Shown here piece after piece: positions 1-64,000 of a DNA stretch of 64,000 bases. The DNA is taken from IMG/VR virus record IMGVR_UViG_3300025135_000004, one strand, 5' to 3'. Made by a program: the position numbers and the translations under genes. Source of the stretch: an uncultured virus (IMG/VR IMGVR_UViG_3300025135_000004). Its lineage: Duplodnaviria; Heunggongvirae; Uroviricota; Caudoviricetes. The number at the start of each line of letters is the position of its first letter. Position 1 is the stretch's first letter. The notes beneath the pieces were generated by a model. The model was not told the DNA's origin, did no database searches, and saw only the letters and a list, made by a program, of their open reading frames with translations.

Positions 1-3000
1 ACTCATAAATCGGAAATACAACCCCACCAAATGCCGCTCCCTTACAATTTAGGTCAATTGCAAGTCCTGAGTTGTGATTTGAGTATCCTGGCCTCGCTGT
101 CGCTGGACTAAACTCACTTGAGGAAGCAGTTCTAATCCAGTTATCATCATTTTTCTTAGATTTATTTTTTACATTTTGTCTTCTAAGCTCACTTTGAGCT
201 GTCGATATAAATCTACCATTAGAGGCAATAATATTATTGAACGGGTCTCTATACCCACTTGATAGAGCAAGCTTAACTCCATCATTAAGAGCAGCATCCC
301 TCATTGCCTTATAGGCTGATAGCACCTTTGCTGTTACTGGATAGCTATCTATGATGTATAGTTGTTCTGAACCAACTATTTTTCCATCACTCCAAAGGTC
401 TCTAACACCAAGTGAAGTATCATATGTATTTAATTGAGTGTTAGATAAAACAGGTATTGAAAGTGCCACTGGGCCACCTTTAGGTCCATTAACAAAGCCA
501 CTTCCTGTATAATCAGCTGGATTTGCACTGAGATTAGAAATAGCGTTTGAAATAATCCCAGCCGCAAAATTAGCCAATCCCTCCCTATCAGCCGCATCAA
601 ACCCTTGTCCAAGCGCAAGGGGAGCTTCAGACTCACCAAGAGCTCTAAACGTCTGAAGTGTAATTGGTTTTATAGAACCATAACCATCCCCAGGAGAAAA
701 TCTCATTCGTATTCCCTCCATTGATGTTTTCATGTCATTTGGCTGAATACTATGCTTTACCTTCATTACTTGATATAACCCTCCAAATAGTGGTGAATTT
801 TCAAGGAAGAAGAACTGCATTGGATAACACTGGGAGTTTCCAAGCATTTCAACACTTGCCTTATATGAACGACCCGCAAGAACTGGGAGCATTGAGCAGT
901 CGGTTGTTACTTTCTTATTTTGGTTTTCATTATCAACCAATCTTTGCAAGTTAACAATACTTTCTGCAGTAACTTTATTATCTTCGGTCCCAACTTGTAT
1001 GCTACTTACAATTTGATTATCTGGATGGCCGTATTTAATCACAAATGACCCTACATTATAAGTCTTCTGCTTATCTGCATAATCAGCAAGAGCTGTTCCA
1101 TCAGTGTTTTTTGTCTTAGTTCTTGACTCAGGCGTTGGAGTAAACAATACATGAAAGAAATTCTTAATTGTAATATTTGCTGGCTCTCTACTTGGAGTAT
1201 AAATTTCCTTTACATTCAGGTATCCTGGATTTCCAGGAATCGGAATGAATAAAAAATTATTCTTTGTACAAACTTGTTGAATTATGTTTAGAATCGTTGT
1301 ATTAGCATTTGGCTTATACAATGGCTCTAAATTTATAATAGAATCTCTAACATCAATTGGGTCCTTGGGAGCAGCTATCCTTTGCATTGGGTAGTCATAG
1401 ATAAAAGTTCCGTCTGGAACTGATGACGACTGGTTTTGATTAGCTATATTAAGGCAGATTTTTCCCGCATTTGGACCAGAACTAACTTCAGATAAACTTT
1501 GTAGCTCTTCCGCTGTTAGACTAACTCCCTCGGCAAGTTCTTCTTGAGAAAAACAAAGCATTTCATTAATCTGAAGGTCTTTATGATTATTTCCAAATCT
1601 TCTCTCAAGAGATGTTGCAACATCAAACACCCTTCCTTTTGTTCCTCCATCTCCAGTTTTGTTTTCATCAACATCACCACAAAGAGAACCGCTTGAATCT
1701 CTCATGTCCTTATAAGAAAGTGTTTGCCACTGATGAAATAAAGTATGCATTTGCTTATATATTGAACCTTCCTGGTCTCCAGCTTTACCAAGAACTTCTC
1801 CAATTATCTGATTTCTCTTATCTTCAATATTTTTTATTTTTTCCAAAATAACTTCAGCACACTTTTTAATATAAGCTCTTTGATTTCTACCTCCATAGGT
1901 TATATTAAATAATCCAAAAATAAGACCTGAGTCTTCTTCTTCTCCGATGTGAGCACAAACCGTATACCCAACTGAACCTGCGAATGTTGACCCTTCTGGA
2001 CTTTCGCTGACTATTGATTCTGCGCTGTCTGACCTAAATGATTTTCTCCACTTTAACTGAGCATCAGCTCCAGTGTAAAATGCTGGGCCTGGATTTTTAC
2101 ACTTACTGAAATCAAATACATTATCTCCAAAAGAAGTGGATGTTCCATCTCTATAGCCCACAAGTGTGCCAACTCTGTTTAATAAATATTTATCACCAAC
2201 TTGAACCTCAGCTTCATCCCCTTGTTTTCCAAATTTAGCATTAAGAGAAATGTATCCAGTAGGCTCATTTTGTCCAGCATCAGTAGTATCTTTATTTGAA
2301 TTTTTAAATTGAGAATCTGACGGAGCGGTATTTGCCTCAAGAGCTCTCTTATGGTCTTCTCCTTCAAATAAAGCAACCATATACACATTTTTCTCTAAAG
2401 TTCTTTCTTGAGGGGCACCGCTTATATATTTAATTAATTTTTGTGGATACATGTAAGCTATTCCGTTGTTAATTATTCTTGTCGCAGTGTAGTCGGTTGT
2501 GTCAACAAAGGAAAGTGGATTTTGTGCATTTCTGACACCTTCTGATTTCAAACCCGACAAGAAAGATGTTACTAATCCATTTAACCCGCTCGCTGCACCA
2601 TCAGTTTGGTCTTCCCTTCTTGATTCAACGTCTTCAATATCTGTAAACCCTTCAAGCCTTTCGCCAACAACACTTATATTTGCCAACAACGATTCATTGG
2701 ATAGTTCATTCCACACTTGTTTAAATGTCAAGTACTCCAATCCCCCTTCTGCACCCTTAGCAAGTTGAGATTTTGAGAATTTATTAATTTCTTCAACAGA
2801 TACTTCGTCAACTTTTTGATTTTTATTGCTCATTACAACTTTCCAATTCAATACGTCTGCGCCACTAAAATCAGTAACTCCATCAGTAATTAAATTACCT
2901 CCATCATCAAAATCTCCATCATATTTTATTCCAGGTTTCCCCTCTGAATCTGCAATAGCTTCACAATCTGAGGTAAAATATCTTGAGAAAAATGTAGCAA

Positions 3001-4693
3001 ACCTCCTGAGTAATAAAAAATCAACATCTGAAAGATTTTGTATTATGCTATCAGTAACATTTTGCATATCCCTATCTGCCAACTCCTGGATTGATTGAAT
3101 ATCATCCCTATCTGTCAATATATTTGTATAATCTCCAGGGAGATTTGGGTCATTACTCCGAGTCATATAAGCTGCAATCCCACCTCTAACAAGGATATTT
3201 GTTGCTATATTTGTGTAATATGGTTTGTATGGATTTGATGATGACATCTCTATATTATTAACCCTCTGCTTAAGGATGCTATCATCTTGTCCATTTTGTT
3301 CATTGTTCGAAAGAAGGTCTTTTGCTATACCCTCACTAATTGCTGAAATAAAATTTTTAACAAACTGCATCTCATGCTCATCAACACCAACTCCAGCTGC
3401 ATCATTTCCTAAGTTTTTTTTAGTTGCTGGAACCTCTTCTCCATCTTCAAGTAAAACCAGCGGAAATGATTGCCCAATTAGACGACCTTTATCAACTAAA
3501 TTATCTCTTGCGCCTTGTCTATCTTTATCTCCTCTATATCCATCAAGACCAGCATCAAGTATACTTCCCATTGTATAGGCTGAATCTTTTGCGAGTTGAG
3601 AAAATATTTCTCCTATAGTTATTTTTTCAAGTTTAGTTTCAGATGTTGCAAATACCCTTCTCTTAATTTCATCATCAACTTTTTGTAGGTTGGCAGATAT
3701 TTTATTTAAAGCATCTGCTTTTGCTGTGTTGATAGCGTCATTACCACCAGCTACGTTTGATTGGTCGCTAAATGTCTTATAATTTTTGGTAATACTCCCA
3801 AAACTATCTTGTCCATTAAATTCTATAGCTAAAAGCAAGTATGAATTCAAAGTTGATAGCTCTCTTGGATTTCCAAGTTTTAACTCCAACTTTTCCTTGG
3901 TATCTATATTTGCATCAAGAGATTTTAATTTAGGAATTGTAATTTTCTGAAAATCTTTTACTGGTTGATTATTAACTACTCCATCTATTTCTTGGCCCTC
4001 CGACACTATATTTGTTGCCGTAATTGCTCTGGCCAAATTTGATTTAAGTGAACCAAGCTGGTTAACAAGTTCATCAAATTCTTTTGTGGTATCACTTGTT
4101 TTTATTTCAACTTGCTTACCAATCTTTATGAGGTCGAAAACACTAATTACATTTTTTAATTGCTCCTGACTTGCTCCAGGACCAATCTTATCTTTTCTCA
4201 ATCTTTTTACAGCAAGAAGATAAAGAAATGGAAGGTCTGCGAAAAAACCCCATTGATTTGGAACAAATTCACACTTAACATCATAGCTACCATCACTTGA
4301 GTTAAATGATGTGCTCGTTCTCTTTAAATTAAGAACCCAACTTGCTGGCTTTCCAAGGTAACCTTTAAATGAAAATAAAAATTTTGGAGGGGGCCAATTA
4401 AATAAAACACTATAGTCATGAGATTGATTATCACTATCTGCATTTCTACTTTGACCTCCAAATACCGTTAAGCCATAAAGGTCTTTAAAAGTAATTGTGA
4501 CAAGAGGTTGGAGAGATGTGTTTATTTCAATATCAATATTGGTTATACCAAAACCAATTCCCTCCCTAAAAAACTCTGTACTAAAAAGTTTTCTCCCAAG
4601 GAAATCAAAAGTAGTTCCACCAACGCAAGCCTCAAGCTTTACGTCAATGAAAAGGTCTTTCATACTAAATGGTTCTGGTTGCTCTTGTGCCAT
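1..4693 (-). CDS. Large baseplate hub/tail-associated protein with C-terminal M15B (VanY-like) Zn peptidase domain; runs off the window start (>1560 aa)
   Basis: ATG at 4693 (MAQEQPEPFSMKDLF), 2 nt after the stop of the upstream gene. The frame appears open to base 1 (absent from the ORF track, which needs a stop). The distal part translates as YKAMRDAALNDGVKLALSSGYRDP...ATARPGYSNHNSGLAIDL, containing the SxHxxGxAxD M15 motif. Confidence 0.8.
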   Translation of the reverse strand, partial: MAQEQPEPFSMKDLFIDVKLEACVGGTTFDFLGRKLFSTEFFREGIGFGITNIDIEINTSLQPLVTITFKDLYGLTVFGGQSRNADSDNQSHDYSVLFNWPPPKFLFSFKGYLGKPASWVLNLKRTSTSFNSSDGSYDVKCEFVPNQWGFFADLPFLYLLAVKRLRKDKIGPGASQEQLKNVISVFDLIKIGKQVEIKTSDTTKEFDELVNQLGSLKSNLARAITATNIVSEGQEIDGVVNNQPVKDFQKITIPKLKSLDANIDTKEKLELKLGNPRELSTLNSYLLLAIEFNGQDSFGSITKNYKTFSDQSNVAGGNDAINTAKADALNKISANLQKVDDEIKRRVFATSETKLEKITIGEIFSQLAKDSAYTMGSILDAGLDGYRGDKDRQGARDNLVDKGRLIGQSFPLVLLEDGEEVPATKKNLGNDAAGVGVDEHEMQFVKNFISAISEGIAKDLLSNNEQNGQDDSILKQRVNNIEMSSSNPYKPYYTNIATNILVRGGIAAYMTRSNDPNLPGDYTNILTDRDDIQSIQELADRDMQNVTDSIIQNLSDVDFLLLRRFATFFSRYFTSDCEAIADSEGKPGIKYDGDFDDGGNLITDGVTDFSGADVLNWKVVMSNKNQKVDEVSVEEINKFSKSQLAKGAEGGLEYLTFKQVWNELSNESLLANISVVGERLEGFTDIEDVESRREDQTDGAASGLNGLVTSFLSGLKSEGVRNAQNPLSFVDTTDYTATRIINNGIAYMYPQKLIKYISGAPQERTLEKNVYMVALFEGEDHKRALEANTAPSDSQFKNSNKDTTDAGQNEPTGYISLNAKFGKQGDEAEVQVGDKYLLNRVGTLVGYRDGTSTSFGDNVFDFSKCKNPGPAFYTGADAQLKWRKSFRSDSAESIVSESPEGSTFAGSVGYTVCAHIGEEEDSGLIFGLFNITYGGRNQRAYIKKCAEVILEKIKNIEDKRNQIIGEVLGKAGDQEGSIYKQMHTLFHQWQTLSYKDMRDSSGSLCGDVDENKTGDGGTKGRVFDVATSLERRFGNNHKDLQINEMLCFSQEELAEGVSLTAEELQSLSEVSSGPNAGKICLNIANQNQSSSVPDGTFIYDYPMQRIAAPKDPIDVRDSIINLEPLYKPNANTTILNIIQQVCTKNNFLFIPIPGNPGYLNVKEIYTPSREPANITIKNFFHVLFTPTPESRTKTKNTDGTALADYADKQKTYNVGSFVIKYGHPDNQIVSSIQVGTEDNKVTAESIVNLQRLVDNENQNKKVTTDCSMLPVLAGRSYKASVEMLGNSQCYPMQFFFLENSPLFGGLYQVMKVKHSIQPNDMKTSMEGIRMRFSPGDGYGSIKPITLQTFRALGESEAPLALGQGFDAADREGLANFAAGIISNAISNLSANPADYTGSGFVNGPKGGPVALSIPVLSNTQLNTYDTSLGVRDLWSDGKIVGSEQLYIIDSYPVTAKVLSAYKAMRDAALNDGVKLALSSGYRDPFNNIIASNGRFISTAQSELRRQNVKNKSKKNDDNWIRTASSSEFSPATARPGYSNHNSGLAIDLNCKGAAFGGVVFPIYE

Positions 4694-4695
4694 AA

Positions 4696-5001
4696 TTATC
4701 CTCTATCTCTTCTTGCAACTATTTTACCAGTAACTTCAGATAAAACATCTTGAAGTGGATATGGTACTCTGATTACAGTGTTATCTGGAATGTCAAATTC
4801 CATAAAATATTCCTCATTAGCCCATAGTATCAGTTTCCAGAATGTTTCATCCTTGTAGATGGTTCCAGCAATTGTATCAAGCCTATTCTTTTGTTTATTA
4901 TATAAAACTGATTTATCAGAACTTCTCTTGCTAATAGATATGGGTGGCATATTTTTTAGCACATCATTTGATTTCAGTAAATTATAGAAATTATATGGCA
5001 T
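4696..5001 (-). CDS. Baseplate wedge gp53-like / LysM-like tail protein
   Basis: RLDTIAGTIYKDETFWKLILWAN...IPDNTVIRVP pattern typical of gp53/tail-X LysM-like proteins; baseplate context. Confidence 0.7.
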   Translation of the reverse strand: MPYNFYNLLKSNDVLKNMPPISISKRSSDKSVLYNKQKNRLDTIAGTIYKDETFWKLILWANEEYFMEFDIPDNTVIRVPYPLQDVLSEVTGKIVARRDRG

Positions 5002-5052
5002 CGTATTTATTTTTCTATAAATAATACGAATAAAAAATATGAAAATAAAGTA

Positions 5053-8000
5053 TTAAGCTCTGGTTACTCCCTTAAGCGGACTAAACATACCACCAGCATC
5101 AGTAGAAAGAGGTGGGCGAGAGTTTTGTGCCATAAATGGACCAATGATATTAAAGTTAATACTCACGAGGACCCACATAGGCTGAACTCTTCCTCCGTCA
5201 AGTGTCCATGGAGCATCAGCATAGTCAAATGCAACGCTGTTTACAACGATGTCATGATTCCACCAATCTCCAAGATGAATGTGGCATATAGGTGGCTTGG
5301 TGAATGAAAATCCAGTCTTAGGAATCTCATCCCCCTCATATGCAGCAGCAGGCCTTGTAAGCTTAGATAAAAACTCAACCTTTCTGACAAAATCAACTTT
5401 ATCTCCAGAGAAAAAAGCTGGTTGAAACATTAAACTTTGCTTCATTGTGTCGATTCTGGTTATAGTATCTTCTGGTTTAGTAATTATTTCTCCATTATTA
5501 AATTCTCGCTTAGTTACATTTATGTTATAAACATTATTGCCAACAATATTAGTTTCGGAATAATTTGTAACTGTATTGAAATCAGCATCAGTTTGCCCAA
5601 TAGAACTCTCTGTATTACCAAGTTCTTTAGTAATATTAGCCAATTCTATTGATAGAGCTGCGCCTTCTGTGTTGTTTTTAAATTTATTAAAAGCTATTTC
5701 CTTATCTTTCTTTTCCTTATTTTTCTTAGCACTTGCAACATTTGAACTTACTTGTGTTGGCCCCTCTCCTGTAGTAGCTGTTATCTCTGGCTGTTTCTCC
5801 AATTGAATTGCTTCGGCATTATTCTCTGAAATCTTATCATTAACTTCATTCATTTTTTTAGTTTGCTCAGACTTAAGTTTTTGAAGCTGCTCTTCCTTAA
5901 GTTGTCTTCGAGAATTTTGTGATACATCAGAGTCGGTAAAATGACGACTTATGTTGGCTGTAACTTTTTCCATGTTTTCGCTCCCCCAATCTCTACCAAT
6001 GTCAACATTTTGAGAATAATCTGTAAGCACATAAAATGATATTGACGCATCCCTGCTGGAATTATTGTATGTGTAAACAGCCTCTGGTCTTCCAAGAAAA
6101 TTTGTAGAATTCCAATTTGCATTTTCTGTATTTGAAATACTTTGAATGTATGGAGGGAAGAAAAACTGGTCTCCGCTCGAATAATTCTTGATGTAAAATA
6201 TAAGTTTTCCAGCTTGCCCAGGAGCATAAGGATTTGCTATTGTAAACCTTTGTCTTGATACCTTAGGTGAACCATCTCTATTAACTCCAGTAATGTAAGC
6301 CTTGTTGTTCTGTGGGTCAAAATTTGCAGCTAAAGGTGAATCACTCTTTTTAATTGTATTAACAATGTGTTTAACACCTCTTTTTCCAGCAAAGAAATCA
6401 CTATCCTCAAAAGGATTTCCAAGAACTGTCTTAGCCATCATTGATTCTGCTGAACCAAGCTCTGCGCCCACAGCATTTGGCCTTAATATATCAGCCTCTC
6501 CAGCTCCACCCGCATAATAAACTCCTCCATTCTTCTGAATTATGTTAGTTGGAGTCGTGAGCGTTCTTAGCTGAGCCAAAGCCTTAAAGGAGCCAATTGT
6601 CTTTTGAATTAGGTCTTGAAATCCGTCTTGTGCAAAATTATTTAAAGCATTAAGAGAATCTGGATTTCCAGCTTGTAATCCACGCAAATTAAATGTACTT
6701 CTCTCTTGAGCATATTTTCTTATCGTAGTTGTAACAGAACCTTCCAAGTAATTAACAAAAGTTTGTCTCTTAAAGAATGGGTCCAAAAATTCTCCACCCT
6801 TAGGATTTTTTGAATTTACAGAATAAAGAGCATCAGTTATTTCCCTTTCTTTTCTACCAGTTGGAAAATCAACACTCTGGCTGGTTCCATATAACTTCTG
6901 CATCTCCCTACCCTTAGTCACAATATAATCATCCGTTGAAAATATCGCTTTAGCTGTAGGTGTTTTATATGGCTCAAGAGGAGAATAGTCAACAATATTT
7001 GTATTATAGCTACCTTGCATTATTCTTCCAAGCTTCCAATTTTGATTTGTTGAAGTATATTCATTACTACTAATCTGCCAATTATTTGGAACCTGATTGT
7101 TTTTTCTGAATGTTTCAGAATCTAAAAGTAAATTAGTGTTTTTTGACTTATTCTTAGAGAATAGCAATTGTCTAATGAGAATACCCTGAGTAAACACTCT
7201 TGATATTCCCAGGAACGCACTGGTTCCAGCACCTTGCACATTTACACCAAGAAGGCCAAATCCAGCATTCTTTGCGATAGCACTATTCCTAAACGATGAA
7301 GAATCAGTCAACAAATCTGTTCCACTTGAAACATTTGGAGAAAGATTGCTTTCCCTAAAAGGAATAGAATCAAATAATACACTTGTGCTATTGGGAACGT
7401 TTGCTGCAATACCATTCGCTCTAAATAAAGCTGAATCAACAAGTAGGTTGCTATTACTCGGAACATTTGAAGATAGGTTGTCAGCTCTAAAATCTTCAGA
7501 ATCTACAAACAAATTACTATTACTTGGCACATTTGCAGAAAGGTCATCTTCTCTAAATGGAACTGAGTCAAGCTCTAAGTCACTATTGTTTGGAACATTT
7601 GGAGAAAGGTTATTAAACAAAAATGGTGTAGAGTCGGTTGCTAAGTCACTTGTACTTGGTACATTAAAAGATAAGTCATCCTCTCTAAATTGAACCGAAT
7701 CTTCTTCAAGATTACTAAAATTAGGAGTATTCAAAGAAAGGTCATCTATTCTAAATTGTACTGAATCAATTTCAAGATTTGTAAAACTCGGTTTATTTAA
7801 AGAGAGGTCATCTTCTCTAAATATAACAGAATCAGATTCTAAATCTGTAAAACTCGGTTTATTTGCAGATAAGTCATCTGCTCTAAATGGAGCTGAATCC
7901 GTCTCCAGGTCACTATTATTTGGTATATTTACAGAAAGGTCATCTGCCCTAAATTGAGCCGAATCTTTCTCAAGGTCACTAAAATTTGGTTTATTTAAAG

Positions 8001-9417
8001 AAAGGTCATCTTTTCTAAAATTAACAGAATCTCTCTCAAGGTCACTTTTGCTTGGCTTATTTAAAGAAAGGTCATCTGTTCTAAACTGAATTGAGTCATT
8101 TTCTAAATTTGTAAAACTTGGTTTATTTGCAGATAAGTCATCTGCTCTAAATGGAGCTGAATCTTTCTCAAGGTCACTAACCTTCGGTTTATTTGCCGAT
8201 AAGTCATCTGCCCTAAACTCTTCAGAATCCTTTTCAAGATTAGATTTTTTAGGGAGATTATTTGATAAATCGTCTTTTCTAAATACAACAGAATCACTCT
8301 CAATATTAGAATTACTTGGAATGTTCTTTGCCAGGCTATTGATTCTTTTTTCTTTAGCTATATCATCAATATTTGGCCCAACACCATTAGCATCTTTTGA
8401 TAGGTTATTGTTTCTGTAAATTTCAGAATCCTTATCAATATCATATTTTGCAGGAATATTCTTAGTGAGATTATTTCTTCTAAAAGCACTATTATCTCTT
8501 TCAATGTCACTATCCTTAGGAACATTTCTGTTGATGTCGTTCTTTCTGAACTGATTTCTTACACTCTCAGAATCTCTTAATAAATCCTGGTCCTTAGGAA
8601 GATTTTTTGATAATTCATTTTTTCTAAATGCATCTGAGGTTTCTTCAATAGAAGAAGTGTTTGATGAGTTCTTTGCTAATTGATTTTCTCTCCTAAGCCT
8701 TGATAGCTCTTCAGCATTATCGGTGCCACTATCATTATTCTTAGCAATATTGTTTCTTCTAAATGCTTCAGAATCTTTTTCAAGGTCAGCATTAATTGGT
8801 ACGTTCTTATGAATATCATTCTTTCTAAATTGATTTCTGAATGATTCACTATCTCTTAATAAATCCTGCTCCTTAGGAGTGTTCTTAGAAATGTTATTAC
8901 CCCTAAATGTAGGACTATTATCATCAATGCTATCAGCGAGTGATGGATTCGGTTTATTTTTAGAAATATTATTTCTCCTTATTAATTCAGAATCTTTTTC
9001 AATATCACTTGAGTTTGGTGAGTTTTTTGAAATAAGATTTTTTCTGAAAGAATCACCATCTCTCATTAACCTTTCTCTATCATCCTGAATCTTAGCTCTT
9101 GCAAGCATCGAGTTTCTAAAGTCAACAGAAATCTTTTCTAAATCAGTCTCATCAGTAATAATTTTCGCAATTAATCTATCTCTAATGATTTTCGCATCTT
9201 CCTCAAGATTACTTTCAAATGGAGTATTTTTTGACAATAAAACCTCCCTTGTCTGTGGATACAGTACATCATAAACAGTGATTGGTCTAACGATAGCTTT
9301 TGCAAGAAGTCTTTGTCTGGCATTTGCTGAGAATTCTTCATAGTATTCTTTTAGCCTCTGCTCTTGTCTCGCTGCTTCATCATTAGGGTCAAATAAAGGA
9401 AAACCGTCTTCCATCAA
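5053..9417 (-). CDS. Baseplate/tail-tube-initiator-like protein with long N-terminal 22-aa repeat region
   Basis: C-terminal FPPYIQSISNTENANWNSTNFLGRPEAVYTYNNSSR and PPICHIHLGDWW...VNSVAFDY...PW...QPM resemble contractile-tail tube-initiator/baseplate proteins; lies between the tape measure and the gp53-like gene. Confidence 0.6.
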   Translation of the reverse strand: MMEDGFPLFDPNDEAARQEQRLKEYYEEFSANARQRLLAKAIVRPITVYDVLYPQTREVLLSKNTPFESNLEEDAKIIRDRLIAKIITDETDLEKISVDFRNSMLARAKIQDDRERLMRDGDSFRKNLISKNSPNSSDIEKDSELIRRNNISKNKPNPSLADSIDDNSPTFRGNNISKNTPKEQDLLRDSESFRNQFRKNDIHKNVPINADLEKDSEAFRRNNIAKNNDSGTDNAEELSRLRRENQLAKNSSNTSSIEETSDAFRKNELSKNLPKDQDLLRDSESVRNQFRKNDINRNVPKDSDIERDNSAFRRNNLTKNIPAKYDIDKDSEIYRNNNLSKDANGVGPNIDDIAKEKRINSLAKNIPSNSNIESDSVVFRKDDLSNNLPKKSNLEKDSEEFRADDLSANKPKVSDLEKDSAPFRADDLSANKPSFTNLENDSIQFRTDDLSLNKPSKSDLERDSVNFRKDDLSLNKPNFSDLEKDSAQFRADDLSVNIPNNSDLETDSAPFRADDLSANKPSFTDLESDSVIFREDDLSLNKPSFTNLEIDSVQFRIDDLSLNTPNFSNLEEDSVQFREDDLSFNVPSTSDLATDSTPFLFNNLSPNVPNNSDLELDSVPFREDDLSANVPSNSNLFVDSEDFRADNLSSNVPSNSNLLVDSALFRANGIAANVPNSTSVLFDSIPFRESNLSPNVSSGTDLLTDSSSFRNSAIAKNAGFGLLGVNVQGAGTSAFLGISRVFTQGILIRQLLFSKNKSKNTNLLLDSETFRKNNQVPNNWQISSNEYTSTNQNWKLGRIMQGSYNTNIVDYSPLEPYKTPTAKAIFSTDDYIVTKGREMQKLYGTSQSVDFPTGRKEREITDALYSVNSKNPKGGEFLDPFFKRQTFVNYLEGSVTTTIRKYAQERSTFNLRGLQAGNPDSLNALNNFAQDGFQDLIQKTIGSFKALAQLRTLTTPTNIIQKNGGVYYAGGAGEADILRPNAVGAELGSAESMMAKTVLGNPFEDSDFFAGKRGVKHIVNTIKKSDSPLAANFDPQNNKAYITGVNRDGSPKVSRQRFTIANPYAPGQAGKLIFYIKNYSSGDQFFFPPYIQSISNTENANWNSTNFLGRPEAVYTYNNSSRDASISFYVLTDYSQNVDIGRDWGSENMEKVTANISRHFTDSDVSQNSRRQLKEEQLQKLKSEQTKKMNEVNDKISENNAEAIQLEKQPEITATTGEGPTQVSSNVASAKKNKEKKDKEIAFNKFKNNTEGAALSIELANITKELGNTESSIGQTDADFNTVTNYSETNIVGNNVYNINVTKREFNNGEIITKPEDTITRIDTMKQSLMFQPAFFSGDKVDFVRKVEFLSKLTRPAAAYEGDEIPKTGFSFTKPPICHIHLGDWWNHDIVVNSVAFDYADAPWTLDGGRVQPMWVLVSINFNIIGPFMAQNSRPPLSTDAGGMFSPLKGVTRA
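7260..9240 (-). repeat. Intragenic ~66-nt (22-aa) tandem repeat, consensus about SxNKPxxSDLExDSxxFRxDDL
   Basis: Visible in the translation (e.g. LSANKPSFTNLENDSIQFRTDD) and in DNA as recurring aggtcatct..tctaaa; most regular at about 7260-8320. Confidence 0.9.
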
Positions 9418-9456
9418 TTAGTGTTTATTATAAATAATGAGATAAAAAAAATAGAG

Positions 9457-12400
9457 TTATGAAACGATTGATGTGTCGTCCACAATAATACTCTGCATAT
9501 CTCTACCATTAAGTTTAAGATTAATTTCAATTTTCTTGGTTCCTCCACCACCTCCGCCTCCAGAAGTTTTAGTAAGTGCCGCAAGTGCTTCTGCAATTTT
9601 TTGAATTTGGTCTCCCATTCCACCGCCAAGCATTCCAGCCATTGCCATTGACCAAGAAAGGTCTTTAAGCATCTCAAGCTTCTCAAGGTCAAGACTATTT
9701 GCTGCAGCCTGAAGTTTTGTTAGGCCATCCGCAAATCTATCCATTCCATCAGCAGCCATAACCAATGATGCTCCAAGCGGAATCATGACAAGCGCTAAAG
9801 TTCCAAGCGTACCTATCATAGCAAACATACCAAGTAAGGTAAGTGGATTTAAAAACATCATACTTGCAAGAGAAAAGGCTATTAAACCTGGTACAGATGA
9901 CATTAGTGCAGAACCCATTCCAGAAATTCCCTCCCAATTAACTTCTGCCAACTTTTGAAATGCTACACCAGCTGCTAATAAACCAACTGAAGCAATCAAT
10001 AATGCTGCTCCAACCATTATTAAAGTCGCCACCCCAAGTAGTAAAAATAAAATTTGAGGACCCATCAATAACGCTCCCAATCCCATTAAACCAAGAACCA
10101 CAAGAGCTAAAACTCCCACTCCCGCTAATACGCTTAGCCAATCAACTCCTGTCATAATTTGAGCAGCAATCGCAAATGGTATTAAAGAAGCTCCAACTAA
10201 AATCAAAGCAATAGCACCCTTCGCTACACTACTAAAGTTATTGCCCAAAATAGACAACCCAGTGGATAATGCTTGAAATGCTGCAACAATTAATACACCA
10301 CCTAAACCTATTGGTATCATTAATGCAAGTGGTAATAATGCGGCAGAAAAAACAAGCAAGGCAGGTCCAGCTACAGCAATAGCAGCAATTCCTTTCCATA
10401 TATTTTTCTTATTTCCAAAAGATGCTATACCAGAAGATAGCGCCTTAAATCCAGCTTCCAACAAAGCTCCACCTGCTCCTATTGCTATCATTAAGCCAAG
10501 AGTTGGCATCCCTGGGAGCATCAATGCAAGCGCTGGACCAGCTAATGCCGTATTACCAATTCCTTTTAACACATTTTTACCACCCATCTTAGCAAGCCCC
10601 TGAGCAAGACTTGAAAGTCCTGATTTTCCATCAGATTTTGATGTCTCTCCACCTTTTTTTGACGCATTATTAGCGCTATCTTGTATTGATGACTGTCCAC
10701 CATCTTTAGAGCCCATGATTGCTCCCTTCAATTTTCCAACAATCCCTTCACCACTCGTAAATCCTTTTAGCATATTGAGCCCCATAGCAAGCTTTGGAGC
10801 GATTGCAACAAAACCTATGAGCGCAGCTGCTAAAAATTTGATTGGGCCTGGAGCTGAATTAAGAGCTTGAACCACCGATGTCAGAACATCAATAAATGGC
10901 TGAAATACTGTAAATAAATTCATAACAGCATCCTTAAATGCTGTGATACTATCATCAAATGATTGATTTTGCTTTGCCTGCTCCTCCAGAGTTGCTTGCT
11001 CATCTAACTTCTTTTGTATAAGTTGTGTTGCTTGGTCTGCCGTTAAATCTTCAAGACTACTAATCCCAGCCTTATCAAGAAGCCCACCCTCAAGAGCCTT
11101 TCCATTAACATCAACTGCATCAAGGAGCATGCTATTCATCAAGTCTTGGTCGAGGGGTTTTCCATCAGGACCAAGAACTTCTCCCATTTGCATATCAGGC
11201 ATGAAATCCATTTTCTTATTATCCTCAGCATTCTTCTGAATCATTTTTTGCATTGAGTCAAGAGATACACCTGTGGCATCAGCCATAATTTGAAGACGGT
11301 CAACATCAACTGGGTCAAATGTAAACTCTCCAGTCTTCTCATCAAACTTACCAATATCACCACCCATTGTCTTGAGTATGTTCTGTAATTCTCCAGGACC
11401 CTTACGAGCAGCAGATAAAAGGTCCATTGGGTTAACTTGAGCAAATGAACCACCTGCAAGCTGAAGTTCAGCAGCCATATCCATGGCCCCCTCAATTGAG
11501 CGTGCTCTCTGGCCCATGTCAAATATTTCGTCAACATTTAATCGAAGCCTCTCAGCTTCTGCAACCATCTTGGTCAATGATTCGACTCCTCCTTGGAATC
11601 CCATCTTACGCATCTTATCAAGATTCTTAGAAACACCCTCAAGAACCTTCTTGGTGTTAACTCCAAATATTTTCGCTGTCTTATTTGCTCCCTCCATAGC
11701 CGACTTTACATCTTCAGCAGAACTACCAGCCCTCATCATCTCCCCAGCTATTGTTGTTACTTCTTTAGAAGATACCCCAGTTGCCTTCTGAATTGCAACG
11801 AAGTGTTCTGTTGCAGAGGCAAGATATTGCGTATCAGTAGTCTTAAGTTCTTCGCCAAGTTCACCCATCATTTGAAGGGTATCTTTTGTTGACATACTAA
11901 ATTCAGCAGCCTTACTTGTAAGAGCTGCCATTTGGTCATACTTACCCTTAAACATAAGACCAAAATCTTTTTGAGCATCCTTGAAGAGTTGGTTGTTCTG
12001 CTTCATACCGCTCCAAATAGATTTTATTGCATTTCCTGAGTTTTTTTCAACCATGCTCCAAAGAGTCTTTGAAATAGAAATCTGATTAGTCATCTGATTT
12101 GACTGCTCCTGAACTAATTTGTTCATATTAGTCTGTGACTCTATACGTCTATCATCAAGAGCAACTAATTGTTCTTTGAGCTTAACATTGGCTGATTCTG
12201 ATGTAATAATCGAATCGACCAATTGTTTTTCTCCAGACATCATATCGTTAAGGGCTTTTTGAACCTCCACAGCATCATTCATGTTGATTGGGAGTTCTCC
12301 AAGCAATGCCACAATCTCTGTATTTTTATCTAAAAAATCATCAAGATTTTCTTGAGTTAACTTTGCAGCTGATTTTTCACTCTTATGAAATTCCTCCTTT

Positions 12401-12858
12401 AACTTTGTTAGTTCATTAAACTCCTTAAGTTGCTCACCTGATAGCTTACCCTGGTCCTTACTTAATTCGCTTATTTTTTTGTTTACATCTTCAATACTAC
12501 TTAAATCTTTGTATACTTTATCAAATTTAAGTTCTTTGATTGTTTTTGAAAACACAGATGATTGGTCAACTGAATTTTTTAAAGCATCACTAATTCCATA
12601 AGTCTTATCAATTAATGAACCTATTTCTTTTGATTGTTCTTGAATTGCTTTCTTAGAGTCATTGATTAACCTTGCCTCCTCTCTCCTTTGGGTATTAGAT
12701 TTCTCTATTTGTTGTATAAAACCAGCAAATGCAACCCCAGTAATATCAGCCAATCCCTTGACCGCACTCTCTTGAGCTTTAATCTTTTTATTTACAGCAT
12801 CAAGTGAGTCTTGATAAAGTTTTGCTGCTTTTATTTTATCGTCAAAATTATCTGCCAC
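9457..12858 (-). CDS. Tail tape measure protein
   Basis: 1133 aa; helical coiled-coil N-terminal half, Ala/Gly/Leu-rich hydrophobic repeats in the C-terminal half, and C-terminal IEINLKLNGR motif; directly upstream of baseplate genes. Confidence 0.8.
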   Translation of the reverse strand: MADNFDDKIKAAKLYQDSLDAVNKKIKAQESAVKGLADITGVAFAGFIQQIEKSNTQRREEARLINDSKKAIQEQSKEIGSLIDKTYGISDALKNSVDQSSVFSKTIKELKFDKVYKDLSSIEDVNKKISELSKDQGKLSGEQLKEFNELTKLKEEFHKSEKSAAKLTQENLDDFLDKNTEIVALLGELPINMNDAVEVQKALNDMMSGEKQLVDSIITSESANVKLKEQLVALDDRRIESQTNMNKLVQEQSNQMTNQISISKTLWSMVEKNSGNAIKSIWSGMKQNNQLFKDAQKDFGLMFKGKYDQMAALTSKAAEFSMSTKDTLQMMGELGEELKTTDTQYLASATEHFVAIQKATGVSSKEVTTIAGEMMRAGSSAEDVKSAMEGANKTAKIFGVNTKKVLEGVSKNLDKMRKMGFQGGVESLTKMVAEAERLRLNVDEIFDMGQRARSIEGAMDMAAELQLAGGSFAQVNPMDLLSAARKGPGELQNILKTMGGDIGKFDEKTGEFTFDPVDVDRLQIMADATGVSLDSMQKMIQKNAEDNKKMDFMPDMQMGEVLGPDGKPLDQDLMNSMLLDAVDVNGKALEGGLLDKAGISSLEDLTADQATQLIQKKLDEQATLEEQAKQNQSFDDSITAFKDAVMNLFTVFQPFIDVLTSVVQALNSAPGPIKFLAAALIGFVAIAPKLAMGLNMLKGFTSGEGIVGKLKGAIMGSKDGGQSSIQDSANNASKKGGETSKSDGKSGLSSLAQGLAKMGGKNVLKGIGNTALAGPALALMLPGMPTLGLMIAIGAGGALLEAGFKALSSGIASFGNKKNIWKGIAAIAVAGPALLVFSAALLPLALMIPIGLGGVLIVAAFQALSTGLSILGNNFSSVAKGAIALILVGASLIPFAIAAQIMTGVDWLSVLAGVGVLALVVLGLMGLGALLMGPQILFLLLGVATLIMVGAALLIASVGLLAAGVAFQKLAEVNWEGISGMGSALMSSVPGLIAFSLASMMFLNPLTLLGMFAMIGTLGTLALVMIPLGASLVMAADGMDRFADGLTKLQAAANSLDLEKLEMLKDLSWSMAMAGMLGGGMGDQIQKIAEALAALTKTSGGGGGGGTKKIEINLKLNGRDMQSIIVDDTSIVS

Positions 12859-12945
12859 AATTCAATTTTATTATAAATAGACGAAAACAAAAAAACCAAG
12901 CTATCGCCTGGTTTAATATAATAAAATTAATGGAGTAATATAAAG

Positions 12946-12982
12946 AAAAAAAGCCACTCTAAATTTAGAGTGGCTTTTTTTT
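12946..12982. terminator. Intrinsic terminator (bidirectional-type)
   Basis: A-tract, AGCCACTCTA-AATT-TAGAGTGGCT perfect hairpin, T-tract. Confidence 0.8.
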
Positions 12983-13460
12983 ATTTTTTCATTATGTCAT
13001 TGTATACTTTCGTTGGACTTGAAGCTCCATATTTAGCATCAAAACCTTGTTGAGCAGACTTCATCACATCCATATGGCCATAAACACGCATAGCATCCAA
13101 ATGAGAGGTCTTTTCTAATATTTCTGCTGCCTCAGTAGGACTTGAAACACTCATTTGACCATTTCTAAATTGAATTGCTTGGTCAAGAGCACTTGGGCTT
13201 GGTGCATTATCTGGACTTGTCGTTCCAAACATGGCACCAAGAGATAAGAATGTTGGAACTCCGAAAGGAACGAAAAAACCCCAAAACATACTTATTCCAT
13301 AAGACTTAAGTAATCGTTCAATTTCAGTAGGGTCAAGGCTTCCGTAAATCATATACATTAGCCCGAAGTATGCAAAAAAAGCAAGTGCTGAAAATCTAAT
13401 TGGAATCATCCAATACCACAAATACAATAAGGTTAACAATTTTTTGATTACGGTTTTCAT
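12981..13460 (-). CDS. Hypothetical membrane protein
   Basis: 159 aa with two hydrophobic N-terminal segments. Confidence 0.6.
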   Translation of the reverse strand: MKTVIKKLLTLLYLWYWMIPIRFSALAFFAYFGLMYMIYGSLDPTEIERLLKSYGISMFWGFFVPFGVPTFLSLGAMFGTTSPDNAPSPSALDQAIQFRNGQMSVSSPTEAAEILEKTSHLDAMRVYGHMDVMKSAQQGFDAKYGASSPTKVYNDIMKK

Positions 13461-13503
13461 AACATTTTTATTTATTGGTTCTATCTTGTTATACGCAAGA
13501 TAT

Positions 13504-15033
13504 TTAAAAATGTTTCAAATTTTCTGATAAAATATCTTTTATTATACTCCTAACACTTGAGGATTCGGCAAATTTCATCTTTGCAGCTGTTCCAGATTTT
13601 GGTGCAGCCGACTTTTGGGCTGCAGCAGACTGACCCTCTTGCTCTTTTACTCCAAGAAGCGCTTTTAGCCTATCTTTAATCATCTGCTTAGCAATCGTGT
13701 CCTCAACATCAAAAATGCCCTTTTCAGCCCCAGTTTTTCTAACTCTTCTAACCATTGTGTTTACAAAGCTCTTCAAGAAACTCTCGATGCCATTTAATGC
13801 ATTAACTATATCTTTATCAAGATTTTTAACATCAACTTTTTCATCTTTTCCGATTATAGATGCAAGAAAATTATAATTAGCTGGAGCTCCTGATAATACA
13901 CCATTGTCTTTGGCTGACTTAATTTGTTTTATGTATGAGTTAATCCACCCTTGCTGCAATAATCCAATGATGTTATTATACTCATTCTGAAGTGCTGGTG
14001 TTGGAAAGTTAAAATAAATACTTGTCTCTGAACCGCCTTTTCTTGGAATTTTATCAATACCGAGAAAAGAAAGATTAGATAATTCATAACTAACCTGCTT
14101 CTTAGAAAGGTCTGCTGGTGTTTCTTGAGGAATTTCCCCTTGTTTCTCTACAGTCTTTTTACCATACTCAGTATCATCTGTAACCATCACTTTAACAATA
14201 GGAGAATTAAACTTCAATCCAAATGAATTTGTAAATAAAGCAGGAACCCTGTTATTACTCAGTGTTGTAAGCTGGATAAACTCTCCTTCGTTATTACCCC
14301 TAATTGCTGACCACTTAAGTGGAATCCTAAATTCCTCTCCCGTAGTTCCATTTTTTATTCTATATTCAAAATTTGAGCTTGTTTCATCCAACCTCTTAAG
14401 AACAGTAACCTCATGGGCAGTACCATCCTCCATTTCCATTATAATTTTTCTTCCAGGAATTACAGCGATAATGTTAAATTTGAACTGGTTTTGATTCATA
14501 GTCTGAATATTCTTAAATCCAAGAATTGTTTCAGATTCATTTGTTGTTCCATTAACAAAATAGTGTGGACTTGGGAGCCAAGTGCTATCTATAAATTTGC
14601 CACCATTGAAATAAGCCTTGTTGCCATTCTTCACGCCAAACTCAGCTTTTATAAAAGCTCTACCACCAAAATTTCCTGAATACCAGTTTTTGCCCACAAA
14701 TCGGTCAACACCCCCCTCTTTAATTTGCATCATCTCAGCAATAAAATCAGCATTAACCAACCACTTAAGACCTGGGCTATTCCAATCTTGATTTGTAAAT
14801 GCAGCATATCCTGGAAGAGGCTTTTCAACAACACTTCCAGTAGACTTAAATTCTACACTCCAGTTTGGATATATCTTTACGACATCATCTTCATACATCA
14901 ATCCGCTGGCATTCAAGTTTCCTCTATCACCAACCTTTGGCTCCTTCTTTTTTCCAAAACCAAAAAGCTCTTGGAAGATAGCATCATTGCTCTCTCTTAA
15001 GTTCTGAAGATTTTTAGACTGGTTATTCATCAA
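13504..15033 (-). CDS. Hypothetical (probably virion) protein
   Basis: 509-aa ORF with TATTTATT motif upstream; LRE/ILSE motifs. Confidence 0.6.
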   Translation of the reverse strand: MMNNQSKNLQNLRESNDAIFQELFGFGKKKEPKVGDRGNLNASGLMYEDDVVKIYPNWSVEFKSTGSVVEKPLPGYAAFTNQDWNSPGLKWLVNADFIAEMMQIKEGGVDRFVGKNWYSGNFGGRAFIKAEFGVKNGNKAYFNGGKFIDSTWLPSPHYFVNGTTNESETILGFKNIQTMNQNQFKFNIIAVIPGRKIIMEMEDGTAHEVTVLKRLDETSSNFEYRIKNGTTGEEFRIPLKWSAIRGNNEGEFIQLTTLSNNRVPALFTNSFGLKFNSPIVKVMVTDDTEYGKKTVEKQGEIPQETPADLSKKQVSYELSNLSFLGIDKIPRKGGSETSIYFNFPTPALQNEYNNIIGLLQQGWINSYIKQIKSAKDNGVLSGAPANYNFLASIIGKDEKVDVKNLDKDIVNALNGIESFLKSFVNTMVRRVRKTGAEKGIFDVEDTIAKQMIKDRLKALLGVKEQEGQSAAAQKSAAPKSGTAAKMKFAESSSVRSIIKDILSENLKHF

Positions 15034-15077
15034 AAAGGTAGTTTTATAATAAATAGGTCTTTTTTTTAAATAATCTC

Positions 15078-16163
15078 TTATCTACCCCCACCTTTTGACT
15101 TAGCTTTTGCAGCTCTATGAGCTTTCTCTTCCGCCTCCTTCTTCTTGGTCAGCTCTTCATTTATTCTATTCAATAACCACCTTCTCTCGGTAACAGACAT
15201 TTTCTTTGCATATTCAAGACTAACGCCCTTCCCATAGTAAGATACCAAGAAGCACTCCTCTTCGACATTCTCCCTAAACGATGCTGGAAATGATAGGAAA
15301 CTGTGAGCACCTCCCATATTATAGCTATTATCCTTACCACAAGAACTACAGTTGTGTCGAATAACCGCATCAACTCCAGGTATAGCTTTCTCAAGAAATT
15401 TTTTGACTCTTCTTATCTCAGGCAACTTCATCTTCCTAATTACTTGAGCTATAATATTTTTGTCCTCACATCCATTTATAGATTGAGTCATATATATTAT
15501 TCTATCCAAACCGCTTACCTTAGCCCTTGTCATTCCAACGTCTTCAAAATAAGTGAGCGGCTTGAACATGAACACAAGCTCTGTTCCATCCAGGAGCATT
15601 GGTATGAGACCATTTTCTGGAGCCACAACAATGTCCTTCATCTGAAATGCCGATAGCCTAACGGGAACTTCTTCCTTAAATCCGCAGTGAGTGCAGTCAA
15701 ATTCTAAGTCAAACTTATCTCCATATGCAAATGAGCGAAGAAATAGGCCAATTGCCTGAACATCTCCCGCCAGCAATTCTGTCGGCTTTACATTCTGCTC
15801 TACAAGAATATTCTTGAGAACAAACTCCATAGCCTTCCCAGATTCCACAAGAAATTCACTGGTGAGGAGATTTTCCTCAACATAAGTCAGTTGATTTAGG
15901 AGGAGATAGTTTTCTTTGCTTGGATAAAAAAGGCCTCTTGAGGGTATGAATAACATCTCAAAAGGCCTCTCTATGTGTTTATCCTTTTTTTCTTGCTGGA
16001 TTAATGCAGAAAGCTTTCTTACTTCATCTGTATTCTCACTAAACTTTTTGCTCAGCTCATCAACAGATTCCATAAGTTTGTTGGCATCCTTATTGCCTTC
16101 TACTACCTTCTTTAAATCATCAATAGACTTAATTATATTATCCTCTTGATGATTATCTGACAT
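15078..16163 (-). CDS. gp26-like baseplate hub assembly protein fused to a gp51-like C-terminal domain
   Basis: IPSRGLFYP, LTYVEENLL, CxxC...CxxC; C-terminal extension MSVTERRWLLNRINEE. Confidence 0.65.
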   Translation of the reverse strand: MSDNHQEDNIIKSIDDLKKVVEGNKDANKLMESVDELSKKFSENTDEVRKLSALIQQEKKDKHIERPFEMLFIPSRGLFYPSKENYLLLNQLTYVEENLLTSEFLVESGKAMEFVLKNILVEQNVKPTELLAGDVQAIGLFLRSFAYGDKFDLEFDCTHCGFKEEVPVRLSAFQMKDIVVAPENGLIPMLLDGTELVFMFKPLTYFEDVGMTRAKVSGLDRIIYMTQSINGCEDKNIIAQVIRKMKLPEIRRVKKFLEKAIPGVDAVIRHNCSSCGKDNSYNMGGAHSFLSFPASFRENVEEECFLVSYYGKGVSLEYAKKMSVTERRWLLNRINEELTKKKEAEEKAHRAAKAKSKGGGR

Positions 16164-16164
16164 A

Positions 16165-17097
16165 TTAATTTTCTAAATCTGGATAGAACAACTTAGGCGT
16201 AATTGGAATATCTCTTGAATCAACATGACCACAGTTTGGACAATCGAAATCATAAGAAAGGTCCAATCCTGGTTCAATTCTCCTAACGTACTCTCTGAAG
16301 AAAGCAGAATCCTTCATAGGCATAATGCTAATGAATTTTTTGATGTGCAACTTATCCCTATTACCATTAACTTCCATAATTTGCATTACATACTTCTCGG
16401 TAATAAGTTTTGAAACTTTGACTCCACCAGCACTATTACCCTTAGCTTCAGATAATTTAGATAACCTTTTCTCGTCTTTACCTGTAAGAAGTCTGAATTT
16501 GATATTTGCCTTAATTATAGGCAGTTGAACATCATACTCACCTGCTGAATCTGGCATAATCTCAAGGTCCTTAGACGAAAGTCTATCAAGGTCAATAACT
16601 GGCGTATGCGCCTGACCACAAGATGGACATGAAATCTCCCCTGGAACGTAATCTGTTCCAAGACCAGTTTTTCTCATTTCAATTAAAAGAAAGTTTCTGT
16701 CGCCAGAAAGCATATCTTCTGGTCGAAGGTCTTTATCCATAACAGCTTTATCAAGAAGAACATCCAATACTCTACCTGACTTAATTAGGTCTGGAGAAAA
16801 AAGAATATCATCTTCCTCAGCAGTAAGATACTTAAGTGTTACAGAAGATTTATTATTTTGGTAAAATACACCCTTTGAAGGTAGGCTTACAGTTTCTGTT
16901 GGAACCTGGAATTCTGTCTCAAGATACTGTTGAGGGATATTGTGTTCTTTAGCTATATCTTGAGCAGTTCTCTCAACCCTCTCAGTCACATTCGAGCTCT
17001 CTTCTTCGTTGGTGGGAATATTTGCTCCGACATTAACTGGTTCAGGTCTTTGATTTTTTTCGGAGTTACCTCCTAAAACGATTGGTTCGTTATCCAT
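16165..17097 (-). CDS. gp26-like baseplate hub assembly protein
   Basis: VSLPSKGVFY, LKYLTAEEDDIL, GDRNFLLI, CPSCG...CPNCG, C-terminal ITPKLFYP. Confidence 0.75.
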   Translation of the reverse strand: MDNEPIVLGGNSEKNQRPEPVNVGANIPTNEEESSNVTERVERTAQDIAKEHNIPQQYLETEFQVPTETVSLPSKGVFYQNNKSSVTLKYLTAEEDDILFSPDLIKSGRVLDVLLDKAVMDKDLRPEDMLSGDRNFLLIEMRKTGLGTDYVPGEISCPSCGQAHTPVIDLDRLSSKDLEIMPDSAGEYDVQLPIIKANIKFRLLTGKDEKRLSKLSEAKGNSAGGVKVSKLITEKYVMQIMEVNGNRDKLHIKKFISIMPMKDSAFFREYVRRIEPGLDLSYDFDCPNCGHVDSRDIPITPKLFYPDLEN

Positions 17098-17175
17098 ATT
17101 TATTAGTTTTATGATTTCTAATAAATATAATGGTAAAAAAAAATAAAGTAAATAGAAAAACTTTTTTTGTTTTCC

Positions 17176-17544
17176 TTATGTTTGAGATTGAACCTGGCTC
17201 TGTGACACACTTTGTGTCTGAGACTGCTCATCAGATTGAGGTTGATTTTGTTGCATCTGCATAATGGCAAGTTGTGACTGCTTAGCCATTTCAAGTTCTT
17301 TCTTGGATAGTTCAAGTCTGTCCCTGGTTATATCCATCTTTGTAATCCTTGCTTTTTTTTCATCTGGGTCAAGACCGCCAACTCTCACATCATTTTGCCT
17401 AAACTTTAGCTCAGCTTCAAGGGCCTTGATTTGCTCTTCATTAGACTTAATCATTTCCTTGCTAAGCTTTACTGGGTCTTCTCCAATTTCTTGCATAACC
17501 CTATACACCTCTTCTCTTATTATATTTCTAAGTGAATCATTCAT
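17176..17544 (-). CDS. Hypothetical coiled-coil (probably head-internal) protein
   Basis: N-terminal LRNIIREEV motif; Gln-rich tail. Confidence 0.55.
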   Translation of the reverse strand: MNDSLRNIIREEVYRVMQEIGEDPVKLSKEMIKSNEEQIKALEAELKFRQNDVRVGGLDPDEKKARITKMDITRDRLELSKKELEMAKQSQLAIMQMQQNQPQSDEQSQTQSVSQSQVQSQT

Positions 17545-18016
17545 TTGTCAACAATTTTTTAAATCTAATCTTCTGTTCTTTATAGTCATTTTTGAGCTCA
17601 TATTCCCAAACTCTCTCTAACTGAAAACCTCTTCCTTTCGCCAGAATATCTTTGAATACATCATTTCTCATATTCCTCAACTGCATCTTATTTAAGTCCT
17701 TAGACTCATATATAAGTGGATTTCCATGGAAATAATCTCCATCTATCTCAATTATCATATTTTTAGATGGTATGTAGAAATCAAATATCTTGTTTTCAAT
17801 AATCTTTTGAGTTTCAAATTCCACACCCAACTCATTCATCATACTGGCAAATATTCTCTCTGGCTCTGTCATTTTATTTGACATCTTATTGGCCATCCTA
17901 ATAAGTTTTTTCTCCTTTTTTAGCTTTGCCGCAGCTGGATTGGCACTTGCTATGGTTTTAGCCATTGCTTTTTTTACCAACTTACCATATAAACTTTTCT
18001 TTGGCATATTATGCAA
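17537..18016 (-). CDS. DUF559/Vsr-like PD-(D/E)XK endonuclease
   Basis: TEPERIF...FDFYIP..NMIIEIDGDYFH...RVWEYE pattern. Confidence 0.7.
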   Translation of the reverse strand: MHNMPKKSLYGKLVKKAMAKTIASANPAAAKLKKEKKLIRMANKMSNKMTEPERIFASMMNELGVEFETQKIIENKIFDFYIPSKNMIIEIDGDYFHGNPLIYESKDLNKMQLRNMRNDVFKDILAKGRGFQLERVWEYELKNDYKEQKIRFKKLLTNE

Positions 18017-18791
18017 ATCCTATTGCAGGCAAAGCTGTCTGCATAACGGCAAGCGCTTTTTCCCCAAGTTCTGCACCCTTTACTCCAGTAAGTAATCCTG
18101 GGTGAGCAAGTCCTCCTGCAAATAAAATAGCAACACCACCCATAAAAATACCATCCGCAGCCTTATGAAGTTGCTCTGGAGTGGCATTCGGCATAAAAGG
18201 CTTCAAAGCCTTCTCGATTACAGAGATATATTTATGATGAAGCTTTTCTCCAGCCTCTGCAGTCTTTCCTCCCCACTTCTGAAGCCATGCGGAATCCATT
18301 TTCTTGCCTATCCACTGAGAAGCTTTTCCTCCGTATTTCAAAATTGCTGGAGCTGATGCGGCAAGACCAAGAAGACCCCCTTCATTAAGTTCTCCCTCAT
18401 CCATGCATTCAAAAAACTTTGCCTCATTAAATGTAATCTCATTTACTTTTCCCTCTTGAATTGGTTGACCCCCTGGTTGTGCTGATGGCTGTCCAGCAAC
18501 TGCTCCATCTTGATTATCATATACGCCTGGAGCGTCAATCACGCCATCCTTATCTCCAGAATTTTTTGCAAAATTAGCAAGAAGTCCAGGTAGCTTATTA
18601 ATCATGGTTTGCATAGCCTGGTCCATTGTGGCATCAATGTTTTGCGCTATTTTTTGGTCTCTCTGCGGGTCTGCAGCAACTTGTTGCTGAGCAGGAGCTG
18701 CAGGAGCTGTTGGTGCCTCATTAATTCTATTCTCAATAAGATTTTTCATCTTATTAAAAGACTCTTCTATTAACTTCTTTTTGTTGCTCAT
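18009..18791 (-). CDS. Hypothetical virion protein
   Basis: Late motif upstream; LIEE/INE/LNE motifs; hydrophobic C-terminus. Confidence 0.55.
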   Translation of the reverse strand: MSNKKKLIEESFNKMKNLIENRINEAPTAPAAPAQQQVAADPQRDQKIAQNIDATMDQAMQTMINKLPGLLANFAKNSGDKDGVIDAPGVYDNQDGAVAGQPSAQPGGQPIQEGKVNEITFNEAKFFECMDEGELNEGGLLGLAASAPAILKYGGKASQWIGKKMDSAWLQKWGGKTAEAGEKLHHKYISVIEKALKPFMPNATPEQLHKAADGIFMGGVAILFAGGLAHPGLLTGVKGAELGEKALAVMQTALPAIGFA

Positions 18792-18911
18792 ATAAATAAC
18801 TTTCTAATAAATATGGAAGAAAAAGACTTTTATTTGAAGAAAGGTCTGTTTTTTGCAAAAAAATAGAATATATACAATAAAGAGACAACCCACATAAATC
18901 TATCTTAAAGC

Positions 18912-19082
18912 ATGAAAAACATCTTAGCAAAATTTAATGATGATTCAATAGAGGTAATCAAAGAATTAACTGAAGACAACAAGAAGTTTACTGGATTAAT
19001 TGAAAAACTACAAAATTCAATAAGTATTATAGAAAACAAGGTAGAATTATCAAATTTTTTAACTCAAAAAATAAAAAAATAA
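18912..19082 (+). CDS. Small hypothetical protein (56 aa, not in ORF track)
   Basis: ATG 18912 MKNILAKFNDDSIEVIKELTED... to TAA 19080-19082, 1 nt before the next ATG. Confidence 0.55.
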   Translation: MKNILAKFNDDSIEVIKELTEDNKKFTGLIEKLQNSISIIENKVELSNFLTQKIKK

Positions 19083-19083
19083 C

Positions 19084-19491
19084 ATGGCAAGTCCCGATAG
19101 TAATATTATAATTTTACAGCAATTGCAAAAGATGGAAGATAAACTTGACAACTTAGCTACAGCGCTTCATGATACAAATCTTGAAATGACTCGAATAGGA
19201 GGGATGAAACATGCTCTTCAGGACTTAAAAAATTGGAAAGAGAATGTGGAGAGCGTTGTAAATCCAGAAGACTTAAGAGAAATGAAGAGGGCTCTTCAAG
19301 AAATTAAAATTTCAAGCGAAGAAATAGATAGGCTTGAGATTGAGCTCAAGGAAATTAAATTAGAAAAGGCAAAGGATAGATTAGAGCTGGAGGACTTAAA
19401 GACTTTTAAAATCAAAGCAAAAACAGTTGTTGCCATATTAACCATCATATTTTCTACCGCTATAACAGTTGTTGGCTGGTTTGCTTCTTAG
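19084..19491 (+). CDS. Coiled-coil protein with C-terminal transmembrane helix (possible holin-like/membrane protein)
   Basis: Heptad-rich sequence ending VVAILTIIFSTAITVVGWF. Confidence 0.55.
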   Translation: MASPDSNIIILQQLQKMEDKLDNLATALHDTNLEMTRIGGMKHALQDLKNWKENVESVVNPEDLREMKRALQEIKISSEEIDRLEIELKEIKLEKAKDRLELEDLKTFKIKAKTVVAILTIIFSTAITVVGWFAS

Positions 19492-19951
19492 ACGCTTTCT
19501 TAGCCATCTCATCAACCATTGTAATATATCTGGTGCTATTTCTCTTGACGTGAAAAAAAGTTACGTCAAATCCTATAATTGAATTTATTGCTTTTTCCCA
19601 GGCATCACGATTTTCTACTGGGTTTAATTTGCTATTCAGCCAACCATTTGAATTCCACTTATCATACCACCTATCCTTAAAGCAATTAATTACATAAGCA
19701 CTATCTGAGTATAAAATCACCTTCTCACCAGCCTTATAACTCCTAAGTGCCTCAAAAGCTTCTGCAACAGCAATTATTTCCATCTCCTGATTAGTGGTTC
19801 CATTTTTAGAATCAGAATTAGACAACACAATCTCCATATCTTTGCCATCTTCTTGGTCAAGAACTACATAGGCCCAACCACCTACTCCATAAGCAATCCC
19901 GTTATCTCTTAGATTTTCTTTGCAAGCTCCATCTGTATATATAGTTATCAT
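19460..19951 (-). CDS. rnhA: Ribonuclease HI
   Basis: IYTDGAC, GGWAYV, TTNQEMEI, LYSDSAYV, W..NGW, VENRDAW, VDEMA. Confidence 0.9.
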   Translation of the reverse strand: MITIYTDGACKENLRDNGIAYGVGGWAYVVLDQEDGKDMEIVLSNSDSKNGTTNQEMEIIAVAEAFEALRSYKAGEKVILYSDSAYVINCFKDRWYDKWNSNGWLNSKLNPVENRDAWEKAINSIIGFDVTFFHVKRNSTRYITMVDEMAKKASKKQTSQQLL

Positions 19952-19987
19952 TAGCTAAAATCCTTTAAATTAATTGATTCTATATCT

Positions 19988-20422
19988 TTACTCATCTTTC
20001 TTTTCTAAAATTGTTATATCTAATTTCCATTCTTTCTGACTTCTCTGGCTCCAGGTCTCAAAACAAGATTCAACATAAAGTTTCGCATCCTCTTCTGTGA
20101 TTCCGTTCACCTTTGCAAGGTGTCCAAGAGCTTCATCAAATTTTCCATTAATTTGAGCAAGCCCTATGTGCTTAACTTGATGGCAACTTGGACAAAGAGC
20201 TATTAATCCACCAAGAGTTTGCTTACACTCAGTATCATCATACTCCCAAATCTCGTGACACTCCACTGGGTGCTTCGGTCCCTTTCCAGAACATATTTCA
20301 CACCTATATCCAGCTTTCTTGTAACATTCTTTTCTGAGAACATCCCACTCTTGAGTTGTCACATTACTCCTTACATTACTATACCAAGCTGTACTTGGAA
20401 CTAATTCAATTGTTAACTTCAT
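19988..20422 (-). CDS. HNH-family Zn-binding endonuclease-like protein
   Basis: CEICS...ECHEIW...LCPSCHQVKH. Confidence 0.7.
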   Translation of the reverse strand: MKLTIELVPSTAWYSNVRSNVTTQEWDVLRKECYKKAGYRCEICSGKGPKHPVECHEIWEYDDTECKQTLGGLIALCPSCHQVKHIGLAQINGKFDEALGHLAKVNGITEEDAKLYVESCFETWSQRSQKEWKLDITILEKKDE

Positions 20423-20681
20423 CTTTATAAACTTTTTCTCCAGTTGGCATATCTATCCAATACTCTCTTATATTGGGGTCTTTTTTTTCTACCCTTCTTG
20501 TTGTATAGGTTGTGACCACATCTCTAACTACTGTAAATAATTTCTCACATTCATCACATTCATATTCATAATCATCCTGACTAAAGTGACAAAAATTTTC
20601 TGGATGTTCTGCCTGTTCTACTCCGCAATGAGGACAGTATACAGAATACGCCTCTATTGACTCTGCTGGTTCTTTATTCAT
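20406..20681 (-). CDS. Small zinc-ribbon protein
   Basis: CPHCG...CDEC. Confidence 0.55.
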   Translation of the reverse strand: MNKEPAESIEAYSVYCPHCGVEQAEHPENFCHFSQDDYEYECDECEKLFTVVRDVVTTYTTRRVEKKDPNIREYWIDMPTGEKVYKDEVNN

Positions 20682-23600
20682 CTACTTATTTTTACTAATA
20701 TCTTTATCAACTCTAACTATCCTTGTTCCTCTCTTGAAATTTATGTAACCTTTCTCATTCTTAACGAATTCAGCTACATAGATTCCATTTGTAGCAAGAA
20801 CTGGTAGAAGGTCTTGGACTGTTGGTTCAAATGCTCTAAGTGTCGTGAAACTAATTCCATCCCCAACTTTCATCGTTAAATATTCCTTTCCAGTCTTGCC
20901 CTGCATTAACCTAAATGTTTCCACAACAAAAATGTAGTAGTCATTGTCGTCAAAATTAATCACAGTCTCAACTGGCTTACTTCTCCTTGCCCTTTGGTTT
21001 ACATCATTCTTAATATCGAGCACATACTTAATTTTTTCAAGGTCAAAATTACAAACCTCGATAAAATCCAACCTCTTTAGCGCTTCTGATGTTGGAGGAT
21101 ATTTGTTCTCCTCTTTTTTAACTGGTATGTCAAACGCTGGGTCATTCATATCAAATAAAACACCTTGATTTGCTGGAACTTTTTTCTTTTTTTTCTGCTT
21201 AAGAGCCAATAACTGTTCTCTTGAATCGCCCCAATCATCAAAAACTCCCGCCTTAAGACATGCTGTGAATGCTCCTTTGTTAAACTTACTAAATGGCAAT
21301 CTCATGAATGTACTCATATTGATTGTCTCAAGTGTTTTTTTTGGCTTTCCACTATCCACTGGAATGTCTGCTATCAATTGAACCATTTCCTCATAAGCAA
21401 TTGGACCAAGGCCATTAATTCCAGAAAATCCAATTGATATTTCATGCTCGCCAGTCATTGTCCATTCCCACCCAGACTTTCTTGAAGGTCTCTTGATTAC
21501 AATTCCCTTAGACATTGCTGAGGCAATTGCAGACGCAATCCATTGTTGCTGCTTTTCTTTTGTGCCAGATTTTGGGTGATTTAATAATGCTGTATAAAAC
21601 TCTGTAGGATAGTAGTGCTTCAAATATAGAGTTTGCATTGCAAGATAGCTATATGATAATGAGTGACTCTTGTTGAATGAATATCCAAGATACTGAATAA
21701 CCCAATCCTTAATCTTATCAACCTCACCTTTATCATAACCCTGCGCAGCAGCTCCATCAAGGAACATATTCCAATACTGTTGGAAACCTTTCCAATTCGA
21801 GTTATTTTCTTCTTCTGGAGTTAACTTTTCCCCAGCCGAGTGTCGAGCAATAATCCTACTCGCCTTATCCATGTATCGTCTAAGATTATCTCCCTTACCA
21901 AGGCCCATTCCACCAATCTTGTCAGCAATGAACATTAGTTGTTCCTGGAATACAAGTACTCCATTTGTCTCCCTAAGAATAGGCTCAAGAGCTGGGTGAA
22001 CCAAGTTAATTTTTTCAGGATTAAATTTATTCATGATGAACTCTTCGTGAGCGCCAATACCCATTGGTCCTGGACGATATAGTGCATTACAGGCAACAAG
22101 TTCTTCAAACCTTTCAACTTGCATGCCTCTAATTAAGTTGTTCATACCATGGCTCTCAAACTGAAATATACCATGATTCAAACCAAGCCTAAGTTCAATA
22201 AACAAATTATCATCTTCAAGGTCAACATAATCAACCTTATCAGATATGTCGATTCCCTTATTTTTCTTCACAATCTCAATCGTATCTTTAATTACATTGA
22301 GCGTTTCAAGTTTAAGTCTGTCTAATTTTAGAATTCCAAGAGCTGACAAATCCTTTCCAGACTTATCCGCCTCTTGAAATGCTGTAACTATATTTTCATT
22401 TGATGCAATTATGTTTGTCGGAACATAATTCCAAGATACATCAGGAGTGATAACTATACCAGCAGCATGCTGTCCAATTCCTCTAATATTTCCCTGCAGC
22501 TTAAGAGCTACATCAATCATTTCTTTGTTCTTTGGGTCTCGAATCCAACTCCTAACTCTTGGAGTACACTCTGGCTTATCTGGCCACGTTTCAAACCAAT
22601 GCTTGAGTGTATCATTGTATTTGAGGAAATCTGGCATTTCATCAGTAACAGCAAATACATCAGAGCCAAATCCAGTTGCCTCCTTGCCTTGATATGCTCT
22701 AACAACGTCCTTGATTGTATTCTTCTCAGAAAAAGTACCAAATGTACCAACAGACATTACACGTTCCTTCCCATATTTTTCAATTAAAAACTGATTTGTG
22801 ATGTCATCAGTTCCAGTCATAAAATCTATGTCAATATCAGGAGGTGAATTTCTCTCTGGGTTTAGGAATCTCTCAAAGTATAAGCCAAATCTTATTGGGT
22901 CAATCTTAGTAATGTCAAGACACCATGATAACAGCGAGCCAGCAGCTGAACCACGAGCAGGACCAATATCATAACCCCTGTTTCTGTAGTAGTTTATAAT
23001 CTCCCAGTTCACAAGAAAGTAATCAAGCATCTTCTTAGATTCGATGACTTCAAGCTCATAATTAAGGCGGTCAACATAATCCTTAATTTTATCATCTGTC
23101 ATTTCAACAATACCATTTTCCTGATACTTCTTAATCTTCTTCTTTAGTTTTGCAAAGGCAAGTTTTTTAATAATCTCATCCGACTTTTCAGTACCAAAGT
23201 ATTTGACAACATCTTCAGTGGGCTCATACCTTGGATATTTTTCAACACCAGTCTCGAATTCAAAATTACACTTCTCAGAAACTTTAAGTGTATTGTTCAT
23301 ACATAATTCAAGGAATGTATCTGGATAGTTAAAATCATACTTAGAATTCATCTGCCTAAAATCTTCACTCCCAAAATACCAAAGCTCTCTATTTTCCTTC
23401 AGGGAGCAGTTAGACATAGGTCGATGCTGCTTAATTGATGTCACAATGTCTTGTAGAACAGAGTCCTCTTTAGATGGATAGTAAGTATCATTGCTTAACA
23501 CTGGCATGATATTATACTTCCGCATCATCTTAAGCAAGAAGTTATTATACTGTTTTTGATTGGCGAATTTACTAAATTTTAATTCTATTATGAGGTCATC

Positions 23601-24770
23601 TCCAAACTCGGACCTCATCATGTTTACATAATTTTCTGCATCATTTTCTTTTCCTCTCAACACCATACTTGCAAGTTTGCTATCAAGACCTGATGTAGAC
23701 ACAAGAAGACCTTCTTTATATTTCAAAAGCCAATCAGTAGTTATTCTCCCCTCTTTCTTGTAGTAGCCTTCTGTATTTGCAAGATACAGCAGGTGATTTA
23801 AGTTGCTATACCCAGCTTTATCTTTTATGAATATCTTAATTTTAAAATTATCGCCCTCAATAGCTTTATCTTCAAACGCCCCAATATTATCATTTAATAG
23901 CACTTCAATCCCAAAAACTGGTTTAATACCCTTGGACTTGCACTTGTTAAAAAATTCGAATGTTCCAGATAAAGTTGCATTATCAGTTATGGCCATAGAT
24001 GTGTGACCAAGTGATTGAGCTATTTTTATGTACTCATCAACAGAGCCAGCCCCTTCAAGTATTGAGTGAAAAGTGTGAAGCCCAAGCGGAACCATCGGAA
24101 TAGAGCTATTACTCTCAGATTTAGATGGAGTATTGCTTTCTACAAATTCAACAAGTGATTCTGTGCTAACCTCACTATCACTTTCTTTAAACCCAAGAAC
24201 TCCTATTTCTTGTAATTTAAAGAAACACCTTGCTAATGCAGTAACATCCGCAAGTGCATCGTGCGCATCTTCAAATCCTCTTCCAAAAAGCTTTTCATGA
24301 AGCTCAGCCATTGATGGATACTTAAACCCACTTCTTCCCATCTTGTTTGGCAAGCCAACAAATTCTGTTGTGCTTGTCATGGTATCAATATGCAAGATGT
24401 CTGGGATGTAATTATGCATCCCCTCTCTCAATAGCTCACACCCAACCACATTTTCATCAAATGTAATGTTGTGTGCAATAAGATATTTACTATTCTTTAC
24501 AACTTGTGCAAATTTTTGAAGCGCTTCCCTAAGAGGTACTCCTTCGGCTTTGGCTCTCTCATTTGTAATTCTATGAATCTTAATGACATCATCAGGAATG
24601 ACATAGCCCTGAGGCTTAATGATTAGATTCTGAGAATCTATTTCTACCCCATTTTTGTCGAAGACTTTCCATGCAATCTGAACCATTCTTGGCCAATTGT
24701 TGAAGTCTGTTATGGGTGCGGAGAAGCTCTTTGCCTTACCAGTTGTTTCGGTATCAAATACTATATACAT
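20682..24770 (-). CDS. dnaE: DNA polymerase III alpha subunit (family C) with N-terminal DEDDh 3'-5' exonuclease
   Basis: FDTETTG, AHNITFD, AHDALAD (exonuclease); HTFHS/AITD (PHP); GPARGSAAGS, FERFLNPER..PDIDIDF, GIFQFES, GYSFNKSHS. Confidence 0.95.
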   Translation of the reverse strand: MYIVFDTETTGKAKSFSAPITDFNNWPRMVQIAWKVFDKNGVEIDSQNLIIKPQGYVIPDDVIKIHRITNERAKAEGVPLREALQKFAQVVKNSKYLIAHNITFDENVVGCELLREGMHNYIPDILHIDTMTSTTEFVGLPNKMGRSGFKYPSMAELHEKLFGRGFEDAHDALADVTALARCFFKLQEIGVLGFKESDSEVSTESLVEFVESNTPSKSESNSSIPMVPLGLHTFHSILEGAGSVDEYIKIAQSLGHTSMAITDNATLSGTFEFFNKCKSKGIKPVFGIEVLLNDNIGAFEDKAIEGDNFKIKIFIKDKAGYSNLNHLLYLANTEGYYKKEGRITTDWLLKYKEGLLVSTSGLDSKLASMVLRGKENDAENYVNMMRSEFGDDLIIELKFSKFANQKQYNNFLLKMMRKYNIMPVLSNDTYYPSKEDSVLQDIVTSIKQHRPMSNCSLKENRELWYFGSEDFRQMNSKYDFNYPDTFLELCMNNTLKVSEKCNFEFETGVEKYPRYEPTEDVVKYFGTEKSDEIIKKLAFAKLKKKIKKYQENGIVEMTDDKIKDYVDRLNYELEVIESKKMLDYFLVNWEIINYYRNRGYDIGPARGSAAGSLLSWCLDITKIDPIRFGLYFERFLNPERNSPPDIDIDFMTGTDDITNQFLIEKYGKERVMSVGTFGTFSEKNTIKDVVRAYQGKEATGFGSDVFAVTDEMPDFLKYNDTLKHWFETWPDKPECTPRVRSWIRDPKNKEMIDVALKLQGNIRGIGQHAAGIVITPDVSWNYVPTNIIASNENIVTAFQEADKSGKDLSALGILKLDRLKLETLNVIKDTIEIVKKNKGIDISDKVDYVDLEDDNLFIELRLGLNHGIFQFESHGMNNLIRGMQVERFEELVACNALYRPGPMGIGAHEEFIMNKFNPEKINLVHPALEPILRETNGVLVFQEQLMFIADKIGGMGLGKGDNLRRYMDKASRIIARHSAGEKLTPEEENNSNWKGFQQYWNMFLDGAAAQGYDKGEVDKIKDWVIQYLGYSFNKSHSLSYSYLAMQTLYLKHYYPTEFYTALLNHPKSGTKEKQQQWIASAIASAMSKGIVIKRPSRKSGWEWTMTGEHEISIGFSGINGLGPIAYEEMVQLIADIPVDSGKPKKTLETINMSTFMRLPFSKFNKGAFTACLKAGVFDDWGDSREQLLALKQKKKKKVPANQGVLFDMNDPAFDIPVKKEENKYPPTSEALKRLDFIEVCNFDLEKIKYVLDIKNDVNQRARRSKPVETVINFDDNDYYIFVVETFRLMQGKTGKEYLTMKVGDGISFTTLRAFEPTVQDLLPVLATNGIYVAEFVKNEKGYINFKRGTRIVRVDKDISKNK

Positions 24771-24889
24771 TTATTTCCAGTTTATTTGTCTCTAATTGGA
24801 AGATTGGAGCTCCCACAAGTAATTAACTGTAAAAGTATATTAAAAAAAAAGTGAATGCAAATAAATTGACAAAAAAGTTTATTCAGAAA

Positions 24890-25144
24890 TTAATAGTTCT
24901 CATAATCAGCTTCATAATCTTGCTTGGTCATTTGAATTTTTTTCTTTATTTCTTCCAAATGTTTTTCCATTAATCTACAACTTCTCCTGGCATCTGTACC
25001 AGCTGATTTAACCTTATTTGGTCCAAGAAATTTCTTTACCCTCTTGTCAAACTTTTTAAGCTCTTCAAGAAGGGCAAGAACCTCTTGTTTAATTTCGTAG
25101 TGGTCATTAATATTCCAGCCTTCGTAATAGCCTCTATCAATCAT
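24890..25144 (-). CDS. Histone H1-like (Hc1 family) small protein
   Basis: NKVKSAGTDARRSCRLMEKHLEEIKK resembles the GNKAAGTRARK motif of Hc1-like proteins. Confidence 0.5.
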   Translation of the reverse strand: MIDRGYYEGWNINDHYEIKQEVLALLEELKKFDKRVKKFLGPNKVKSAGTDARRSCRLMEKHLEEIKKKIQMTKQDYEADYENY

Positions 25145-25145
25145 G

Positions 25146-27188
25146 TTATTGCCTTTTTCTGTTTCTCAAGAATTTCTCAATATCATTCATCAACTCCTCG
25201 TTGTCTTTCCCAAGTTGATTAGAACCGTCAATTAATGGATTTGACTTAGGAGTTTGAATTACCTCTTCTTGTATCACCGTTTTTCCAGCACCTCTTTTTA
25301 TGAGCCCATCATTAATGCTATTAATTAACTTTTGAGATTCAGACTTCATAGAATTACTTCTCTTGATTAATGCATTATCTTCAACCTTTGGCTTATGGAC
25401 CTTTGATTCATCTTCTCCAAGTAATTCAATAAGCATTCTATCTACATACTTATCAGATGCATGTTGAACCTTTCTAAATTTAGACTCAGCAATTGGGGCT
25501 GCCTCTTCTGGAGCCGCCTCAGCTTCTGCTCCACCAACTTCCCCTCCAACATCAGCACCAAAGTCAAGCTCTGCGGCATCACCGAAGCCTCCTCCGAAGC
25601 CTCCGCCTCCGCCTCCACCAATATCTCCGCCCTCTTCTGCGCCTTCACCACTTTGTTGAGCTTTCATCATTTCTTCAGCTCCCTCAATTTCAAATTTATC
25701 ATCAAGGTCTCTGAAAAGTCCAATCTTCTTATACATTTCAACAGCACTGTCAATTTCAGCAAATATTTTCTTCTCAACTTTTTTCTGCTTAAGAATAAGT
25801 TTAATCTCATTCTTAGAAAAACCAAGAATATTTTCCATCGCCCAAACATAAGATACAGGAGATGTTGCCTCTGCAGAGAACATTTCCTTGAATACCTCAA
25901 GCCTTGCCTTCATTGTCTCCAACTTAAGCAATTCCTGTTGAGTAGATGGATTGTTAAGTGTAAGTGTAAAATTATCTATCTCATCTTTAAACCCATTAAA
26001 ATAAAGATGAATATTCGCAATCCTCTTCAGTTCCGCAAGTATAGCTTGCTGAATCGTATTAATTGTACGAGCAAATCTAAGGTCTTGCTGAGAAAGTGTT
26101 GAACCTCCTGGTAGGGACTCTCCATAATTCAAGTAATTTTTAGGAACCTGAAGAGATGCAAATAATTTATTTTGAAGATATTCAATATCTTGTATGTCTC
26201 CAAGATTTGATGCACCTGGGAGGGTTTCAATCCTTGATGACCTCTCAGCTCTCATAGGAATGAAGTAATCCTCAGTTACGTTCATTGGATTATACTTCAA
26301 GTTGATATTGCCAGTTCTCTGGTCAACTATCGGCTGCTTCTTAAGTTGAATCTGAAATTGTTGTATAAACTGAGCAACGTCTGCGTGTTCAAGATTACCT
26401 ACGTCAATGTAAAATACTCTTCTTTCTGGAGCTCTTGTAATACGATACACAAGCATTGAGTCTTCAGCAAGTTGAAGTTGTTTCCAAAGTTTTCTTGCTG
26501 GGTCAAGAATTGAGCGTCCGTAAGGAAGTTTTCTTGTATCCTCCAAAAGTCTAAAGTGAGCAATCTGCCAATCTTCAAAATAATCTCCAGTGGTATCCCA
26601 CCTAAATCTTATGTTATCGGTTTTGCCTTCATACCCCTCTTCTCTGTGAATTTCTTCAGAAGGCAGTGCCATTATATCATAAATTCCCTCATTCTTGTCA
26701 ATTTGTAGATGAAGAAAGAAATCTCCATACTTTAACAAATCTCTAATCCATAATTTAAGCGCAAAATCAATGTCAAGTCTGTTGTAGAAAAGGTCTTCAA
26801 GAACAGTTTTTACTCTTGAGTTTTCAGAAAATATATCAAGAATTTTTCCTTTTTCCCCCCTGGTGATGCACTCATCTCTTATAATGTTAAGTGCAGCTGC
26901 GATTTCTGGCGACATATCCATCGCCCTAAAGTCGTTGTAGGCAGAAATTCTATCTGTATCGTAATAAATAGTTCTTGTATACAGGTCATGAGCAATTTTA
27001 TTAACTTGCCAATCTAAAAACTGCTGCTGAACATGTTCAATATTATTATTTTCACGCTGACGTAACCCACCGATAGTATTTTGTACAACGCCTGGATTCT
27101 CTACCTGCGGTGTTCTACGCTTATTTTTATTGATGGCGTTATTAACGCCACTGAAAATACTTAAGTTATTTTTATCTTCTCCCGCCAT
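25146..27188 (-). CDS. gp20: Portal protein (T4 gp20-like)
   Basis: LAEDSMLVYRITRAPERRVFYIDVGN, EDYFIP, IETLPG..NLGDIQDIEY. Confidence 0.95.
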   Translation of the reverse strand: MAGEDKNNLSIFSGVNNAINKNKRRTPQVENPGVVQNTIGGLRQRENNNIEHVQQQFLDWQVNKIAHDLYTRTIYYDTDRISAYNDFRAMDMSPEIAAALNIIRDECITRGEKGKILDIFSENSRVKTVLEDLFYNRLDIDFALKLWIRDLLKYGDFFLHLQIDKNEGIYDIMALPSEEIHREEGYEGKTDNIRFRWDTTGDYFEDWQIAHFRLLEDTRKLPYGRSILDPARKLWKQLQLAEDSMLVYRITRAPERRVFYIDVGNLEHADVAQFIQQFQIQLKKQPIVDQRTGNINLKYNPMNVTEDYFIPMRAERSSRIETLPGASNLGDIQDIEYLQNKLFASLQVPKNYLNYGESLPGGSTLSQQDLRFARTINTIQQAILAELKRIANIHLYFNGFKDEIDNFTLTLNNPSTQQELLKLETMKARLEVFKEMFSAEATSPVSYVWAMENILGFSKNEIKLILKQKKVEKKIFAEIDSAVEMYKKIGLFRDLDDKFEIEGAEEMMKAQQSGEGAEEGGDIGGGGGGGFGGGFGDAAELDFGADVGGEVGGAEAEAAPEEAAPIAESKFRKVQHASDKYVDRMLIELLGEDESKVHKPKVEDNALIKRSNSMKSESQKLINSINDGLIKRGAGKTVIQEEVIQTPKSNPLIDGSNQLGKDNEELMNDIEKFLRNRKRQ

Positions 27189-27237
27189 TTATGTGCATTT
27201 TTATAAATATATGTATTTGACTTTCTAAATTAAATAG

Positions 27238-28983
27238 TTATCCCAAAAGCCAGCTTGTATCGTCTAAGTTGTCATCACTACCACCAATATTGATGTTATT
27301 CGTTCCGTTGAAGATATATAAACCACCCCCACCCTTAGGAATATCAACTCTCTTATTTGGATTGTTCGTCTCTGTTACTTTTCCAACAGTCGAACTGGCA
27401 TTCAACATCATTGCGTTGAGCATGCTCTTGTACATTTCTGTGCTGGCAGTAACATTTTCAAATTCAGTATCTCTTATGTACAATGCCAAGCCAAGAGCCA
27501 GAATAAGGTCATCATTAAAACCTGGTTCGTGCTCAGGCTTATCCCCATTCATGACAAATGTTTGAAACTCTGCCATTAATCTCTTGGAGTGAAGAATAAG
27601 AGAGTTTTCTCTCATGTGTTCAATAATGGCCTTGACAAGAAGTACCCTGTTTTTTCTTGATGTCTGGAATCCTGGTATCTCAGTTCCTTCATTAACTTTA
27701 TATGAATGATGTCTAACGTGTATGTCTTTGATATTTTTAGAAAAATATAACCTGTTTCTTGGATACTTGAATTTATCTCTTATATCGAAACAAACACCGA
27801 GACCAAATGAGTTTGCCTCAATTACAACATAGGCCATGTTATACATTCTCGCTATGTGATTAATTACAAAAGGAAACAAGTCTGGAGAAATCTTTTCTCT
27901 AAATTCAGCAACCTGCTCAAGAGTGTCAACATCAAGAATTTGTATTGTCGAGTAATCTTGTCCATCACCCCTGGCAACATCGGCCCCTAATATATATTGC
28001 CTGCCTTCTTCTGGTAATTTGAATATGGCCATATTCGTAACGTCACTAATTAAACTCGCAAAACTAAGTGGATTATCTTTTTCAAGATAATCAAATCTCA
28101 TGTAACCCTCCACCTTATGGTCATCCATGACTCTTGTGTGATATTTAGTTACAAGTTGAGGGTCTACCGCAAGTCTCTTAGACCCTTCAAATGAAAGGTC
28201 AAGCTCTTGGGCAATTTTAACGGAATCCCAATTTAATCTCTTACACTGAGATTCATACCAAGGACTCCACGCAACTTTTTCTCCACTTGGATTTAACTTA
28301 TACTCAAGACCATCAATACTATTGGGATTTTCGGTCCAATGAACCATGGTCCCCTCAAAGTCATTCTCATTATTAACAGCATCCACCCAAGTCTTGTAAT
28401 ATAAGTTACCAGTACCATTTGGAGTAGAAATCATTATACACTTACCTCCAGTCTGAGAAAGGGCCATACCAGCTCCCATCCAAATTGCCTCATCATCCTT
28501 AATAAAGGCAGTTTCATCAAGAACCAACATTGTAAGTGAATCTCCACGACCAGCATTCGGACTTGATGCCTTAGCTTCAGCGTATGAGTTATTTGAAAAG
28601 GATATTTTCTTTGTGTTGTTTTGTTCAATCTCATCTGGCTTTAGCCACACTGGAGTATGCTCAATAAACTGCTTAACAGTTTCAAGGAATCGAATAGCTC
28701 CAGCACCATCGTTGGCAATGATAAGAATCTTCTCATCATATCGAAACAAGAGTCTCCAAGCAACGTACCCAGCAGTAATAACTGATAGACCTGTCTGTCT
28801 CGACTTAAGAATTATACTATTTTGATATTTATGAAATTTTCTAAGACACTTATTTTGATATTCAAAACAAGTCATGGGAGTGACCATTTTTTCTTTCGCA
28901 TTAAATACATGCCCATATGTATTCATATAATACACAGGGTCTTTTGCACACTTCATGTACTCAAGCATTTTTTTATCTACCAT
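27238..28983 (-). CDS. gp17: Terminase large subunit (T4 gp17-like)
   Basis: KSRQTGLS, LVLDETAF, ISTPNG, GADVARGDGQDYS, IEANSFG, NDDLILA. Confidence 0.95.
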   Translation of the reverse strand: MVDKKMLEYMKCAKDPVYYMNTYGHVFNAKEKMVTPMTCFEYQNKCLRKFHKYQNSIILKSRQTGLSVITAGYVAWRLLFRYDEKILIIANDGAGAIRFLETVKQFIEHTPVWLKPDEIEQNNTKKISFSNNSYAEAKASSPNAGRGDSLTMLVLDETAFIKDDEAIWMGAGMALSQTGGKCIMISTPNGTGNLYYKTWVDAVNNENDFEGTMVHWTENPNSIDGLEYKLNPSGEKVAWSPWYESQCKRLNWDSVKIAQELDLSFEGSKRLAVDPQLVTKYHTRVMDDHKVEGYMRFDYLEKDNPLSFASLISDVTNMAIFKLPEEGRQYILGADVARGDGQDYSTIQILDVDTLEQVAEFREKISPDLFPFVINHIARMYNMAYVVIEANSFGLGVCFDIRDKFKYPRNRLYFSKNIKDIHVRHHSYKVNEGTEIPGFQTSRKNRVLLVKAIIEHMRENSLILHSKRLMAEFQTFVMNGDKPEHEPGFNDDLILALGLALYIRDTEFENVTASTEMYKSMLNAMMLNASSTVGKVTETNNPNKRVDIPKGGGGLYIFNGTNNINIGGSDDNLDDTSWLLG

Positions 28984-29030
28984 ACTTATTGTTTTTACAT
29001 AAATAGGGGTAAAAAATGCGTTTTTCGAAA

Positions 29031-29339
29031 TTACAGGCCTATATAGATGTTTGTGTCAAGTTCACTAAGTGGTTTGACAATAACACTGTCTGATATAAAT
29101 ATAACAGAAGTTTCATTGTTTTTTGCATACAATTGATAGTCGCCAGTTGTAGATGCTGACCAATCTGCCGTAAAAATGCCCCTATCTGCGTCTGTCAATA
29201 CTACGTTAACTGTAATGCCAGTGTATGAAACACCATCTCTATACATGGCTATGTCAAATGTGGCTCCAGTAACAGGGATGCTGTCTTGGTTAACAGATAG
29301 TATCTGCTCATATACGGTTTGTCCTGTTCCAATTGTCAT
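29031..29339 (-). CDS. Hypothetical beta-rich virion protein
   Basis: Late motif upstream; Ig-like composition. Confidence 0.5.
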   Translation of the reverse strand: MTIGTGQTVYEQILSVNQDSIPVTGATFDIAMYRDGVSYTGITVNVVLTDADRGIFTADWSASTTGDYQLYAKNNETSVIFISDSVIVKPLSELDTNIYIGL

Positions 29340-29367
29340 GTTTGATTTTTTCTATAAATAGAATTGT

Positions 29368-29856
29368 TTATTTTTTTCTTTTTTTTCTTTTTTCAAAGTA
29401 CTGGTCCTTCAAGTCTTTTTTAGCTTGAGTATAATTCCAGGCATCAACTGCATGCTGCTTTTGATTAAAGAAAAAATTAAGGACTTTACTAAATCTTATT
29501 CCAGACTTATTCAAATCACCATCAATTTCTAACTTACCAATCGTTGCTGATACAGAGATGTTTTTTTCAGTGAAGTGCGTATCCTCTTTTGCAGTAAACA
29601 TATCTTCAAGAATTTCTCCATTAACATTCCACCCAAGGTCAAGACTGTATGCTATTTCATAAAGCATATGCCCAATTGCCGCTCCAAATCCATCTAAAAG
29701 TCTCCACCAAAACTTGAAGAAGGCCTTCCAATCCTTCAGTGTTACTGATAACCAAATTGCATACCCAAGAGAATATGCTGTTCCAATTGAAAACATTAAC
29801 ACGCTCACAAGGCATGCCCAAATTAAAACCCAAATGCCAATAAAAAACTCTTTCAT
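29368..29856 (-). CDS. Hypothetical membrane protein
   Basis: N-terminal transmembrane segment; late motif upstream. Confidence 0.55.
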   Translation of the reverse strand: MKEFFIGIWVLIWACLVSVLMFSIGTAYSLGYAIWLSVTLKDWKAFFKFWWRLLDGFGAAIGHMLYEIAYSLDLGWNVNGEILEDMFTAKEDTHFTEKNISVSATIGKLEIDGDLNKSGIRFSKVLNFFFNQKQHAVDAWNYTQAKKDLKDQYFEKRKKRKK

Positions 29857-29885
29857 AATATTTTTTCTTATAAATAGTTTGAAAT

Positions 29886-30908
29886 TTATGGTGTCAACTT
29901 AGAAATTATAAACATTCTAATCGTAACTGTATCATTTGTTCCTGGCACAAAATTATCTAACCTTGAATAATTGGAAGCCATAACATCTTGAACCAACTTA
30001 CAAGGATTACCCTCACTATCTTCTTTCGTTCCGTATTCATAATAATCTGATATTCCATTTGCAACTTCTTTCATGAAAGGTATTGCATCAGACTCGGCAT
30101 CACTTACATTACTTAAATCTTCGCTGGTCATAATTATTAGCCCAACTACTTGTACTATCAAATTATTTATTAAATTTTGTCTTCTGCTCCTGCCCTCATT
30201 TCTTGCTGCCATTGGTTCATAAAACTTTTGGGTTATCTTAGAATCTAAATCTAATGAACCGTCCAGGCGATACCATCTTCGAGTAACAGTTCTTGAACCT
30301 ACGTAACCATCAGGTTTCATAAAATATTCAGCCCCATATTTTAATATTGGGTTTGAATAGTCATATTCTGTAAATCCAAGTTGATTTTGTGATATTTCTA
30401 AATGCTCAAAATACTCACACTCAATAAGCCATCCATAACTATCAAAAACGTATTTTGCATGAAGTCTACCGTCAATCTCTTTTTTATAGTCAATTGATTT
30501 AGGAGTTAAAAACGGATTTGATATTCCACGAGTCTCTATGGCATCAATTGACAATAAATTATAAATCTTAAAGTAATTATTATCATCCTGCTCTTCTTGT
30601 GTTAAAACTTCATCTCTCAATTGTTTTTCGACCAAAAAATGCTTTGCTACAATTTTTTTTTCTTCTAACATTAAAGATTCCCAATCTGTCTCATCATAAA
30701 CATGCTTTATTTGTTTACACTTTTCAAATTTATGACCATATTTTTGCCAATTCTCTATAGAGGTTATATTAGTGTAACCAACTTCTTCAGCATTAAATGT
30801 TATAATTATTGGCTCATTACCTTCTAATTCATCACTTGACCAAGAGTTGATGTCAATACCTACAACCCCTCTACCTTGTATATTATATCCGTGTATATAT
30901 TTTCTCAT
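29886..30908 (-). CDS. Hypothetical protein downstream of tail fibre gene
   Basis: 340-aa ORF coupled to 30921..32309. Confidence 0.55.
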   Translation of the reverse strand: MRKYIHGYNIQGRGVVGIDINSWSSDELEGNEPIIITFNAEEVGYTNITSIENWQKYGHKFEKCKQIKHVYDETDWESLMLEEKKIVAKHFLVEKQLRDEVLTQEEQDDNNYFKIYNLLSIDAIETRGISNPFLTPKSIDYKKEIDGRLHAKYVFDSYGWLIECEYFEHLEISQNQLGFTEYDYSNPILKYGAEYFMKPDGYVGSRTVTRRWYRLDGSLDLDSKITQKFYEPMAARNEGRSRRQNLINNLIVQVVGLIIMTSEDLSNVSDAESDAIPFMKEVANGISDYYEYGTKEDSEGNPCKLVQDVMASNYSRLDNFVPGTNDTVTIRMFIISKLTP

Positions 30909-30920
30909 ATCCTAATAAAT

Positions 30921-32309
30921 TTATATTGACAACCTATCTGTTCTTAATAGCGTAAAGTGTCTGTTTGTTGAAGTGGCTGTTGCCGCATCAGTTCTCCACC
31001 TGATTTCAACAGTTGAAGTTGTTGTTATTGTAAGTGGAAATCCAGCTAAGTCAACACCAGCAATAATATTTGCCTGAACACCCCCTCTTTGCCAAATTCT
31101 TTCTGATGCGACCACTTGTGTCCCATTAACATAAATTGAAATCCAAATATTCGAGTTAGTTGAGTTATGAGAAAGTGAAGTTCCAAAGTTAGCTAAATAT
31201 TCACCAGTTTGAACGTTAGTAAACTGAAGAGAAGTCATCAAGACATCTGTTGCGGATGTTGTACTTAAACCACCAGAAACAACCACCTTATTTGTTATTA
31301 AAGAGTCTGTCTTAAGTGCATTGTTATTGTACTCATTAAGCGTTAGATGGTAGTATTGATTCGCTTGACCACCTTGTAAGCCTGATAAATCGTTGTGGGA
31401 CTGAATAGAATAGTCTATTATTTTTTCTGCAGACCATATATCAGAATTAGTTAATCCACTGTCATTAAACTTATATCCAGAACTAATTATTGATTGTCCG
31501 CTATAGGTTAATATTTCACTATTAGTGAAACCAGTATTATTTGTACCACCCCTTTCTACTGATAATACACCATCCCAAGAAATATTAAAGGTGTGAGTAT
31601 TACTAACGCTGTTTATTGCTAATTTTAAGTTAGCATCATCATTCGTGTCAAAAAACTGAACAGCTCCTGCTAAATTATTTAAGGATGTTATACCAGTTCC
31701 AGAAGATACAAAATTAAAAAAGTCAATTATTTTATCCGCAGACCAAATATCATTTTGAGTTATACCAGAATCGTTAAATATATAATTTGAAGCTATTACT
31801 GAATCATTATCTGAACCTATTGTAATGATTCTGTTAGCATTAAATGTGTCTGAATCTATAGTGTAATCATTAATACTTAAAACACCGTTTATAGTCAACC
31901 CACTTAATTCATCAATTATAGCAGAGTAATTTGAGCCATCATTTTGACTTATTGTAAAAGAGTTTGGTGTGTATGTAAAACCAGTTACAAAAGTATCAGT
32001 TGAACCGCTTATTCCAGTAAGATTTGAGCCATCCCCAAAATATGTTGTTGCGCTTACAATATTTAATATTGAATTTCCAGTGATAATTAAATCACCACTT
32101 ACCGTACCCCCTGTAAGTCCCAAAAATGAATTTGAGCCATATTCGAATACATTTACGCCATCAAATCCCCACAAAGTATGGTCTGCAAGGTTGGAGGCAA
32201 GCTCACCAGATTTTATGAAATTAAGTTCATTTCCAGTGGTTCCCGTAGGAATCTTGCCAGGTACAGAGGTTCTTTTCGTTATTAAACGAGCATCTCTTAA
32301 TTCTGCCAT
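30921..32309 (-). CDS. Tail fibre-like protein
   Basis: N-terminal KRTSVPGKIP..GELASNLAD, YFGDGSNLTGI, repeated DIWSAxKIID, HNDLSGLQGG...YYHLT; Gly/Ser/Thr-rich. Confidence 0.7.
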   Translation of the reverse strand: MAELRDARLITKRTSVPGKIPTGTTGNELNFIKSGELASNLADHTLWGFDGVNVFEYGSNSFLGLTGGTVSGDLIITGNSILNIVSATTYFGDGSNLTGISGSTDTFVTGFTYTPNSFTISQNDGSNYSAIIDELSGLTINGVLSINDYTIDSDTFNANRIITIGSDNDSVIASNYIFNDSGITQNDIWSADKIIDFFNFVSSGTGITSLNNLAGAVQFFDTNDDANLKLAINSVSNTHTFNISWDGVLSVERGGTNNTGFTNSEILTYSGQSIISSGYKFNDSGLTNSDIWSAEKIIDYSIQSHNDLSGLQGGQANQYYHLTLNEYNNNALKTDSLITNKVVVSGGLSTTSATDVLMTSLQFTNVQTGEYLANFGTSLSHNSTNSNIWISIYVNGTQVVASERIWQRGGVQANIIAGVDLAGFPLTITTTSTVEIRWRTDAATATSTNRHFTLLRTDRLSI

Positions 32310-32479
32310 GTTGAATTATATAATTCTTTATTAAAAAATCAGCCTATTTAGCTATATGTAGAGTTATTTAACCCTTGTCAATAAATAGGCTAATAATTCT
32401 TTAATTAAAAAAGAATCGAATTAAAAATTTTTTTTTCTACTTATTTATTAATAAACAAAACAACTAACAAAATACTATT

Positions 32480-32968
32480 ATGGCTGACATGTTTAGACCC
32501 GTTCCAATCGAACAGGAACCAAAAAGAAAGAATAGATTTGTGTTGGAATTTCCAACAGAGCTTGGTATCGAGTCATTCTTGGTACAGACTTCTGGAAAGC
32601 CATCACTTGAAATCGGTTCTACAGAGATTCCATATATGAACACATCAACTTTCGTTGCTGGTCGTTCAATATGGCAAACAATCGACATTACGTTTATTGA
32701 CGTAATCGGACCATCTACTACACAGAAGATTATGGAATGGGTTAGACTTCACTTCGAATCTGCTACTGGTAGAATGGGTTATGCAATTGGATACAAGAAA
32801 AACCTTGTTCTTAAGGCTCTTGACCCAACAGGTGTTGAAGTTGAAAAGTGGACTCTTATTGGATGTCAAATCACAAGTGCATCATTTGATGATTATGACT
32901 ACAGTGCAGATGACCTTGCAATGGTAAACATTACCATCCAACCAGACAGATGTCTGCTTGCTGCATAA
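32480..32968 (+). CDS. gp19: Tail tube protein (T4 gp19-like)
   Basis: EPKRKNRF, IPYMN...AGRSIWQTIDITF, GRMGYAIGYKK...LDPTGVEVEKWTLIG. Confidence 0.85.
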   Translation: MADMFRPVPIEQEPKRKNRFVLEFPTELGIESFLVQTSGKPSLEIGSTEIPYMNTSTFVAGRSIWQTIDITFIDVIGPSTTQKIMEWVRLHFESATGRMGYAIGYKKNLVLKALDPTGVEVEKWTLIGCQITSASFDDYDYSADDLAMVNITIQPDRCLLAA

Positions 32969-32992
32969 CATTTTATATTTTCAAAATATTAA

Positions 32993-33037
32993 CGCAAACC
33001 TTGGGTGCCTATTGAGCGTTCAAGGTTTGTTTTTTTA
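32993..33037 (+). terminator. Intrinsic terminator after tail tube gene
   Basis: GCAAACCTTG...CAAGGTTTGT followed by a T-tract. Confidence 0.7.
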
Positions 33038-33045
33038 ATACAAAT

Positions 33046-33423
33046 ATGGGACTTTTAAGGTTATATAGAAAATTTTACCGTGTGTCAACAGCTGACGCTT
33101 CAAATGTCTATGTACCCATAACACCTACATCTGTTACAGCTGAAACATATGTCGCTGGAACTGGTGGTACCCACTCAAACACATTAATTGAATCTGGAAT
33201 TCCTTTAACAGAGGAAGAGCCTGGGATATTTTATGCAGACCTTAATCCAACATTATATTCCTCTGACGTAACTTATGACTTGGTTTTCTATGTTCAGTAT
33301 ACACCGCTTGCACCAATTGACAAAAAACTTATAACAAGGTTTAGAATTATGCCATTCAATATTGCAAATCAACTTGATTATGAAATTCTAAGTGTTTACC
33401 CTATAGATATTGATGTACTTTAA
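33046..33423 (+). CDS. Hypothetical virion protein
   Basis: 125-aa ORF following the tube gene. Confidence 0.55.
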   Translation: MGLLRLYRKFYRVSTADASNVYVPITPTSVTAETYVAGTGGTHSNTLIESGIPLTEEEPGIFYADLNPTLYSSDVTYDLVFYVQYTPLAPIDKKLITRFRIMPFNIANQLDYEILSVYPIDIDVL

Positions 33424-33434
33424 AACTACTAACT

Positions 33435-33794
33435 ATGCCAATGAATAAAAGCACGTTTATTATTAAAAAAAACGACACACTTCCATCTCTTCAAGTTTGT
33501 TTGATAGATAAGGGGTGCCTTGGTGGTAAACAACCATTTAGCCTGGATGGCTTGACTGGGGTCACATTTACAATGGCAAGTAGTTGTGGGGACTACAAGA
33601 TTTTTGCTAAGACAGCTCAGATTGTATCATACTCTGGAGGAACAATTCAATATAATTGGGAAGCTGGAGATACCAATGAGTCTGGTAGATTCCTTGGAGA
33701 ATTTCAATTGCTATATTCAGATGGAAATAAATTATCAATTCCACAGAATGGTCAAATACAAATAGAGATACCAAAGGATGTTAATCCTTATTAA
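33435..33794 (+). CDS. BppU N-terminal-like baseplate/receptor-anchor domain protein
   Basis: IKKNDTLPSL...GTIQYNWEAGDT..SGRFLGEFQLLYSDG..SIP. Confidence 0.6.
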   Translation: MPMNKSTFIIKKNDTLPSLQVCLIDKGCLGGKQPFSLDGLTGVTFTMASSCGDYKIFAKTAQIVSYSGGTIQYNWEAGDTNESGRFLGEFQLLYSDGNKLSIPQNGQIQIEIPKDVNPY

Positions 33795-34176
33795 TTTCTC
33801 CAAAAATATTAAGCTGAGTCCCTGTTGTTTTAGATGACAGGGACTTTTCTTTTATCTTCATTTCTACTACTTCCTTTATTACATCTCCATGGCAAGACTT
33901 GGGCTTGCAGTAACACGATAGGCATACTTCTTTCTCCTGGGCCAAAGTATATATTTGATTCAGCAAGTTACATACTTTTTCTTCTTTTTTTTCTATGCAC
34001 TCAAGAAGATATTTTCTAAAGCTCTCAATACTCTCCTTTCTTGAGCCTACAACGAATTTAGCAAGCGTATCTCGACCCTGTATGCTTGTGTAAGGATTTC
34101 CCAACGCAGAGCCTCTTCCAATATAAATCACGTTATCGTGATTATCTGAATCTTTCTTGTGAATCACTTTAATCAT
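33781..34176 (-). CDS. DUF4326-family protein
   Basis: IYIGRGSALGNPY...LSCYCKPKSCHGDVI. Confidence 0.8.
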   Translation of the reverse strand: MIKVIHKKDSDNHDNVIYIGRGSALGNPYTSIQGRDTLAKFVVGSRKESIESFRKYLLECIEKKEEKVCNLLNQIYTLAQEKEVCLSCYCKPKSCHGDVIKEVVEMKIKEKSLSSKTTGTQLNIFGEINKD

Positions 34177-34192
34177 AATGCAAAAGTGTAAA

Positions 34193-34975
34193 TTATTCCT
34201 TATACTTCCAAATGAAACCTCCAGAAGATTTCAACTCACCTCTTGCTGCTGAAGCTACATTTCCTATATGAAAACCACCTTCTTTTACTTGCGATAAAAA
34301 TTCATATTCTTTAATTAAATCACCTTCTTTATTAAATTGTAGCAAAATTTTTCTTTGACTTGATTCTTTACCATAATTTGGATTATTTTCTCCAAGCTGA
34401 GTATACCCTTTTCCATAAAAAGGATTCTTCTCTCCAATATTAGCTTGTCTTATTTTTTCTTTTGTCTTCTCAGAATGTTCCCTACCTTTTTGTGACTCAG
34501 ATGCATTTTCTCTCATTTCACTCGCTTTATCTTCTCCATAAATTTCAACCCATGATTTTCCTTTCCTGGATTTAGACATATTTTCTTTTTGTTCATCAGA
34601 CCACTTATTTCCATAATTAGGATTATTTTCTCCAGAAGTAGCTTTACTTAATTTGCTTTTGACATAATCATTGTGTTCATTAAGAAGTGGGTCCTTTAGA
34701 TTATAAGTATCTTTACTATTGATTCCTCCATAGTAGTCAATCCAAAACTTCTCTCGTAAATTTAAAGTAGACAAATCTTCTACTTCTTCTAAAATTTCAA
34801 AAACAAATTTATCTTCACCGTGTTTATTAAAAGACCTTTGCAAATGCTCATTGTGATGCTCGTTTCTTTTAATTCTATACAAGTGAATATTATATCTTGT
34901 TTTCAAATTCTCTGCCTGTCCAATATAGACCCTTCCATTAGTTGTATTTGTTATTTTATAAATTCCTGATTTCAT
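34193..34975 (-). CDS. GIY-YIG homing endonuclease with NUMOD3/NUMOD1-type DNA-binding repeats
   Basis: MKSGIYKITNTTNGRVYIGQA; GENNPNYG-type motif three times; HSEKTKEKIR; GGFIWKY. Start placed at 34975, behind a TATTTATA motif. Confidence 0.9.
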   Translation of the reverse strand: MKSGIYKITNTTNGRVYIGQAENLKTRYNIHLYRIKRNEHHNEHLQRSFNKHGEDKFVFEILEEVEDLSTLNLREKFWIDYYGGINSKDTYNLKDPLLNEHNDYVKSKLSKATSGENNPNYGNKWSDEQKENMSKSRKGKSWVEIYGEDKASEMRENASESQKGREHSEKTKEKIRQANIGEKNPFYGKGYTQLGENNPNYGKESSQRKILLQFNKEGDLIKEYEFLSQVKEGGFHIGNVASAARGELKSSGGFIWKYKE

Positions 34976-35000
34976 ACTAAGTTTTAAATTAATTATAAAT

Positions 35001-35034
35001 AAAAAAGACAAAGCAATCAAGCTTTGTCTTTTTA
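35001..35034 (-). terminator. Intrinsic terminator after tail fibre gene
   Basis: AAAAAGACAAAGC-AATCAA-GCTTTGTCTTTTT. Confidence 0.75.
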
Positions 35035-35063
35035 AATAGTTTAAAATTTAGTAAATTCCGCCA

Positions 35064-37166
35064 TCAATATGACCCACCATCAATAATATCCGTTTCTACT
35101 ATAACCCTCAATCCATTAGGAGCAGATGCTGTTCCAGTCTCTCTAATTCTTAGGTCAAATAAGTTTGTTGAGAATGAACGATTATTTAGACCAGTGGCAG
35201 CTCCTCTAATATCCCAAATAACATCTGTTCCCGCTGTGCCTGAACCATCTTGAATTGACCAACCAGCTCCAAGAGACGTTGATTCTGTGGATGCTGTTGG
35301 ATTGTAGTTAAGTTCAATGAAGTTATCTTCAATATAAAGCTCTGAAGTAAATCCGCTTATAGCGTCTCCAATAATAAGAACATCTCCATATATTGTAGCT
35401 GTCGTTCCTGTATCTCCTGGATTACCAATTTGAATATTTCCAGCCTTAAGAAGATTTACTGCTTGGTCATATTCAAAGCCAGTTTCATCAATAAGCTCTC
35501 CGCCTGTTCCAACATATACAACTCTTCCAGCTGTCAAACTTGAATTTGAAATGCCAGTAACTGTAAGTGCTCCCGTAAGGTCAAGGTCTTGTGCGAAAAC
35601 TGTGCTCCATCTTGAACCTGTTGAACCGAGTTCATAATCAAGGTTTGAATTTGGAAGTACATTGTTATTAATTGAAAGGTTTCCAGAAAAATCAAACAAC
35701 ATGTCTCCAGTTGTTGAAGAGAATAAGTTGTCCTCAATTACTGTTGTGGATGTTCCGATGCTAACTTTTCTTGTGAACACTTCATCCCACCTTTTTCCTA
35801 CAGCACCAAGTGTGTATGTTAAGTGGGCGCTTGGAAGAAGGTTACTATCTACTTCAACTTGTGTTGCTGCGGCAATTGTGAAAATTCCATCATCAACAAT
35901 CGTTCCACCAGAATACTGAGTGCCATTTGTTGTAAGATTTCCATTAACTGTAAGAACATCCGTTCCTGAGTTATATGTCATCCCATCGTCATCTGAAAGT
36001 AATCCTCCAGCTCCTGCAAATACAACCCTTGTGTTTGTAAGACCAGTAACAGTAACAGTTCCTTTAAAAGTTGAGGCTCCTGATGTAGTCAATCCATTAA
36101 TTGAAGGTGAGTCAACAAGACTAATAATTGGTTCATTAGCTGTTCCTCCAGTCACAATATTTGTTCCTGCCTGAACTCTTGTTATGTCGTTTGTGTCTTC
36201 TGTGACAAATATGTCATAAAGGTCTGTTGTACCTGATTGAATTGCTCCAGTGAAATTTGCTCCAGCAAAAGTTGATGTACCTGAAGTTGTAATCTGATTA
36301 AAACTTGGTGAGTCAACAACTGAAACATGATAATCGTTTCCAGATTGCTGAACATTTATATTTGAACCTGCACTCACACTTGTTCCCGATACATCTCCAA
36401 AAGTTAAGAAAATGTCATAAAGGTCTGTTCCGCCAGAGTATATTGTAGATGCACTTAATTCATCAACAACTATATCGCCTCCAGTCGCAACACCTGAGAA
36501 AGAAACATTGTTAAAACTTGGTGAATCAACAACGCTAATTATTGGATTGTTCGCTGTTCCTCCAGTCACAATATTTGTTCCTGCTTGAACTCTTGTTATG
36601 TCATCTGTATTCTCAGTTACAAATATAGAATAAAGGTCTGTTCCGCCCGATTGAATAGCTCCAGTGAAATTTGCCCCTGCAAAAGTTGATGAGCCTGAGG
36701 TTGTAACTTGATTAAAACTTGGAGAGTCAACAACATTAACAGTTGGGTTATCTGGAGTTCCACCAGTATATGTATTAACACCTGGCTGAACTCTTGTGGT
36801 TACTCCTTGAATATCTGATATATTACCAAGAACAAAGCCGTTGGTTGTACCAGAAAGAAATTTACCACCAAGACCAGCTCCAGATACACCACCATAAGTA
36901 GATATTAATCCAGTGCCACCGCTGATAATAAAGTTATCATTAATATTAAACCTGTTTGATACATATGAATTGTAAAGTGTTGACCCTACTTCAAAAATTC
37001 CAGATTGTGCTGAAGCTTCATAATCACCCCCAGTTACTCCTGAAAACCTAAGAACACCATTGTATAGGTTTACAAATGGTTCACCAAATAATGCATCTCC
37101 AGGTATGGAACCTCCAGTTACTTGTCTATCTCTTACTTTAATTGTTGCTTGTCTAATTTCAGCCAT
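35064..37166 (-). CDS. Tail fibre protein with internal ~69-aa repeats
   Basis: Repeated TRVQxGxNxxTGGT..NP.IS.VDSPSFN; LTxxRVVxxGxGGxLxD; YxLGxxGxRW; C-terminal IDGGSY. Confidence 0.75.
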   Translation of the reverse strand: MAEIRQATIKVRDRQVTGGSIPGDALFGEPFVNLYNGVLRFSGVTGGDYEASAQSGIFEVGSTLYNSYVSNRFNINDNFIISGGTGLISTYGGVSGAGLGGKFLSGTTNGFVLGNISDIQGVTTRVQPGVNTYTGGTPDNPTVNVVDSPSFNQVTTSGSSTFAGANFTGAIQSGGTDLYSIFVTENTDDITRVQAGTNIVTGGTANNPIISVVDSPSFNNVSFSGVATGGDIVVDELSASTIYSGGTDLYDIFLTFGDVSGTSVSAGSNINVQQSGNDYHVSVVDSPSFNQITTSGTSTFAGANFTGAIQSGTTDLYDIFVTEDTNDITRVQAGTNIVTGGTANEPIISLVDSPSINGLTTSGASTFKGTVTVTGLTNTRVVFAGAGGLLSDDDGMTYNSGTDVLTVNGNLTTNGTQYSGGTIVDDGIFTIAAATQVEVDSNLLPSAHLTYTLGAVGKRWDEVFTRKVSIGTSTTVIEDNLFSSTTGDMLFDFSGNLSINNNVLPNSNLDYELGSTGSRWSTVFAQDLDLTGALTVTGISNSSLTAGRVVYVGTGGELIDETGFEYDQAVNLLKAGNIQIGNPGDTGTTATIYGDVLIIGDAISGFTSELYIEDNFIELNYNPTASTESTSLGAGWSIQDGSGTAGTDVIWDIRGAATGLNNRSFSTNLFDLRIRETGTASAPNGLRVIVETDIIDGGSY
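36140..36735 (-). repeat. Near-identical intragenic direct repeat, period 414 nt
   Basis: ctgttcctccagtcacaatatttgttcctgcytgaactcttgttatgtc at about 36140 and 36554, continuing through ccagtgaaatttgc...gcaaaagttgatg. Confidence 0.85.
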
Positions 37167-37205
37167 TTTTTGCTTTTTATTGTTTATTAATAAATATGTT
37201 TTTTT

Positions 37206-37682
37206 TTACCAAACTCCACCATCAATACAGTTTCCTGATAAAATAATATTATGCTCAGTTACCAATGTACTTCCAAGTTCCAGTTGTGCTGTTTTAACCC
37301 TTGTTGATGCTGTAAAATTAACTGCTACACCATCTACTACATTAAGACTTCTAAATCTTCTCACAGGACTACCAAGGCTAACAGTATTATCTGTTGTTGG
37401 CTCCATTGTAGTTATGATGTTTATTGTATCCGCAGTAGTTGAGCCAACAAAATTATAAGGACCCCCTGTTCCTCCTGAGAGTGGAAGGTAGTCTCCCTGA
37501 GTTGTTTGGCCAGTTGCAATATTTCTAATTATTGTCTCAAGAGGCGTTGAACCAGAGAAAATTGTACCACCTGAAAAGCGCTCAGAATATACACCTTCTG
37601 TAAATACAGTATCCCCTGTCACAGTGCCCCCTGACAGGTTCAAAAATATTCTTTTTATTGGGTGAAAATATATTCCAGACAT
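37206..37682 (-). CDS. Short tail-fibre-related protein
   Basis: FLNLSGGTVTG, YLPLSGGT, SLGSPVRRF; C-terminal IDGGVW resembles the neighbouring fibre. Confidence 0.6.
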   Translation of the reverse strand: MSGIYFHPIKRIFLNLSGGTVTGDTVFTEGVYSERFSGGTIFSGSTPLETIIRNIATGQTTQGDYLPLSGGTGGPYNFVGSTTADTINIITTMEPTTDNTVSLGSPVRRFRSLNVVDGVAVNFTASTRVKTAQLELGSTLVTEHNIILSGNCIDGGVW

Positions 37683-37740
37683 CTTAAAATACAGCTTTTT
37701 ATATAAATAGAAATAGAAATCATTTTAGGGAGAGGTAACA

Positions 37741-37777
37741 AAAAAAAAGAGGACTTATTTTCAAATCCTCTTTTTTA
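37741..37777 (-). terminator. Intrinsic terminator after sheath gene
   Basis: AAAAAAGAGGA...TCCTCTTTTTT. Confidence 0.7.
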
Positions 37778-37794
37778 TTTTATGTTTTCTAATA

Positions 37795-40473
37795 TTAGAA
37801 ATCCTCAAACCTTGCACCAGTCGGAAGAACTTGGAACGTAAGGTCGATGAATTCAGCTGTTCTTGTAGGCTGAAGTTGAATCTTACCAACCAATGTATTT
37901 CTATCAATTGTGTCTGCAGTGTTATTAGAATCATCCATAACAACCTTGAACGCAGTAAGACCTCTTTGATTTTGAATCTGAAGAAGAATCGGCTCAACTT
38001 TTGCAAGGAACTGGTCTCTCAATGTTTGGTCGTTTTGTTCGAACAATAGTGTAAGAGATGCAGCAGATACCAATCTTCTAACTTGAAGAAGCAATCTTCT
38101 GATGTTAATTCTGTCAAGAGCAGATTGTCTAACTTGAAGAGTTTTTTGTCCCCAGATAACAACACCTTGTTGTACAAATGTTGCGATTGGGTTAACTCTA
38201 CCTTGGTAAAGCGTATCTCTTTGGTTATTGTTCAATCTAACGTCAGCTCTAACAATTTGTGGTCCAGCAAGACCTCTGTTAAGACCTGCAGGAGCGAACC
38301 ATGGCGCAGCTACATTATCTGTAAGTGCATAAGTTTGAACCGCAAGCATTGTAGGAGCTTGATAAGTATATTTACCAGAGTTAGGGTCTTCAATTTGAAC
38401 CCATGGCCAGTATGTAGCAGCGTAGTTGCTGTCGATACCAGTTGCCTCAAGTCTTGAAACCACTTCTTCTGCTGTTCCTTTTATAGAACCTGAAGTAAGC
38501 CTTGGTGCATCCATTACATAGATTGCATCAGTTCTATCTTCTACAATGTCAAGAGCATATCTAACGATTGTTCTGTTATTGCTGAAGTCAACACCTGGAG
38601 TAGCAAGAACATTAATGTCTACTATTTCTGGATTAGCTATTTCATCAAGAGCTGACTTAAATGCATTTACATTTGATGTATAAGCATCTGTGAACTCATC
38701 AAAAAGCTCTGCGTATGATTGGTATTTATCCCATCCATCAAATCCACCTGCAGGAACCAAAGTAAACTTCAATTTATTTCTGTCGATAAGAGTTTGAGCA
38801 GCATTTGTATATCCAGTAAGTGAATCAACGTCTCCAGTAACGAAATCATTTGAATTCGCTGTATTCTCAAGGTGGAAACCTTTAATCACTCTTCTATCAG
38901 CTGATTCTCCTCCTTCGTAAACAAATAAGTCTAACTCGATATTCTTAACTGCATTTCTTGTAGAAACTTCATTAGCAGTAAAGTTAGTGTATCCAAGTTC
39001 AGAAATTCCAAGGAATGTTTTAAATACTGAGTCACCAGAAAGGTATCCTGTCTTGTAATAGATGTCAGCCGAAGTTGAACCTGATAAACCAGACTCTCTT
39101 AAGCTATAACCTCTAAATCCAGCAGGAACAGTGTTTCTTGGGAAAGAAGGTGCCAAGTCAATTGTAATGAAATTTGATTTTCTTGGATATTCTTCATCTG
39201 TTGTACCGATTACCTTAGCGATGTAATTTGAGTCTTCTTCTCTAAGAGAAAGATTAGACCATCTTTCAAGCGCTGTTGATGATGCAGTAGCATCTGTATC
39301 TTCAAATCTTCTTACGATGATGTCAAAAGTGTAATTGTTAATGTCGATATTTGCAATCGAAATCTTAATTTCATTATTAGATGCATCACCATCAGAGATA
39401 GTTTGAACTCTAAATAGATTTTTTACGTCTCCACCAATAACTCTTGATACCACCCAAGGTGTTACAGCGTTAGTGTATGAATTTTGAAAATCTGTATATG
39501 AAGTTTCTTCAGTGTAAACAAGCTCTGGATTAATATTTCGAATATCTTTTACTGATTCTGCTTGTCTAATGAAGTGAGGATAAATTCTCTCTACATAAAG
39601 ATTTGAAGTTCCTTCAATCACTTCAGGGTTTTTACCAAGAATCTTCACAATGTAATCTTCTCTTGTTTCGTCAAGTGAAATAGTGAAACCGCTATTTGTT
39701 TGTGCTGTAAGTGGACCAGTAGTTGCACTCAACATGAATGAACCAAGGGTTGTAGTTATAGCGCCAATAGTTACATCACTCTGTTCATCGAGATAAAAAG
39801 AATTTGTAATTTGATTTCTCTTACTTCTAAGAACTGCAAGTGTAGCACCAGATTTTGGAGTTGGCTCAACGTCTGACACAACAAGTGACCACGTTCCATC
39901 TCCAAGAGTTGTAACAGTATCGCTTGTAGTTGTAATTCCAAGAGCAACATAATCTGGGTCTAAAGAAAGGGCTGTATTAACTTCGCTTGAAATTACTGTA
40001 CCGCTATAGTTAATTACAACATCATTTCCAACTGTATATGCACTCACTGTTCCATCGGCCATTGTAGACTCTGTGATAGAAGAGAAGTTGTAAGTAATTG
40101 GAGCAAGAGCGCCTGTCTTAGTAAATGTAAGTCCACTAAATGTTGATGTTCCTGAAAAAGTTTCTGATAAACCAGCAACTATTAACCAAGCTGGTGAATT
40201 TTCAAAACCACTGGTACCAAGAACTCTGGTAACAGTTAATTCATTAGACTGTGCTAAGAATGAATTAGCCACGTATGGTAGTGGATAATCTGGGTCAGTA
40301 GACCCGAATCTAAGCAAGTAGTCATCTGTAGTTCTTATTTTAATTGGTTCGAAGGCTGGTCCCTTAAGGGTTTTTCCTACAACTCCCAATCTTGTAATAC
40401 CTATTCTTGATGCAAAGATTGTGAAGTCTTGCTCTCTTGTGAAAACACCAGGTGAAACAAATATTGTTGCCAT
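37795..40473 (-). CDS. gp18: Contractile tail sheath protein (T4 gp18-like)
   Basis: FVSPGVFTREQD, GKTLKGPAFEP, YAATYWPW, PWFAPAGLNRG, WGQKTLQ...LDRINIRRL, AEFIDLTF. Confidence 0.95.
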   Translation of the reverse strand: MATIFVSPGVFTREQDFTIFASRIGITRLGVVGKTLKGPAFEPIKIRTTDDYLLRFGSTDPDYPLPYVANSFLAQSNELTVTRVLGTSGFENSPAWLIVAGLSETFSGTSTFSGLTFTKTGALAPITYNFSSITESTMADGTVSAYTVGNDVVINYSGTVISSEVNTALSLDPDYVALGITTTSDTVTTLGDGTWSLVVSDVEPTPKSGATLAVLRSKRNQITNSFYLDEQSDVTIGAITTTLGSFMLSATTGPLTAQTNSGFTISLDETREDYIVKILGKNPEVIEGTSNLYVERIYPHFIRQAESVKDIRNINPELVYTEETSYTDFQNSYTNAVTPWVVSRVIGGDVKNLFRVQTISDGDASNNEIKISIANIDINNYTFDIIVRRFEDTDATASSTALERWSNLSLREEDSNYIAKVIGTTDEEYPRKSNFITIDLAPSFPRNTVPAGFRGYSLRESGLSGSTSADIYYKTGYLSGDSVFKTFLGISELGYTNFTANEVSTRNAVKNIELDLFVYEGGESADRRVIKGFHLENTANSNDFVTGDVDSLTGYTNAAQTLIDRNKLKFTLVPAGGFDGWDKYQSYAELFDEFTDAYTSNVNAFKSALDEIANPEIVDINVLATPGVDFSNNRTIVRYALDIVEDRTDAIYVMDAPRLTSGSIKGTAEEVVSRLEATGIDSNYAATYWPWVQIEDPNSGKYTYQAPTMLAVQTYALTDNVAAPWFAPAGLNRGLAGPQIVRADVRLNNNQRDTLYQGRVNPIATFVQQGVVIWGQKTLQVRQSALDRINIRRLLLQVRRLVSAASLTLLFEQNDQTLRDQFLAKVEPILLQIQNQRGLTAFKVVMDDSNNTADTIDRNTLVGKIQLQPTRTAEFIDLTFQVLPTGARFEDF

Positions 40474-40511
40474 ATCGCTTTTATTAATTTTTGTTAGTTA
40501 CTTTCTATTTA

Positions 40512-40814
40512 TTATTCCTCGTTATCGGTATAATTCTTTACTTCTTTTTCAACTTTATCAAGAGAATCTTCAGTTTTACTTTTTTTAGTAGAAGATTTTT
40601 TCTTAGGAGCAACTTCTACATCAGCAATTACTGTTGTTTCGTTTACTACCTCAAAAAAACCTCTCTTGAAGTCTCCGCTGTTGAATATTTGTGATACATT
40701 ATTAAGACCTGGAATATCAACTGTTTGACCACCTGCAATCATGACCTTCATAGGCAATCCATTATCCTTATAATTGACATAATTTGCAGTGTTTTTCTTG
40801 TTCTTAATCTTCAT
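40512..40814 (-). CDS. Hypothetical protein upstream of sheath
   Basis: 100-aa ORF with TATTTATA upstream. Confidence 0.6.
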   Translation of the reverse strand: MKIKNKKNTANYVNYKDNGLPMKVMIAGGQTVDIPGLNNVSQIFNSGDFKRGFFEVVNETTVIADVEVAPKKKSSTKKSKTEDSLDKVEKEVKNYTDNEE

Positions 40815-40864
40815 ATACTCAAACTTTATTATAAATAGAAGAAAAAAGATAAAACATTATTGAA

Positions 40865-41581
40865 TTATCTTCTTTTCTCTGAAATTTTAATTAACACCTT
40901 TGTAATAGTATTTACTTTCTCAAACTTAGTGGGGTCAACAATTTTACCCTGAACAAGCAATGGTATATCTATCCTATAAATCTTCTCCTGAGTAATATCT
41001 GTCTTGTTATTTTCACTTGGGTCCCCATTCAATTTTGATGAGATATTATACCCATTAATTTTCATGTATCCTTGTCCATCAGAATATCCTTCAGCCAATA
41101 TCATTTCATAAAAAACATTGACATCTACCATATAATGAGTGAAAAGACTAAGTGTATAGCTTGTGTCAACATATACTGGTTGAGGTACTTTATATAATTC
41201 ATATCCCTTAAGGGTTCCATCAAAAATTGGAACCTTAACAAATCTAAATGTCATTTTCTTTGGAATTGTTCTCTTGAGTGGAGATGTTCCAGGAACTGCA
41301 GAATTTCTATAGATTGTCATAAATGGTCTTGTAATCTCTTCTCCAAGTTCACTTCTCATCTCTTTCCAGTTCATTTTTCTCTCAGCCCAAAGTTCTTGAG
41401 CAAGCCAAACAATTGGAACTTTTGTAAGAAGACCGTTTTCATTAACCATGCTTATTTCAAGACTATCAATATAATCTTTTATTCCTTGGTCCAAGTCCTC
41501 AAGCATGAGTTTTTGTGGGAGATAGTTGAAGTTTTCAAAATCCTTATCTAAAAACTTTCCTATGTTGTCATTAATAGCCAT
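40865..41581 (-). CDS. Tail terminator/sheath stabiliser (gp15-like)
   Basis: VPIVWLAQELW, RPFMTIYR, VPQPVYVDTSY; follows the gp13/gp14-like genes. Confidence 0.6.
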   Translation of the reverse strand: MAINDNIGKFLDKDFENFNYLPQKLMLEDLDQGIKDYIDSLEISMVNENGLLTKVPIVWLAQELWAERKMNWKEMRSELGEEITRPFMTIYRNSAVPGTSPLKRTIPKKMTFRFVKVPIFDGTLKGYELYKVPQPVYVDTSYTLSLFTHYMVDVNVFYEMILAEGYSDGQGYMKINGYNISSKLNGDPSENNKTDITQEKIYRIDIPLLVQGKIVDPTKFEKVNTITKVLIKISEKRR

Positions 41582-41613
41582 TTATACTTTTTTTAATAAA
41601 TAGTTACAATAAA

Positions 41614-41646
41614 TTTGGAAACATACTATTTTATTTATTACATTTG
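41614..41646 (+). promoter_or_regulatory. Bacteroidota sigma70-type promoter overlapping a TATTTATT motif
   Basis: TTTG (41614-17), 21-nt spacer, TACATTTG (41639-46); TATTTATT at 41632-39. Confidence 0.65.
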
Positions 41647-41910
41647 CTCGGCTTTTGCTCTGCATACCAGTTTTATTTTTGGGGGCGTTGCTTTCTGATG
41701 CAGAGATTTTACACTGGGCATGGTAATTTATCAGACTCGTTAAAAACATTTAAAATAAGCGCACTTCCCTATAGTCCATCAGATTTATCTGATTAGCTGT
41801 CCCTGCAGGTGTAAGACCAGTGAATAATCGCTGGCAATCTCTCACACAGCACCTTTTTAGAAAGAAATTTCAAAAGAGGGGGGGCTATAGGGGGGGCGTT
41901 ATCTTTTTTG
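41647..41910 (+). ncRNA. Candidate structured non-coding RNA (or structured DNA element)
   Basis: GC-enriched gap lacking a credible ORF, with a promoter immediately upstream, several nested helices and a terminal T-tract; no known family recognised. Confidence 0.5.
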
Positions 41911-41992
41911 TGTTTTCCCTAATTCTGGTAAAGGATTTACTGAAGTTAATATTAACTGAATAAACTCTAAGATTTTTCTAAACTTAGATTTT

Positions 41993-42565
41993 TTATCTCG
42001 CCTTAAAAACATCTTCATCAACCTCAATTGCTGATATTGTGATATAAAATCTTCTATCACCACCCCAGGAAAATTCATTTGATATTTGAGCATGTCCATT
42101 ATTTACTATCATGTAATACTCATCCTTGTATCCTATGTAATCTCCATTGTTAATATCAAAAACAGAAAGTTGATTTTGTTTGTATACAGCAAGCTCAAGC
42201 TCTTCAAGTTGCTCCATATATACATGTGCGGTTAATTTACCAAAACCTTTTTTAACAAGACCACCATCAGCCATATATTCTGGCTCAACAGTTTCTACAT
42301 TTATTCTACCAAGAATCTTCACCTCTGGTTTCCATGCTTTCTGAAAAGATTTTGATTGTCCATATAGAGAATGTGTCTCAGTCCTCTTAAGGTCCATTCT
42401 ATATAAGATAAATGATTCCTTGAGAATATTTTCTGAAATTTCTCTACCCGCAGAACTAAAGAAAGCACGTTCCTTGTCTCCAAAGAATAAATCTATACCA
42501 TCAGGCTTTCTCTCATTGTCATTGAACTCCTCTGGTTGCCTTCCTATTTCGTTTAAATCAGCCAT
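41993..42565 (-). CDS. Neck/head-closure protein (gp14-like)
   Basis: LYRMDLKRTETHSLYGQS, GDYIGY; downstream of the gp13-like gene. Confidence 0.6.
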   Translation of the reverse strand: MADLNEIGRQPEEFNDNERKPDGIDLFFGDKERAFFSSAGREISENILKESFILYRMDLKRTETHSLYGQSKSFQKAWKPEVKILGRINVETVEPEYMADGGLVKKGFGKLTAHVYMEQLEELELAVYKQNQLSVFDINNGDYIGYKDEYYMIVNNGHAQISNEFSWGGDRRFYITISAIEVDEDVFKAR

Positions 42566-42588
42566 CTATTTTATTTGATACAATAATT

Positions 42589-43788
42589 TTAGTAAATCCA
42601 AATTTTCATTGGCACATAAGCAAGTGTCTTATTTACAGACTCTTGTACAGCAGCACGTTTTTCCATTATTCTATCATAAGACAATTCCTCAAGGTCTTTC
42701 TCAAGTTTATCAAGTAATTTTTGTTGGTCTTCTCTACCTGTGCTAATAAGGTCATCTTTGTTTAGTGTAAGCTCGGCCCCTGGAATTGGTAATTGCCCAT
42801 TAAATTTACCTCTAATACCGATTCCAAGTAATTCTTTTGCAAGCGCTTGAGCATATTTCTTAACCCAAGTTTGAGCAACCGAATTGAGTTGATACCAGTT
42901 TATGTAGTTAAGTTCTGCATCACCAGGCCCAGATACAAGACCATTCCCTTGTTGTATGGTTCCATCAATATTAGTGGTTCCTGTAAATCCAGGATTTGCT
43001 GTATAACCGCTGTAATTAGAGTTTCCATAATTTCCAGCTCTATCTCTGTAAGTGTAGAACATTGTTCCTGGAGTACCAGCTCCACCTCCAATTCCTAAAC
43101 TTGGTCCAGCAACACTGTTTACCCCATTTCTTGGTACTGGAAATAATTTTAAAATTTTTGTTCCGTCAGCACCTGGCCTTATTAGATAGTGGTATTCTGA
43201 ACCTCTAACTCTATTTCTTAATTCAGCAGCCTGAGCTGTCATGATTGTATCAAATACAGGCATCACACTATAGAGAGAGTGCCCCGCAAATGAAGCACCA
43301 AATTCACTGAAAGCTATATTTTGATTGCTGAATGGGTCAAGACCAAAAAGATTTATAAAAGCAGGTGTGTACCAAAGAATATCTAAAACTTCTCTTTCAG
43401 CAGGAATTATATAGTCCTGAGTACCAGCAGTTAGGGTAATTGAAGTTGTTTTGACTTCTCTGGTTCCATTTGCTCCAAGACCTATTTGCTCACCAATTTG
43501 AGTAGCAAAAGAATTTTCGAAGTAAAGAGAATTAGAAACATATTTTAGAGTAAAATCAACCTCAGAAGGGAGGCCAAGCATCTCTCCGAGTCTATTTCTA
43601 AGAACCCAATCGTTAATGTATCCTGAGTACTCCTCTACTGCTTCACAGATACATTCTTCTATCTGTTCATCAAGAAGTTCTACTCCCATTACAGGCGCAC
43701 CAAGTTTCCTCCTAATCCTACGAAAGATTTGGTTTTTCTCGGTTACAGTCATTCCTGTAAGACATCCTTCTGCGCAAAAAACACTCAT
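42589..43788 (-). CDS. gp13: Neck protein (T4 gp13-like)
   Basis: IRRKLGAPVMGVEL.DEQI, WVKKYAQALAKELLG...GKF..PIPG.ELTLN. Confidence 0.8.
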   Translation of the reverse strand: MSVFCAEGCLTGMTVTEKNQIFRRIRRKLGAPVMGVELLDEQIEECICEAVEEYSGYINDWVLRNRLGEMLGLPSEVDFTLKYVSNSLYFENSFATQIGEQIGLGANGTREVKTTSITLTAGTQDYIIPAEREVLDILWYTPAFINLFGLDPFSNQNIAFSEFGASFAGHSLYSVMPVFDTIMTAQAAELRNRVRGSEYHYLIRPGADGTKILKLFPVPRNGVNSVAGPSLGIGGGAGTPGTMFYTYRDRAGNYGNSNYSGYTANPGFTGTTNIDGTIQQGNGLVSGPGDAELNYINWYQLNSVAQTWVKKYAQALAKELLGIGIRGKFNGQLPIPGAELTLNKDDLISTGREDQQKLLDKLEKDLEELSYDRIMEKRAAVQESVNKTLAYVPMKIWIY

Positions 43789-43795
43789 AATTTAT

Positions 43796-44080
43796 TTATC
43801 CTCTTAAAGATTGAATATAATTTGGTTGAAACGAAGCCTTAAATCCTACAAAAGCTCCAGAAGAAACAATCACCTTGGCACATACTACATCTATTTTTTG
43901 CCCTGCAGTTGCATTCCAAGTAAAAGTTCCGCCACCCATGGCGCTAATAGTAGCGGCTCCAGTAGTAGTACAGAAAATTTGATGTACTGTAGAACCAGTC
44001 AATCCATCACCAAGTTCAGCAAGTGTATAAGTTCCAATTGGCATAGGTAGTGCGGTCCAATTTGTGTTGTGAAAAGCCAT
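43796..44080 (-). CDS. Small capsid decoration / spike-base-like protein
   Basis: 94-aa beta-rich protein; HQIFCTTTGAATISAMGGGTFTW..TAGQKIDVVCAKV resembles head spike-base proteins; late motif upstream. Confidence 0.45.
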   Translation of the reverse strand: MAFHNTNWTALPMPIGTYTLAELGDGLTGSTVHQIFCTTTGAATISAMGGGTFTWNATAGQKIDVVCAKVIVSSGAFVGFKASFQPNYIQSLRG

Positions 44081-44151
44081 AATTATAATTTTCTTATAAA
44101 TAGGCTAAGAAAACTTGATTCACAATAACAAGTTTTGAAAATTGATAAAAT

Positions 44152-44182
44152 TTTGATTTAATCGAAAAAAAAGATACATTTG
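44152..44182 (+). promoter_or_regulatory. Bacteroidota sigma70-type (early) promoter heading the plus-strand island
   Basis: TTTG (44152-55), 19 nt, TACATTTG (44175-82). Confidence 0.75.
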
Positions 44183-44198
44183 TAATTAAATTATTACA

Positions 44199-44861
44199 AT
44201 GAGAATATTTTTTTTAGATATAGATGGAGTTCTAAATGACTGTAATTCCACAGGTGTATTCCACGAAAATTCAACAGATATTTACTGCATAGCAATTTTA
44301 AATGAAGCAATTAGAAGAGTTGGTGCAAAAATTGTAATTATTTCCTCATGGAAGGATAACTTTGATTTTCAAGTAGTTAGAGATTTATTATATCAAAGAG
44401 GTGTACTTGCGGGAAGTATTATTGATTCCACAGAGCGTGATATTTCTAAGGAACAGGGAATCAAAAATTTTCTGGAGCATTCTCAGGTCGAAGATTTTGT
44501 TATAATTGACGATAATTTAGAGCTTCAAGACCCAGTGTTAAAAAATTTTTGCGTCCGAACCGACTCTCATAGTGGTTTAGTTCCAGAAGACCTGGACCGA
44601 ATAATCAATAAAATGGAGCAAATAATAAAAGCACCATTTACACAGAACCAAGTTGATAAGTTAAATAAAAATCAAAAATCAAGCGGATTCCACCCATTTA
44701 CTTGTTGTTCACCAGATGATATACCTGATTGTAAAAGAAAGAAAAAAGAAGGTGAAACTTTTGAAGAGCGAGAGGGTATTTTGATTGCAACAAATGATGG
44801 CTGGATTTGTCCTTGCGGAAAATATCAGCAAGATTGGGCACATTCATTTATGGTAAAATAA
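44199..44861 (+). CDS. HAD-superfamily (Swiss-Army-knife RNA-repair type) domain fused to a Cys-rich C-terminal domain
   Basis: FLDIDGVLN, IVIISSWK, FVIIDD, GL; then MEQIIKAPFT...HPFTCC...LIATNDGWICPCGKYQQDWAH. Confidence 0.75.
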   Translation: MRIFFLDIDGVLNDCNSTGVFHENSTDIYCIAILNEAIRRVGAKIVIISSWKDNFDFQVVRDLLYQRGVLAGSIIDSTERDISKEQGIKNFLEHSQVEDFVIIDDNLELQDPVLKNFCVRTDSHSGLVPEDLDRIINKMEQIIKAPFTQNQVDKLNKNQKSSGFHPFTCCSPDDIPDCKRKKKEGETFEEREGILIATNDGWICPCGKYQQDWAHSFMVK

Positions 44862-44872
44862 TAGTTAAATAT

Positions 44873-45106
44873 ATGGCAAGATTTGCAATACAACATGAGC
44901 CAACGAAGCGTTGGGTACAAGAAGATGAATCAGGAGTTTTCCTTCAGGAAGATGATAATTATCTCTTTTCTTATAAGACCAAAGATTTAGCTCAGAAGGC
45001 TATTGACGAACACTATAAAGTGTACTACACAACTCTTGGTAGTGATAACTTTGAGACTGAGGATGGTCCTTATCCGTTTGAGGAATTTAATATCGTTGAA
45101 GTTTAA
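44873..45106 (+). CDS. Small hypothetical protein
   Basis: ATG 44873 (MARFAIQHE) after an A-rich leader; the stop overlaps the first hairpin element. Confidence 0.6.
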   Translation: MARFAIQHEPTKRWVQEDESGVFLQEDDNYLFSYKTKDLAQKAIDEHYKVYYTTLGSDNFETEDGPYPFEEFNIVEV

Positions 45107-45228
45107 TGGTACGCAGGTTTAGTTAGTTGCGTGAATATAGAAAACTTAAATTGAAACACAAATGATAAATTGGATTAAAAACTTATTTAGAAGCAAGGAT
45201 AAGCAACCAACCAAACCTGCGGTTATAC
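45104..45228. repeat. attC-like hairpin element 1
   Basis: TAAT, 5 nt, GCAGGTTTAGTTAGTTGC (45113-30) ... GCAACCAACCAAACCTGC (45203-20), 1 nt, GTTATAC. Confidence 0.75.
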
Positions 45229-45377
45229 ATAGTATTACTTGCGGTGAACGAGATGAAAAAGGATTTTGTGATACTTATGTAAATGGTGAAAAGACAAAAG
45301 TTAGGATGCTCGTATTTACAGAGGAAGAAGTTGCACGACTTCACAAAATCCAAGACGATATAAATGATAGCAAGTAA
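45162..45377 (+). CDS. Small hypothetical cassette ORF starting inside hairpin 1
   Basis: 71-aa ORF; its stop TAA is part of the TAAC of element 2. Confidence 0.55.
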   Translation: MINWIKNLFRSKDKQPTKPAVIHSITCGERDEKGFCDTYVNGEKTKVRMLVFTEEEVARLHKIQDDINDSK

Positions 45378-45470
45378 CGTGACGCAACTAACAGAAGTGG
45401 TTGCTTGTAAGAACTTCTGGATTAAAAACAAATGCTCGTAGCAGCCACTTCTGTTAGTTGCTGTTATAGG
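45375..45470. repeat. attC-like hairpin element 2
   Basis: TAAC, 5 nt, GCAACTAACAGAAGTGGTTGCT (45384-405) ... AGCAGCCACTTCTGTTAGTTGC (45440-61), 1 nt, GTTATAGG. Confidence 0.85.
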
Positions 45471-45487
45471 CTGTAAAAATTACGATT

Positions 45488-45706
45488 ATGGAAGAAGAAA
45501 TAATTGGAACGACTGGCAAACTTGTAGATTTATTTAACGAAAATCTCACACAAGAAGAATGGAACGCACTATGTATTGTTCATAGATTAGGTGCGAGGTT
45601 AAATGTGGGAATAAGATTTGATTGGAGTAAAAGTATTGATGTGCGTTCAGAAGAATGCTCGCAAATTATTGATGAAAGCGTTTTTCTTGACAGAGAACGT
45701 AAGTAA
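45488..45706 (+). CDS. Small hypothetical cassette ORF
   Basis: 72-aa ORF filling the space between elements 2 and 3. Confidence 0.6.
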   Translation: MEEEIIGTTGKLVDLFNENLTQEEWNALCIVHRLGARLNVGIRFDWSKSIDVRSEECSQIIDESVFLDRERK

Positions 45707-45718
45707 TTTTATTGCTTA

Positions 45719-45847
45719 TAACGGTTGGGTGTATATGTAGTGTGAGATTTGAAACACTGAACTTTGACTTAACCGATGAACTTAATTAGAAGTAGAAATG
45801 ATGAATATACCACCGAACATCACATTACATATACACCTTGTTATCGG
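45719..45847. repeat. attC-like hairpin element 3
   Basis: TAAC, 5 nt, GGTGTATATGTAGTGTGA (45728-45) ... TCACATTACATATACACC (45820-37), 2 nt, GTTATCGG. Confidence 0.85.
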
Positions 45848-45937
45848 CTGATGCGGTTTATCTACCTGAATTTCAATACGAAGAACTAAAGAAGTTTTTA
45901 TTTTTTTAGGGTGAGAAGAAAAATAATTAAAAATAAA

Positions 45938-45969
45938 TTTGGTAGTTACGAAACTTTATCGTATATTTG
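45938..45969 (+). promoter_or_regulatory. Bacteroidota sigma70-type promoter internal to a cassette
   Basis: TTTG (45938-41), 20 nt, TATATTTG (45962-69). Confidence 0.75.
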
Positions 45970-45996
45970 TCGTATAATAATTAAAACAACAAGATT

Positions 45997-46197
45997 ATGG
46001 GAATTACACAAATGACATCTCGTGAGGCTATTAATGCCATTGAATCTGCAATTAAAAGCGGAAACAAAAAGAAAGTATTGGAATTATACGCTCCCGATAA
46101 TTCAGACGTGTTGCCTGATTGGGATAACGAGCCTGATTACATTTGGGAAGAATGGGTAGAATTAATTGAAAAAGCAGAACAAATATTGGGATTATGA
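45997..46197 (+). CDS. Small hypothetical protein
   Basis: 66 aa; ATGA overlap with the next ORF. Confidence 0.65.
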   Translation: MGITQMTSREAINAIESAIKSGNKKKVLELYAPDNSDVLPDWDNEPDYIWEEWVELIEKAEQILGL

Positions 46198-46379
46198 AAA
46201 CAAGAGAAATAAAACATAATGAGGTGCTTCCAATCGGAACAAAAGTTATTCACAATACAACAAAAGAAATTGGAGTAGTGATTGGTGAATGTTTAGGGTA
46301 TGGAAAAGTAAAGGTTAAATACAAAGAAAATGAAATGTGGTATCCACAACCAAAACGCAACATAAGTTTGGTATTATGA
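46194..46379 (+). CDS. Small hypothetical SH3/KOW-like protein
   Basis: LPIGTKVIH...IGVVIG..GKVKVKY; ATGA overlaps at both ends. Confidence 0.55.
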   Translation: MKTREIKHNEVLPIGTKVIHNTTKEIGVVIGECLGYGKVKVKYKENEMWYPQPKRNISLVL

Positions 46380-46546
46380 AACGAATTGAAATACATCTAA
46401 CAGAAGATGAAACTAAATTACTTGACCAAATCGCAAGTGATGATGGTAGAAGCAGAAAGAACTTGTGCGAAACTGAAATTCGTAAGTTAATCGAGCGTTG
46501 GCAAAAAATAAAAACTTCTAACGATAATGTTAATATGAAGAAGTAA
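46376..46546 (+). CDS. Ribbon-helix-helix DNA-binding protein
   Basis: MKRIEIHLTEDETKLLDQIASDDGRSRKNLCETEIRKLI: alternating beta strand plus helix-GRS-helix pattern. Confidence 0.75.
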   Translation: MKRIEIHLTEDETKLLDQIASDDGRSRKNLCETEIRKLIERWQKIKTSNDNVNMKK

Positions 46547-46561
46547 TGTAGCATTTGCCGA

Positions 46562-46616
46562 TAACACAAAAATTGTCGCCAGTGCGAAGCATTGAGACAA
46601 TTGACTGTTATCAGCC
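46562..46616. repeat. attC-like hairpin element 4 (short)
   Basis: TAAC, 5 nt, AATTGTC..CAGTGC-GAA-GCATTG.GACAATT, 4 nt, GTTATCAGCC; capped by a GCGAAGC mini-hairpin. Confidence 0.75.
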
Positions 46617-46649
46617 GTTTTAATGGCTGCTCCACCAAGTGTTATAAAC

Positions 46650-46685
46650 AAAAAAAGGACCCTCTTTCGAGAATCCTTTCTTTTA
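46650..46685. terminator. Terminator between the convergent island and major capsid gene
   Basis: A-tract, AAAGGA.CTC-TTTC-GAG.ATCCTTT, T-tract. Confidence 0.65.
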
Positions 46686-46720
46686 GTTTATGATTATTAA
46701 ACTTTCCTGCTCCTTTCGGA

Positions 46721-48394
46721 TTAGTACTTGTTAATGTTATCAATGTATACAACTCCGTAGAACCTGTTGTTAACCATTTTCTTAGCGTAACGAGTCATGA
46801 TACCTTTTCTTGGTGTGAAATCGTTAGGGTCAGTGATAGTTTGTGTCAACTGAAGAGGGATGTACGGTGCGTAGATGTAACCTGCTTCAAGGAAAGTGTT
46901 ACCTTTGTGTCCAAGAAGAACGATGTTAGCTGGAAGATAAGGGTCTTTGTAAACCACGTATCTTGAACCAAGATTACCGATTTTTTCTACTCCAAGGTTA
47001 TACTTTTCGCTTTCTGGAGCTGCGCTACCATCAACGTGGAAGTATTCCAAGTCATCAAAGATTGCTCCTGCTTCTGCAGAACATACAATCCAGTTTGCAC
47101 CACCTCTAAGGGTTGCTTTGTGAATCTGCGCTGAAAGCTCGTTGATTCTTGTGATAAGAGTCTGGTTCCAGTCTTTTTGAGTTCCGAAGAAGTTCGCATT
47201 ACTGTTAAGACCAGCGTAATTCCATCTTGCTCTGAACGGTGCTCCGTTGATAAGGTCGATGATAATTTCTCTATCAATTTCCGCTGCAACGTGCTCAGAA
47301 AGAAGAGCAGTAAGCTCAGCTTCAGCATCAATTGAGTGGTATGCTTCAAGGTCTTGAGCAAGTTCTGGAGTCCAGTGAGCTCTAAGTTTTCTTGTTACAG
47401 TGTTTACAGTTACAGATGAGAATCTGATTGTAAGTTCAGCCATTTCAGACTTAGCTTCAAGGTCATTGAAGATTTCGTAAGCTGGCAAGAATGTTACAGC
47501 AAATGCTGAACCAAAGTTAGTACCATCATTAAGCATGTTTGCATTAAAGTCTGCACCATATACACCTGCTGGTCTAAGGTCAAGAACTATTCTTGCAACA
47601 CCATCTGCATATTGGTCTTGTGCCCAAGTTTGTACTGAAGAGTAGAAAGGAATATTTCCTCCTTCTGCAACCACAAGTACGTTTCCTGCTGCACCTGAGT
47701 AATAGATGTCAGTTGTAGCTGAGAATCTAAGAGTTGCAGATGATTGTTGCTTGCTTGTGTCAAAACTTGTTAAAGTAGTTGCAGTGTTCAAAAGTCCACC
47801 TACAAATAAATCAGCTGTTGGAGCAAGTTGTGCTTCTGTTACTGTGAAACCAGTTCCGAATGACATGTCAAACCCTTGGTTGTTGTAGAAACGCTCGTAA
47901 GCAGTTGTGTCAGCAAAATTAGGACCTGCTTGTCCGTTAGCTGTGTTTTGTGGAGCAACGATGTCTCTTGTTCCTGTTCCGTTAACGATTCCTGGAGGGG
48001 TAGCGTTAAAAGAAGTATCGTCACCGTTGTAAGATACTCTTGCATCCATGTAGAACAAAAGTCCAGAAGGAAGAGCCAATGGCTGTACAGATACGATTTC
48101 GTTAGCAAGTAATCTTGAGAATACTCTTCTTACGATTGGGAATGCTACTGTGTCGAAACGACCCGCAGATGAATCAAGAGTTACCTCGTTCAACATTGCT
48201 GCTGCCTGGTTCTCAAGAAGCTGTGCTACGTTAGCAGCTTTTATACCTTTCATTCTTATTGGGGTACCATCATTTGTATACCCTTCATCAAGAAGTCCAG
48301 AATCAGACCAACTATCTACGATAGCTTTTCTTTGCTCAGCCAAGTTTTTGAAGACTGTAAGTCCAACTTTACCTGAATTTAATAATTCGCTCAT
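46721..48394 (-). CDS. gp23: Major capsid protein (T4 gp23-like)
   Basis: AQLLENQA, FPIVRRVF..LLANEIVSVQP, TRKLRAHWTPELAQDLEAYHSIDAEAEL, YAPYIPL, FTPRKGIMTRY. The true start is probably ATG 48394. Confidence 0.97.
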   Translation of the reverse strand: MSELLNSGKVGLTVFKNLAEQRKAIVDSWSDSGLLDEGYTNDGTPIRMKGIKAANVAQLLENQAAAMLNEVTLDSSAGRFDTVAFPIVRRVFSRLLANEIVSVQPLALPSGLLFYMDARVSYNGDDTSFNATPPGIVNGTGTRDIVAPQNTANGQAGPNFADTTAYERFYNNQGFDMSFGTGFTVTEAQLAPTADLFVGGLLNTATTLTSFDTSKQQSSATLRFSATTDIYYSGAAGNVLVVAEGGNIPFYSSVQTWAQDQYADGVARIVLDLRPAGVYGADFNANMLNDGTNFGSAFAVTFLPAYEIFNDLEAKSEMAELTIRFSSVTVNTVTRKLRAHWTPELAQDLEAYHSIDAEAELTALLSEHVAAEIDREIIIDLINGAPFRARWNYAGLNSNANFFGTQKDWNQTLITRINELSAQIHKATLRGGANWIVCSAEAGAIFDDLEYFHVDGSAAPESEKYNLGVEKIGNLGSRYVVYKDPYLPANIVLLGHKGNTFLEAGYIYAPYIPLQLTQTITDPNDFTPRKGIMTRYAKKMVNNRFYGVVYIDNINKY

Positions 48395-48483
48395 TTTTAA
48401 AAGTTTTAATTTGTTTAACAATAAATATGTTTAAAAAAAGTGTTTTCTAATTTTTATTCACTTTTTTAGCGAAAAACATATTT

Positions 48484-49752
48484 TTAATTTTCTGTTTTTC
48501 TGATTCCAGCAAGTTGCTTCATTCTCGCAACCTCTCTACTTTCGTATAGTGGTTGAGATACGCTCTTAGCAGGAGTTGACTTAATTGAAGTGCTTTTTAT
48601 GCTTTTCTCAGGGTTTTTGTTAACCTTGATTTTGTGCTCACTTACAATAGACTTATAAAGTTTTTCAGCATCTTCTACAGTTTCGCACTTGTCGAACTGC
48701 TCAGAAATCTGAACTTTTTCATCTGTTGTAAGGCCACCTGACATAGCTACTTTATAAGCCATAACCAACTTAGCGTTGTAGTCTTGCATTTGACCAAAAT
48801 TTTCTTGAAGTCTGATGAATGAGTTCTCGAACTTTGATAGCTCTTGTTCTAATTCTTCTTTCTCCGATTGCAAACTTTTGTTTTCCTTAATGAGCTCAGC
48901 TAATTTAGCCTCATATTGAGCTTTATTTTCATTCATTTCTTTTCTATGTTCAACACCCTGTCTTGGATGTTTCGCAAGTCTATTAGAGTGTCTCAAGTTG
49001 TGACCAACTCCATGCATCTCTTCCATAGTGTCATCTTCTAATTCATCGTCTCCAATGATTTCAAGAACTTCATCCATTTCTGACATATCCATTTCGTTGT
49101 TTACAACCTCAAATGTTATCTCTTCAGCAACTGGTGCAGGAGCTGGTGCTGGCGCAGGAGCTGGTTCAGCCATAGGCTCTGCCGCAGCTTCTGTATCATC
49201 AATAATATCAATTTCGTCACCTTCCTCAGCGGCAGTACCACCCATCATACTCATCATCTGGTCCATTTTGTCCATAAGAGCTTGAAACGGATTTGCCATT
49301 TCTTCAGCTGGCATCTCTGCAGCTGGTTCTTCAGCTACTGGTGCAGCTTCTGGAGCTGGCGCTGCTTCTGGAGCTGGCATAGCCATCTCTTGTTCTTCGA
49401 AGTTAGTTTCTTCTATCATTTCTTCTATTTCTGAATTATCAATTTCAATTTCATCATCTTCATCAGAAACCTCGATTTCTTCTGAATCCATATAATCATC
49501 TCCAATTTCACCTTCTGCTTCTACATTAACATTTCCATTATCGTCAATTGTTATAGTAGCACCTTCTGCGCTAATTGTGATGTCTTCGTTAAGTGCATCT
49601 TCTTCTAATGAAGAATTCATGAGCTCAATCACCTTTTTGCTAACATCCTCTTGTAGGCTTTTTGTAGCCTCCTCAATTGCAAACTTTTGAATTTCTTCAA
49701 ATTGTTCTTTAGCTTCTTTAAGTGTTGATTTGTTAATCCTCTTATCGCTCAT
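48484..49752 (-). CDS. Prohead core scaffolding protein (gp22-like)
   Basis: Very acidic, Pro/Ala-rich linker and coiled coil; C-terminal RMKQLAGI; lies between protease and capsid genes. Confidence 0.8.
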   Translation of the reverse strand: MSDKRINKSTLKEAKEQFEEIQKFAIEEATKSLQEDVSKKVIELMNSSLEEDALNEDITISAEGATITIDDNGNVNVEAEGEIGDDYMDSEEIEVSDEDDEIEIDNSEIEEMIEETNFEEQEMAMPAPEAAPAPEAAPVAEEPAAEMPAEEMANPFQALMDKMDQMMSMMGGTAAEEGDEIDIIDDTEAAAEPMAEPAPAPAPAPAPVAEEITFEVVNNEMDMSEMDEVLEIIGDDELEDDTMEEMHGVGHNLRHSNRLAKHPRQGVEHRKEMNENKAQYEAKLAELIKENKSLQSEKEELEQELSKFENSFIRLQENFGQMQDYNAKLVMAYKVAMSGGLTTDEKVQISEQFDKCETVEDAEKLYKSIVSEHKIKVNKNPEKSIKSTSIKSTPAKSVSQPLYESREVARMKQLAGIRKTEN

Positions 49753-49827
49753 AATTGTTAGTTTAATAGATGTTGATTTCTAATAAATATTCTTAAATTT
49801 TATAAAAACTAAATTTGAATATTTTTT

Positions 49828-50496
49828 TTATTTATTTCTCCAAAAATCATTGTTAGATAATTGTTGTATTTTCTGGTATTGAGACAACTTTTCTTGTACC
49901 CCCTCAGTGGTTAATACCCCTGTAGATTGTGAAAGAGGAATCATTCCCACTCCCAATGTTTTATGACCCTTACCCTCTTTGAATAGATAAGCCCCTGGAG
50001 TAGATGGTGATGATACAAAGTCAAATGCAATCAATTCAAAGTCTTCTTGTACAATATCTTGGTCTCCCTTGTTTTTTACAGAACCAACACCTCTTGATGA
50101 AATACCAAGCATGAATCCAGCCTTAAGAAGTCCTTTAAGAATTTGTCCAGCAGGAGTCTCCTCAGCGATAAGGACCTTCCCATAAAGGTCTTTTCCTTGC
50201 CACCACATTTCTGTAACTCTATGTGATACATTTGCAAGAGAAACAACAGCTGAATCTGGGTGGTCAAGTTCTCCACCTGCAGTGTGATTTTCGACAAGCT
50301 CCATGTATTTATTAACTTCTCTTCTCAAGATAGCTTCTGGATATACTCTTCCATTTCTATTTAATTGGTCAGCTTTTTGTAGAATACCAGTCATGATAAG
50401 CGGCTTACCAGTTTTTTCAGATTCAATTATAAGTTCCTTTGGACACTTGAATTCGTAGAATTCTGAAATAATATACTTTTCGTTATTAGTTATCAT
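49828..50496 (-). CDS. gp21: Prohead protease (T4 gp21-like)
   Basis: NRNGRVYP, GELDHP, VSHRV, TPAG, GISSRGVGS, DFVSSPS. Confidence 0.95.
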   Translation of the reverse strand: MITNNEKYIISEFYEFKCPKELIIESEKTGKPLIMTGILQKADQLNRNGRVYPEAILRREVNKYMELVENHTAGGELDHPDSAVVSLANVSHRVTEMWWQGKDLYGKVLIAEETPAGQILKGLLKAGFMLGISSRGVGSVKNKGDQDIVQEDFELIAFDFVSSPSTPGAYLFKEGKGHKTLGVGMIPLSQSTGVLTTEGVQEKLSQYQKIQQLSNNDFWRNK

Positions 50497-50597
50497 TTGT
50501 TGAGTTGTTTACTATAAATATTCGATTTTTTCAAAATTTCGGTAGGTTTAATAAAAAAGCCCTATAACAAGGGCTTTTCTAATTTTAGAAACACTAT

Positions 50598-51419
50598 TTA
50601 TTTCTTTCTGTTTGTTATTTTGTCGGCACCACCAGACTCATTAAGGTTCTTTTCTAACAAACCCCTATTCATCATATCATCTATTGACATCCACTTCTCT
50701 GGCTCAGGAGCCCTTTTTACATTAACCTCATCAAATTCAATATCATAATTTTGCAATATTTGCATTACTCTTGAAAGGGGAATTCCACGTTCTCCATATG
50801 CAACGCCAAGGCTGTTTAGTTCAGATTCTGCATCTTTAACAATATCTCCAGCATTTTTTGCCAATGTAATTAATTTCTTTAGTGATATTTTTTTGCTTTC
50901 GTCAGATTCATTCATATCCACGTTTTTATTATCTAAATTTCCCCAAACTTTTTCATAATCTGGATTTTGAATATCGCTCTTAATACTATTTTTTCTGTAT
51001 TCAAGTTCTTCAACATATGTGTTTAAATCATTTATAACTTTTGAAATCCTATCAACCATTTGTTTTGGACTAACTTTTCCTTGTAATATTTTTTCTCTAT
51101 GTAAATATCCAAAATCAGAATTTTCCGAATCCCAACCATAAAGAGCATCATCTAATTTTGATTTTAAATCCATTTTAAAATTTTCACCAATACCCTCATT
51201 CATAATTCTTTCTCTTGGAATCATGTTGTTAAAAGCAATAGTTTTCTTCCTAAGTTGATTTTGAGCTTCACTTTTTGCATCTTCCCATGCCTCTGGGTTG
51301 TTTAGGGCATTTAATTCCCTATTGATTTGTTCAAGCCTATTTTCTATGAGAGTCTTATTATGAATTTCCCTAACTCCTTCTCTAATTAGTTTTTGAAGTT
51401 CACTTATCGTAATTTCCAT
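50598..51419 (-). CDS. Probable head-internal protein
   Basis: MEITISELQKLIREGV N-terminus; late motif upstream. Confidence 0.55.
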   Translation of the reverse strand: MEITISELQKLIREGVREIHNKTLIENRLEQINRELNALNNPEAWEDAKSEAQNQLRKKTIAFNNMIPRERIMNEGIGENFKMDLKSKLDDALYGWDSENSDFGYLHREKILQGKVSPKQMVDRISKVINDLNTYVEELEYRKNSIKSDIQNPDYEKVWGNLDNKNVDMNESDESKKISLKKLITLAKNAGDIVKDAESELNSLGVAYGERGIPLSRVMQILQNYDIEFDEVNVKRAPEPEKWMSIDDMMNRGLLEKNLNESGGADKITNRKK

Positions 51420-51505
51420 CTTAAATATTTTTTATGAATCTTTTTATAATAAATAGCAAAAAAAAAGACCTCCTTGCGGAAGTCTAAAAAAATAAGATGC
51501 TGGGA

Positions 51506-52033
51506 TTACATTGATTTTTTGAATATTTCGAATTCATCACCCTTAGAAAGTAGATGAGAGTCTCCTATTAAGTTTGCTATTTTTACCGCCTCATCAAATA
51601 TTCCAGTGTTTTTTTTATTACTCAGAGGTAATTTTTTATCCTCACGAATATTTAATGTGTGTAAGTAGAGTTCCAGAGAAATAAAATTTCTCTTATTATT
51701 ATAATTAATGTTTTCAGGTATATTCTTGATATAAATATTTTCCTTCTCACTGGTAAAATATTTACTACTCTTTAGATGGTCCTTGAGCTCATTTCTGTAA
51801 ATTCTATTTAGGTTGTTGTTTAAAATGTCCTTTAGCACATCCTGGTGCTCACCGAGTAATTCATCTACTGGCTTGGCCCAGAAACTTATAAAAATATACA
51901 CAGTTTCTGGAGCATCTCTATTTTCAACTGTTCCAACTTTTACATTAATATCTTTGTTATTAAGGAGCTCATCCTCAACCTTAATTTCTCGTGCTGTTCT
52001 CTTTGCTTTAACTTCCATTGTTCTCAATTTCAT
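51506..52033 (-). CDS. Hypothetical protein
   Basis: 175-aa ORF flanked by terminator-like hairpins. Confidence 0.6.
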   Translation of the reverse strand: MKLRTMEVKAKRTAREIKVEDELLNNKDINVKVGTVENRDAPETVYIFISFWAKPVDELLGEHQDVLKDILNNNLNRIYRNELKDHLKSSKYFTSEKENIYIKNIPENINYNNKRNFISLELYLHTLNIREDKKLPLSNKKNTGIFDEAVKIANLIGDSHLLSKGDEFEIFKKSM

Positions 52034-52122
52034 TGATAAAGAAATATAGGAAAAGAAAATATCTAAAACAAAAAAAAGTGAGAAATAATCCCACTTTTTC
52101 TTGCATAATTAAAAATTAATCG

Positions 52123-52944
52123 TTATAAGCCACTCAAGGTTTGTTTAAGCTCAAGACACTCAAGAATATAGTCATCAATCTCAGTGTGTGAAATATTTGA
52201 TATTCTTTCGATTTTTTCTTTAAATTCAATCAATATGTCATGATTTGCTTTTTCTGTACCATCACTTTCCAGAAGAGCATCAATTAATTCAAGATTTTCT
52301 TTTTTGATGTCGTTAAGAAACTCTTCTTTATCACCAGCTCCAGAAGTAAGAATTGATAGAACTTGTTTTTCAGATTCATTCAGATGCTCATACCTTTTGT
52401 TAAAATTATTTACAGCTAATTTGGTAACAAACTTCCAGGCTTCCTTAAGAGCTGGAGAATCATCATTCTCTTTTGATTTCTCTTCTTCTTTCACTTCTCG
52501 TGTAAGATGTTCGATTACTAAGTCATAAGCAACTCCCTCTCTCTCAAAGTCAGAGAAAGCCTTATTGCTAACTGATTCAATTAAAGTATTGATTGCTTCA
52601 AAAAGGTCTCCACCCTCTCTTGCCTCAACGTGGCTTACATCTGGATTTCCAAGCAATTCTTTTCTGACATCCTTATTTTCTCTCAAGATTTCTTGCCAAT
52701 TAGCATTTCTAAACATGTTCAAGTTTTGGTTGAGAAATCTCTCGGCCAATCTCTCTTTAGAAAATGGCTTGCACTCTTGAATGTTTTTAAAGATTAACTG
52801 CTGCTTTTTTAAATTAGGACTCGCATTGGTCTTTTTTATAAAACTATCAAGAGTATTACTTTTATTCTCTCTCATCAGCTCTATTGAAGATAGTTTTGCA
52901 ACGCTATCTCGTATTGCTCCAAAGTTATAGCTAATATTTTTCAT
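52123..52944 (-). CDS. Hypothetical head-module protein
   Basis: 273-aa helical protein with late motif upstream; FNKRYEHLNESEK. Confidence 0.6.
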   Translation of the reverse strand: MKNISYNFGAIRDSVAKLSSIELMRENKSNTLDSFIKKTNASPNLKKQQLIFKNIQECKPFSKERLAERFLNQNLNMFRNANWQEILRENKDVRKELLGNPDVSHVEAREGGDLFEAINTLIESVSNKAFSDFEREGVAYDLVIEHLTREVKEEEKSKENDDSPALKEAWKFVTKLAVNNFNKRYEHLNESEKQVLSILTSGAGDKEEFLNDIKKENLELIDALLESDGTEKANHDILIEFKEKIERISNISHTEIDDYILECLELKQTLSGL

Positions 52945-53002
52945 ATTTTACAGGTCGTTTATTAATAAATACATTAAAAAACAGAATTAATCAAGATTTT
53001 TT

Positions 53003-53033
53003 TTTGGTTGTTTTGTTTTTTTTTATATCTTCG
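53003..53033 (+). promoter_or_regulatory. Bacteroidota-type promoter (variant)
   Basis: TTTG (53003-06), 19 nt, TATCTTCG (53026-33). Confidence 0.5.
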
Positions 53034-53071
53034 CTTCGACAATTAAGTTAAAAATTAAAATTATAAGAATT

Positions 53072-55399
53072 ATGTCATCTAAGTATTTAAACACTGGTAA
53101 CGGCAAATTTTTCTATAATCAGGTCGTTAAACCTGAGACTTCCGAAACGAAGACTGTAGAGATTTCAGCACACCACACTTTTATCATCGACTGTTCTGGC
53201 TCCATGTGGGGAGAACTATCGCAAATCCGTAAAGACTTGTATAACAAGATTTCTACAATGCTTAAACCAAACGATTCAGTAACAATTATTTGGTTTTCTG
53301 GTAGAGGTCAATATGGAGTCCTTCTTGAAGATTACCATGTAAATAGTGCCATCGGCCTAAATAAAGTTAAGGAGCTTATTGATAGATATTTAACCACAGT
53401 TGGGTTAACTGCCTTCAAGGAACCTCTTGTTGAACTTAAGGAAGTTATTAAAAGAGTTCAAGGAAGAAATAAGGACATGATTCATACTATGTTCTTTTTA
53501 ACTGATGGTTATGATAACTGCTGGTCAACAAAAGAAATTATCAGTGCAATCGAAGGTGTTAAAGAGGAACTTGCAAGTGCAACAATTGTTGAATATGGTT
53601 GGTATTGTAACAAGAAGCTTCTCAATGAGATGGCAACTGCTGTTGGTGGAGTTCACACATTTAGCAAGAACTTTGACGAGTATGAGCCTTACGTAGAGAA
53701 AGCGTTCAACAACGGTCAAAGTGTTAAGAGAAGGTATATCAAACTTGACCACGCTGCACATGGAGGGATTGTCTTTAATATCGTAGATGGAGACATTATC
53801 ACATATCTTCCAAATGAAGATAATGAAATATTTGTAAGTGTTGAGGGTGAAGTTAACTTATTCTACTTTACTGAAAAAAATCCAGGAGGAATTTATCTTG
53901 GAGATGAGAACTTCATTTCTGATGCAACACTTGCTGGAGATACTTCGAATGTTATTTTTGCTGGACTTTATGGAGCAGCTTTCGCATACTCAAGAAGCAG
54001 TGACTACAACATGGTTTCTGAGGTTTTGAAATTCCTTGGAGATGCCTATTTGATTACTGAGAAAGCGAATACATTCGGTACTCAAAAAATTAATGAGCTT
54101 GAGGCTAAATTCATTAACTCTATGAATAACGTGAGTGAAAGATATACTCAAGGATATAATCCAGACCTTGAGCCAGCTGAAGATGCTTATTGTGTTATGG
54201 ATATGCTTGAAACATTGATGTCAAGTGATGAAAATGTTTGGTACCCAAGACATGAGTCTTTCGGATACCAGAGAACTGGAGGAAAGGCTGTCGCTAAGAA
54301 GTCTGACATGACTCAAGAAGACAAGGATGAAATTAAGAGGCTTACTGAGGCTGGAGACATTGCGGCACTTCAAATTAAGCTTCAGGAGGTAGGTGAGACT
54401 ACAACCGAAACACTAAAGTTTCAGTACAACGAAGAAATGCCTTCAAGCCCAATTTCAAATCTTACTTGGAATGAGAAGAGAGCAAATCTTTCTGTTCAAG
54501 TTCAATACGAGGGGTATGTAGAGCTTCCAGATAATAATTTTGGATTGGGACCTAAGTTTGACACTCATATCTTTAGAAATTATACAATCATTAAAGACGG
54601 TGTAATCCACACGTATGAGTTACCAGTTAGCTTGAATAAAGACACTTTTGATACTCTTCAGGCAAATGGACTTCTTGAGGGAGAAACTTGGGAATCTGGT
54701 AAGATTATGGTTCTTAATTTCTCTAAATTACCTGTAATCAACAGACAAATGGTTAAATCCCTTTCTGCTGAGGCTTTATTTAAGAAATCTCACGAATTAA
54801 TCAAACTTCAAGCTGCAAATTATGTATTTGGTCAGTATAAGAAAAGGTTGTTTGATGGTGCAAGCAAAGGCTTTTCTGACCTTTATGGCGCTGAGGCTAC
54901 AGAATGGTTAAAAGGTCTTGGTCTTAGAGATTACGGATTTAATCCGCCAAGTGTAGTTGAGAAAATGAATGAAGAAATTGAAGTTAATACTCTTGAGGTA
55001 AAAATTCAAGGATTATCTTCATCTCCAACTAAGGCTGATTTCGATAAGCTTGAGAAAAAATTCCAAGCAGGTCTTGATGAAAGCTCGCTTTCTGGAAAAG
55101 AATTGCTTATTTCACCAGCAATGAAAGAATTCAGAACTTTCGAGCAAACTCTTAGCGGTCTTTCTGACGACTCAAAGAATAAAATGATTGAAGAGTGGAT
55201 TTATAGCAAGTCTAATTCTTTCAGAGGAGCTAAGACTAAGCTTATGACAGAAATTGCAAAGGCTAAATTCTTAACAATTGTTGGTAAATCATGGTTCCAA
55301 GAATTTGCAAGCAGAGAAGACAATCAGTTAACTCTTTTGCTTGATGGACAAGATACCACTTGTACTGTTTTTGACAAACAAGAAACCATCAAGTTGTAA
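53072..55399 (+). CDS. von Willebrand factor A (VWA) domain protein
   Basis: MIDAS motif IIDCSGSM, T, FFLTDG in the N-terminal ~200 aa. Confidence 0.85.
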   Translation: MSSKYLNTGNGKFFYNQVVKPETSETKTVEISAHHTFIIDCSGSMWGELSQIRKDLYNKISTMLKPNDSVTIIWFSGRGQYGVLLEDYHVNSAIGLNKVKELIDRYLTTVGLTAFKEPLVELKEVIKRVQGRNKDMIHTMFFLTDGYDNCWSTKEIISAIEGVKEELASATIVEYGWYCNKKLLNEMATAVGGVHTFSKNFDEYEPYVEKAFNNGQSVKRRYIKLDHAAHGGIVFNIVDGDIITYLPNEDNEIFVSVEGEVNLFYFTEKNPGGIYLGDENFISDATLAGDTSNVIFAGLYGAAFAYSRSSDYNMVSEVLKFLGDAYLITEKANTFGTQKINELEAKFINSMNNVSERYTQGYNPDLEPAEDAYCVMDMLETLMSSDENVWYPRHESFGYQRTGGKAVAKKSDMTQEDKDEIKRLTEAGDIAALQIKLQEVGETTTETLKFQYNEEMPSSPISNLTWNEKRANLSVQVQYEGYVELPDNNFGLGPKFDTHIFRNYTIIKDGVIHTYELPVSLNKDTFDTLQANGLLEGETWESGKIMVLNFSKLPVINRQMVKSLSAEALFKKSHELIKLQAANYVFGQYKKRLFDGASKGFSDLYGAEATEWLKGLGLRDYGFNPPSVVEKMNEEIEVNTLEVKIQGLSSSPTKADFDKLEKKFQAGLDESSLSGKELLISPAMKEFRTFEQTLSGLSDDSKNKMIEEWIYSKSNSFRGAKTKLMTEIAKAKFLTIVGKSWFQEFASREDNQLTLLLDGQDTTCTVFDKQETIKL

Positions 55400-55415
55400 A
55401 ACAATTTTGATTAAA

Positions 55416-55452
55416 TAAAAAGGGGAACTCTTAATTGAGTTCCCCTTTTTTT
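55416..55452. terminator. Bidirectional intrinsic terminator
   Basis: AAAAAGGGGAACTC-TTAATT-GAGTTCCCCTTTTT between convergent genes. Confidence 0.85.
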
Positions 55453-56773
55453 ATTTTGCTTCGGCAAGTTCTTTATTTTTTTGCTTACTTTTTTCAAGAA
55501 TATTTTTATAAAAATCAACTCTGTTAGCAGTAACATTTGTTATCTCATATTTATCCTTTACAAATTCATGAAGATTATTAGCAAGCTCCTGTCTGTATTC
55601 AGGGTCCTCAATAACCCTCTTCATGTGCTTGTACCAATCCTTTTTGTCATTCTTAACAAGAAGTCCAGTTTTACCATCTTCAAGAAGCTCCTTATAAATT
55701 CCAAAGTCTTGTGCAATAATCACCTTTTTCTTCATCCCAGCTTCAATTATTTTAAGCTCCGACTTAACTTCATTAAATACATGTCTCCTATTTTGAATCT
55801 GAACTGACTGACTTCCATTTGGCTTTTGATGAACTATTTTCTCCTCAAATCTATCAATAAGCGGAGCAAGACATACATCTGCATAATCATAATGCTTTCC
55901 ATATTGAGTGAGAGGAAGAGTCCATCTTCTCACATAGTTCTTTGTATATTGCTCATCTTTATAATCAGTGTCTTTTGCTTTCTGAATTTTCTTTAGCCAC
56001 TTGTAGTATTCTGGGTCATTTTCCTGGTCTTTATAACCACTTGTAAAAATCTCCTCAAACTTACACCAAACAGTTTCATGAGGTAATATAGCTCTTGTTT
56101 TTCTTTGTCCATTTGGACCCATTTCAGTAATTGTTCCTCTGGTATCAAATCCGCACATTACAACTTGAAATTTATCTCTCAATTCATTGTTTGACCAAAG
56201 TTGTTGAAATCCAGGTCTCATTAACTCAAGGTCATGTAGGTGAGATGAGCCTCCAATCCAAGATATTCTACATTTATTTGAAACGTTTTCACTTGCTTCT
56301 GATGTCCACATTTGATGCTCCATATTAAGAGCATTTGGTATTACACCAACATTCTCATTGTATTTTCTGATATAATCAGCAAATATTTCTGTTGTAGTTG
56401 TTACGTAATCAGAAAGTCTAATGTTGTTAGATATTTTTTCACTTAACTTCTCCATTTTCACAATCTCATATAGAGGGTGGGTCGTAGGTGGTTCCCAGAA
56501 ATCATCAATATCCATAACAAGCAAAGTTCCACTTTCTTGTATTTTTGGAAACAATTCTGCAGAACTCTCATAAGGGCCAATGTGCCTGTGAAAGTGAATT
56601 ATGTCAAAACTTTGAAAATAAGCTATATTATTGATGTTTGGTTGATGATTAATTTCAACTTCAATTTCATCACCAAAATGCTTCTCTATTGCTTGTGCTG
56701 GCCATATTGACCTAAAGTGACCAACACCTTGTGTATCACTTGGAATAATTAGTACTCTGATTTTTTTATTCAT
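55451..56773 (-). CDS. GT-B fold (GT4-like) glycosyltransferase
   Basis: GVGHFRSIWP, DIDDFW, VIPNAL, WIGGSSHLHDL, DVCLAPL, KSELKIIEAG, DGKTGLLV. Confidence 0.8.
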   Translation of the reverse strand: MNKKIRVLIIPSDTQGVGHFRSIWPAQAIEKHFGDEIEVEINHQPNINNIAYFQSFDIIHFHRHIGPYESSAELFPKIQESGTLLVMDIDDFWEPPTTHPLYEIVKMEKLSEKISNNIRLSDYVTTTTEIFADYIRKYNENVGVIPNALNMEHQMWTSEASENVSNKCRISWIGGSSHLHDLELMRPGFQQLWSNNELRDKFQVVMCGFDTRGTITEMGPNGQRKTRAILPHETVWCKFEEIFTSGYKDQENDPEYYKWLKKIQKAKDTDYKDEQYTKNYVRRWTLPLTQYGKHYDYADVCLAPLIDRFEEKIVHQKPNGSQSVQIQNRRHVFNEVKSELKIIEAGMKKKVIIAQDFGIYKELLEDGKTGLLVKNDKKDWYKHMKRVIEDPEYRQELANNLHEFVKDKYEITNVTANRVDFYKNILEKSKQKNKELAEAK

Positions 56774-56774
56774 T

Positions 56775-57062
56775 CTATTGTATATTTGTACCTGTGGCCG
56801 TTATATAAAAATTTAAAACTCTGGGTTTATTATTCTCGTCAATAAAATTAACATCCCCAGATATTGCACACGCATCAATAATGTGTGGGTCCATATTCCA
56901 ATTCAATTCAACCTGAATACTTGGAAGGTATTTTTTAAGGATGACATCAAGCCCTTTTCTTAACTTAGCATCATTTTGCTCAAACAGTGAATTTAAAGCC
57001 CAATGCTCTATAGTTGTCTTTATAAGTTTTCCGTGGAAACTGTCTTTCTCCTCTTCTTGCAT
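56775..57062 (-). CDS. Stand-alone tail-sheath C-terminal-domain-like protein
   Basis: LFEQNDAKLR...IID...GDVNF...LNFYITATG aligns by eye with the sheath C-terminus LFEQNDQTLR...TIDR..VGKIQ...LTFQVLPTG. Confidence 0.55.
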   Translation of the reverse strand: MQEEEKDSFHGKLIKTTIEHWALNSLFEQNDAKLRKGLDVILKKYLPSIQVELNWNMDPHIIDACAISGDVNFIDENNKPRVLNFYITATGTNIQ

Positions 57063-57175
57063 AATTATATTTTTAGAAATATAGAATTAGAATTGTTCAA
57101 AATCAATACTTAATACTAAAAAACAAAAAAGAGGATAATAAATATCCTCTTCTAATTAATTATCAAATGCCTTTT

Positions 57176-57448
57176 TTAGTTTCCTAAATACCCATCTACA
57201 TTTTTGATAGCATCAACAATATCCATCATAGGCTGTCCAAGCGGTAGATTTAATTCTGTGTTATCAAAATTCCTATCAATTTCAAGTAGACCCCTTCTTT
57301 CTTGAGCATCAAGAGGAGCTGTTAATTTATTGAGAGATAGAACTATTTCTCCAGGATTTAAAATTACTCCAGGGTTTTTGTCTGCACCAAGAGCAATAGA
57401 AATTTTAACTGGCGATTGATTTATGTTTTTAATTTTCCAAGTATTCAT
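57176..57448 (-). CDS. Hypothetical protein
   Basis: 90-aa ORF followed by a terminator hairpin (57125-57152). Confidence 0.6.
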   Translation of the reverse strand: MNTWKIKNINQSPVKISIALGADKNPGVILNPGEIVLSLNKLTAPLDAQERRGLLEIDRNFDNTELNLPLGQPMMDIVDAIKNVDGYLGN

Positions 57449-57498
57449 AGTAAGTGTTTTTCTAAATGTAATAATTCGATTTATTAAACTAAAGTGAA

Positions 57499-58608
57499 TT
57501 ATGATTTTATGTATCCCTTGTTTTTTGATATTCTATCAACTGGCACATAATAAGTGTCAGTACCGAACCTCCACTCTTGAACTTCAGAGTTTTCTCTAAC
57601 AAGCATTTTTTTATCTCCAGAATTTATATTTTCACTTAACTCTTCTGGTAGTACAACTTTTTGAAAATTAATACCCTCAACAATTTCGCTCATAGTTATA
57701 TTGAATTCAATTTCCTCGTCACCACTTGTATCTTCATTTATAGCTGTCGTGTTTAAGTTATCTGGATTTATTGCTCCAAGAGCATAATTAGGAACATCAC
57801 TTGATGCCTTCTCTGTATTTGTTAGAAGAGAGTCTTTAACAATTCCCATCACAATATCATGCACAACCTTCTCAAGGTCTACCGAACTTTTAATGTAAGT
57901 CTCAAGCTCTCCCTTGGTAGGTTCGTCAATCTGAGGCATTGAAGGTGCTGCATATGGATTTTCTTTGTATCCAGGACCTTCAGAATAATCTGGCAAAGAA
58001 CTCTTTTCTACAAAGCTACTGGTTCCATTTGCGTAATTAAACGTAATCTCTCCTATTTCCTCAAATTTAGCAACATAAACCTTTGCCTTGGTTTTCCCTT
58101 GCTCAATCCAAAGGTCATTCATAGATTTTTTAACCTCTGGGTCATCCATAAGTCTCATTGGCTTATAACTAAGGTTTTCACCACTTTCTCCAATATCATT
58201 ATATTGAAATACAAACAACTCTGATGGCTCAGCTTTCTTAAGTACCTCTGGTAACTCAGGCGTATAACCCACAGCAGGAATAGAGTCTTGTTCCGAAGGT
58301 GTTGAGCCAGCATCTAAAAAAAATGTCTCAGTGTCACCAGTTGTGTTCACCTGCTGTTCTGGAGAGGCTTCAAATTGGTTTTGGTCAGGAAAATTCTTAT
58401 CAAATCCCCCTTCAGATGGGGGAGTAGGGGTATCAAGCTCTGAAACTATATTTGGAATCTCTTTCGCTGCCTCTCTTTTTTTGAACGCAAGAATTTTATC
58501 TTTAATTCTTTCAATAGCATCTTCTGGAAGTGATTCCTCAAGATTTTCTTGTCGAATCCCATTGGCTATCAACGCTTTTAATTCTTCTATATTGATTTGT
58601 TTTGACAT
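57499..58608 (-). CDS. Acidic probable head-internal protein
   Basis: INIEELKALIANGI N-terminus; late motif upstream. Confidence 0.55.
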   Translation of the reverse strand: MSKQINIEELKALIANGIRQENLEESLPEDAIERIKDKILAFKKREAAKEIPNIVSELDTPTPPSEGGFDKNFPDQNQFEASPEQQVNTTGDTETFFLDAGSTPSEQDSIPAVGYTPELPEVLKKAEPSELFVFQYNDIGESGENLSYKPMRLMDDPEVKKSMNDLWIEQGKTKAKVYVAKFEEIGEITFNYANGTSSFVEKSSLPDYSEGPGYKENPYAAPSMPQIDEPTKGELETYIKSSVDLEKVVHDIVMGIVKDSLLTNTEKASSDVPNYALGAINPDNLNTTAINEDTSGDEEIEFNITMSEIVEGINFQKVVLPEELSENINSGDKKMLVRENSEVQEWRFGTDTYYVPVDRISKNKGYIKS

Positions 58609-58707
58609 AAACGCTTTTTTATATAAATATTAAGATTTTTATTAAATCAATAATCCTTTGTTTTAATCAAAAAAATGCTTATTTATTGAAAAAGAAATAA
58701 ATATTTT

Positions 58708-59496
58708 ATGACGCAACGTAAGAGACCAGCTAAAAAACTATCCAAAAGTTCTCAAGATGAAGTTGATGAATACAGAATCACCAAACTTGATAGAACGGTA
58801 TTTAATGAGTTTATAAAACTAAAGGAATTAGATTTTGAGCTTACAAACAAACAAAAACACCTTATTAGAATCCTAAAGACAAATAGCATAATAACCATAA
58901 CAGGACCTCCAGGTACTTCAAAAACATTTATTGCATGTTATGCGGCAATTCAAGAATTTTTTAAGGGAAATTTTGATAAAATAATTTTATGTAAGCCGAC
59001 AGAAGTTCTTTCTGGAACAAGAGACCCTGGAGCCCTACCTGGTTCGCTTGATGAGAAAATGTCTGTCTATGCAGAATCTTTTTTTGATGCATTTGAGGAA
59101 TTTTTGGAACCAAAAGATTTTAGGCAACTCTGGGATTCTAAGGTTATAGAATTTAAACCAGCTCAATTCCTAAGAGGACGTTCTATAAAAAACGCATTTA
59201 TCATAATTGATGAGTTTCAAAATTTTGACTCTAAGGCCCTAAAATCTATTGTGACAAGGAAGGGTAGGAATAGTACTATAGTATTCATGGGAGACACAAG
59301 GCAGAATGATATAAACAAGAAGCATGTTGCTGTAGATGTTTTTAATCAACTCATAAAGGAGATGGGCGAGGGATGTGAAGCTTTTAAATTTGAAAGAGCA
59401 GATATTGTTAGAGACCCAATGCTCATAAAACTAATGGACCTGTGGGAAGAGTTTGAAGATAACGACAAGTGGCCAGATACAATAAAAGGAGCTTAA
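58708..59496 (+). CDS. phoH: PhoH-family ATPase
   Basis: TNKQ, GPPGTSKT, PGALPGSLDEK, FLRGRS, IIDEFQN, GDTRQND, DIVRDP. Confidence 0.9.
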   Translation: MTQRKRPAKKLSKSSQDEVDEYRITKLDRTVFNEFIKLKELDFELTNKQKHLIRILKTNSIITITGPPGTSKTFIACYAAIQEFFKGNFDKIILCKPTEVLSGTRDPGALPGSLDEKMSVYAESFFDAFEEFLEPKDFRQLWDSKVIEFKPAQFLRGRSIKNAFIIIDEFQNFDSKALKSIVTRKGRNSTIVFMGDTRQNDINKKHVAVDVFNQLIKEMGEGCEAFKFERADIVRDPMLIKLMDLWEEFEDNDKWPDTIKGA

Positions 59497-59542
59497 GGGT
59501 AAATTTTTATTTTTTACCCCTATTTATAGAAAAATTACAACT

Positions 59543-59752
59543 ATGAATATAAGCTATTTTGTACCTGGAACTCCAGATGATAAGCCAAAAAGAGAGGATA
59601 AAGGACTAATTAGTCCAAATCAACTTAGGGAGGGCGCTCAAAAGAAGGCTCAAAAAATTGAGCAATCTAAAAACAACACTGGCCTAATGTCTAATAATGA
59701 GAATAGATTATTGACAGATGACGGAAGAGAAATATTTAATGAAAATAATTAA
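59543..59752 (+). CDS. Small late protein (DKGLI/TDDGR family, copy 1)
   Basis: TATTTATA at 59521; shares motifs with the next ORF. Confidence 0.65.
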   Translation: MNISYFVPGTPDDKPKREDKGLISPNQLREGAQKKAQKIEQSKNNTGLMSNNENRLLTDDGREIFNENN

Positions 59753-59755
59753 GTC

Positions 59756-59917
59756 ATGAGTGAAGAAAATAAGAAACCAATCGACAAGGGTTTAATACAA
59801 CCAGAAGACATTAAAACTCCAGCAAAAAAAGTTGATAGGAAAATAAGTCTTAAAAATGATATTGTCGAAAGAGATGGAGAAATCAAAACAGATGATGGTA
59901 GACAACTCTTAAAATAA
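59756..59917 (+). CDS. Small late protein (DKGLI/TDDGR family, copy 2; 53 aa, not in ORF track)
   Basis: MSEENKKPIDKGLIQPEDIK...DIVERDGEIKTDDGRQLLK. Confidence 0.65.
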   Translation: MSEENKKPIDKGLIQPEDIKTPAKKVDRKISLKNDIVERDGEIKTDDGRQLLK

Positions 59918-59934
59918 TTGGCTAAGCCATAAAC

Positions 59935-59965
59935 AAAAAAAGCTCGAATAATATCGAGCTTTTTC
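59935..59965. terminator. Bidirectional intrinsic terminator
   Basis: AAAAAGCTCGA...TCGAGCTTTTT between convergent genes. Confidence 0.8.
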
Positions 59966-59980
59966 TTTTTGTTATTTTTT

Positions 59981-60637
59981 TTATTGAGGATTCTTAATCA
60001 TTTTTTTGATATTCTGAATCTCCATTCCACCATCTACAATTTCTTCGTATCTGTCATTAATCTTTCTGTAAATTTTGAGTTTACCATTTCCTCCGATACT
60101 AAGATTTGGAAGAGAAGCTAAATCACCTGATTCCAGACCAGGAATGTTTGTGGATACAATTCTATAGTTATTTCCATCTTCAACTTGTTTAACCAAGTCA
60201 ATTTTGAATTTTTCTGTCTGAATTCTTAGTGCCCAACCTTTTTTGAAATTTACATTTTCAAACTCAGTCATATTCTGGTTATTAAATACATTTGCTCCTT
60301 TCGCTGCAACATCTACAATTTGACCATGAAGGTCATTTTTCTGTTGATTAAGGAGTTTTATTTTTGTATTGTATCCATTAATAACCTTTGTTAGAGCATC
60401 CATTTGCGCAGACTTAATATCCTTTAGCTCAGAATAATCTTCTTTGCTTATAGCAGACTTTTCTTCGTTATTTAGCTTCTCAAGTTTTTTTTCAAAAAGG
60501 TCAATAACATCGTTAACGTCCTCCATCGAATGTTTAACCTCGGCAGATACGTCCTTTAAAAAAGAAGCCTGAGATTCTTTTATAATTCTCAGGCTCTCTT
60601 TTCTAATTAAATCTCTAATTATTTTTTCCTCATTCAT
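59981..60637 (-). CDS. Probable head-associated coiled-coil protein
   Basis: IIRDLIRKES N-terminus; coiled coil. Confidence 0.55.
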   Translation of the reverse strand: MNEEKIIRDLIRKESLRIIKESQASFLKDVSAEVKHSMEDVNDVIDLFEKKLEKLNNEEKSAISKEDYSELKDIKSAQMDALTKVINGYNTKIKLLNQQKNDLHGQIVDVAAKGANVFNNQNMTEFENVNFKKGWALRIQTEKFKIDLVKQVEDGNNYRIVSTNIPGLESGDLASLPNLSIGGNGKLKIYRKINDRYEEIVDGGMEIQNIKKMIKNPQ

Positions 60638-60654
60638 AAAGAATGTGTATTTTG

Positions 60655-61380
60655 TTATTTTAATTTAGCAAGAGCCTTCATTCTCTCAAGCTCTCTGTCA
60701 AGGGCACTTTTTTGTGCTGGAGTTTTTCCTTCACTAAGTAAAGTAGTTCCTTTTTTAACACTTTCGTTAACGTGTGTATCCTTTTCCATGTAGTCGTTGA
60801 ATCTCGCTTCAGAATCTTGAGCTGGAGTTTCTCCTTCGATTGGCTCTTCAAGGTCTTCGTTAAGCTCTTCGTTGATTTCTTCGCTAAGTTCTCCCTCGCC
60901 TACAACCTCTTCAACTTCCATGTCTTCATCATCAGTCTCTTCAACGTCAAATTCCATTTCATCTCCATCAATTTCCATTTCTTCACCGCCCATTTTAGCG
61001 TCAAGTTCTCTACCAAGTTCAGAAAATTTCATTTCGAAATATCCCATTTCTGGAGCGTCCATTTCTTCTCCACCAAGTTCCATTTCACCTTCGATTTCAT
61101 CATCTTCTTTCAAGTGACTTCCGATTTTCTCGAATTTCTCACCATACTTAACGTCTCCTTTACCAGCACCAGTCCATCCTGTAGACTTTATAGTTTTAGT
61201 TCCAGTAGCTTCAACCTCAGAAAGAGTTGTAGGAAGAGTTTCCAATTCTGAATTGATAGCTTCAAGCCTTGATTTGATTTCATTAGCTCTTGAAGCGTCT
61301 TTTGCCATAGAAGCATACTCCTCTTTAATGATTTGTTCTAACTCGGCTTTTGTTATTTGAAATTTGTTGTCTTTTTTCAT
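60655..61380 (-). CDS. Acidic scaffold-like/head-internal protein
   Basis: FQITKAELEQIIKEEY N-terminus; Glu-rich; C-terminal ELERMKALAKL. Confidence 0.6.
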   Translation of the reverse strand: MKKDNKFQITKAELEQIIKEEYASMAKDASRANEIKSRLEAINSELETLPTTLSEVEATGTKTIKSTGWTGAGKGDVKYGEKFEKIGSHLKEDDEIEGEMELGGEEMDAPEMGYFEMKFSELGRELDAKMGGEEMEIDGDEMEFDVEETDDEDMEVEEVVGEGELSEEINEELNEDLEEPIEGETPAQDSEARFNDYMEKDTHVNESVKKGTTLLSEGKTPAQKSALDRELERMKALAKLK

Positions 61381-61406
61381 GACTATTAGTTTTCTTTATT
61401 ATGTGA

Positions 61407-61769
61407 TTATTTATTATTAGAAATTTGCTTCTTAAGATTTTCTATTTCAGCCTTAAGTTTAGCGTTCTCATCAATGATGTCTTCGTTGATTTTTTCTTTC
61501 TTATCGCTTTCAGAAAATTCTGCTTCTAATCTTGCGATGTTTGAGATGTTTTGGAAATTACTATCAACAAAACCATGCTTGTGAGTATCTGACATATCTC
61601 CTACAAAACCGAAAGAACCAGCCATGCCTAAGCTTGCTTCGTTAAGCGCCTTAAGTTCTTCTTCAATTCTTTTAACGTCTTCATAAAGCTCTTCTTTTCT
61701 CTTAATCCTTAGACCTTCTTTAAGAATCGCTTCTTTAATAGCATTTGGGCTAACCTTTGATTTATTCAT
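61407..61769 (-). CDS. Probable head-internal protein
   Basis: IKEAILKEG, LNE/INE motifs; late motif upstream. Confidence 0.55.
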   Translation of the reverse strand: MNKSKVSPNAIKEAILKEGLRIKRKEELYEDVKRIEEELKALNEASLGMAGSFGFVGDMSDTHKHGFVDSNFQNISNIARLEAEFSESDKKEKINEDIIDENAKLKAEIENLKKQISNNK

Positions 61770-61903
61770 CTTTACTTGTTTTTTAATAAATATTCAAAAA
61801 AATTGATTTTCTCAATTCAATTATTTATTTTTCATTCAAAAGCATTTGCTTTCATATAAATAGAGAGAAAATGTATAAACCAATAATTTTTAAAAATTTA
61901 CGC

Positions 61904-62260
61904 ATGGGAAAGTTAATTAACGCAAGTAAAGAAGAATTTCAACAAATTATAGAATCAGAGAAAAATGTTATTCTCGTAGATTTTTGGGCAAATTGGTGTG
62001 GCCCATGTAGAACACTTGGTCCTATTTTGCAAGATATATCAGATGAGGTTGAAGATGTTACAATTCTTAAGGTAAATGTTGATGAAGGTGAGAATGCAAT
62101 GTTATCTGCTCAATTTGGTATTAAGGGAATTCCTACAGTAATTGTATTTAGGGGCGGTGAGCAAGTTGACAAGTTCGTTGGACTTAGGAAGAAGGATGAG
62201 ATAATATCTGTGATTGAAAAAAATAGAGAAACAAAAGAGGTGGATGAGTCAAAAAATTAA
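61904..62260 (+). CDS. trxA: Thioredoxin
   Basis: LVDFWANWCGPC, KVNVDE, GIKGIPT; start probably ATG 61904. Confidence 0.93.
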   Translation: MGKLINASKEEFQQIIESEKNVILVDFWANWCGPCRTLGPILQDISDEVEDVTILKVNVDEGENAMLSAQFGIKGIPTVIVFRGGEQVDKFVGLRKKDEIISVIEKNRETKEVDESKN

Positions 62261-63101
62261 TGCCATAGTATTCAGTAAAGACAGGCCAGCCCAGTTGAAC
62301 CTACTGCTTGAGAGCATTAAAAAAAATGCCCCAGGAGTATTTGACTTAAATGTAATTGTCAGTCATACAAGCGAGGAATTTGACAAGGGATATGGACGAG
62401 TGATTCATAATCCAGAGTTTTCTGATGTAAAATTTTTCTTTGCAGAATCAGAATTTAAGGAGCAAGTTATGAGGCTTTTAAGTGTCGAGGGCAAGTATTC
62501 TTGCTTTTTTCTTGATGATGACCTTATATACAGAGAAGTTAAACTTGCCGACATTGAAACTCAGCTGGAGCTTGATGATGATGTTGCTTGTTTTTCTTTG
62601 AGACTTGGAGAGAACACAAAGAATTGCTATACGCTTGGGACAAACAATGTGCTCCACGATATGGAGCACGTGCAGAATACCATGAAGTGGGACTGGACTC
62701 TTCACTATCTTGATTTTGGATACCCCTTTGCGATGGATGGGCATATATTTAGAAAATCAGATATTTACAAGCTTGTAAAAAAATCTAAATTTACAGGTGT
62801 TGAGGAGCTTGAGATGGCGCTATTTGATTTTACTGAGATGTTTCCAAGAAATAAAATGGTGTCATATAAGTATAGTGCTCTTGTTGGAGTTCCAATAGGA
62901 AGAGTGCAGCAGTCAATTGATGATGAAATGACCATCGCTCTTCAGGAGAGCAAGGCCAGAGTTATGAGAGTTGAGATGAATAATCAATTCTTGGATAATA
63001 ATTTTATAAGTTTAGAAAAAATAGACTTTTCTGAAATAAATGGATGTCATCAAGATTTAAACCTTGGCGTAAAAATAAAAAAACAGCAAGAAAATGAATA
63101 A
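62244..63101 (+). CDS. GT-A fold glycosyltransferase-like protein
   Basis: AIVFSKDRPAQLNLLLES, FFLDDD (DxD), FSLRLG, YPFAMDGHIF. Confidence 0.65.
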   Translation: MSQKINAIVFSKDRPAQLNLLLESIKKNAPGVFDLNVIVSHTSEEFDKGYGRVIHNPEFSDVKFFFAESEFKEQVMRLLSVEGKYSCFFLDDDLIYREVKLADIETQLELDDDVACFSLRLGENTKNCYTLGTNNVLHDMEHVQNTMKWDWTLHYLDFGYPFAMDGHIFRKSDIYKLVKKSKFTGVEELEMALFDFTEMFPRNKMVSYKYSALVGVPIGRVQQSIDDEMTIALQESKARVMRVEMNNQFLDNNFISLEKIDFSEINGCHQDLNLGVKIKKQQENE

Positions 63102-63726
63102 GATTGAATATACAAACCCTTCGTTTCAAAGGATAAAATCACAACTTGGAGCTCCTTCGATAGATATTGAACTTACGAATGAGCAAATGGCTGACTTACT
63201 TGAAAGTGCTCATAACGCCTTTTACCTGCTTTATGAGTTGGATAAAGTAGAGAGAACAAAATACTTCAAAGACTTCTGGGTTGAGCAATATTTTTTCGCA
63301 CTGTGCAAGGAGGCTCTTGGGAGAGTTAGAGGAAAATTTGACGGAAAACTACCAGTTCCAGGAACAGAATTAAAACTTAATCACAAGGAGTTGTTGGTGG
63401 AGGCAGATAAGGAAAAACAATTCCTTAGATATTTGATGCTTAAGGATAAAAACATTTTAATAGAAAATCAAAAACCAATCTTAGCATTCTATATAAATGT
63501 GAGAAATATGAATGGTGAAGATGTATCAACTTTAGTTGAACAAATCAAAGCGGAGTTCCACAGCGATAATCTTATACAGTATTTTGTTCCGATTAGAGAT
63601 GGTGAAAGCAGAATTGAGTGCGTATACCCAAAATACATTGCAAGCGATGAAGTCAAGAAGGAAATAGAGGAATCTACTTCCTGTTTTAATAATCGAATAA
63701 AAAACTTTGAAGGTAATGAGGAATAA
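63094..63726 (+). CDS. Second, shortened gp13-like neck protein paralog
   Basis: RIKSQLGAPSIDIELTNEQM and WVEQYFFALCKEALGRVRGKFDGKLPVPGTELKLN match both ends of 42589..43788. Confidence 0.75.
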   Translation: MNKIEYTNPSFQRIKSQLGAPSIDIELTNEQMADLLESAHNAFYLLYELDKVERTKYFKDFWVEQYFFALCKEALGRVRGKFDGKLPVPGTELKLNHKELLVEADKEKQFLRYLMLKDKNILIENQKPILAFYINVRNMNGEDVSTLVEQIKAEFHSDNLIQYFVPIRDGESRIECVYPKYIASDEVKKEIEESTSCFNNRIKNFEGNEE

Positions 63727-64000
63727 AATCAAAATAATAATACCATTCTATAATCCAGGGGAATTTTTGGAGCAATGTGTTGCAACTGCAATGTCACAAA
63801 AGTATGACAACTACGAAGTAATATTTATTGACGACATGTCAACAGATGGCTCTTACGATAAATTACCTCATGATAATCCTAAGGCAAAGATTATTAGGAA
63901 CACAATCAGGAAGACAGCTCTTGAAAACATTCACGATGCAATTATGAACCATTGCGAGCCAGATGACATCGTTGTCCTTCTCGATGGAGACGACTGGTTT
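63716..64000 (+). CDS. GT2-family glycosyltransferase (partial; runs off window end)
   Basis: MRNKIKIIIPFYNPGEFLEQCV...IFIDDMSTDGS...VLLDGDDW. Confidence 0.85.
   Translation, partial: MRNKIKIIIPFYNPGEFLEQCVATAMSQKYDNYEVIFIDDMSTDGSYDKLPHDNPKAKIIRNTIRKTALENIHDAIMNHCEPDDIVVLLDGDDWF

What the first reader, a model, noticed from the sequence alone, without database searches (positions are those of the whole stretch)
45104..46616. Integron-like gene-cassette array (attC-like hairpins) inside a phage genome
Seen: four imperfect palindromes with shared geometry (TAAC/TAAT, 5 nt, arm, loop, arm, 1-4 nt, GTTA) at 45104-45228, 45375-45470, 45719-45847 and 46562-46616. Their arm sequences differ, so structure rather than sequence is conserved. 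Small ORFs fill the gaps and stop at or just before each TAAC. The island lies antisense between the neck and capsid genes, behind a host-type promoter at 44152-82. Known: integron attC sites are structure-defined hairpins with RYYYAAC...GTTRRRY ends that separate promoterless cassettes read from an upstream Pc promoter. Inference: this is a phage-borne system for capturing and shuffling accessory genes. No integrase is present in this window, so it would act in trans or be encoded elsewhere.
Basis: partly seen in the sequence, partly recalled or inferred. Interest (0 to 1): 0.92.

Follow-up and report, generated by a model that had tools for sequence, protein, structure and literature searches.

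The report
Integron-type gene cassettes in T4-like phage
A small island between the neck and capsid genes of a T4-like phage of Flavobacterium-type bacteria is a row of swappable gene cassettes joined by folded DNA sites of the kind that bacterial integrons use, showing that even lytic phages stock accessory genes this way.

Summary
Three long hairpins (45104-45225, 45375-45466, 45719-45843) and a weaker fourth (46562-46610) share one geometry: TAAC, 4-5 nt, arm, loop, arm, 0-4 nt, GTTA. They occur nowhere else in the 64 kb.

They are attC-type recombination sites of a family that is widespread in Bacteroidota. A covariance model built only from 57 sites in bacterial chromosomal arrays, one array next to an integron-type tyrosine recombinase, finds exactly the three long elements in the window. 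The 16 nt after each site are complementary to the 16 nt before the next site, as in integron arrays: 75 of 89 junctions overall and 2 of 3 in the window.

In cultured Flavobacterium phages, otherwise identical genomes differ by exactly one cassette, with the breakpoint in the TAACG core. In phages the hairpin sits in front of its gene, not behind it, and often carries the start codon.

No recombinase lies in the window, so this is an integrase-less attC cluster (CALIN). CALINs are already published for virulent phages (Qi et al. 2023). This scan has also reported the same system on other DNA.

Activity in this phage is not shown.

The parts
44152..44182 (+). Promoter-like motif TTTG-N19-TACATTTG in front of the + strand island
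   Evidence: Exact pattern match. Such matches are at chance frequency in the window, and the consensus is recalled, so function is not shown.
44199..44861 (+). HAD-family gene (220 aa) with a Cys-rich C-terminal extension. It is upstream of the array and not bounded by hairpins.
   Evidence: Pfam HAD_SAK_2 E 2.1e-20. The closest relative L001 shares only residues 1-141.
44876..45106 (+). Small ORF (76 aa) whose stop TAA is the first three bases of the core of element 1
   Evidence: Weak PHROG hit, E 1.9e-4.
45104..45225 (+). attC-type element 1. The core is TAAT (atypical), the arms pair 17 of 19, and the loop is 72 nt and holds the ATG (45162) of the next ORF.
   Evidence: 34.1 bits, E 1.9e-6 with the bacteria-only model R2. 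Its downstream junction fails the rule (6 of 16).
45162..45377 (+). ORF of 71 aa that starts in the loop of element 1 and ends in the TAA of the core of element 2
   Evidence: No family hit. A 91%-like copy in a lake-water contig ends at 45377 (record 18).
45375..45466 (+). attC-type element 2: TAAC, 5 nt, 22-nt arms (21 paired), 34-nt loop, 1 nt, GTTA
   Evidence: z -5.7. R2 49.5 bits, E 2.3e-10.
45378..45721 (+). Cassette 2: element 2 plus an ORF of 72 aa (45488-45706), bounded by the cores of elements 2 and 3
   Evidence: Junction rule 13 of 16. Boundaries are set by analogy with the indels.
45719..45843 (+). attC-type element 3: TAAC, 5 nt, 18-nt arms (17 paired), 74-nt loop, 2 nt, GTTA
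   Evidence: R2 68.7 bits, E 2.8e-15. Look-alikes in contigs of 4 of 4 runs laid, with loose ends at 45718/45719 and 45843/45844.
45722..46564 (+). Cassette 3: element 3, a promoter-like motif (45939-45969) and three small ORFs: 45997-46197, 46194-46379, and 46379-46546 (ribbon-helix-helix-like)
   Evidence: Junction rule 13 of 16 with a 9-nt exact prefix. RHH_1 E 9.3e-4, below the Pfam cut-off. Promoter motif with one mismatch.
46562..46610 (+). Short attC-like element 4 (49 nt) at the end of the array
   Evidence: Weak alone (z -1.4; 12.1 bits, E 0.85). Conserved in L003 with compensatory changes. Window/L003 homology starts at 46561.
46612..46629 (+). Terminal small hairpin CAGCC-N8-GGCTG directly after element 4
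   Evidence: L003 has CAGAC-N8-GTCTG, a change on both sides that keeps the pair. Folded.
46648..46690 (.). A-run, stem and T-run hairpin between the island and the capsid gene: a terminator-like element usable from both sides
   Evidence: Seen by eye. Every relative has such a hairpin after the capsid stop. The scan did not list it.

Best explanation
Window 45104-46629 is a short array of integron-type gene cassettes with no integrase, that is, a CALIN. It was inserted into a hypervariable gap between the neck and capsid genes of a T4-like myovirus of a Flavobacterium-type host.

Each unit is a folded recombination site followed by its cargo. The site consists of the core TAAC-G, a 4-5 nt unpaired spacer, a 17-22 bp stem with conserved G.T wobbles, a loop, and the core T-GTTA.

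Shown by sequence comparison:
- The sites belong to one covarying family.
- The family builds long arrays beside an integron-type tyrosine recombinase in Bacteroidota chromosomes.
- The flank after site n is complementary to the flank before site n+1, which is the signature of circular cassettes opened inside the core.
- In near-identical cultured phages, single cassettes are gained or lost with the junction in the TAACG core.
- In phages the cargo is coded on the strand that folds best, so the site lies in front of its gene and often supplies its start codon. In bacteria the cargo lies on the other strand.

Inferred:
- A tyrosine recombinase of the IntI/Xer kind recognises the folded + strand and exchanges strands at TAA|C. 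It would be supplied by the host, by a co-infecting phage, or by a part of this genome outside the window.
- Cassettes would be excised as circles and inserted at another site.
- The array in this phage may be active or a fossil.
For: Family membership: model R2, built only from 57 elements of five bacterial arrays, scores the window's elements at 68.7, 49.5 and 34.1 bits, all on the + strand. The next best match in 64 kb on both strands has E 0.13.

Structure: 23 consensus pairs, 16 of them with changes on both sides that keep the pair. G.U is conserved at two positions, in 21 of 22 and 18 of 22 sequences.

Junction rule: 75 of 89 adjacent pairs match at 12 or more of 16 positions. For the two flanks of the same element it is 7 of 102, and for all other pairs 212 of 10,213. 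By group it is 29 of 33 for the phage, viral and window pairs, 46 of 56 for bacteria, and 2 of 3 in the window.

Cassette indels: mumin9-1 and mumin6-3 differ by 506 bp, and sniff9-1 and sniff9-2 by 434 bp. The flanks are 100% identical and the junctions lie within a shared TAACGTT or ATAACG.

Bacterial context: 25 elements lie next to a 345-aa recombinase in Flavobacterium sedimenticola. It scores 228.5 bits against NF040815 'tyrosine recombinase/integron integrase' (cut-off 220). Homologues lie beside elements in six further contigs.

Window-specific evidence: the gap is hypervariable in relatives. Window/L003 homology starts at 46561, one base before the TAAC of element 4. Element 3 look-alikes occur in other contexts with homology ending at the cores.

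Published precedent: CALINs in virulent phages, including a Polaribacter phage site of the same geometry (Qi et al. 2023, PMC9892861, section 3.4 and supplement 1).
Against: - No recombinase in the 64 kb, nor in the complete genomes of mumin9-1, sniff9-1 and P12002L.
- The junction from element 1 to element 2 fails the rule (6 of 16), and element 1 has TAAT instead of TAAC.
- Element 4 is not significant on its own.
- The closest relative, L001, differs from the window at 44603, inside the HAD gene. That breakpoint is not at a core.
- The full integron core consensus RYYYAAC/GTTRRRY (recalled; G|TTRRRY is quoted in Qi et al.) is not met. The window has, for example, AAGTAAC and GTTATAG.
- The published look-alike P12002L_attC1 was the one site of six that did not recombine with IntI1.
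- A 6-7 nt direct repeat could also give deletions by replication slippage.
- Nothing here shows excision or insertion in this phage.
Confidence: 0.8

Rival explanations
1. The hairpins are only RNA elements of the island's transcript: leaders that present the start codon in an open loop, processing sites, or stabilisers. They play no part in DNA recombination.
For: The folding strand is the mRNA strand in phages, with conserved G.U pairs. A loop ATG opens a long frame in 19 of 33 phage elements against 5 of 60 bacterial ones. No recombinase lies in cis.
Against: In bacteria the same family lies antisense to its cargo (52 of 56 segments) and beside a recombinase. Cassette-precise indels occur at the core. 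The junction rule links flanks that are hundreds of bases apart. Homology blocks between unrelated contigs end exactly at TAAC and GTTA. An RNA role in addition to the DNA role is not excluded.
Confidence: 0.07
2. Cassettes are shuffled without a dedicated enzyme, by the phage's own homologous or microhomology-mediated recombination between the similar hairpins. This is the mechanism proposed for the promoter-stem-loop (PeSL) modules of T4-type phages.
For: No integrase is found in the window or in three complete phage genomes. The indel junctions are 6-7 nt direct repeats. T4-like phages recombine avidly (recalled).
Against: Beyond the 6-7 nt core, the two hairpins at each indel share no arm sequence. 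The flank complementarity, with a conserved G/A at position 11 in 69 of 75 junctions, is not expected from homologous exchange. Bacterial arrays sit beside a recombinase, and so do some viral ones (6 of 56 loci).
Confidence: 0.1
3. The elements are miniature inverted-repeat transposable elements that landed between genes.
For: They are dispersed in many contexts with sharp ends, and they have terminal inverted repeats.
Against: The arms differ completely between copies while staying complementary. There are no direct target duplications; instead the flank of one copy matches the flank of the next. The indels remove hairpin plus gene, not the hairpin alone.
Confidence: 0.03

Closest known systems
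[quoted passage not shown] 2023 (PMC9892861; read: abstract, section 3.4, passages, supplement 1)
   Same: Arrays of attC-type hairpins without an integrase in lytic phages, including a Flavobacteriia phage (Polaribacter P12002L) with methyltransferase cargo. P12002L_attC1 has the same geometry: TAAC, 5 nt, arm, loop, arm, 2 nt, TGTTAGGC.
   Different: This one sits in a T4-like myovirus, between structural genes. The sites are mostly 92-125 nt long, with large loops. The paper does not describe the site lying in front of its gene, the start codon in the loop, the 16-nt flank rule, or cassette indels between isolates. I saw only the parts listed and not its Dryad annotation file.
Sedentary chromosomal integrons with the integrase gene in the same direction as the cassettes ('inverted integrase' group; the name is recalled, and the group is mentioned in PMC8352920)
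   Same: The family in Bacteroidota chromosomes has a recombinase, then a core-only site, then up to 25 cassettes of ORF followed by attC, with uniform sites.
   Different: The window has no recombinase and no attI. Its cargo is coded on the opposite strand relative to the site. The recombinase scores below the cut-off of the integron-integrase model TIGR02249 (202 against 265) and above that of NF040815.
PeSLs, promoter-early stem-loops of T4-type phages (Arbiol et al. 2010; recalled, not read here)
   Same: Short intergenic stem-loop modules in the hyperplastic regions of T4-type phages, thought to mediate the shuffling of small gene modules.
   Different: PeSLs are conserved in sequence and act through homology. 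Here the arms vary, the cores and flank complementarity define the unit, and the family is shared with bacterial recombinase-linked arrays.
Translation signals supplied by the attI1 site of class 1 integrons (ORF-11; recalled, not read here)
   Same: A recombination site that provides translation initiation for a cassette gene.
   Different: Here the start codon lies in the loop of the cassette's own attC-type site and moves with the gene.

Membership tests
Complete integron | Integron-integrase gene next to the array | tested here: not met
   No tyrosine or serine recombinase among the 61 ORFs of the window scanned. None in the near-identical 46-kb contig.
Complete integron | attI site and Pc promoter at the head of the array | tested here: inconclusive
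   No core-only site was recognised upstream of element 1. A promoter-like motif lies at 44152-44182, but such matches are at chance frequency.
CALIN (two or more attC sites, no integrase nearby) | Two or more attC sites clustered, with no integrase | tested here: met
   Three sites within 750 bp are supported by a model built from bacterial array sites only. No recombinase. IntegronFinder itself could not be run.
attC site | Inverse core ...AAC and core GTT... at the two ends, complementary to each other | tested here: met
   TAAC...GTTA in elements 2-4 and TAAT...GTTA in element 1. Invariant in 22 of 22 aligned family members, apart from the C to T in element 1.
attC site | Full consensus RYYYAAC / GTTRRRY | tested here: not met
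   The window has AAGTAAC, TTATAAC and CGATAAC, and GTTATAG, GTTATCG and GTTATCA. Some relatives fit, for example GCCTAAC/GTTAGGC in G004.
attC site | Imperfect palindrome that folds as a single strand, with an unpaired spacer between the core helix and the main stem, and one strand favoured | tested here: met
   Spacer of 4-5 nt on the 5' side against 0-2 nt on the 3' side. Conserved G.T wobbles lie on the + strand. Model scores are 34-69 bits on the + strand and 14 bits or less on the - strand. Extrahelical bases as such were not identified.
attC site | In an array, the core after site n matches the inverse core before site n+1 (cassette ends complementary) | tested here: met
   2 of 3 junctions in the window (13 of 16 each) and 75 of 89 in all arrays, against 2.1% of background pairs.
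attC site | Recombined by an integron integrase | not testable with these tools
   A published assay exists for other phage sites. The nearest look-alike, P12002L_attC1, did not recombine with IntI1; P12002L_attC2 did.
PeSL of T4-type phages | Conserved early promoter joined to a conserved stem-loop | tested here: not met
   The arms are not conserved between copies. The sigma-70 scan is at chance level. The definition is recalled.
Rfam RNA families | Match at the gathering score | tested here: not met
   The best match, mir-2797, has 27.1 bits against a cut-off of 74.

The most novel reading that the evidence does not exclude
Phages of Bacteroidota run their own version of the integron. The recombination hairpin sits in front of the gene and carries its start codon, so every cassette arrives ready to be translated. 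The cargo, and where present the recombinase gene, is coded on the strand that folds. Lytic phages as different as 38-kb siphoviruses and T4-like myoviruses draw on this common cassette pool, rich in anti-restriction methyltransferases, using a host or phage Xer/IntI-like enzyme in trans. The window would then be one landing site of a phage-wide gene exchange network that is distinct from the bacterial cassette pool.
Probability: 0.5. Interest if true: 0.8.

Novelty: new variant of a known kind. Interest (0 to 1): 0.62.

Why it matters
Integrons are the classic bacterial device for capturing genes, and Bacteroidota were long thought to have few of them (Neron et al. 2022, passages).

Here a lytic T4-like phage carries cassettes of a site family that is common in Bacteroidota chromosomes and phages. 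Cultured Flavobacterium phages that differ by a single cassette also differ in methyltransferase content, which Nilsson et al. 2020 linked to plating efficiency (passages). If the cassettes are moved by a recombinase in trans, this is a direct route by which phages swap anti-defence and other accessory genes.

The reversed layout, with the site in front of the gene and the start codon in the loop, shows how a recombination site can double as an expression signal in hosts that lack Shine-Dalgarno-led initiation (that last point is recalled).

The system is testable in culture with existing phage-host pairs.

Tried and rejected
- Rfam gave no family for the region.
- A geometry scan with short stems is at chance level in the window and in 967 kb of relatives' loci (15 hits against 11-14 in shuffles), so geometry alone was dropped as a criterion.
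- The first loop-motif scan of viral contigs gave 12 stretches. Five of them are an unrelated coding region and one has no hairpin.
- The second motif scan gave more than 119 stretches, of which 80 were fetched. Only one contig had clear elements.
- I first read the cassette as gene plus the following hairpin, with the crossover at G|TTA. I rejected this after the indels and the loop-ATG statistics.
- The recombinase of contig G002, about 2.9 kb from an element, is only a weak match to integron-type models (39 bits). I did not use it as evidence.
- G010:C7, fetched, was the wrong contig and was not used.
- The sigma-70 promoter and terminator scan was uninformative.
- The window's own genome is not held, so the rest of this phage could not be searched.
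- Read laying gave contigs only. The joints that skip the loop of element 3 rest on sides of 20-22 nt and were not used. Uncovered parts say nothing.
- Elements a and b of G003 were in the training set but were not listed by the default-filter search. I did not follow this up.
Full report
**Setting.** The window is part of a T4-like myovirus.
- The capsid gene (Gp23 family) is at 46721-48421, the prohead protease at 49828-50496, the sheath at 37795-40473, the portal at 25146-27188 and the terminase at 27238-28983. All are on the - strand.
- The nearest named phage is Flavobacterium phage vB_FspM_immuto, matched only over part of the capsid gene at 88% identity.
- Between a 94-aa neck-side gene (43796-44080) and the capsid gene lies a 2.6-kb island on the + strand. 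It holds a HAD-family gene, six small ORFs and the four palindromes.

**The observation.** The four inverted repeats are real and at the stated coordinates. They share the geometry TAAC or TAAT, 4-5 nt, arm, loop, arm, 0-4 nt, GTTA.
- Elements 2 and 3 fold far better than shuffles. Elements 1 and 4 do not, when judged by energy alone.
- With short stems the geometry is at chance level (14 hits against 10.15), so the case rests on the 17-21 bp stems of elements 1-3 and on comparison.
- Among the 13 long hairpins of the whole window, only elements 2 and 3 carry these cores.
- The 12-mer TGTTATMRGCYG matches exactly three times in 64 kb, each time at the 3' end of an element.
- Rfam has no family for them.

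**The locus in relatives.** Eighty viral contigs encode a related capsid protein. In the eight of the twelve closest in which the neck-side gene was also found, the gap between capsid and neck genes is 109, 122, 1715, 1723, 2109, 3237, 6663 and 7775 bp. The window's gap is 2640 bp. The site is therefore hypervariable.
- The closest relative (L001, capsid 90% identical) lacks window 44603-46648 and has no such hairpins. Its left breakpoint lies inside the HAD gene and not at a core.
- L003 (capsid 84%) has one long element in front of a C5 methyltransferase and a second behind it.
- L003 also has a homologue of element 4 with compensatory changes, and a small terminal hairpin that changes on both sides, CAGCC/GGCTG to CAGAC/GTCTG. 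Window/L003 homology begins at 46561, one base before the TAAC of element 4 at 46562.

**A family.**
- The loops of elements 1 and 3 and of the L003 element share a motif around an ATG. Scanning viral contigs with it gave 12 stretches. Five lie in hairpin elements of the same geometry, one is a contig identical to the window, five are an unrelated coding region, and one has no hairpin.
- Whole contigs then showed tandem elements.
- Homology blocks between unrelated contigs coincide with TAAC...GTTA. One example is 124 nt at 93.5% identity with different sequence on both sides.
- An alignment of 22 elements gives a consensus fold of 23 pairs, 16 of them with changes on both sides. G.U is conserved at two positions and there is a conserved C.A mismatch.
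- The model R1 built from this alignment finds 11 elements in Flavobacterium phage mumin9-1 and 14 in sniff9-1. It finds three in the window, which were part of its training set, and two in L003. It finds none in the other eleven T4-like relatives searched.
- All strong matches are on the strand that carries the genes.

**Cassette signature.** The 16 nt starting at GTTA after element n match the reverse complement of the 16 nt ending in TAAC before element n+1. This holds in 75 of 89 adjacent pairs at 12 or more of 16 positions (mean 12.7).
- For the two flanks of the same element the count is 7 of 102 (mean 8.0). For all other pairs it is 212 of 10,213 (first seen).
- In the window the rule holds for element 2 to 3 and element 3 to 4 (13 of 16 each). 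It fails for element 1 to 2 (6 of 16).
- Position 11 is G on one side and A on the other in 69 of 75 matching junctions. That gives a G.T pair on the + strand and a C.A mismatch on the - strand.
- Complementary cassette ends are what is expected if each unit was once a circle opened inside the core, as in integrons.

**Direct evidence of cassette turnover.** Flavobacterium phages mumin9-1 and mumin6-3 are 100% identical over 309 and 292 nt on either side of a 506-bp difference. Phages sniff9-1 and sniff9-2 are 100% identical over 615 and 452 nt on either side of a 434-bp difference.
- In both pairs the extra piece is one hairpin plus the ORF(s) behind it. The junction falls in a shared TAACGTT or ATAACG at the 5' ends of two consecutive hairpins whose arms are otherwise unlike.
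- The unit is therefore hairpin plus downstream gene, and the exchange point is in the TAAC core.
- Nilsson et al. 2020 (passages only) reported that methyltransferase content differs among these phages and correlates with plating efficiency. The words hairpin, palindrome, integrase and indel do not occur in that paper's main text.

**Bacterial counterpart.** By their titles they are almost all Bacteroidota, with a few MAG contigs labelled otherwise.
- Flavobacterium sedimenticola has 25 elements in about 19.5 kb. At one end comes a core-only site complementary to the last flank, and then a 345-aa tyrosine recombinase. It scores 228.5 bits against NF040815 'tyrosine recombinase/integron integrase' (cut-off 220) and 202 bits against TIGR02249, which is below that model's cut-off of 265.
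- Homologues of this recombinase lie beside elements in six further bacterial contigs, in the same relative orientation in the five that I checked. Four more matches are partial.
- A model built only from 57 bacterial elements (R2) finds elements 3, 2 and 1 of the window at 68.7, 49.5 and 34.1 bits, with filters off and on both strands. The next best hit has E 0.13, and element 4 scores 12.1 bits. This is the independent membership test.

**Reversed layout in phages.**
- Between consecutive elements the longest open frame lies on the model's strand in 29 of 29 phage or viral segments. It lies on the opposite strand in 52 of 56 bacterial segments.
- The window's three short segments give 1 of 3 by this crude measure. 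Their start-bearing ORFs and the family hits are on the + strand.
- In bacteria the layout is therefore the usual gene-then-site. In phages the site precedes its gene.
- A loop ATG opens a frame of 50 or more codons that runs out of the element in 19 of 33 long phage elements, against 5 of 60 bacterial ones (first seen). The frame varies relative to GTTA, which fits hairpin and gene being one unit.
- In the window this holds for element 1 and its 71-aa ORF. Element 2 has a short loop, and its ORF starts 22 nt behind it. The loop ATGs of element 3 give only short frames (17 and 37 codons), and its cassette has its own promoter-like motif and three small ORFs, one of them ribbon-helix-helix-like (below the Pfam cut-off).

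**Cargo elsewhere and in the window.** In other contigs and phages the cargo is often a DNA methyltransferase. The window has none.

**Recombinase.**
- No recombinase was found in the window or in the 46-kb contig that is identical to window 43500-45975 and ends there.
- None was found in the complete genomes of mumin9-1, sniff9-1 and P12002L.
- Of 56 viral loci that encode a relative of the bacterial recombinase, 6 have elements at E up to 1e-4. In five of these the elements lie just upstream and on the same strand as the recombinase gene.
- Action in trans, from the host or from another phage, is therefore plausible but inferred.

**Metagenome contigs** (contigs only, and one run may be the source sample).
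- Sequences at least 90% like elements 2 and 3 occur in many contigs of all four runs laid, while most of the cargo between them is not covered.
- Loose ends lie at 45718/45719 and 45843/45844, which are the outer edges of element 3.
- A 342-nt lake-water contig carries a 91%-like copy of the 71-aa ORF region that ends at 45377, the TAA of the next core.
- In the probable source run the island is assembled in pieces around element 3, which fits the IMG/VR contig ending at 45975.

**Literature.**
- Qi et al. 2023 (abstract, section 3.4, passages and supplement 1) reported 17 CALINs in phages, some of them virulent, and methyltransferase cargo. Five of six phage attC sites recombined with IntI1.
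- Their P12002L_attC1 has the geometry seen here and lies on the coding strand of the flanking methyltransferase genes. It was the one site that did not recombine.
- Neron et al. 2022 (passages) found one complete integron in Bacteroidetes proper, in Salinibacter. Reviews list Bacteroidota among the phyla with integrons.
- My searches found no paper describing the reversed layout, the loop start codons, the 16-nt flank rule, or cassette indels in Flavobacterium phages. Supplements and the Dryad file of Qi et al. that I did not see could bear on this.

**Earlier notes of this scan.** These were seen only after my analysis. They report the same system on other DNA, including hairpins that start genes and arrays beside a small Xer-type recombinase. 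This window is therefore another instance, not a first sighting.

**Verdict.** This is a CALIN-type array of three to four cassettes in a T4-like phage, and it belongs to a Bacteroidota-wide attC family with a phage-specific reversed layout. It is a new variant of a known kind. Activity in this phage and the identity of the enzyme remain open.

Noticed in passing
window 20682-24770 (-): The replicative polymerase candidate is a 1362-aa fusion of an RNase_T-type exonuclease, a PHP domain and a bacterial DNA polymerase III alpha core. It is not the family B polymerase usual in T4-like phages (that last point is recalled).
   Followed up: no
window 34193-35020 (-) and 17537-18016 (-): A GIY-YIG/NUMOD3 homing-endonuclease-like gene and a Vsr/DUF559-like endonuclease gene sit among the structural and replication genes.
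   Followed up: no
window 44199-44861 (+); L001: The HAD_SAK_2 protein has an 80-residue Cys-rich C-terminal extension. The closest relative lacks it, and its gene ends after residue 141.
   Followed up: partly
L374:7614 to L375:10791 (Flavobacterium sedimenticola contig, about 263.6-284.8 kb): An apparently complete chromosomal integron: 25 uniform 123-140 nt sites, cargo on the opposite strand, a core-only site, and a 345-aa XerA/IntI-like recombinase in the same direction as the cargo. Similar arrays occur in F. qiangtangense, F. odoriferum and a Bacteroidota chromosome.
   Followed up: partly
L230 2337-8238 and L232 1860-9275 (Flavobacterium phages mumin9-1 and sniff9-1): About a fifth of these 38-kb siphovirus genomes is one cassette array of 11 and 14 sites with three to four methyltransferase genes.
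   Followed up: yes
L005, L006, L008, L011, next to the capsid terminator: Relatives with a short or empty gap carry TATAAATAG just beside the terminator hairpin. This resembles the T4 late-promoter consensus (recalled). Its strand and role are unclear.
   Followed up: no
listing: A few pattern hits lie in MAG contigs labelled Saccharibacteria, Gammaproteobacteria, Bifidobacteriaceae or Ignavibacteriaceae. These could be chance hits, binning errors or real spread outside Bacteroidota.
   Followed up: no
window 45742-45823: Contigs in four runs join the two arms of element 3 while skipping its loop of about 80 nt (table 5). The supporting sides are only 20-22 nt. If real, long-loop and short-loop versions of one site coexist.
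   Followed up: no
L094 19043-19172 (viral contig G002): A half element: the loop and 3' arm are kept in front of a methyltransferase gene that is orthologous to one in L171, while the 5' arm is replaced.
   Followed up: partly
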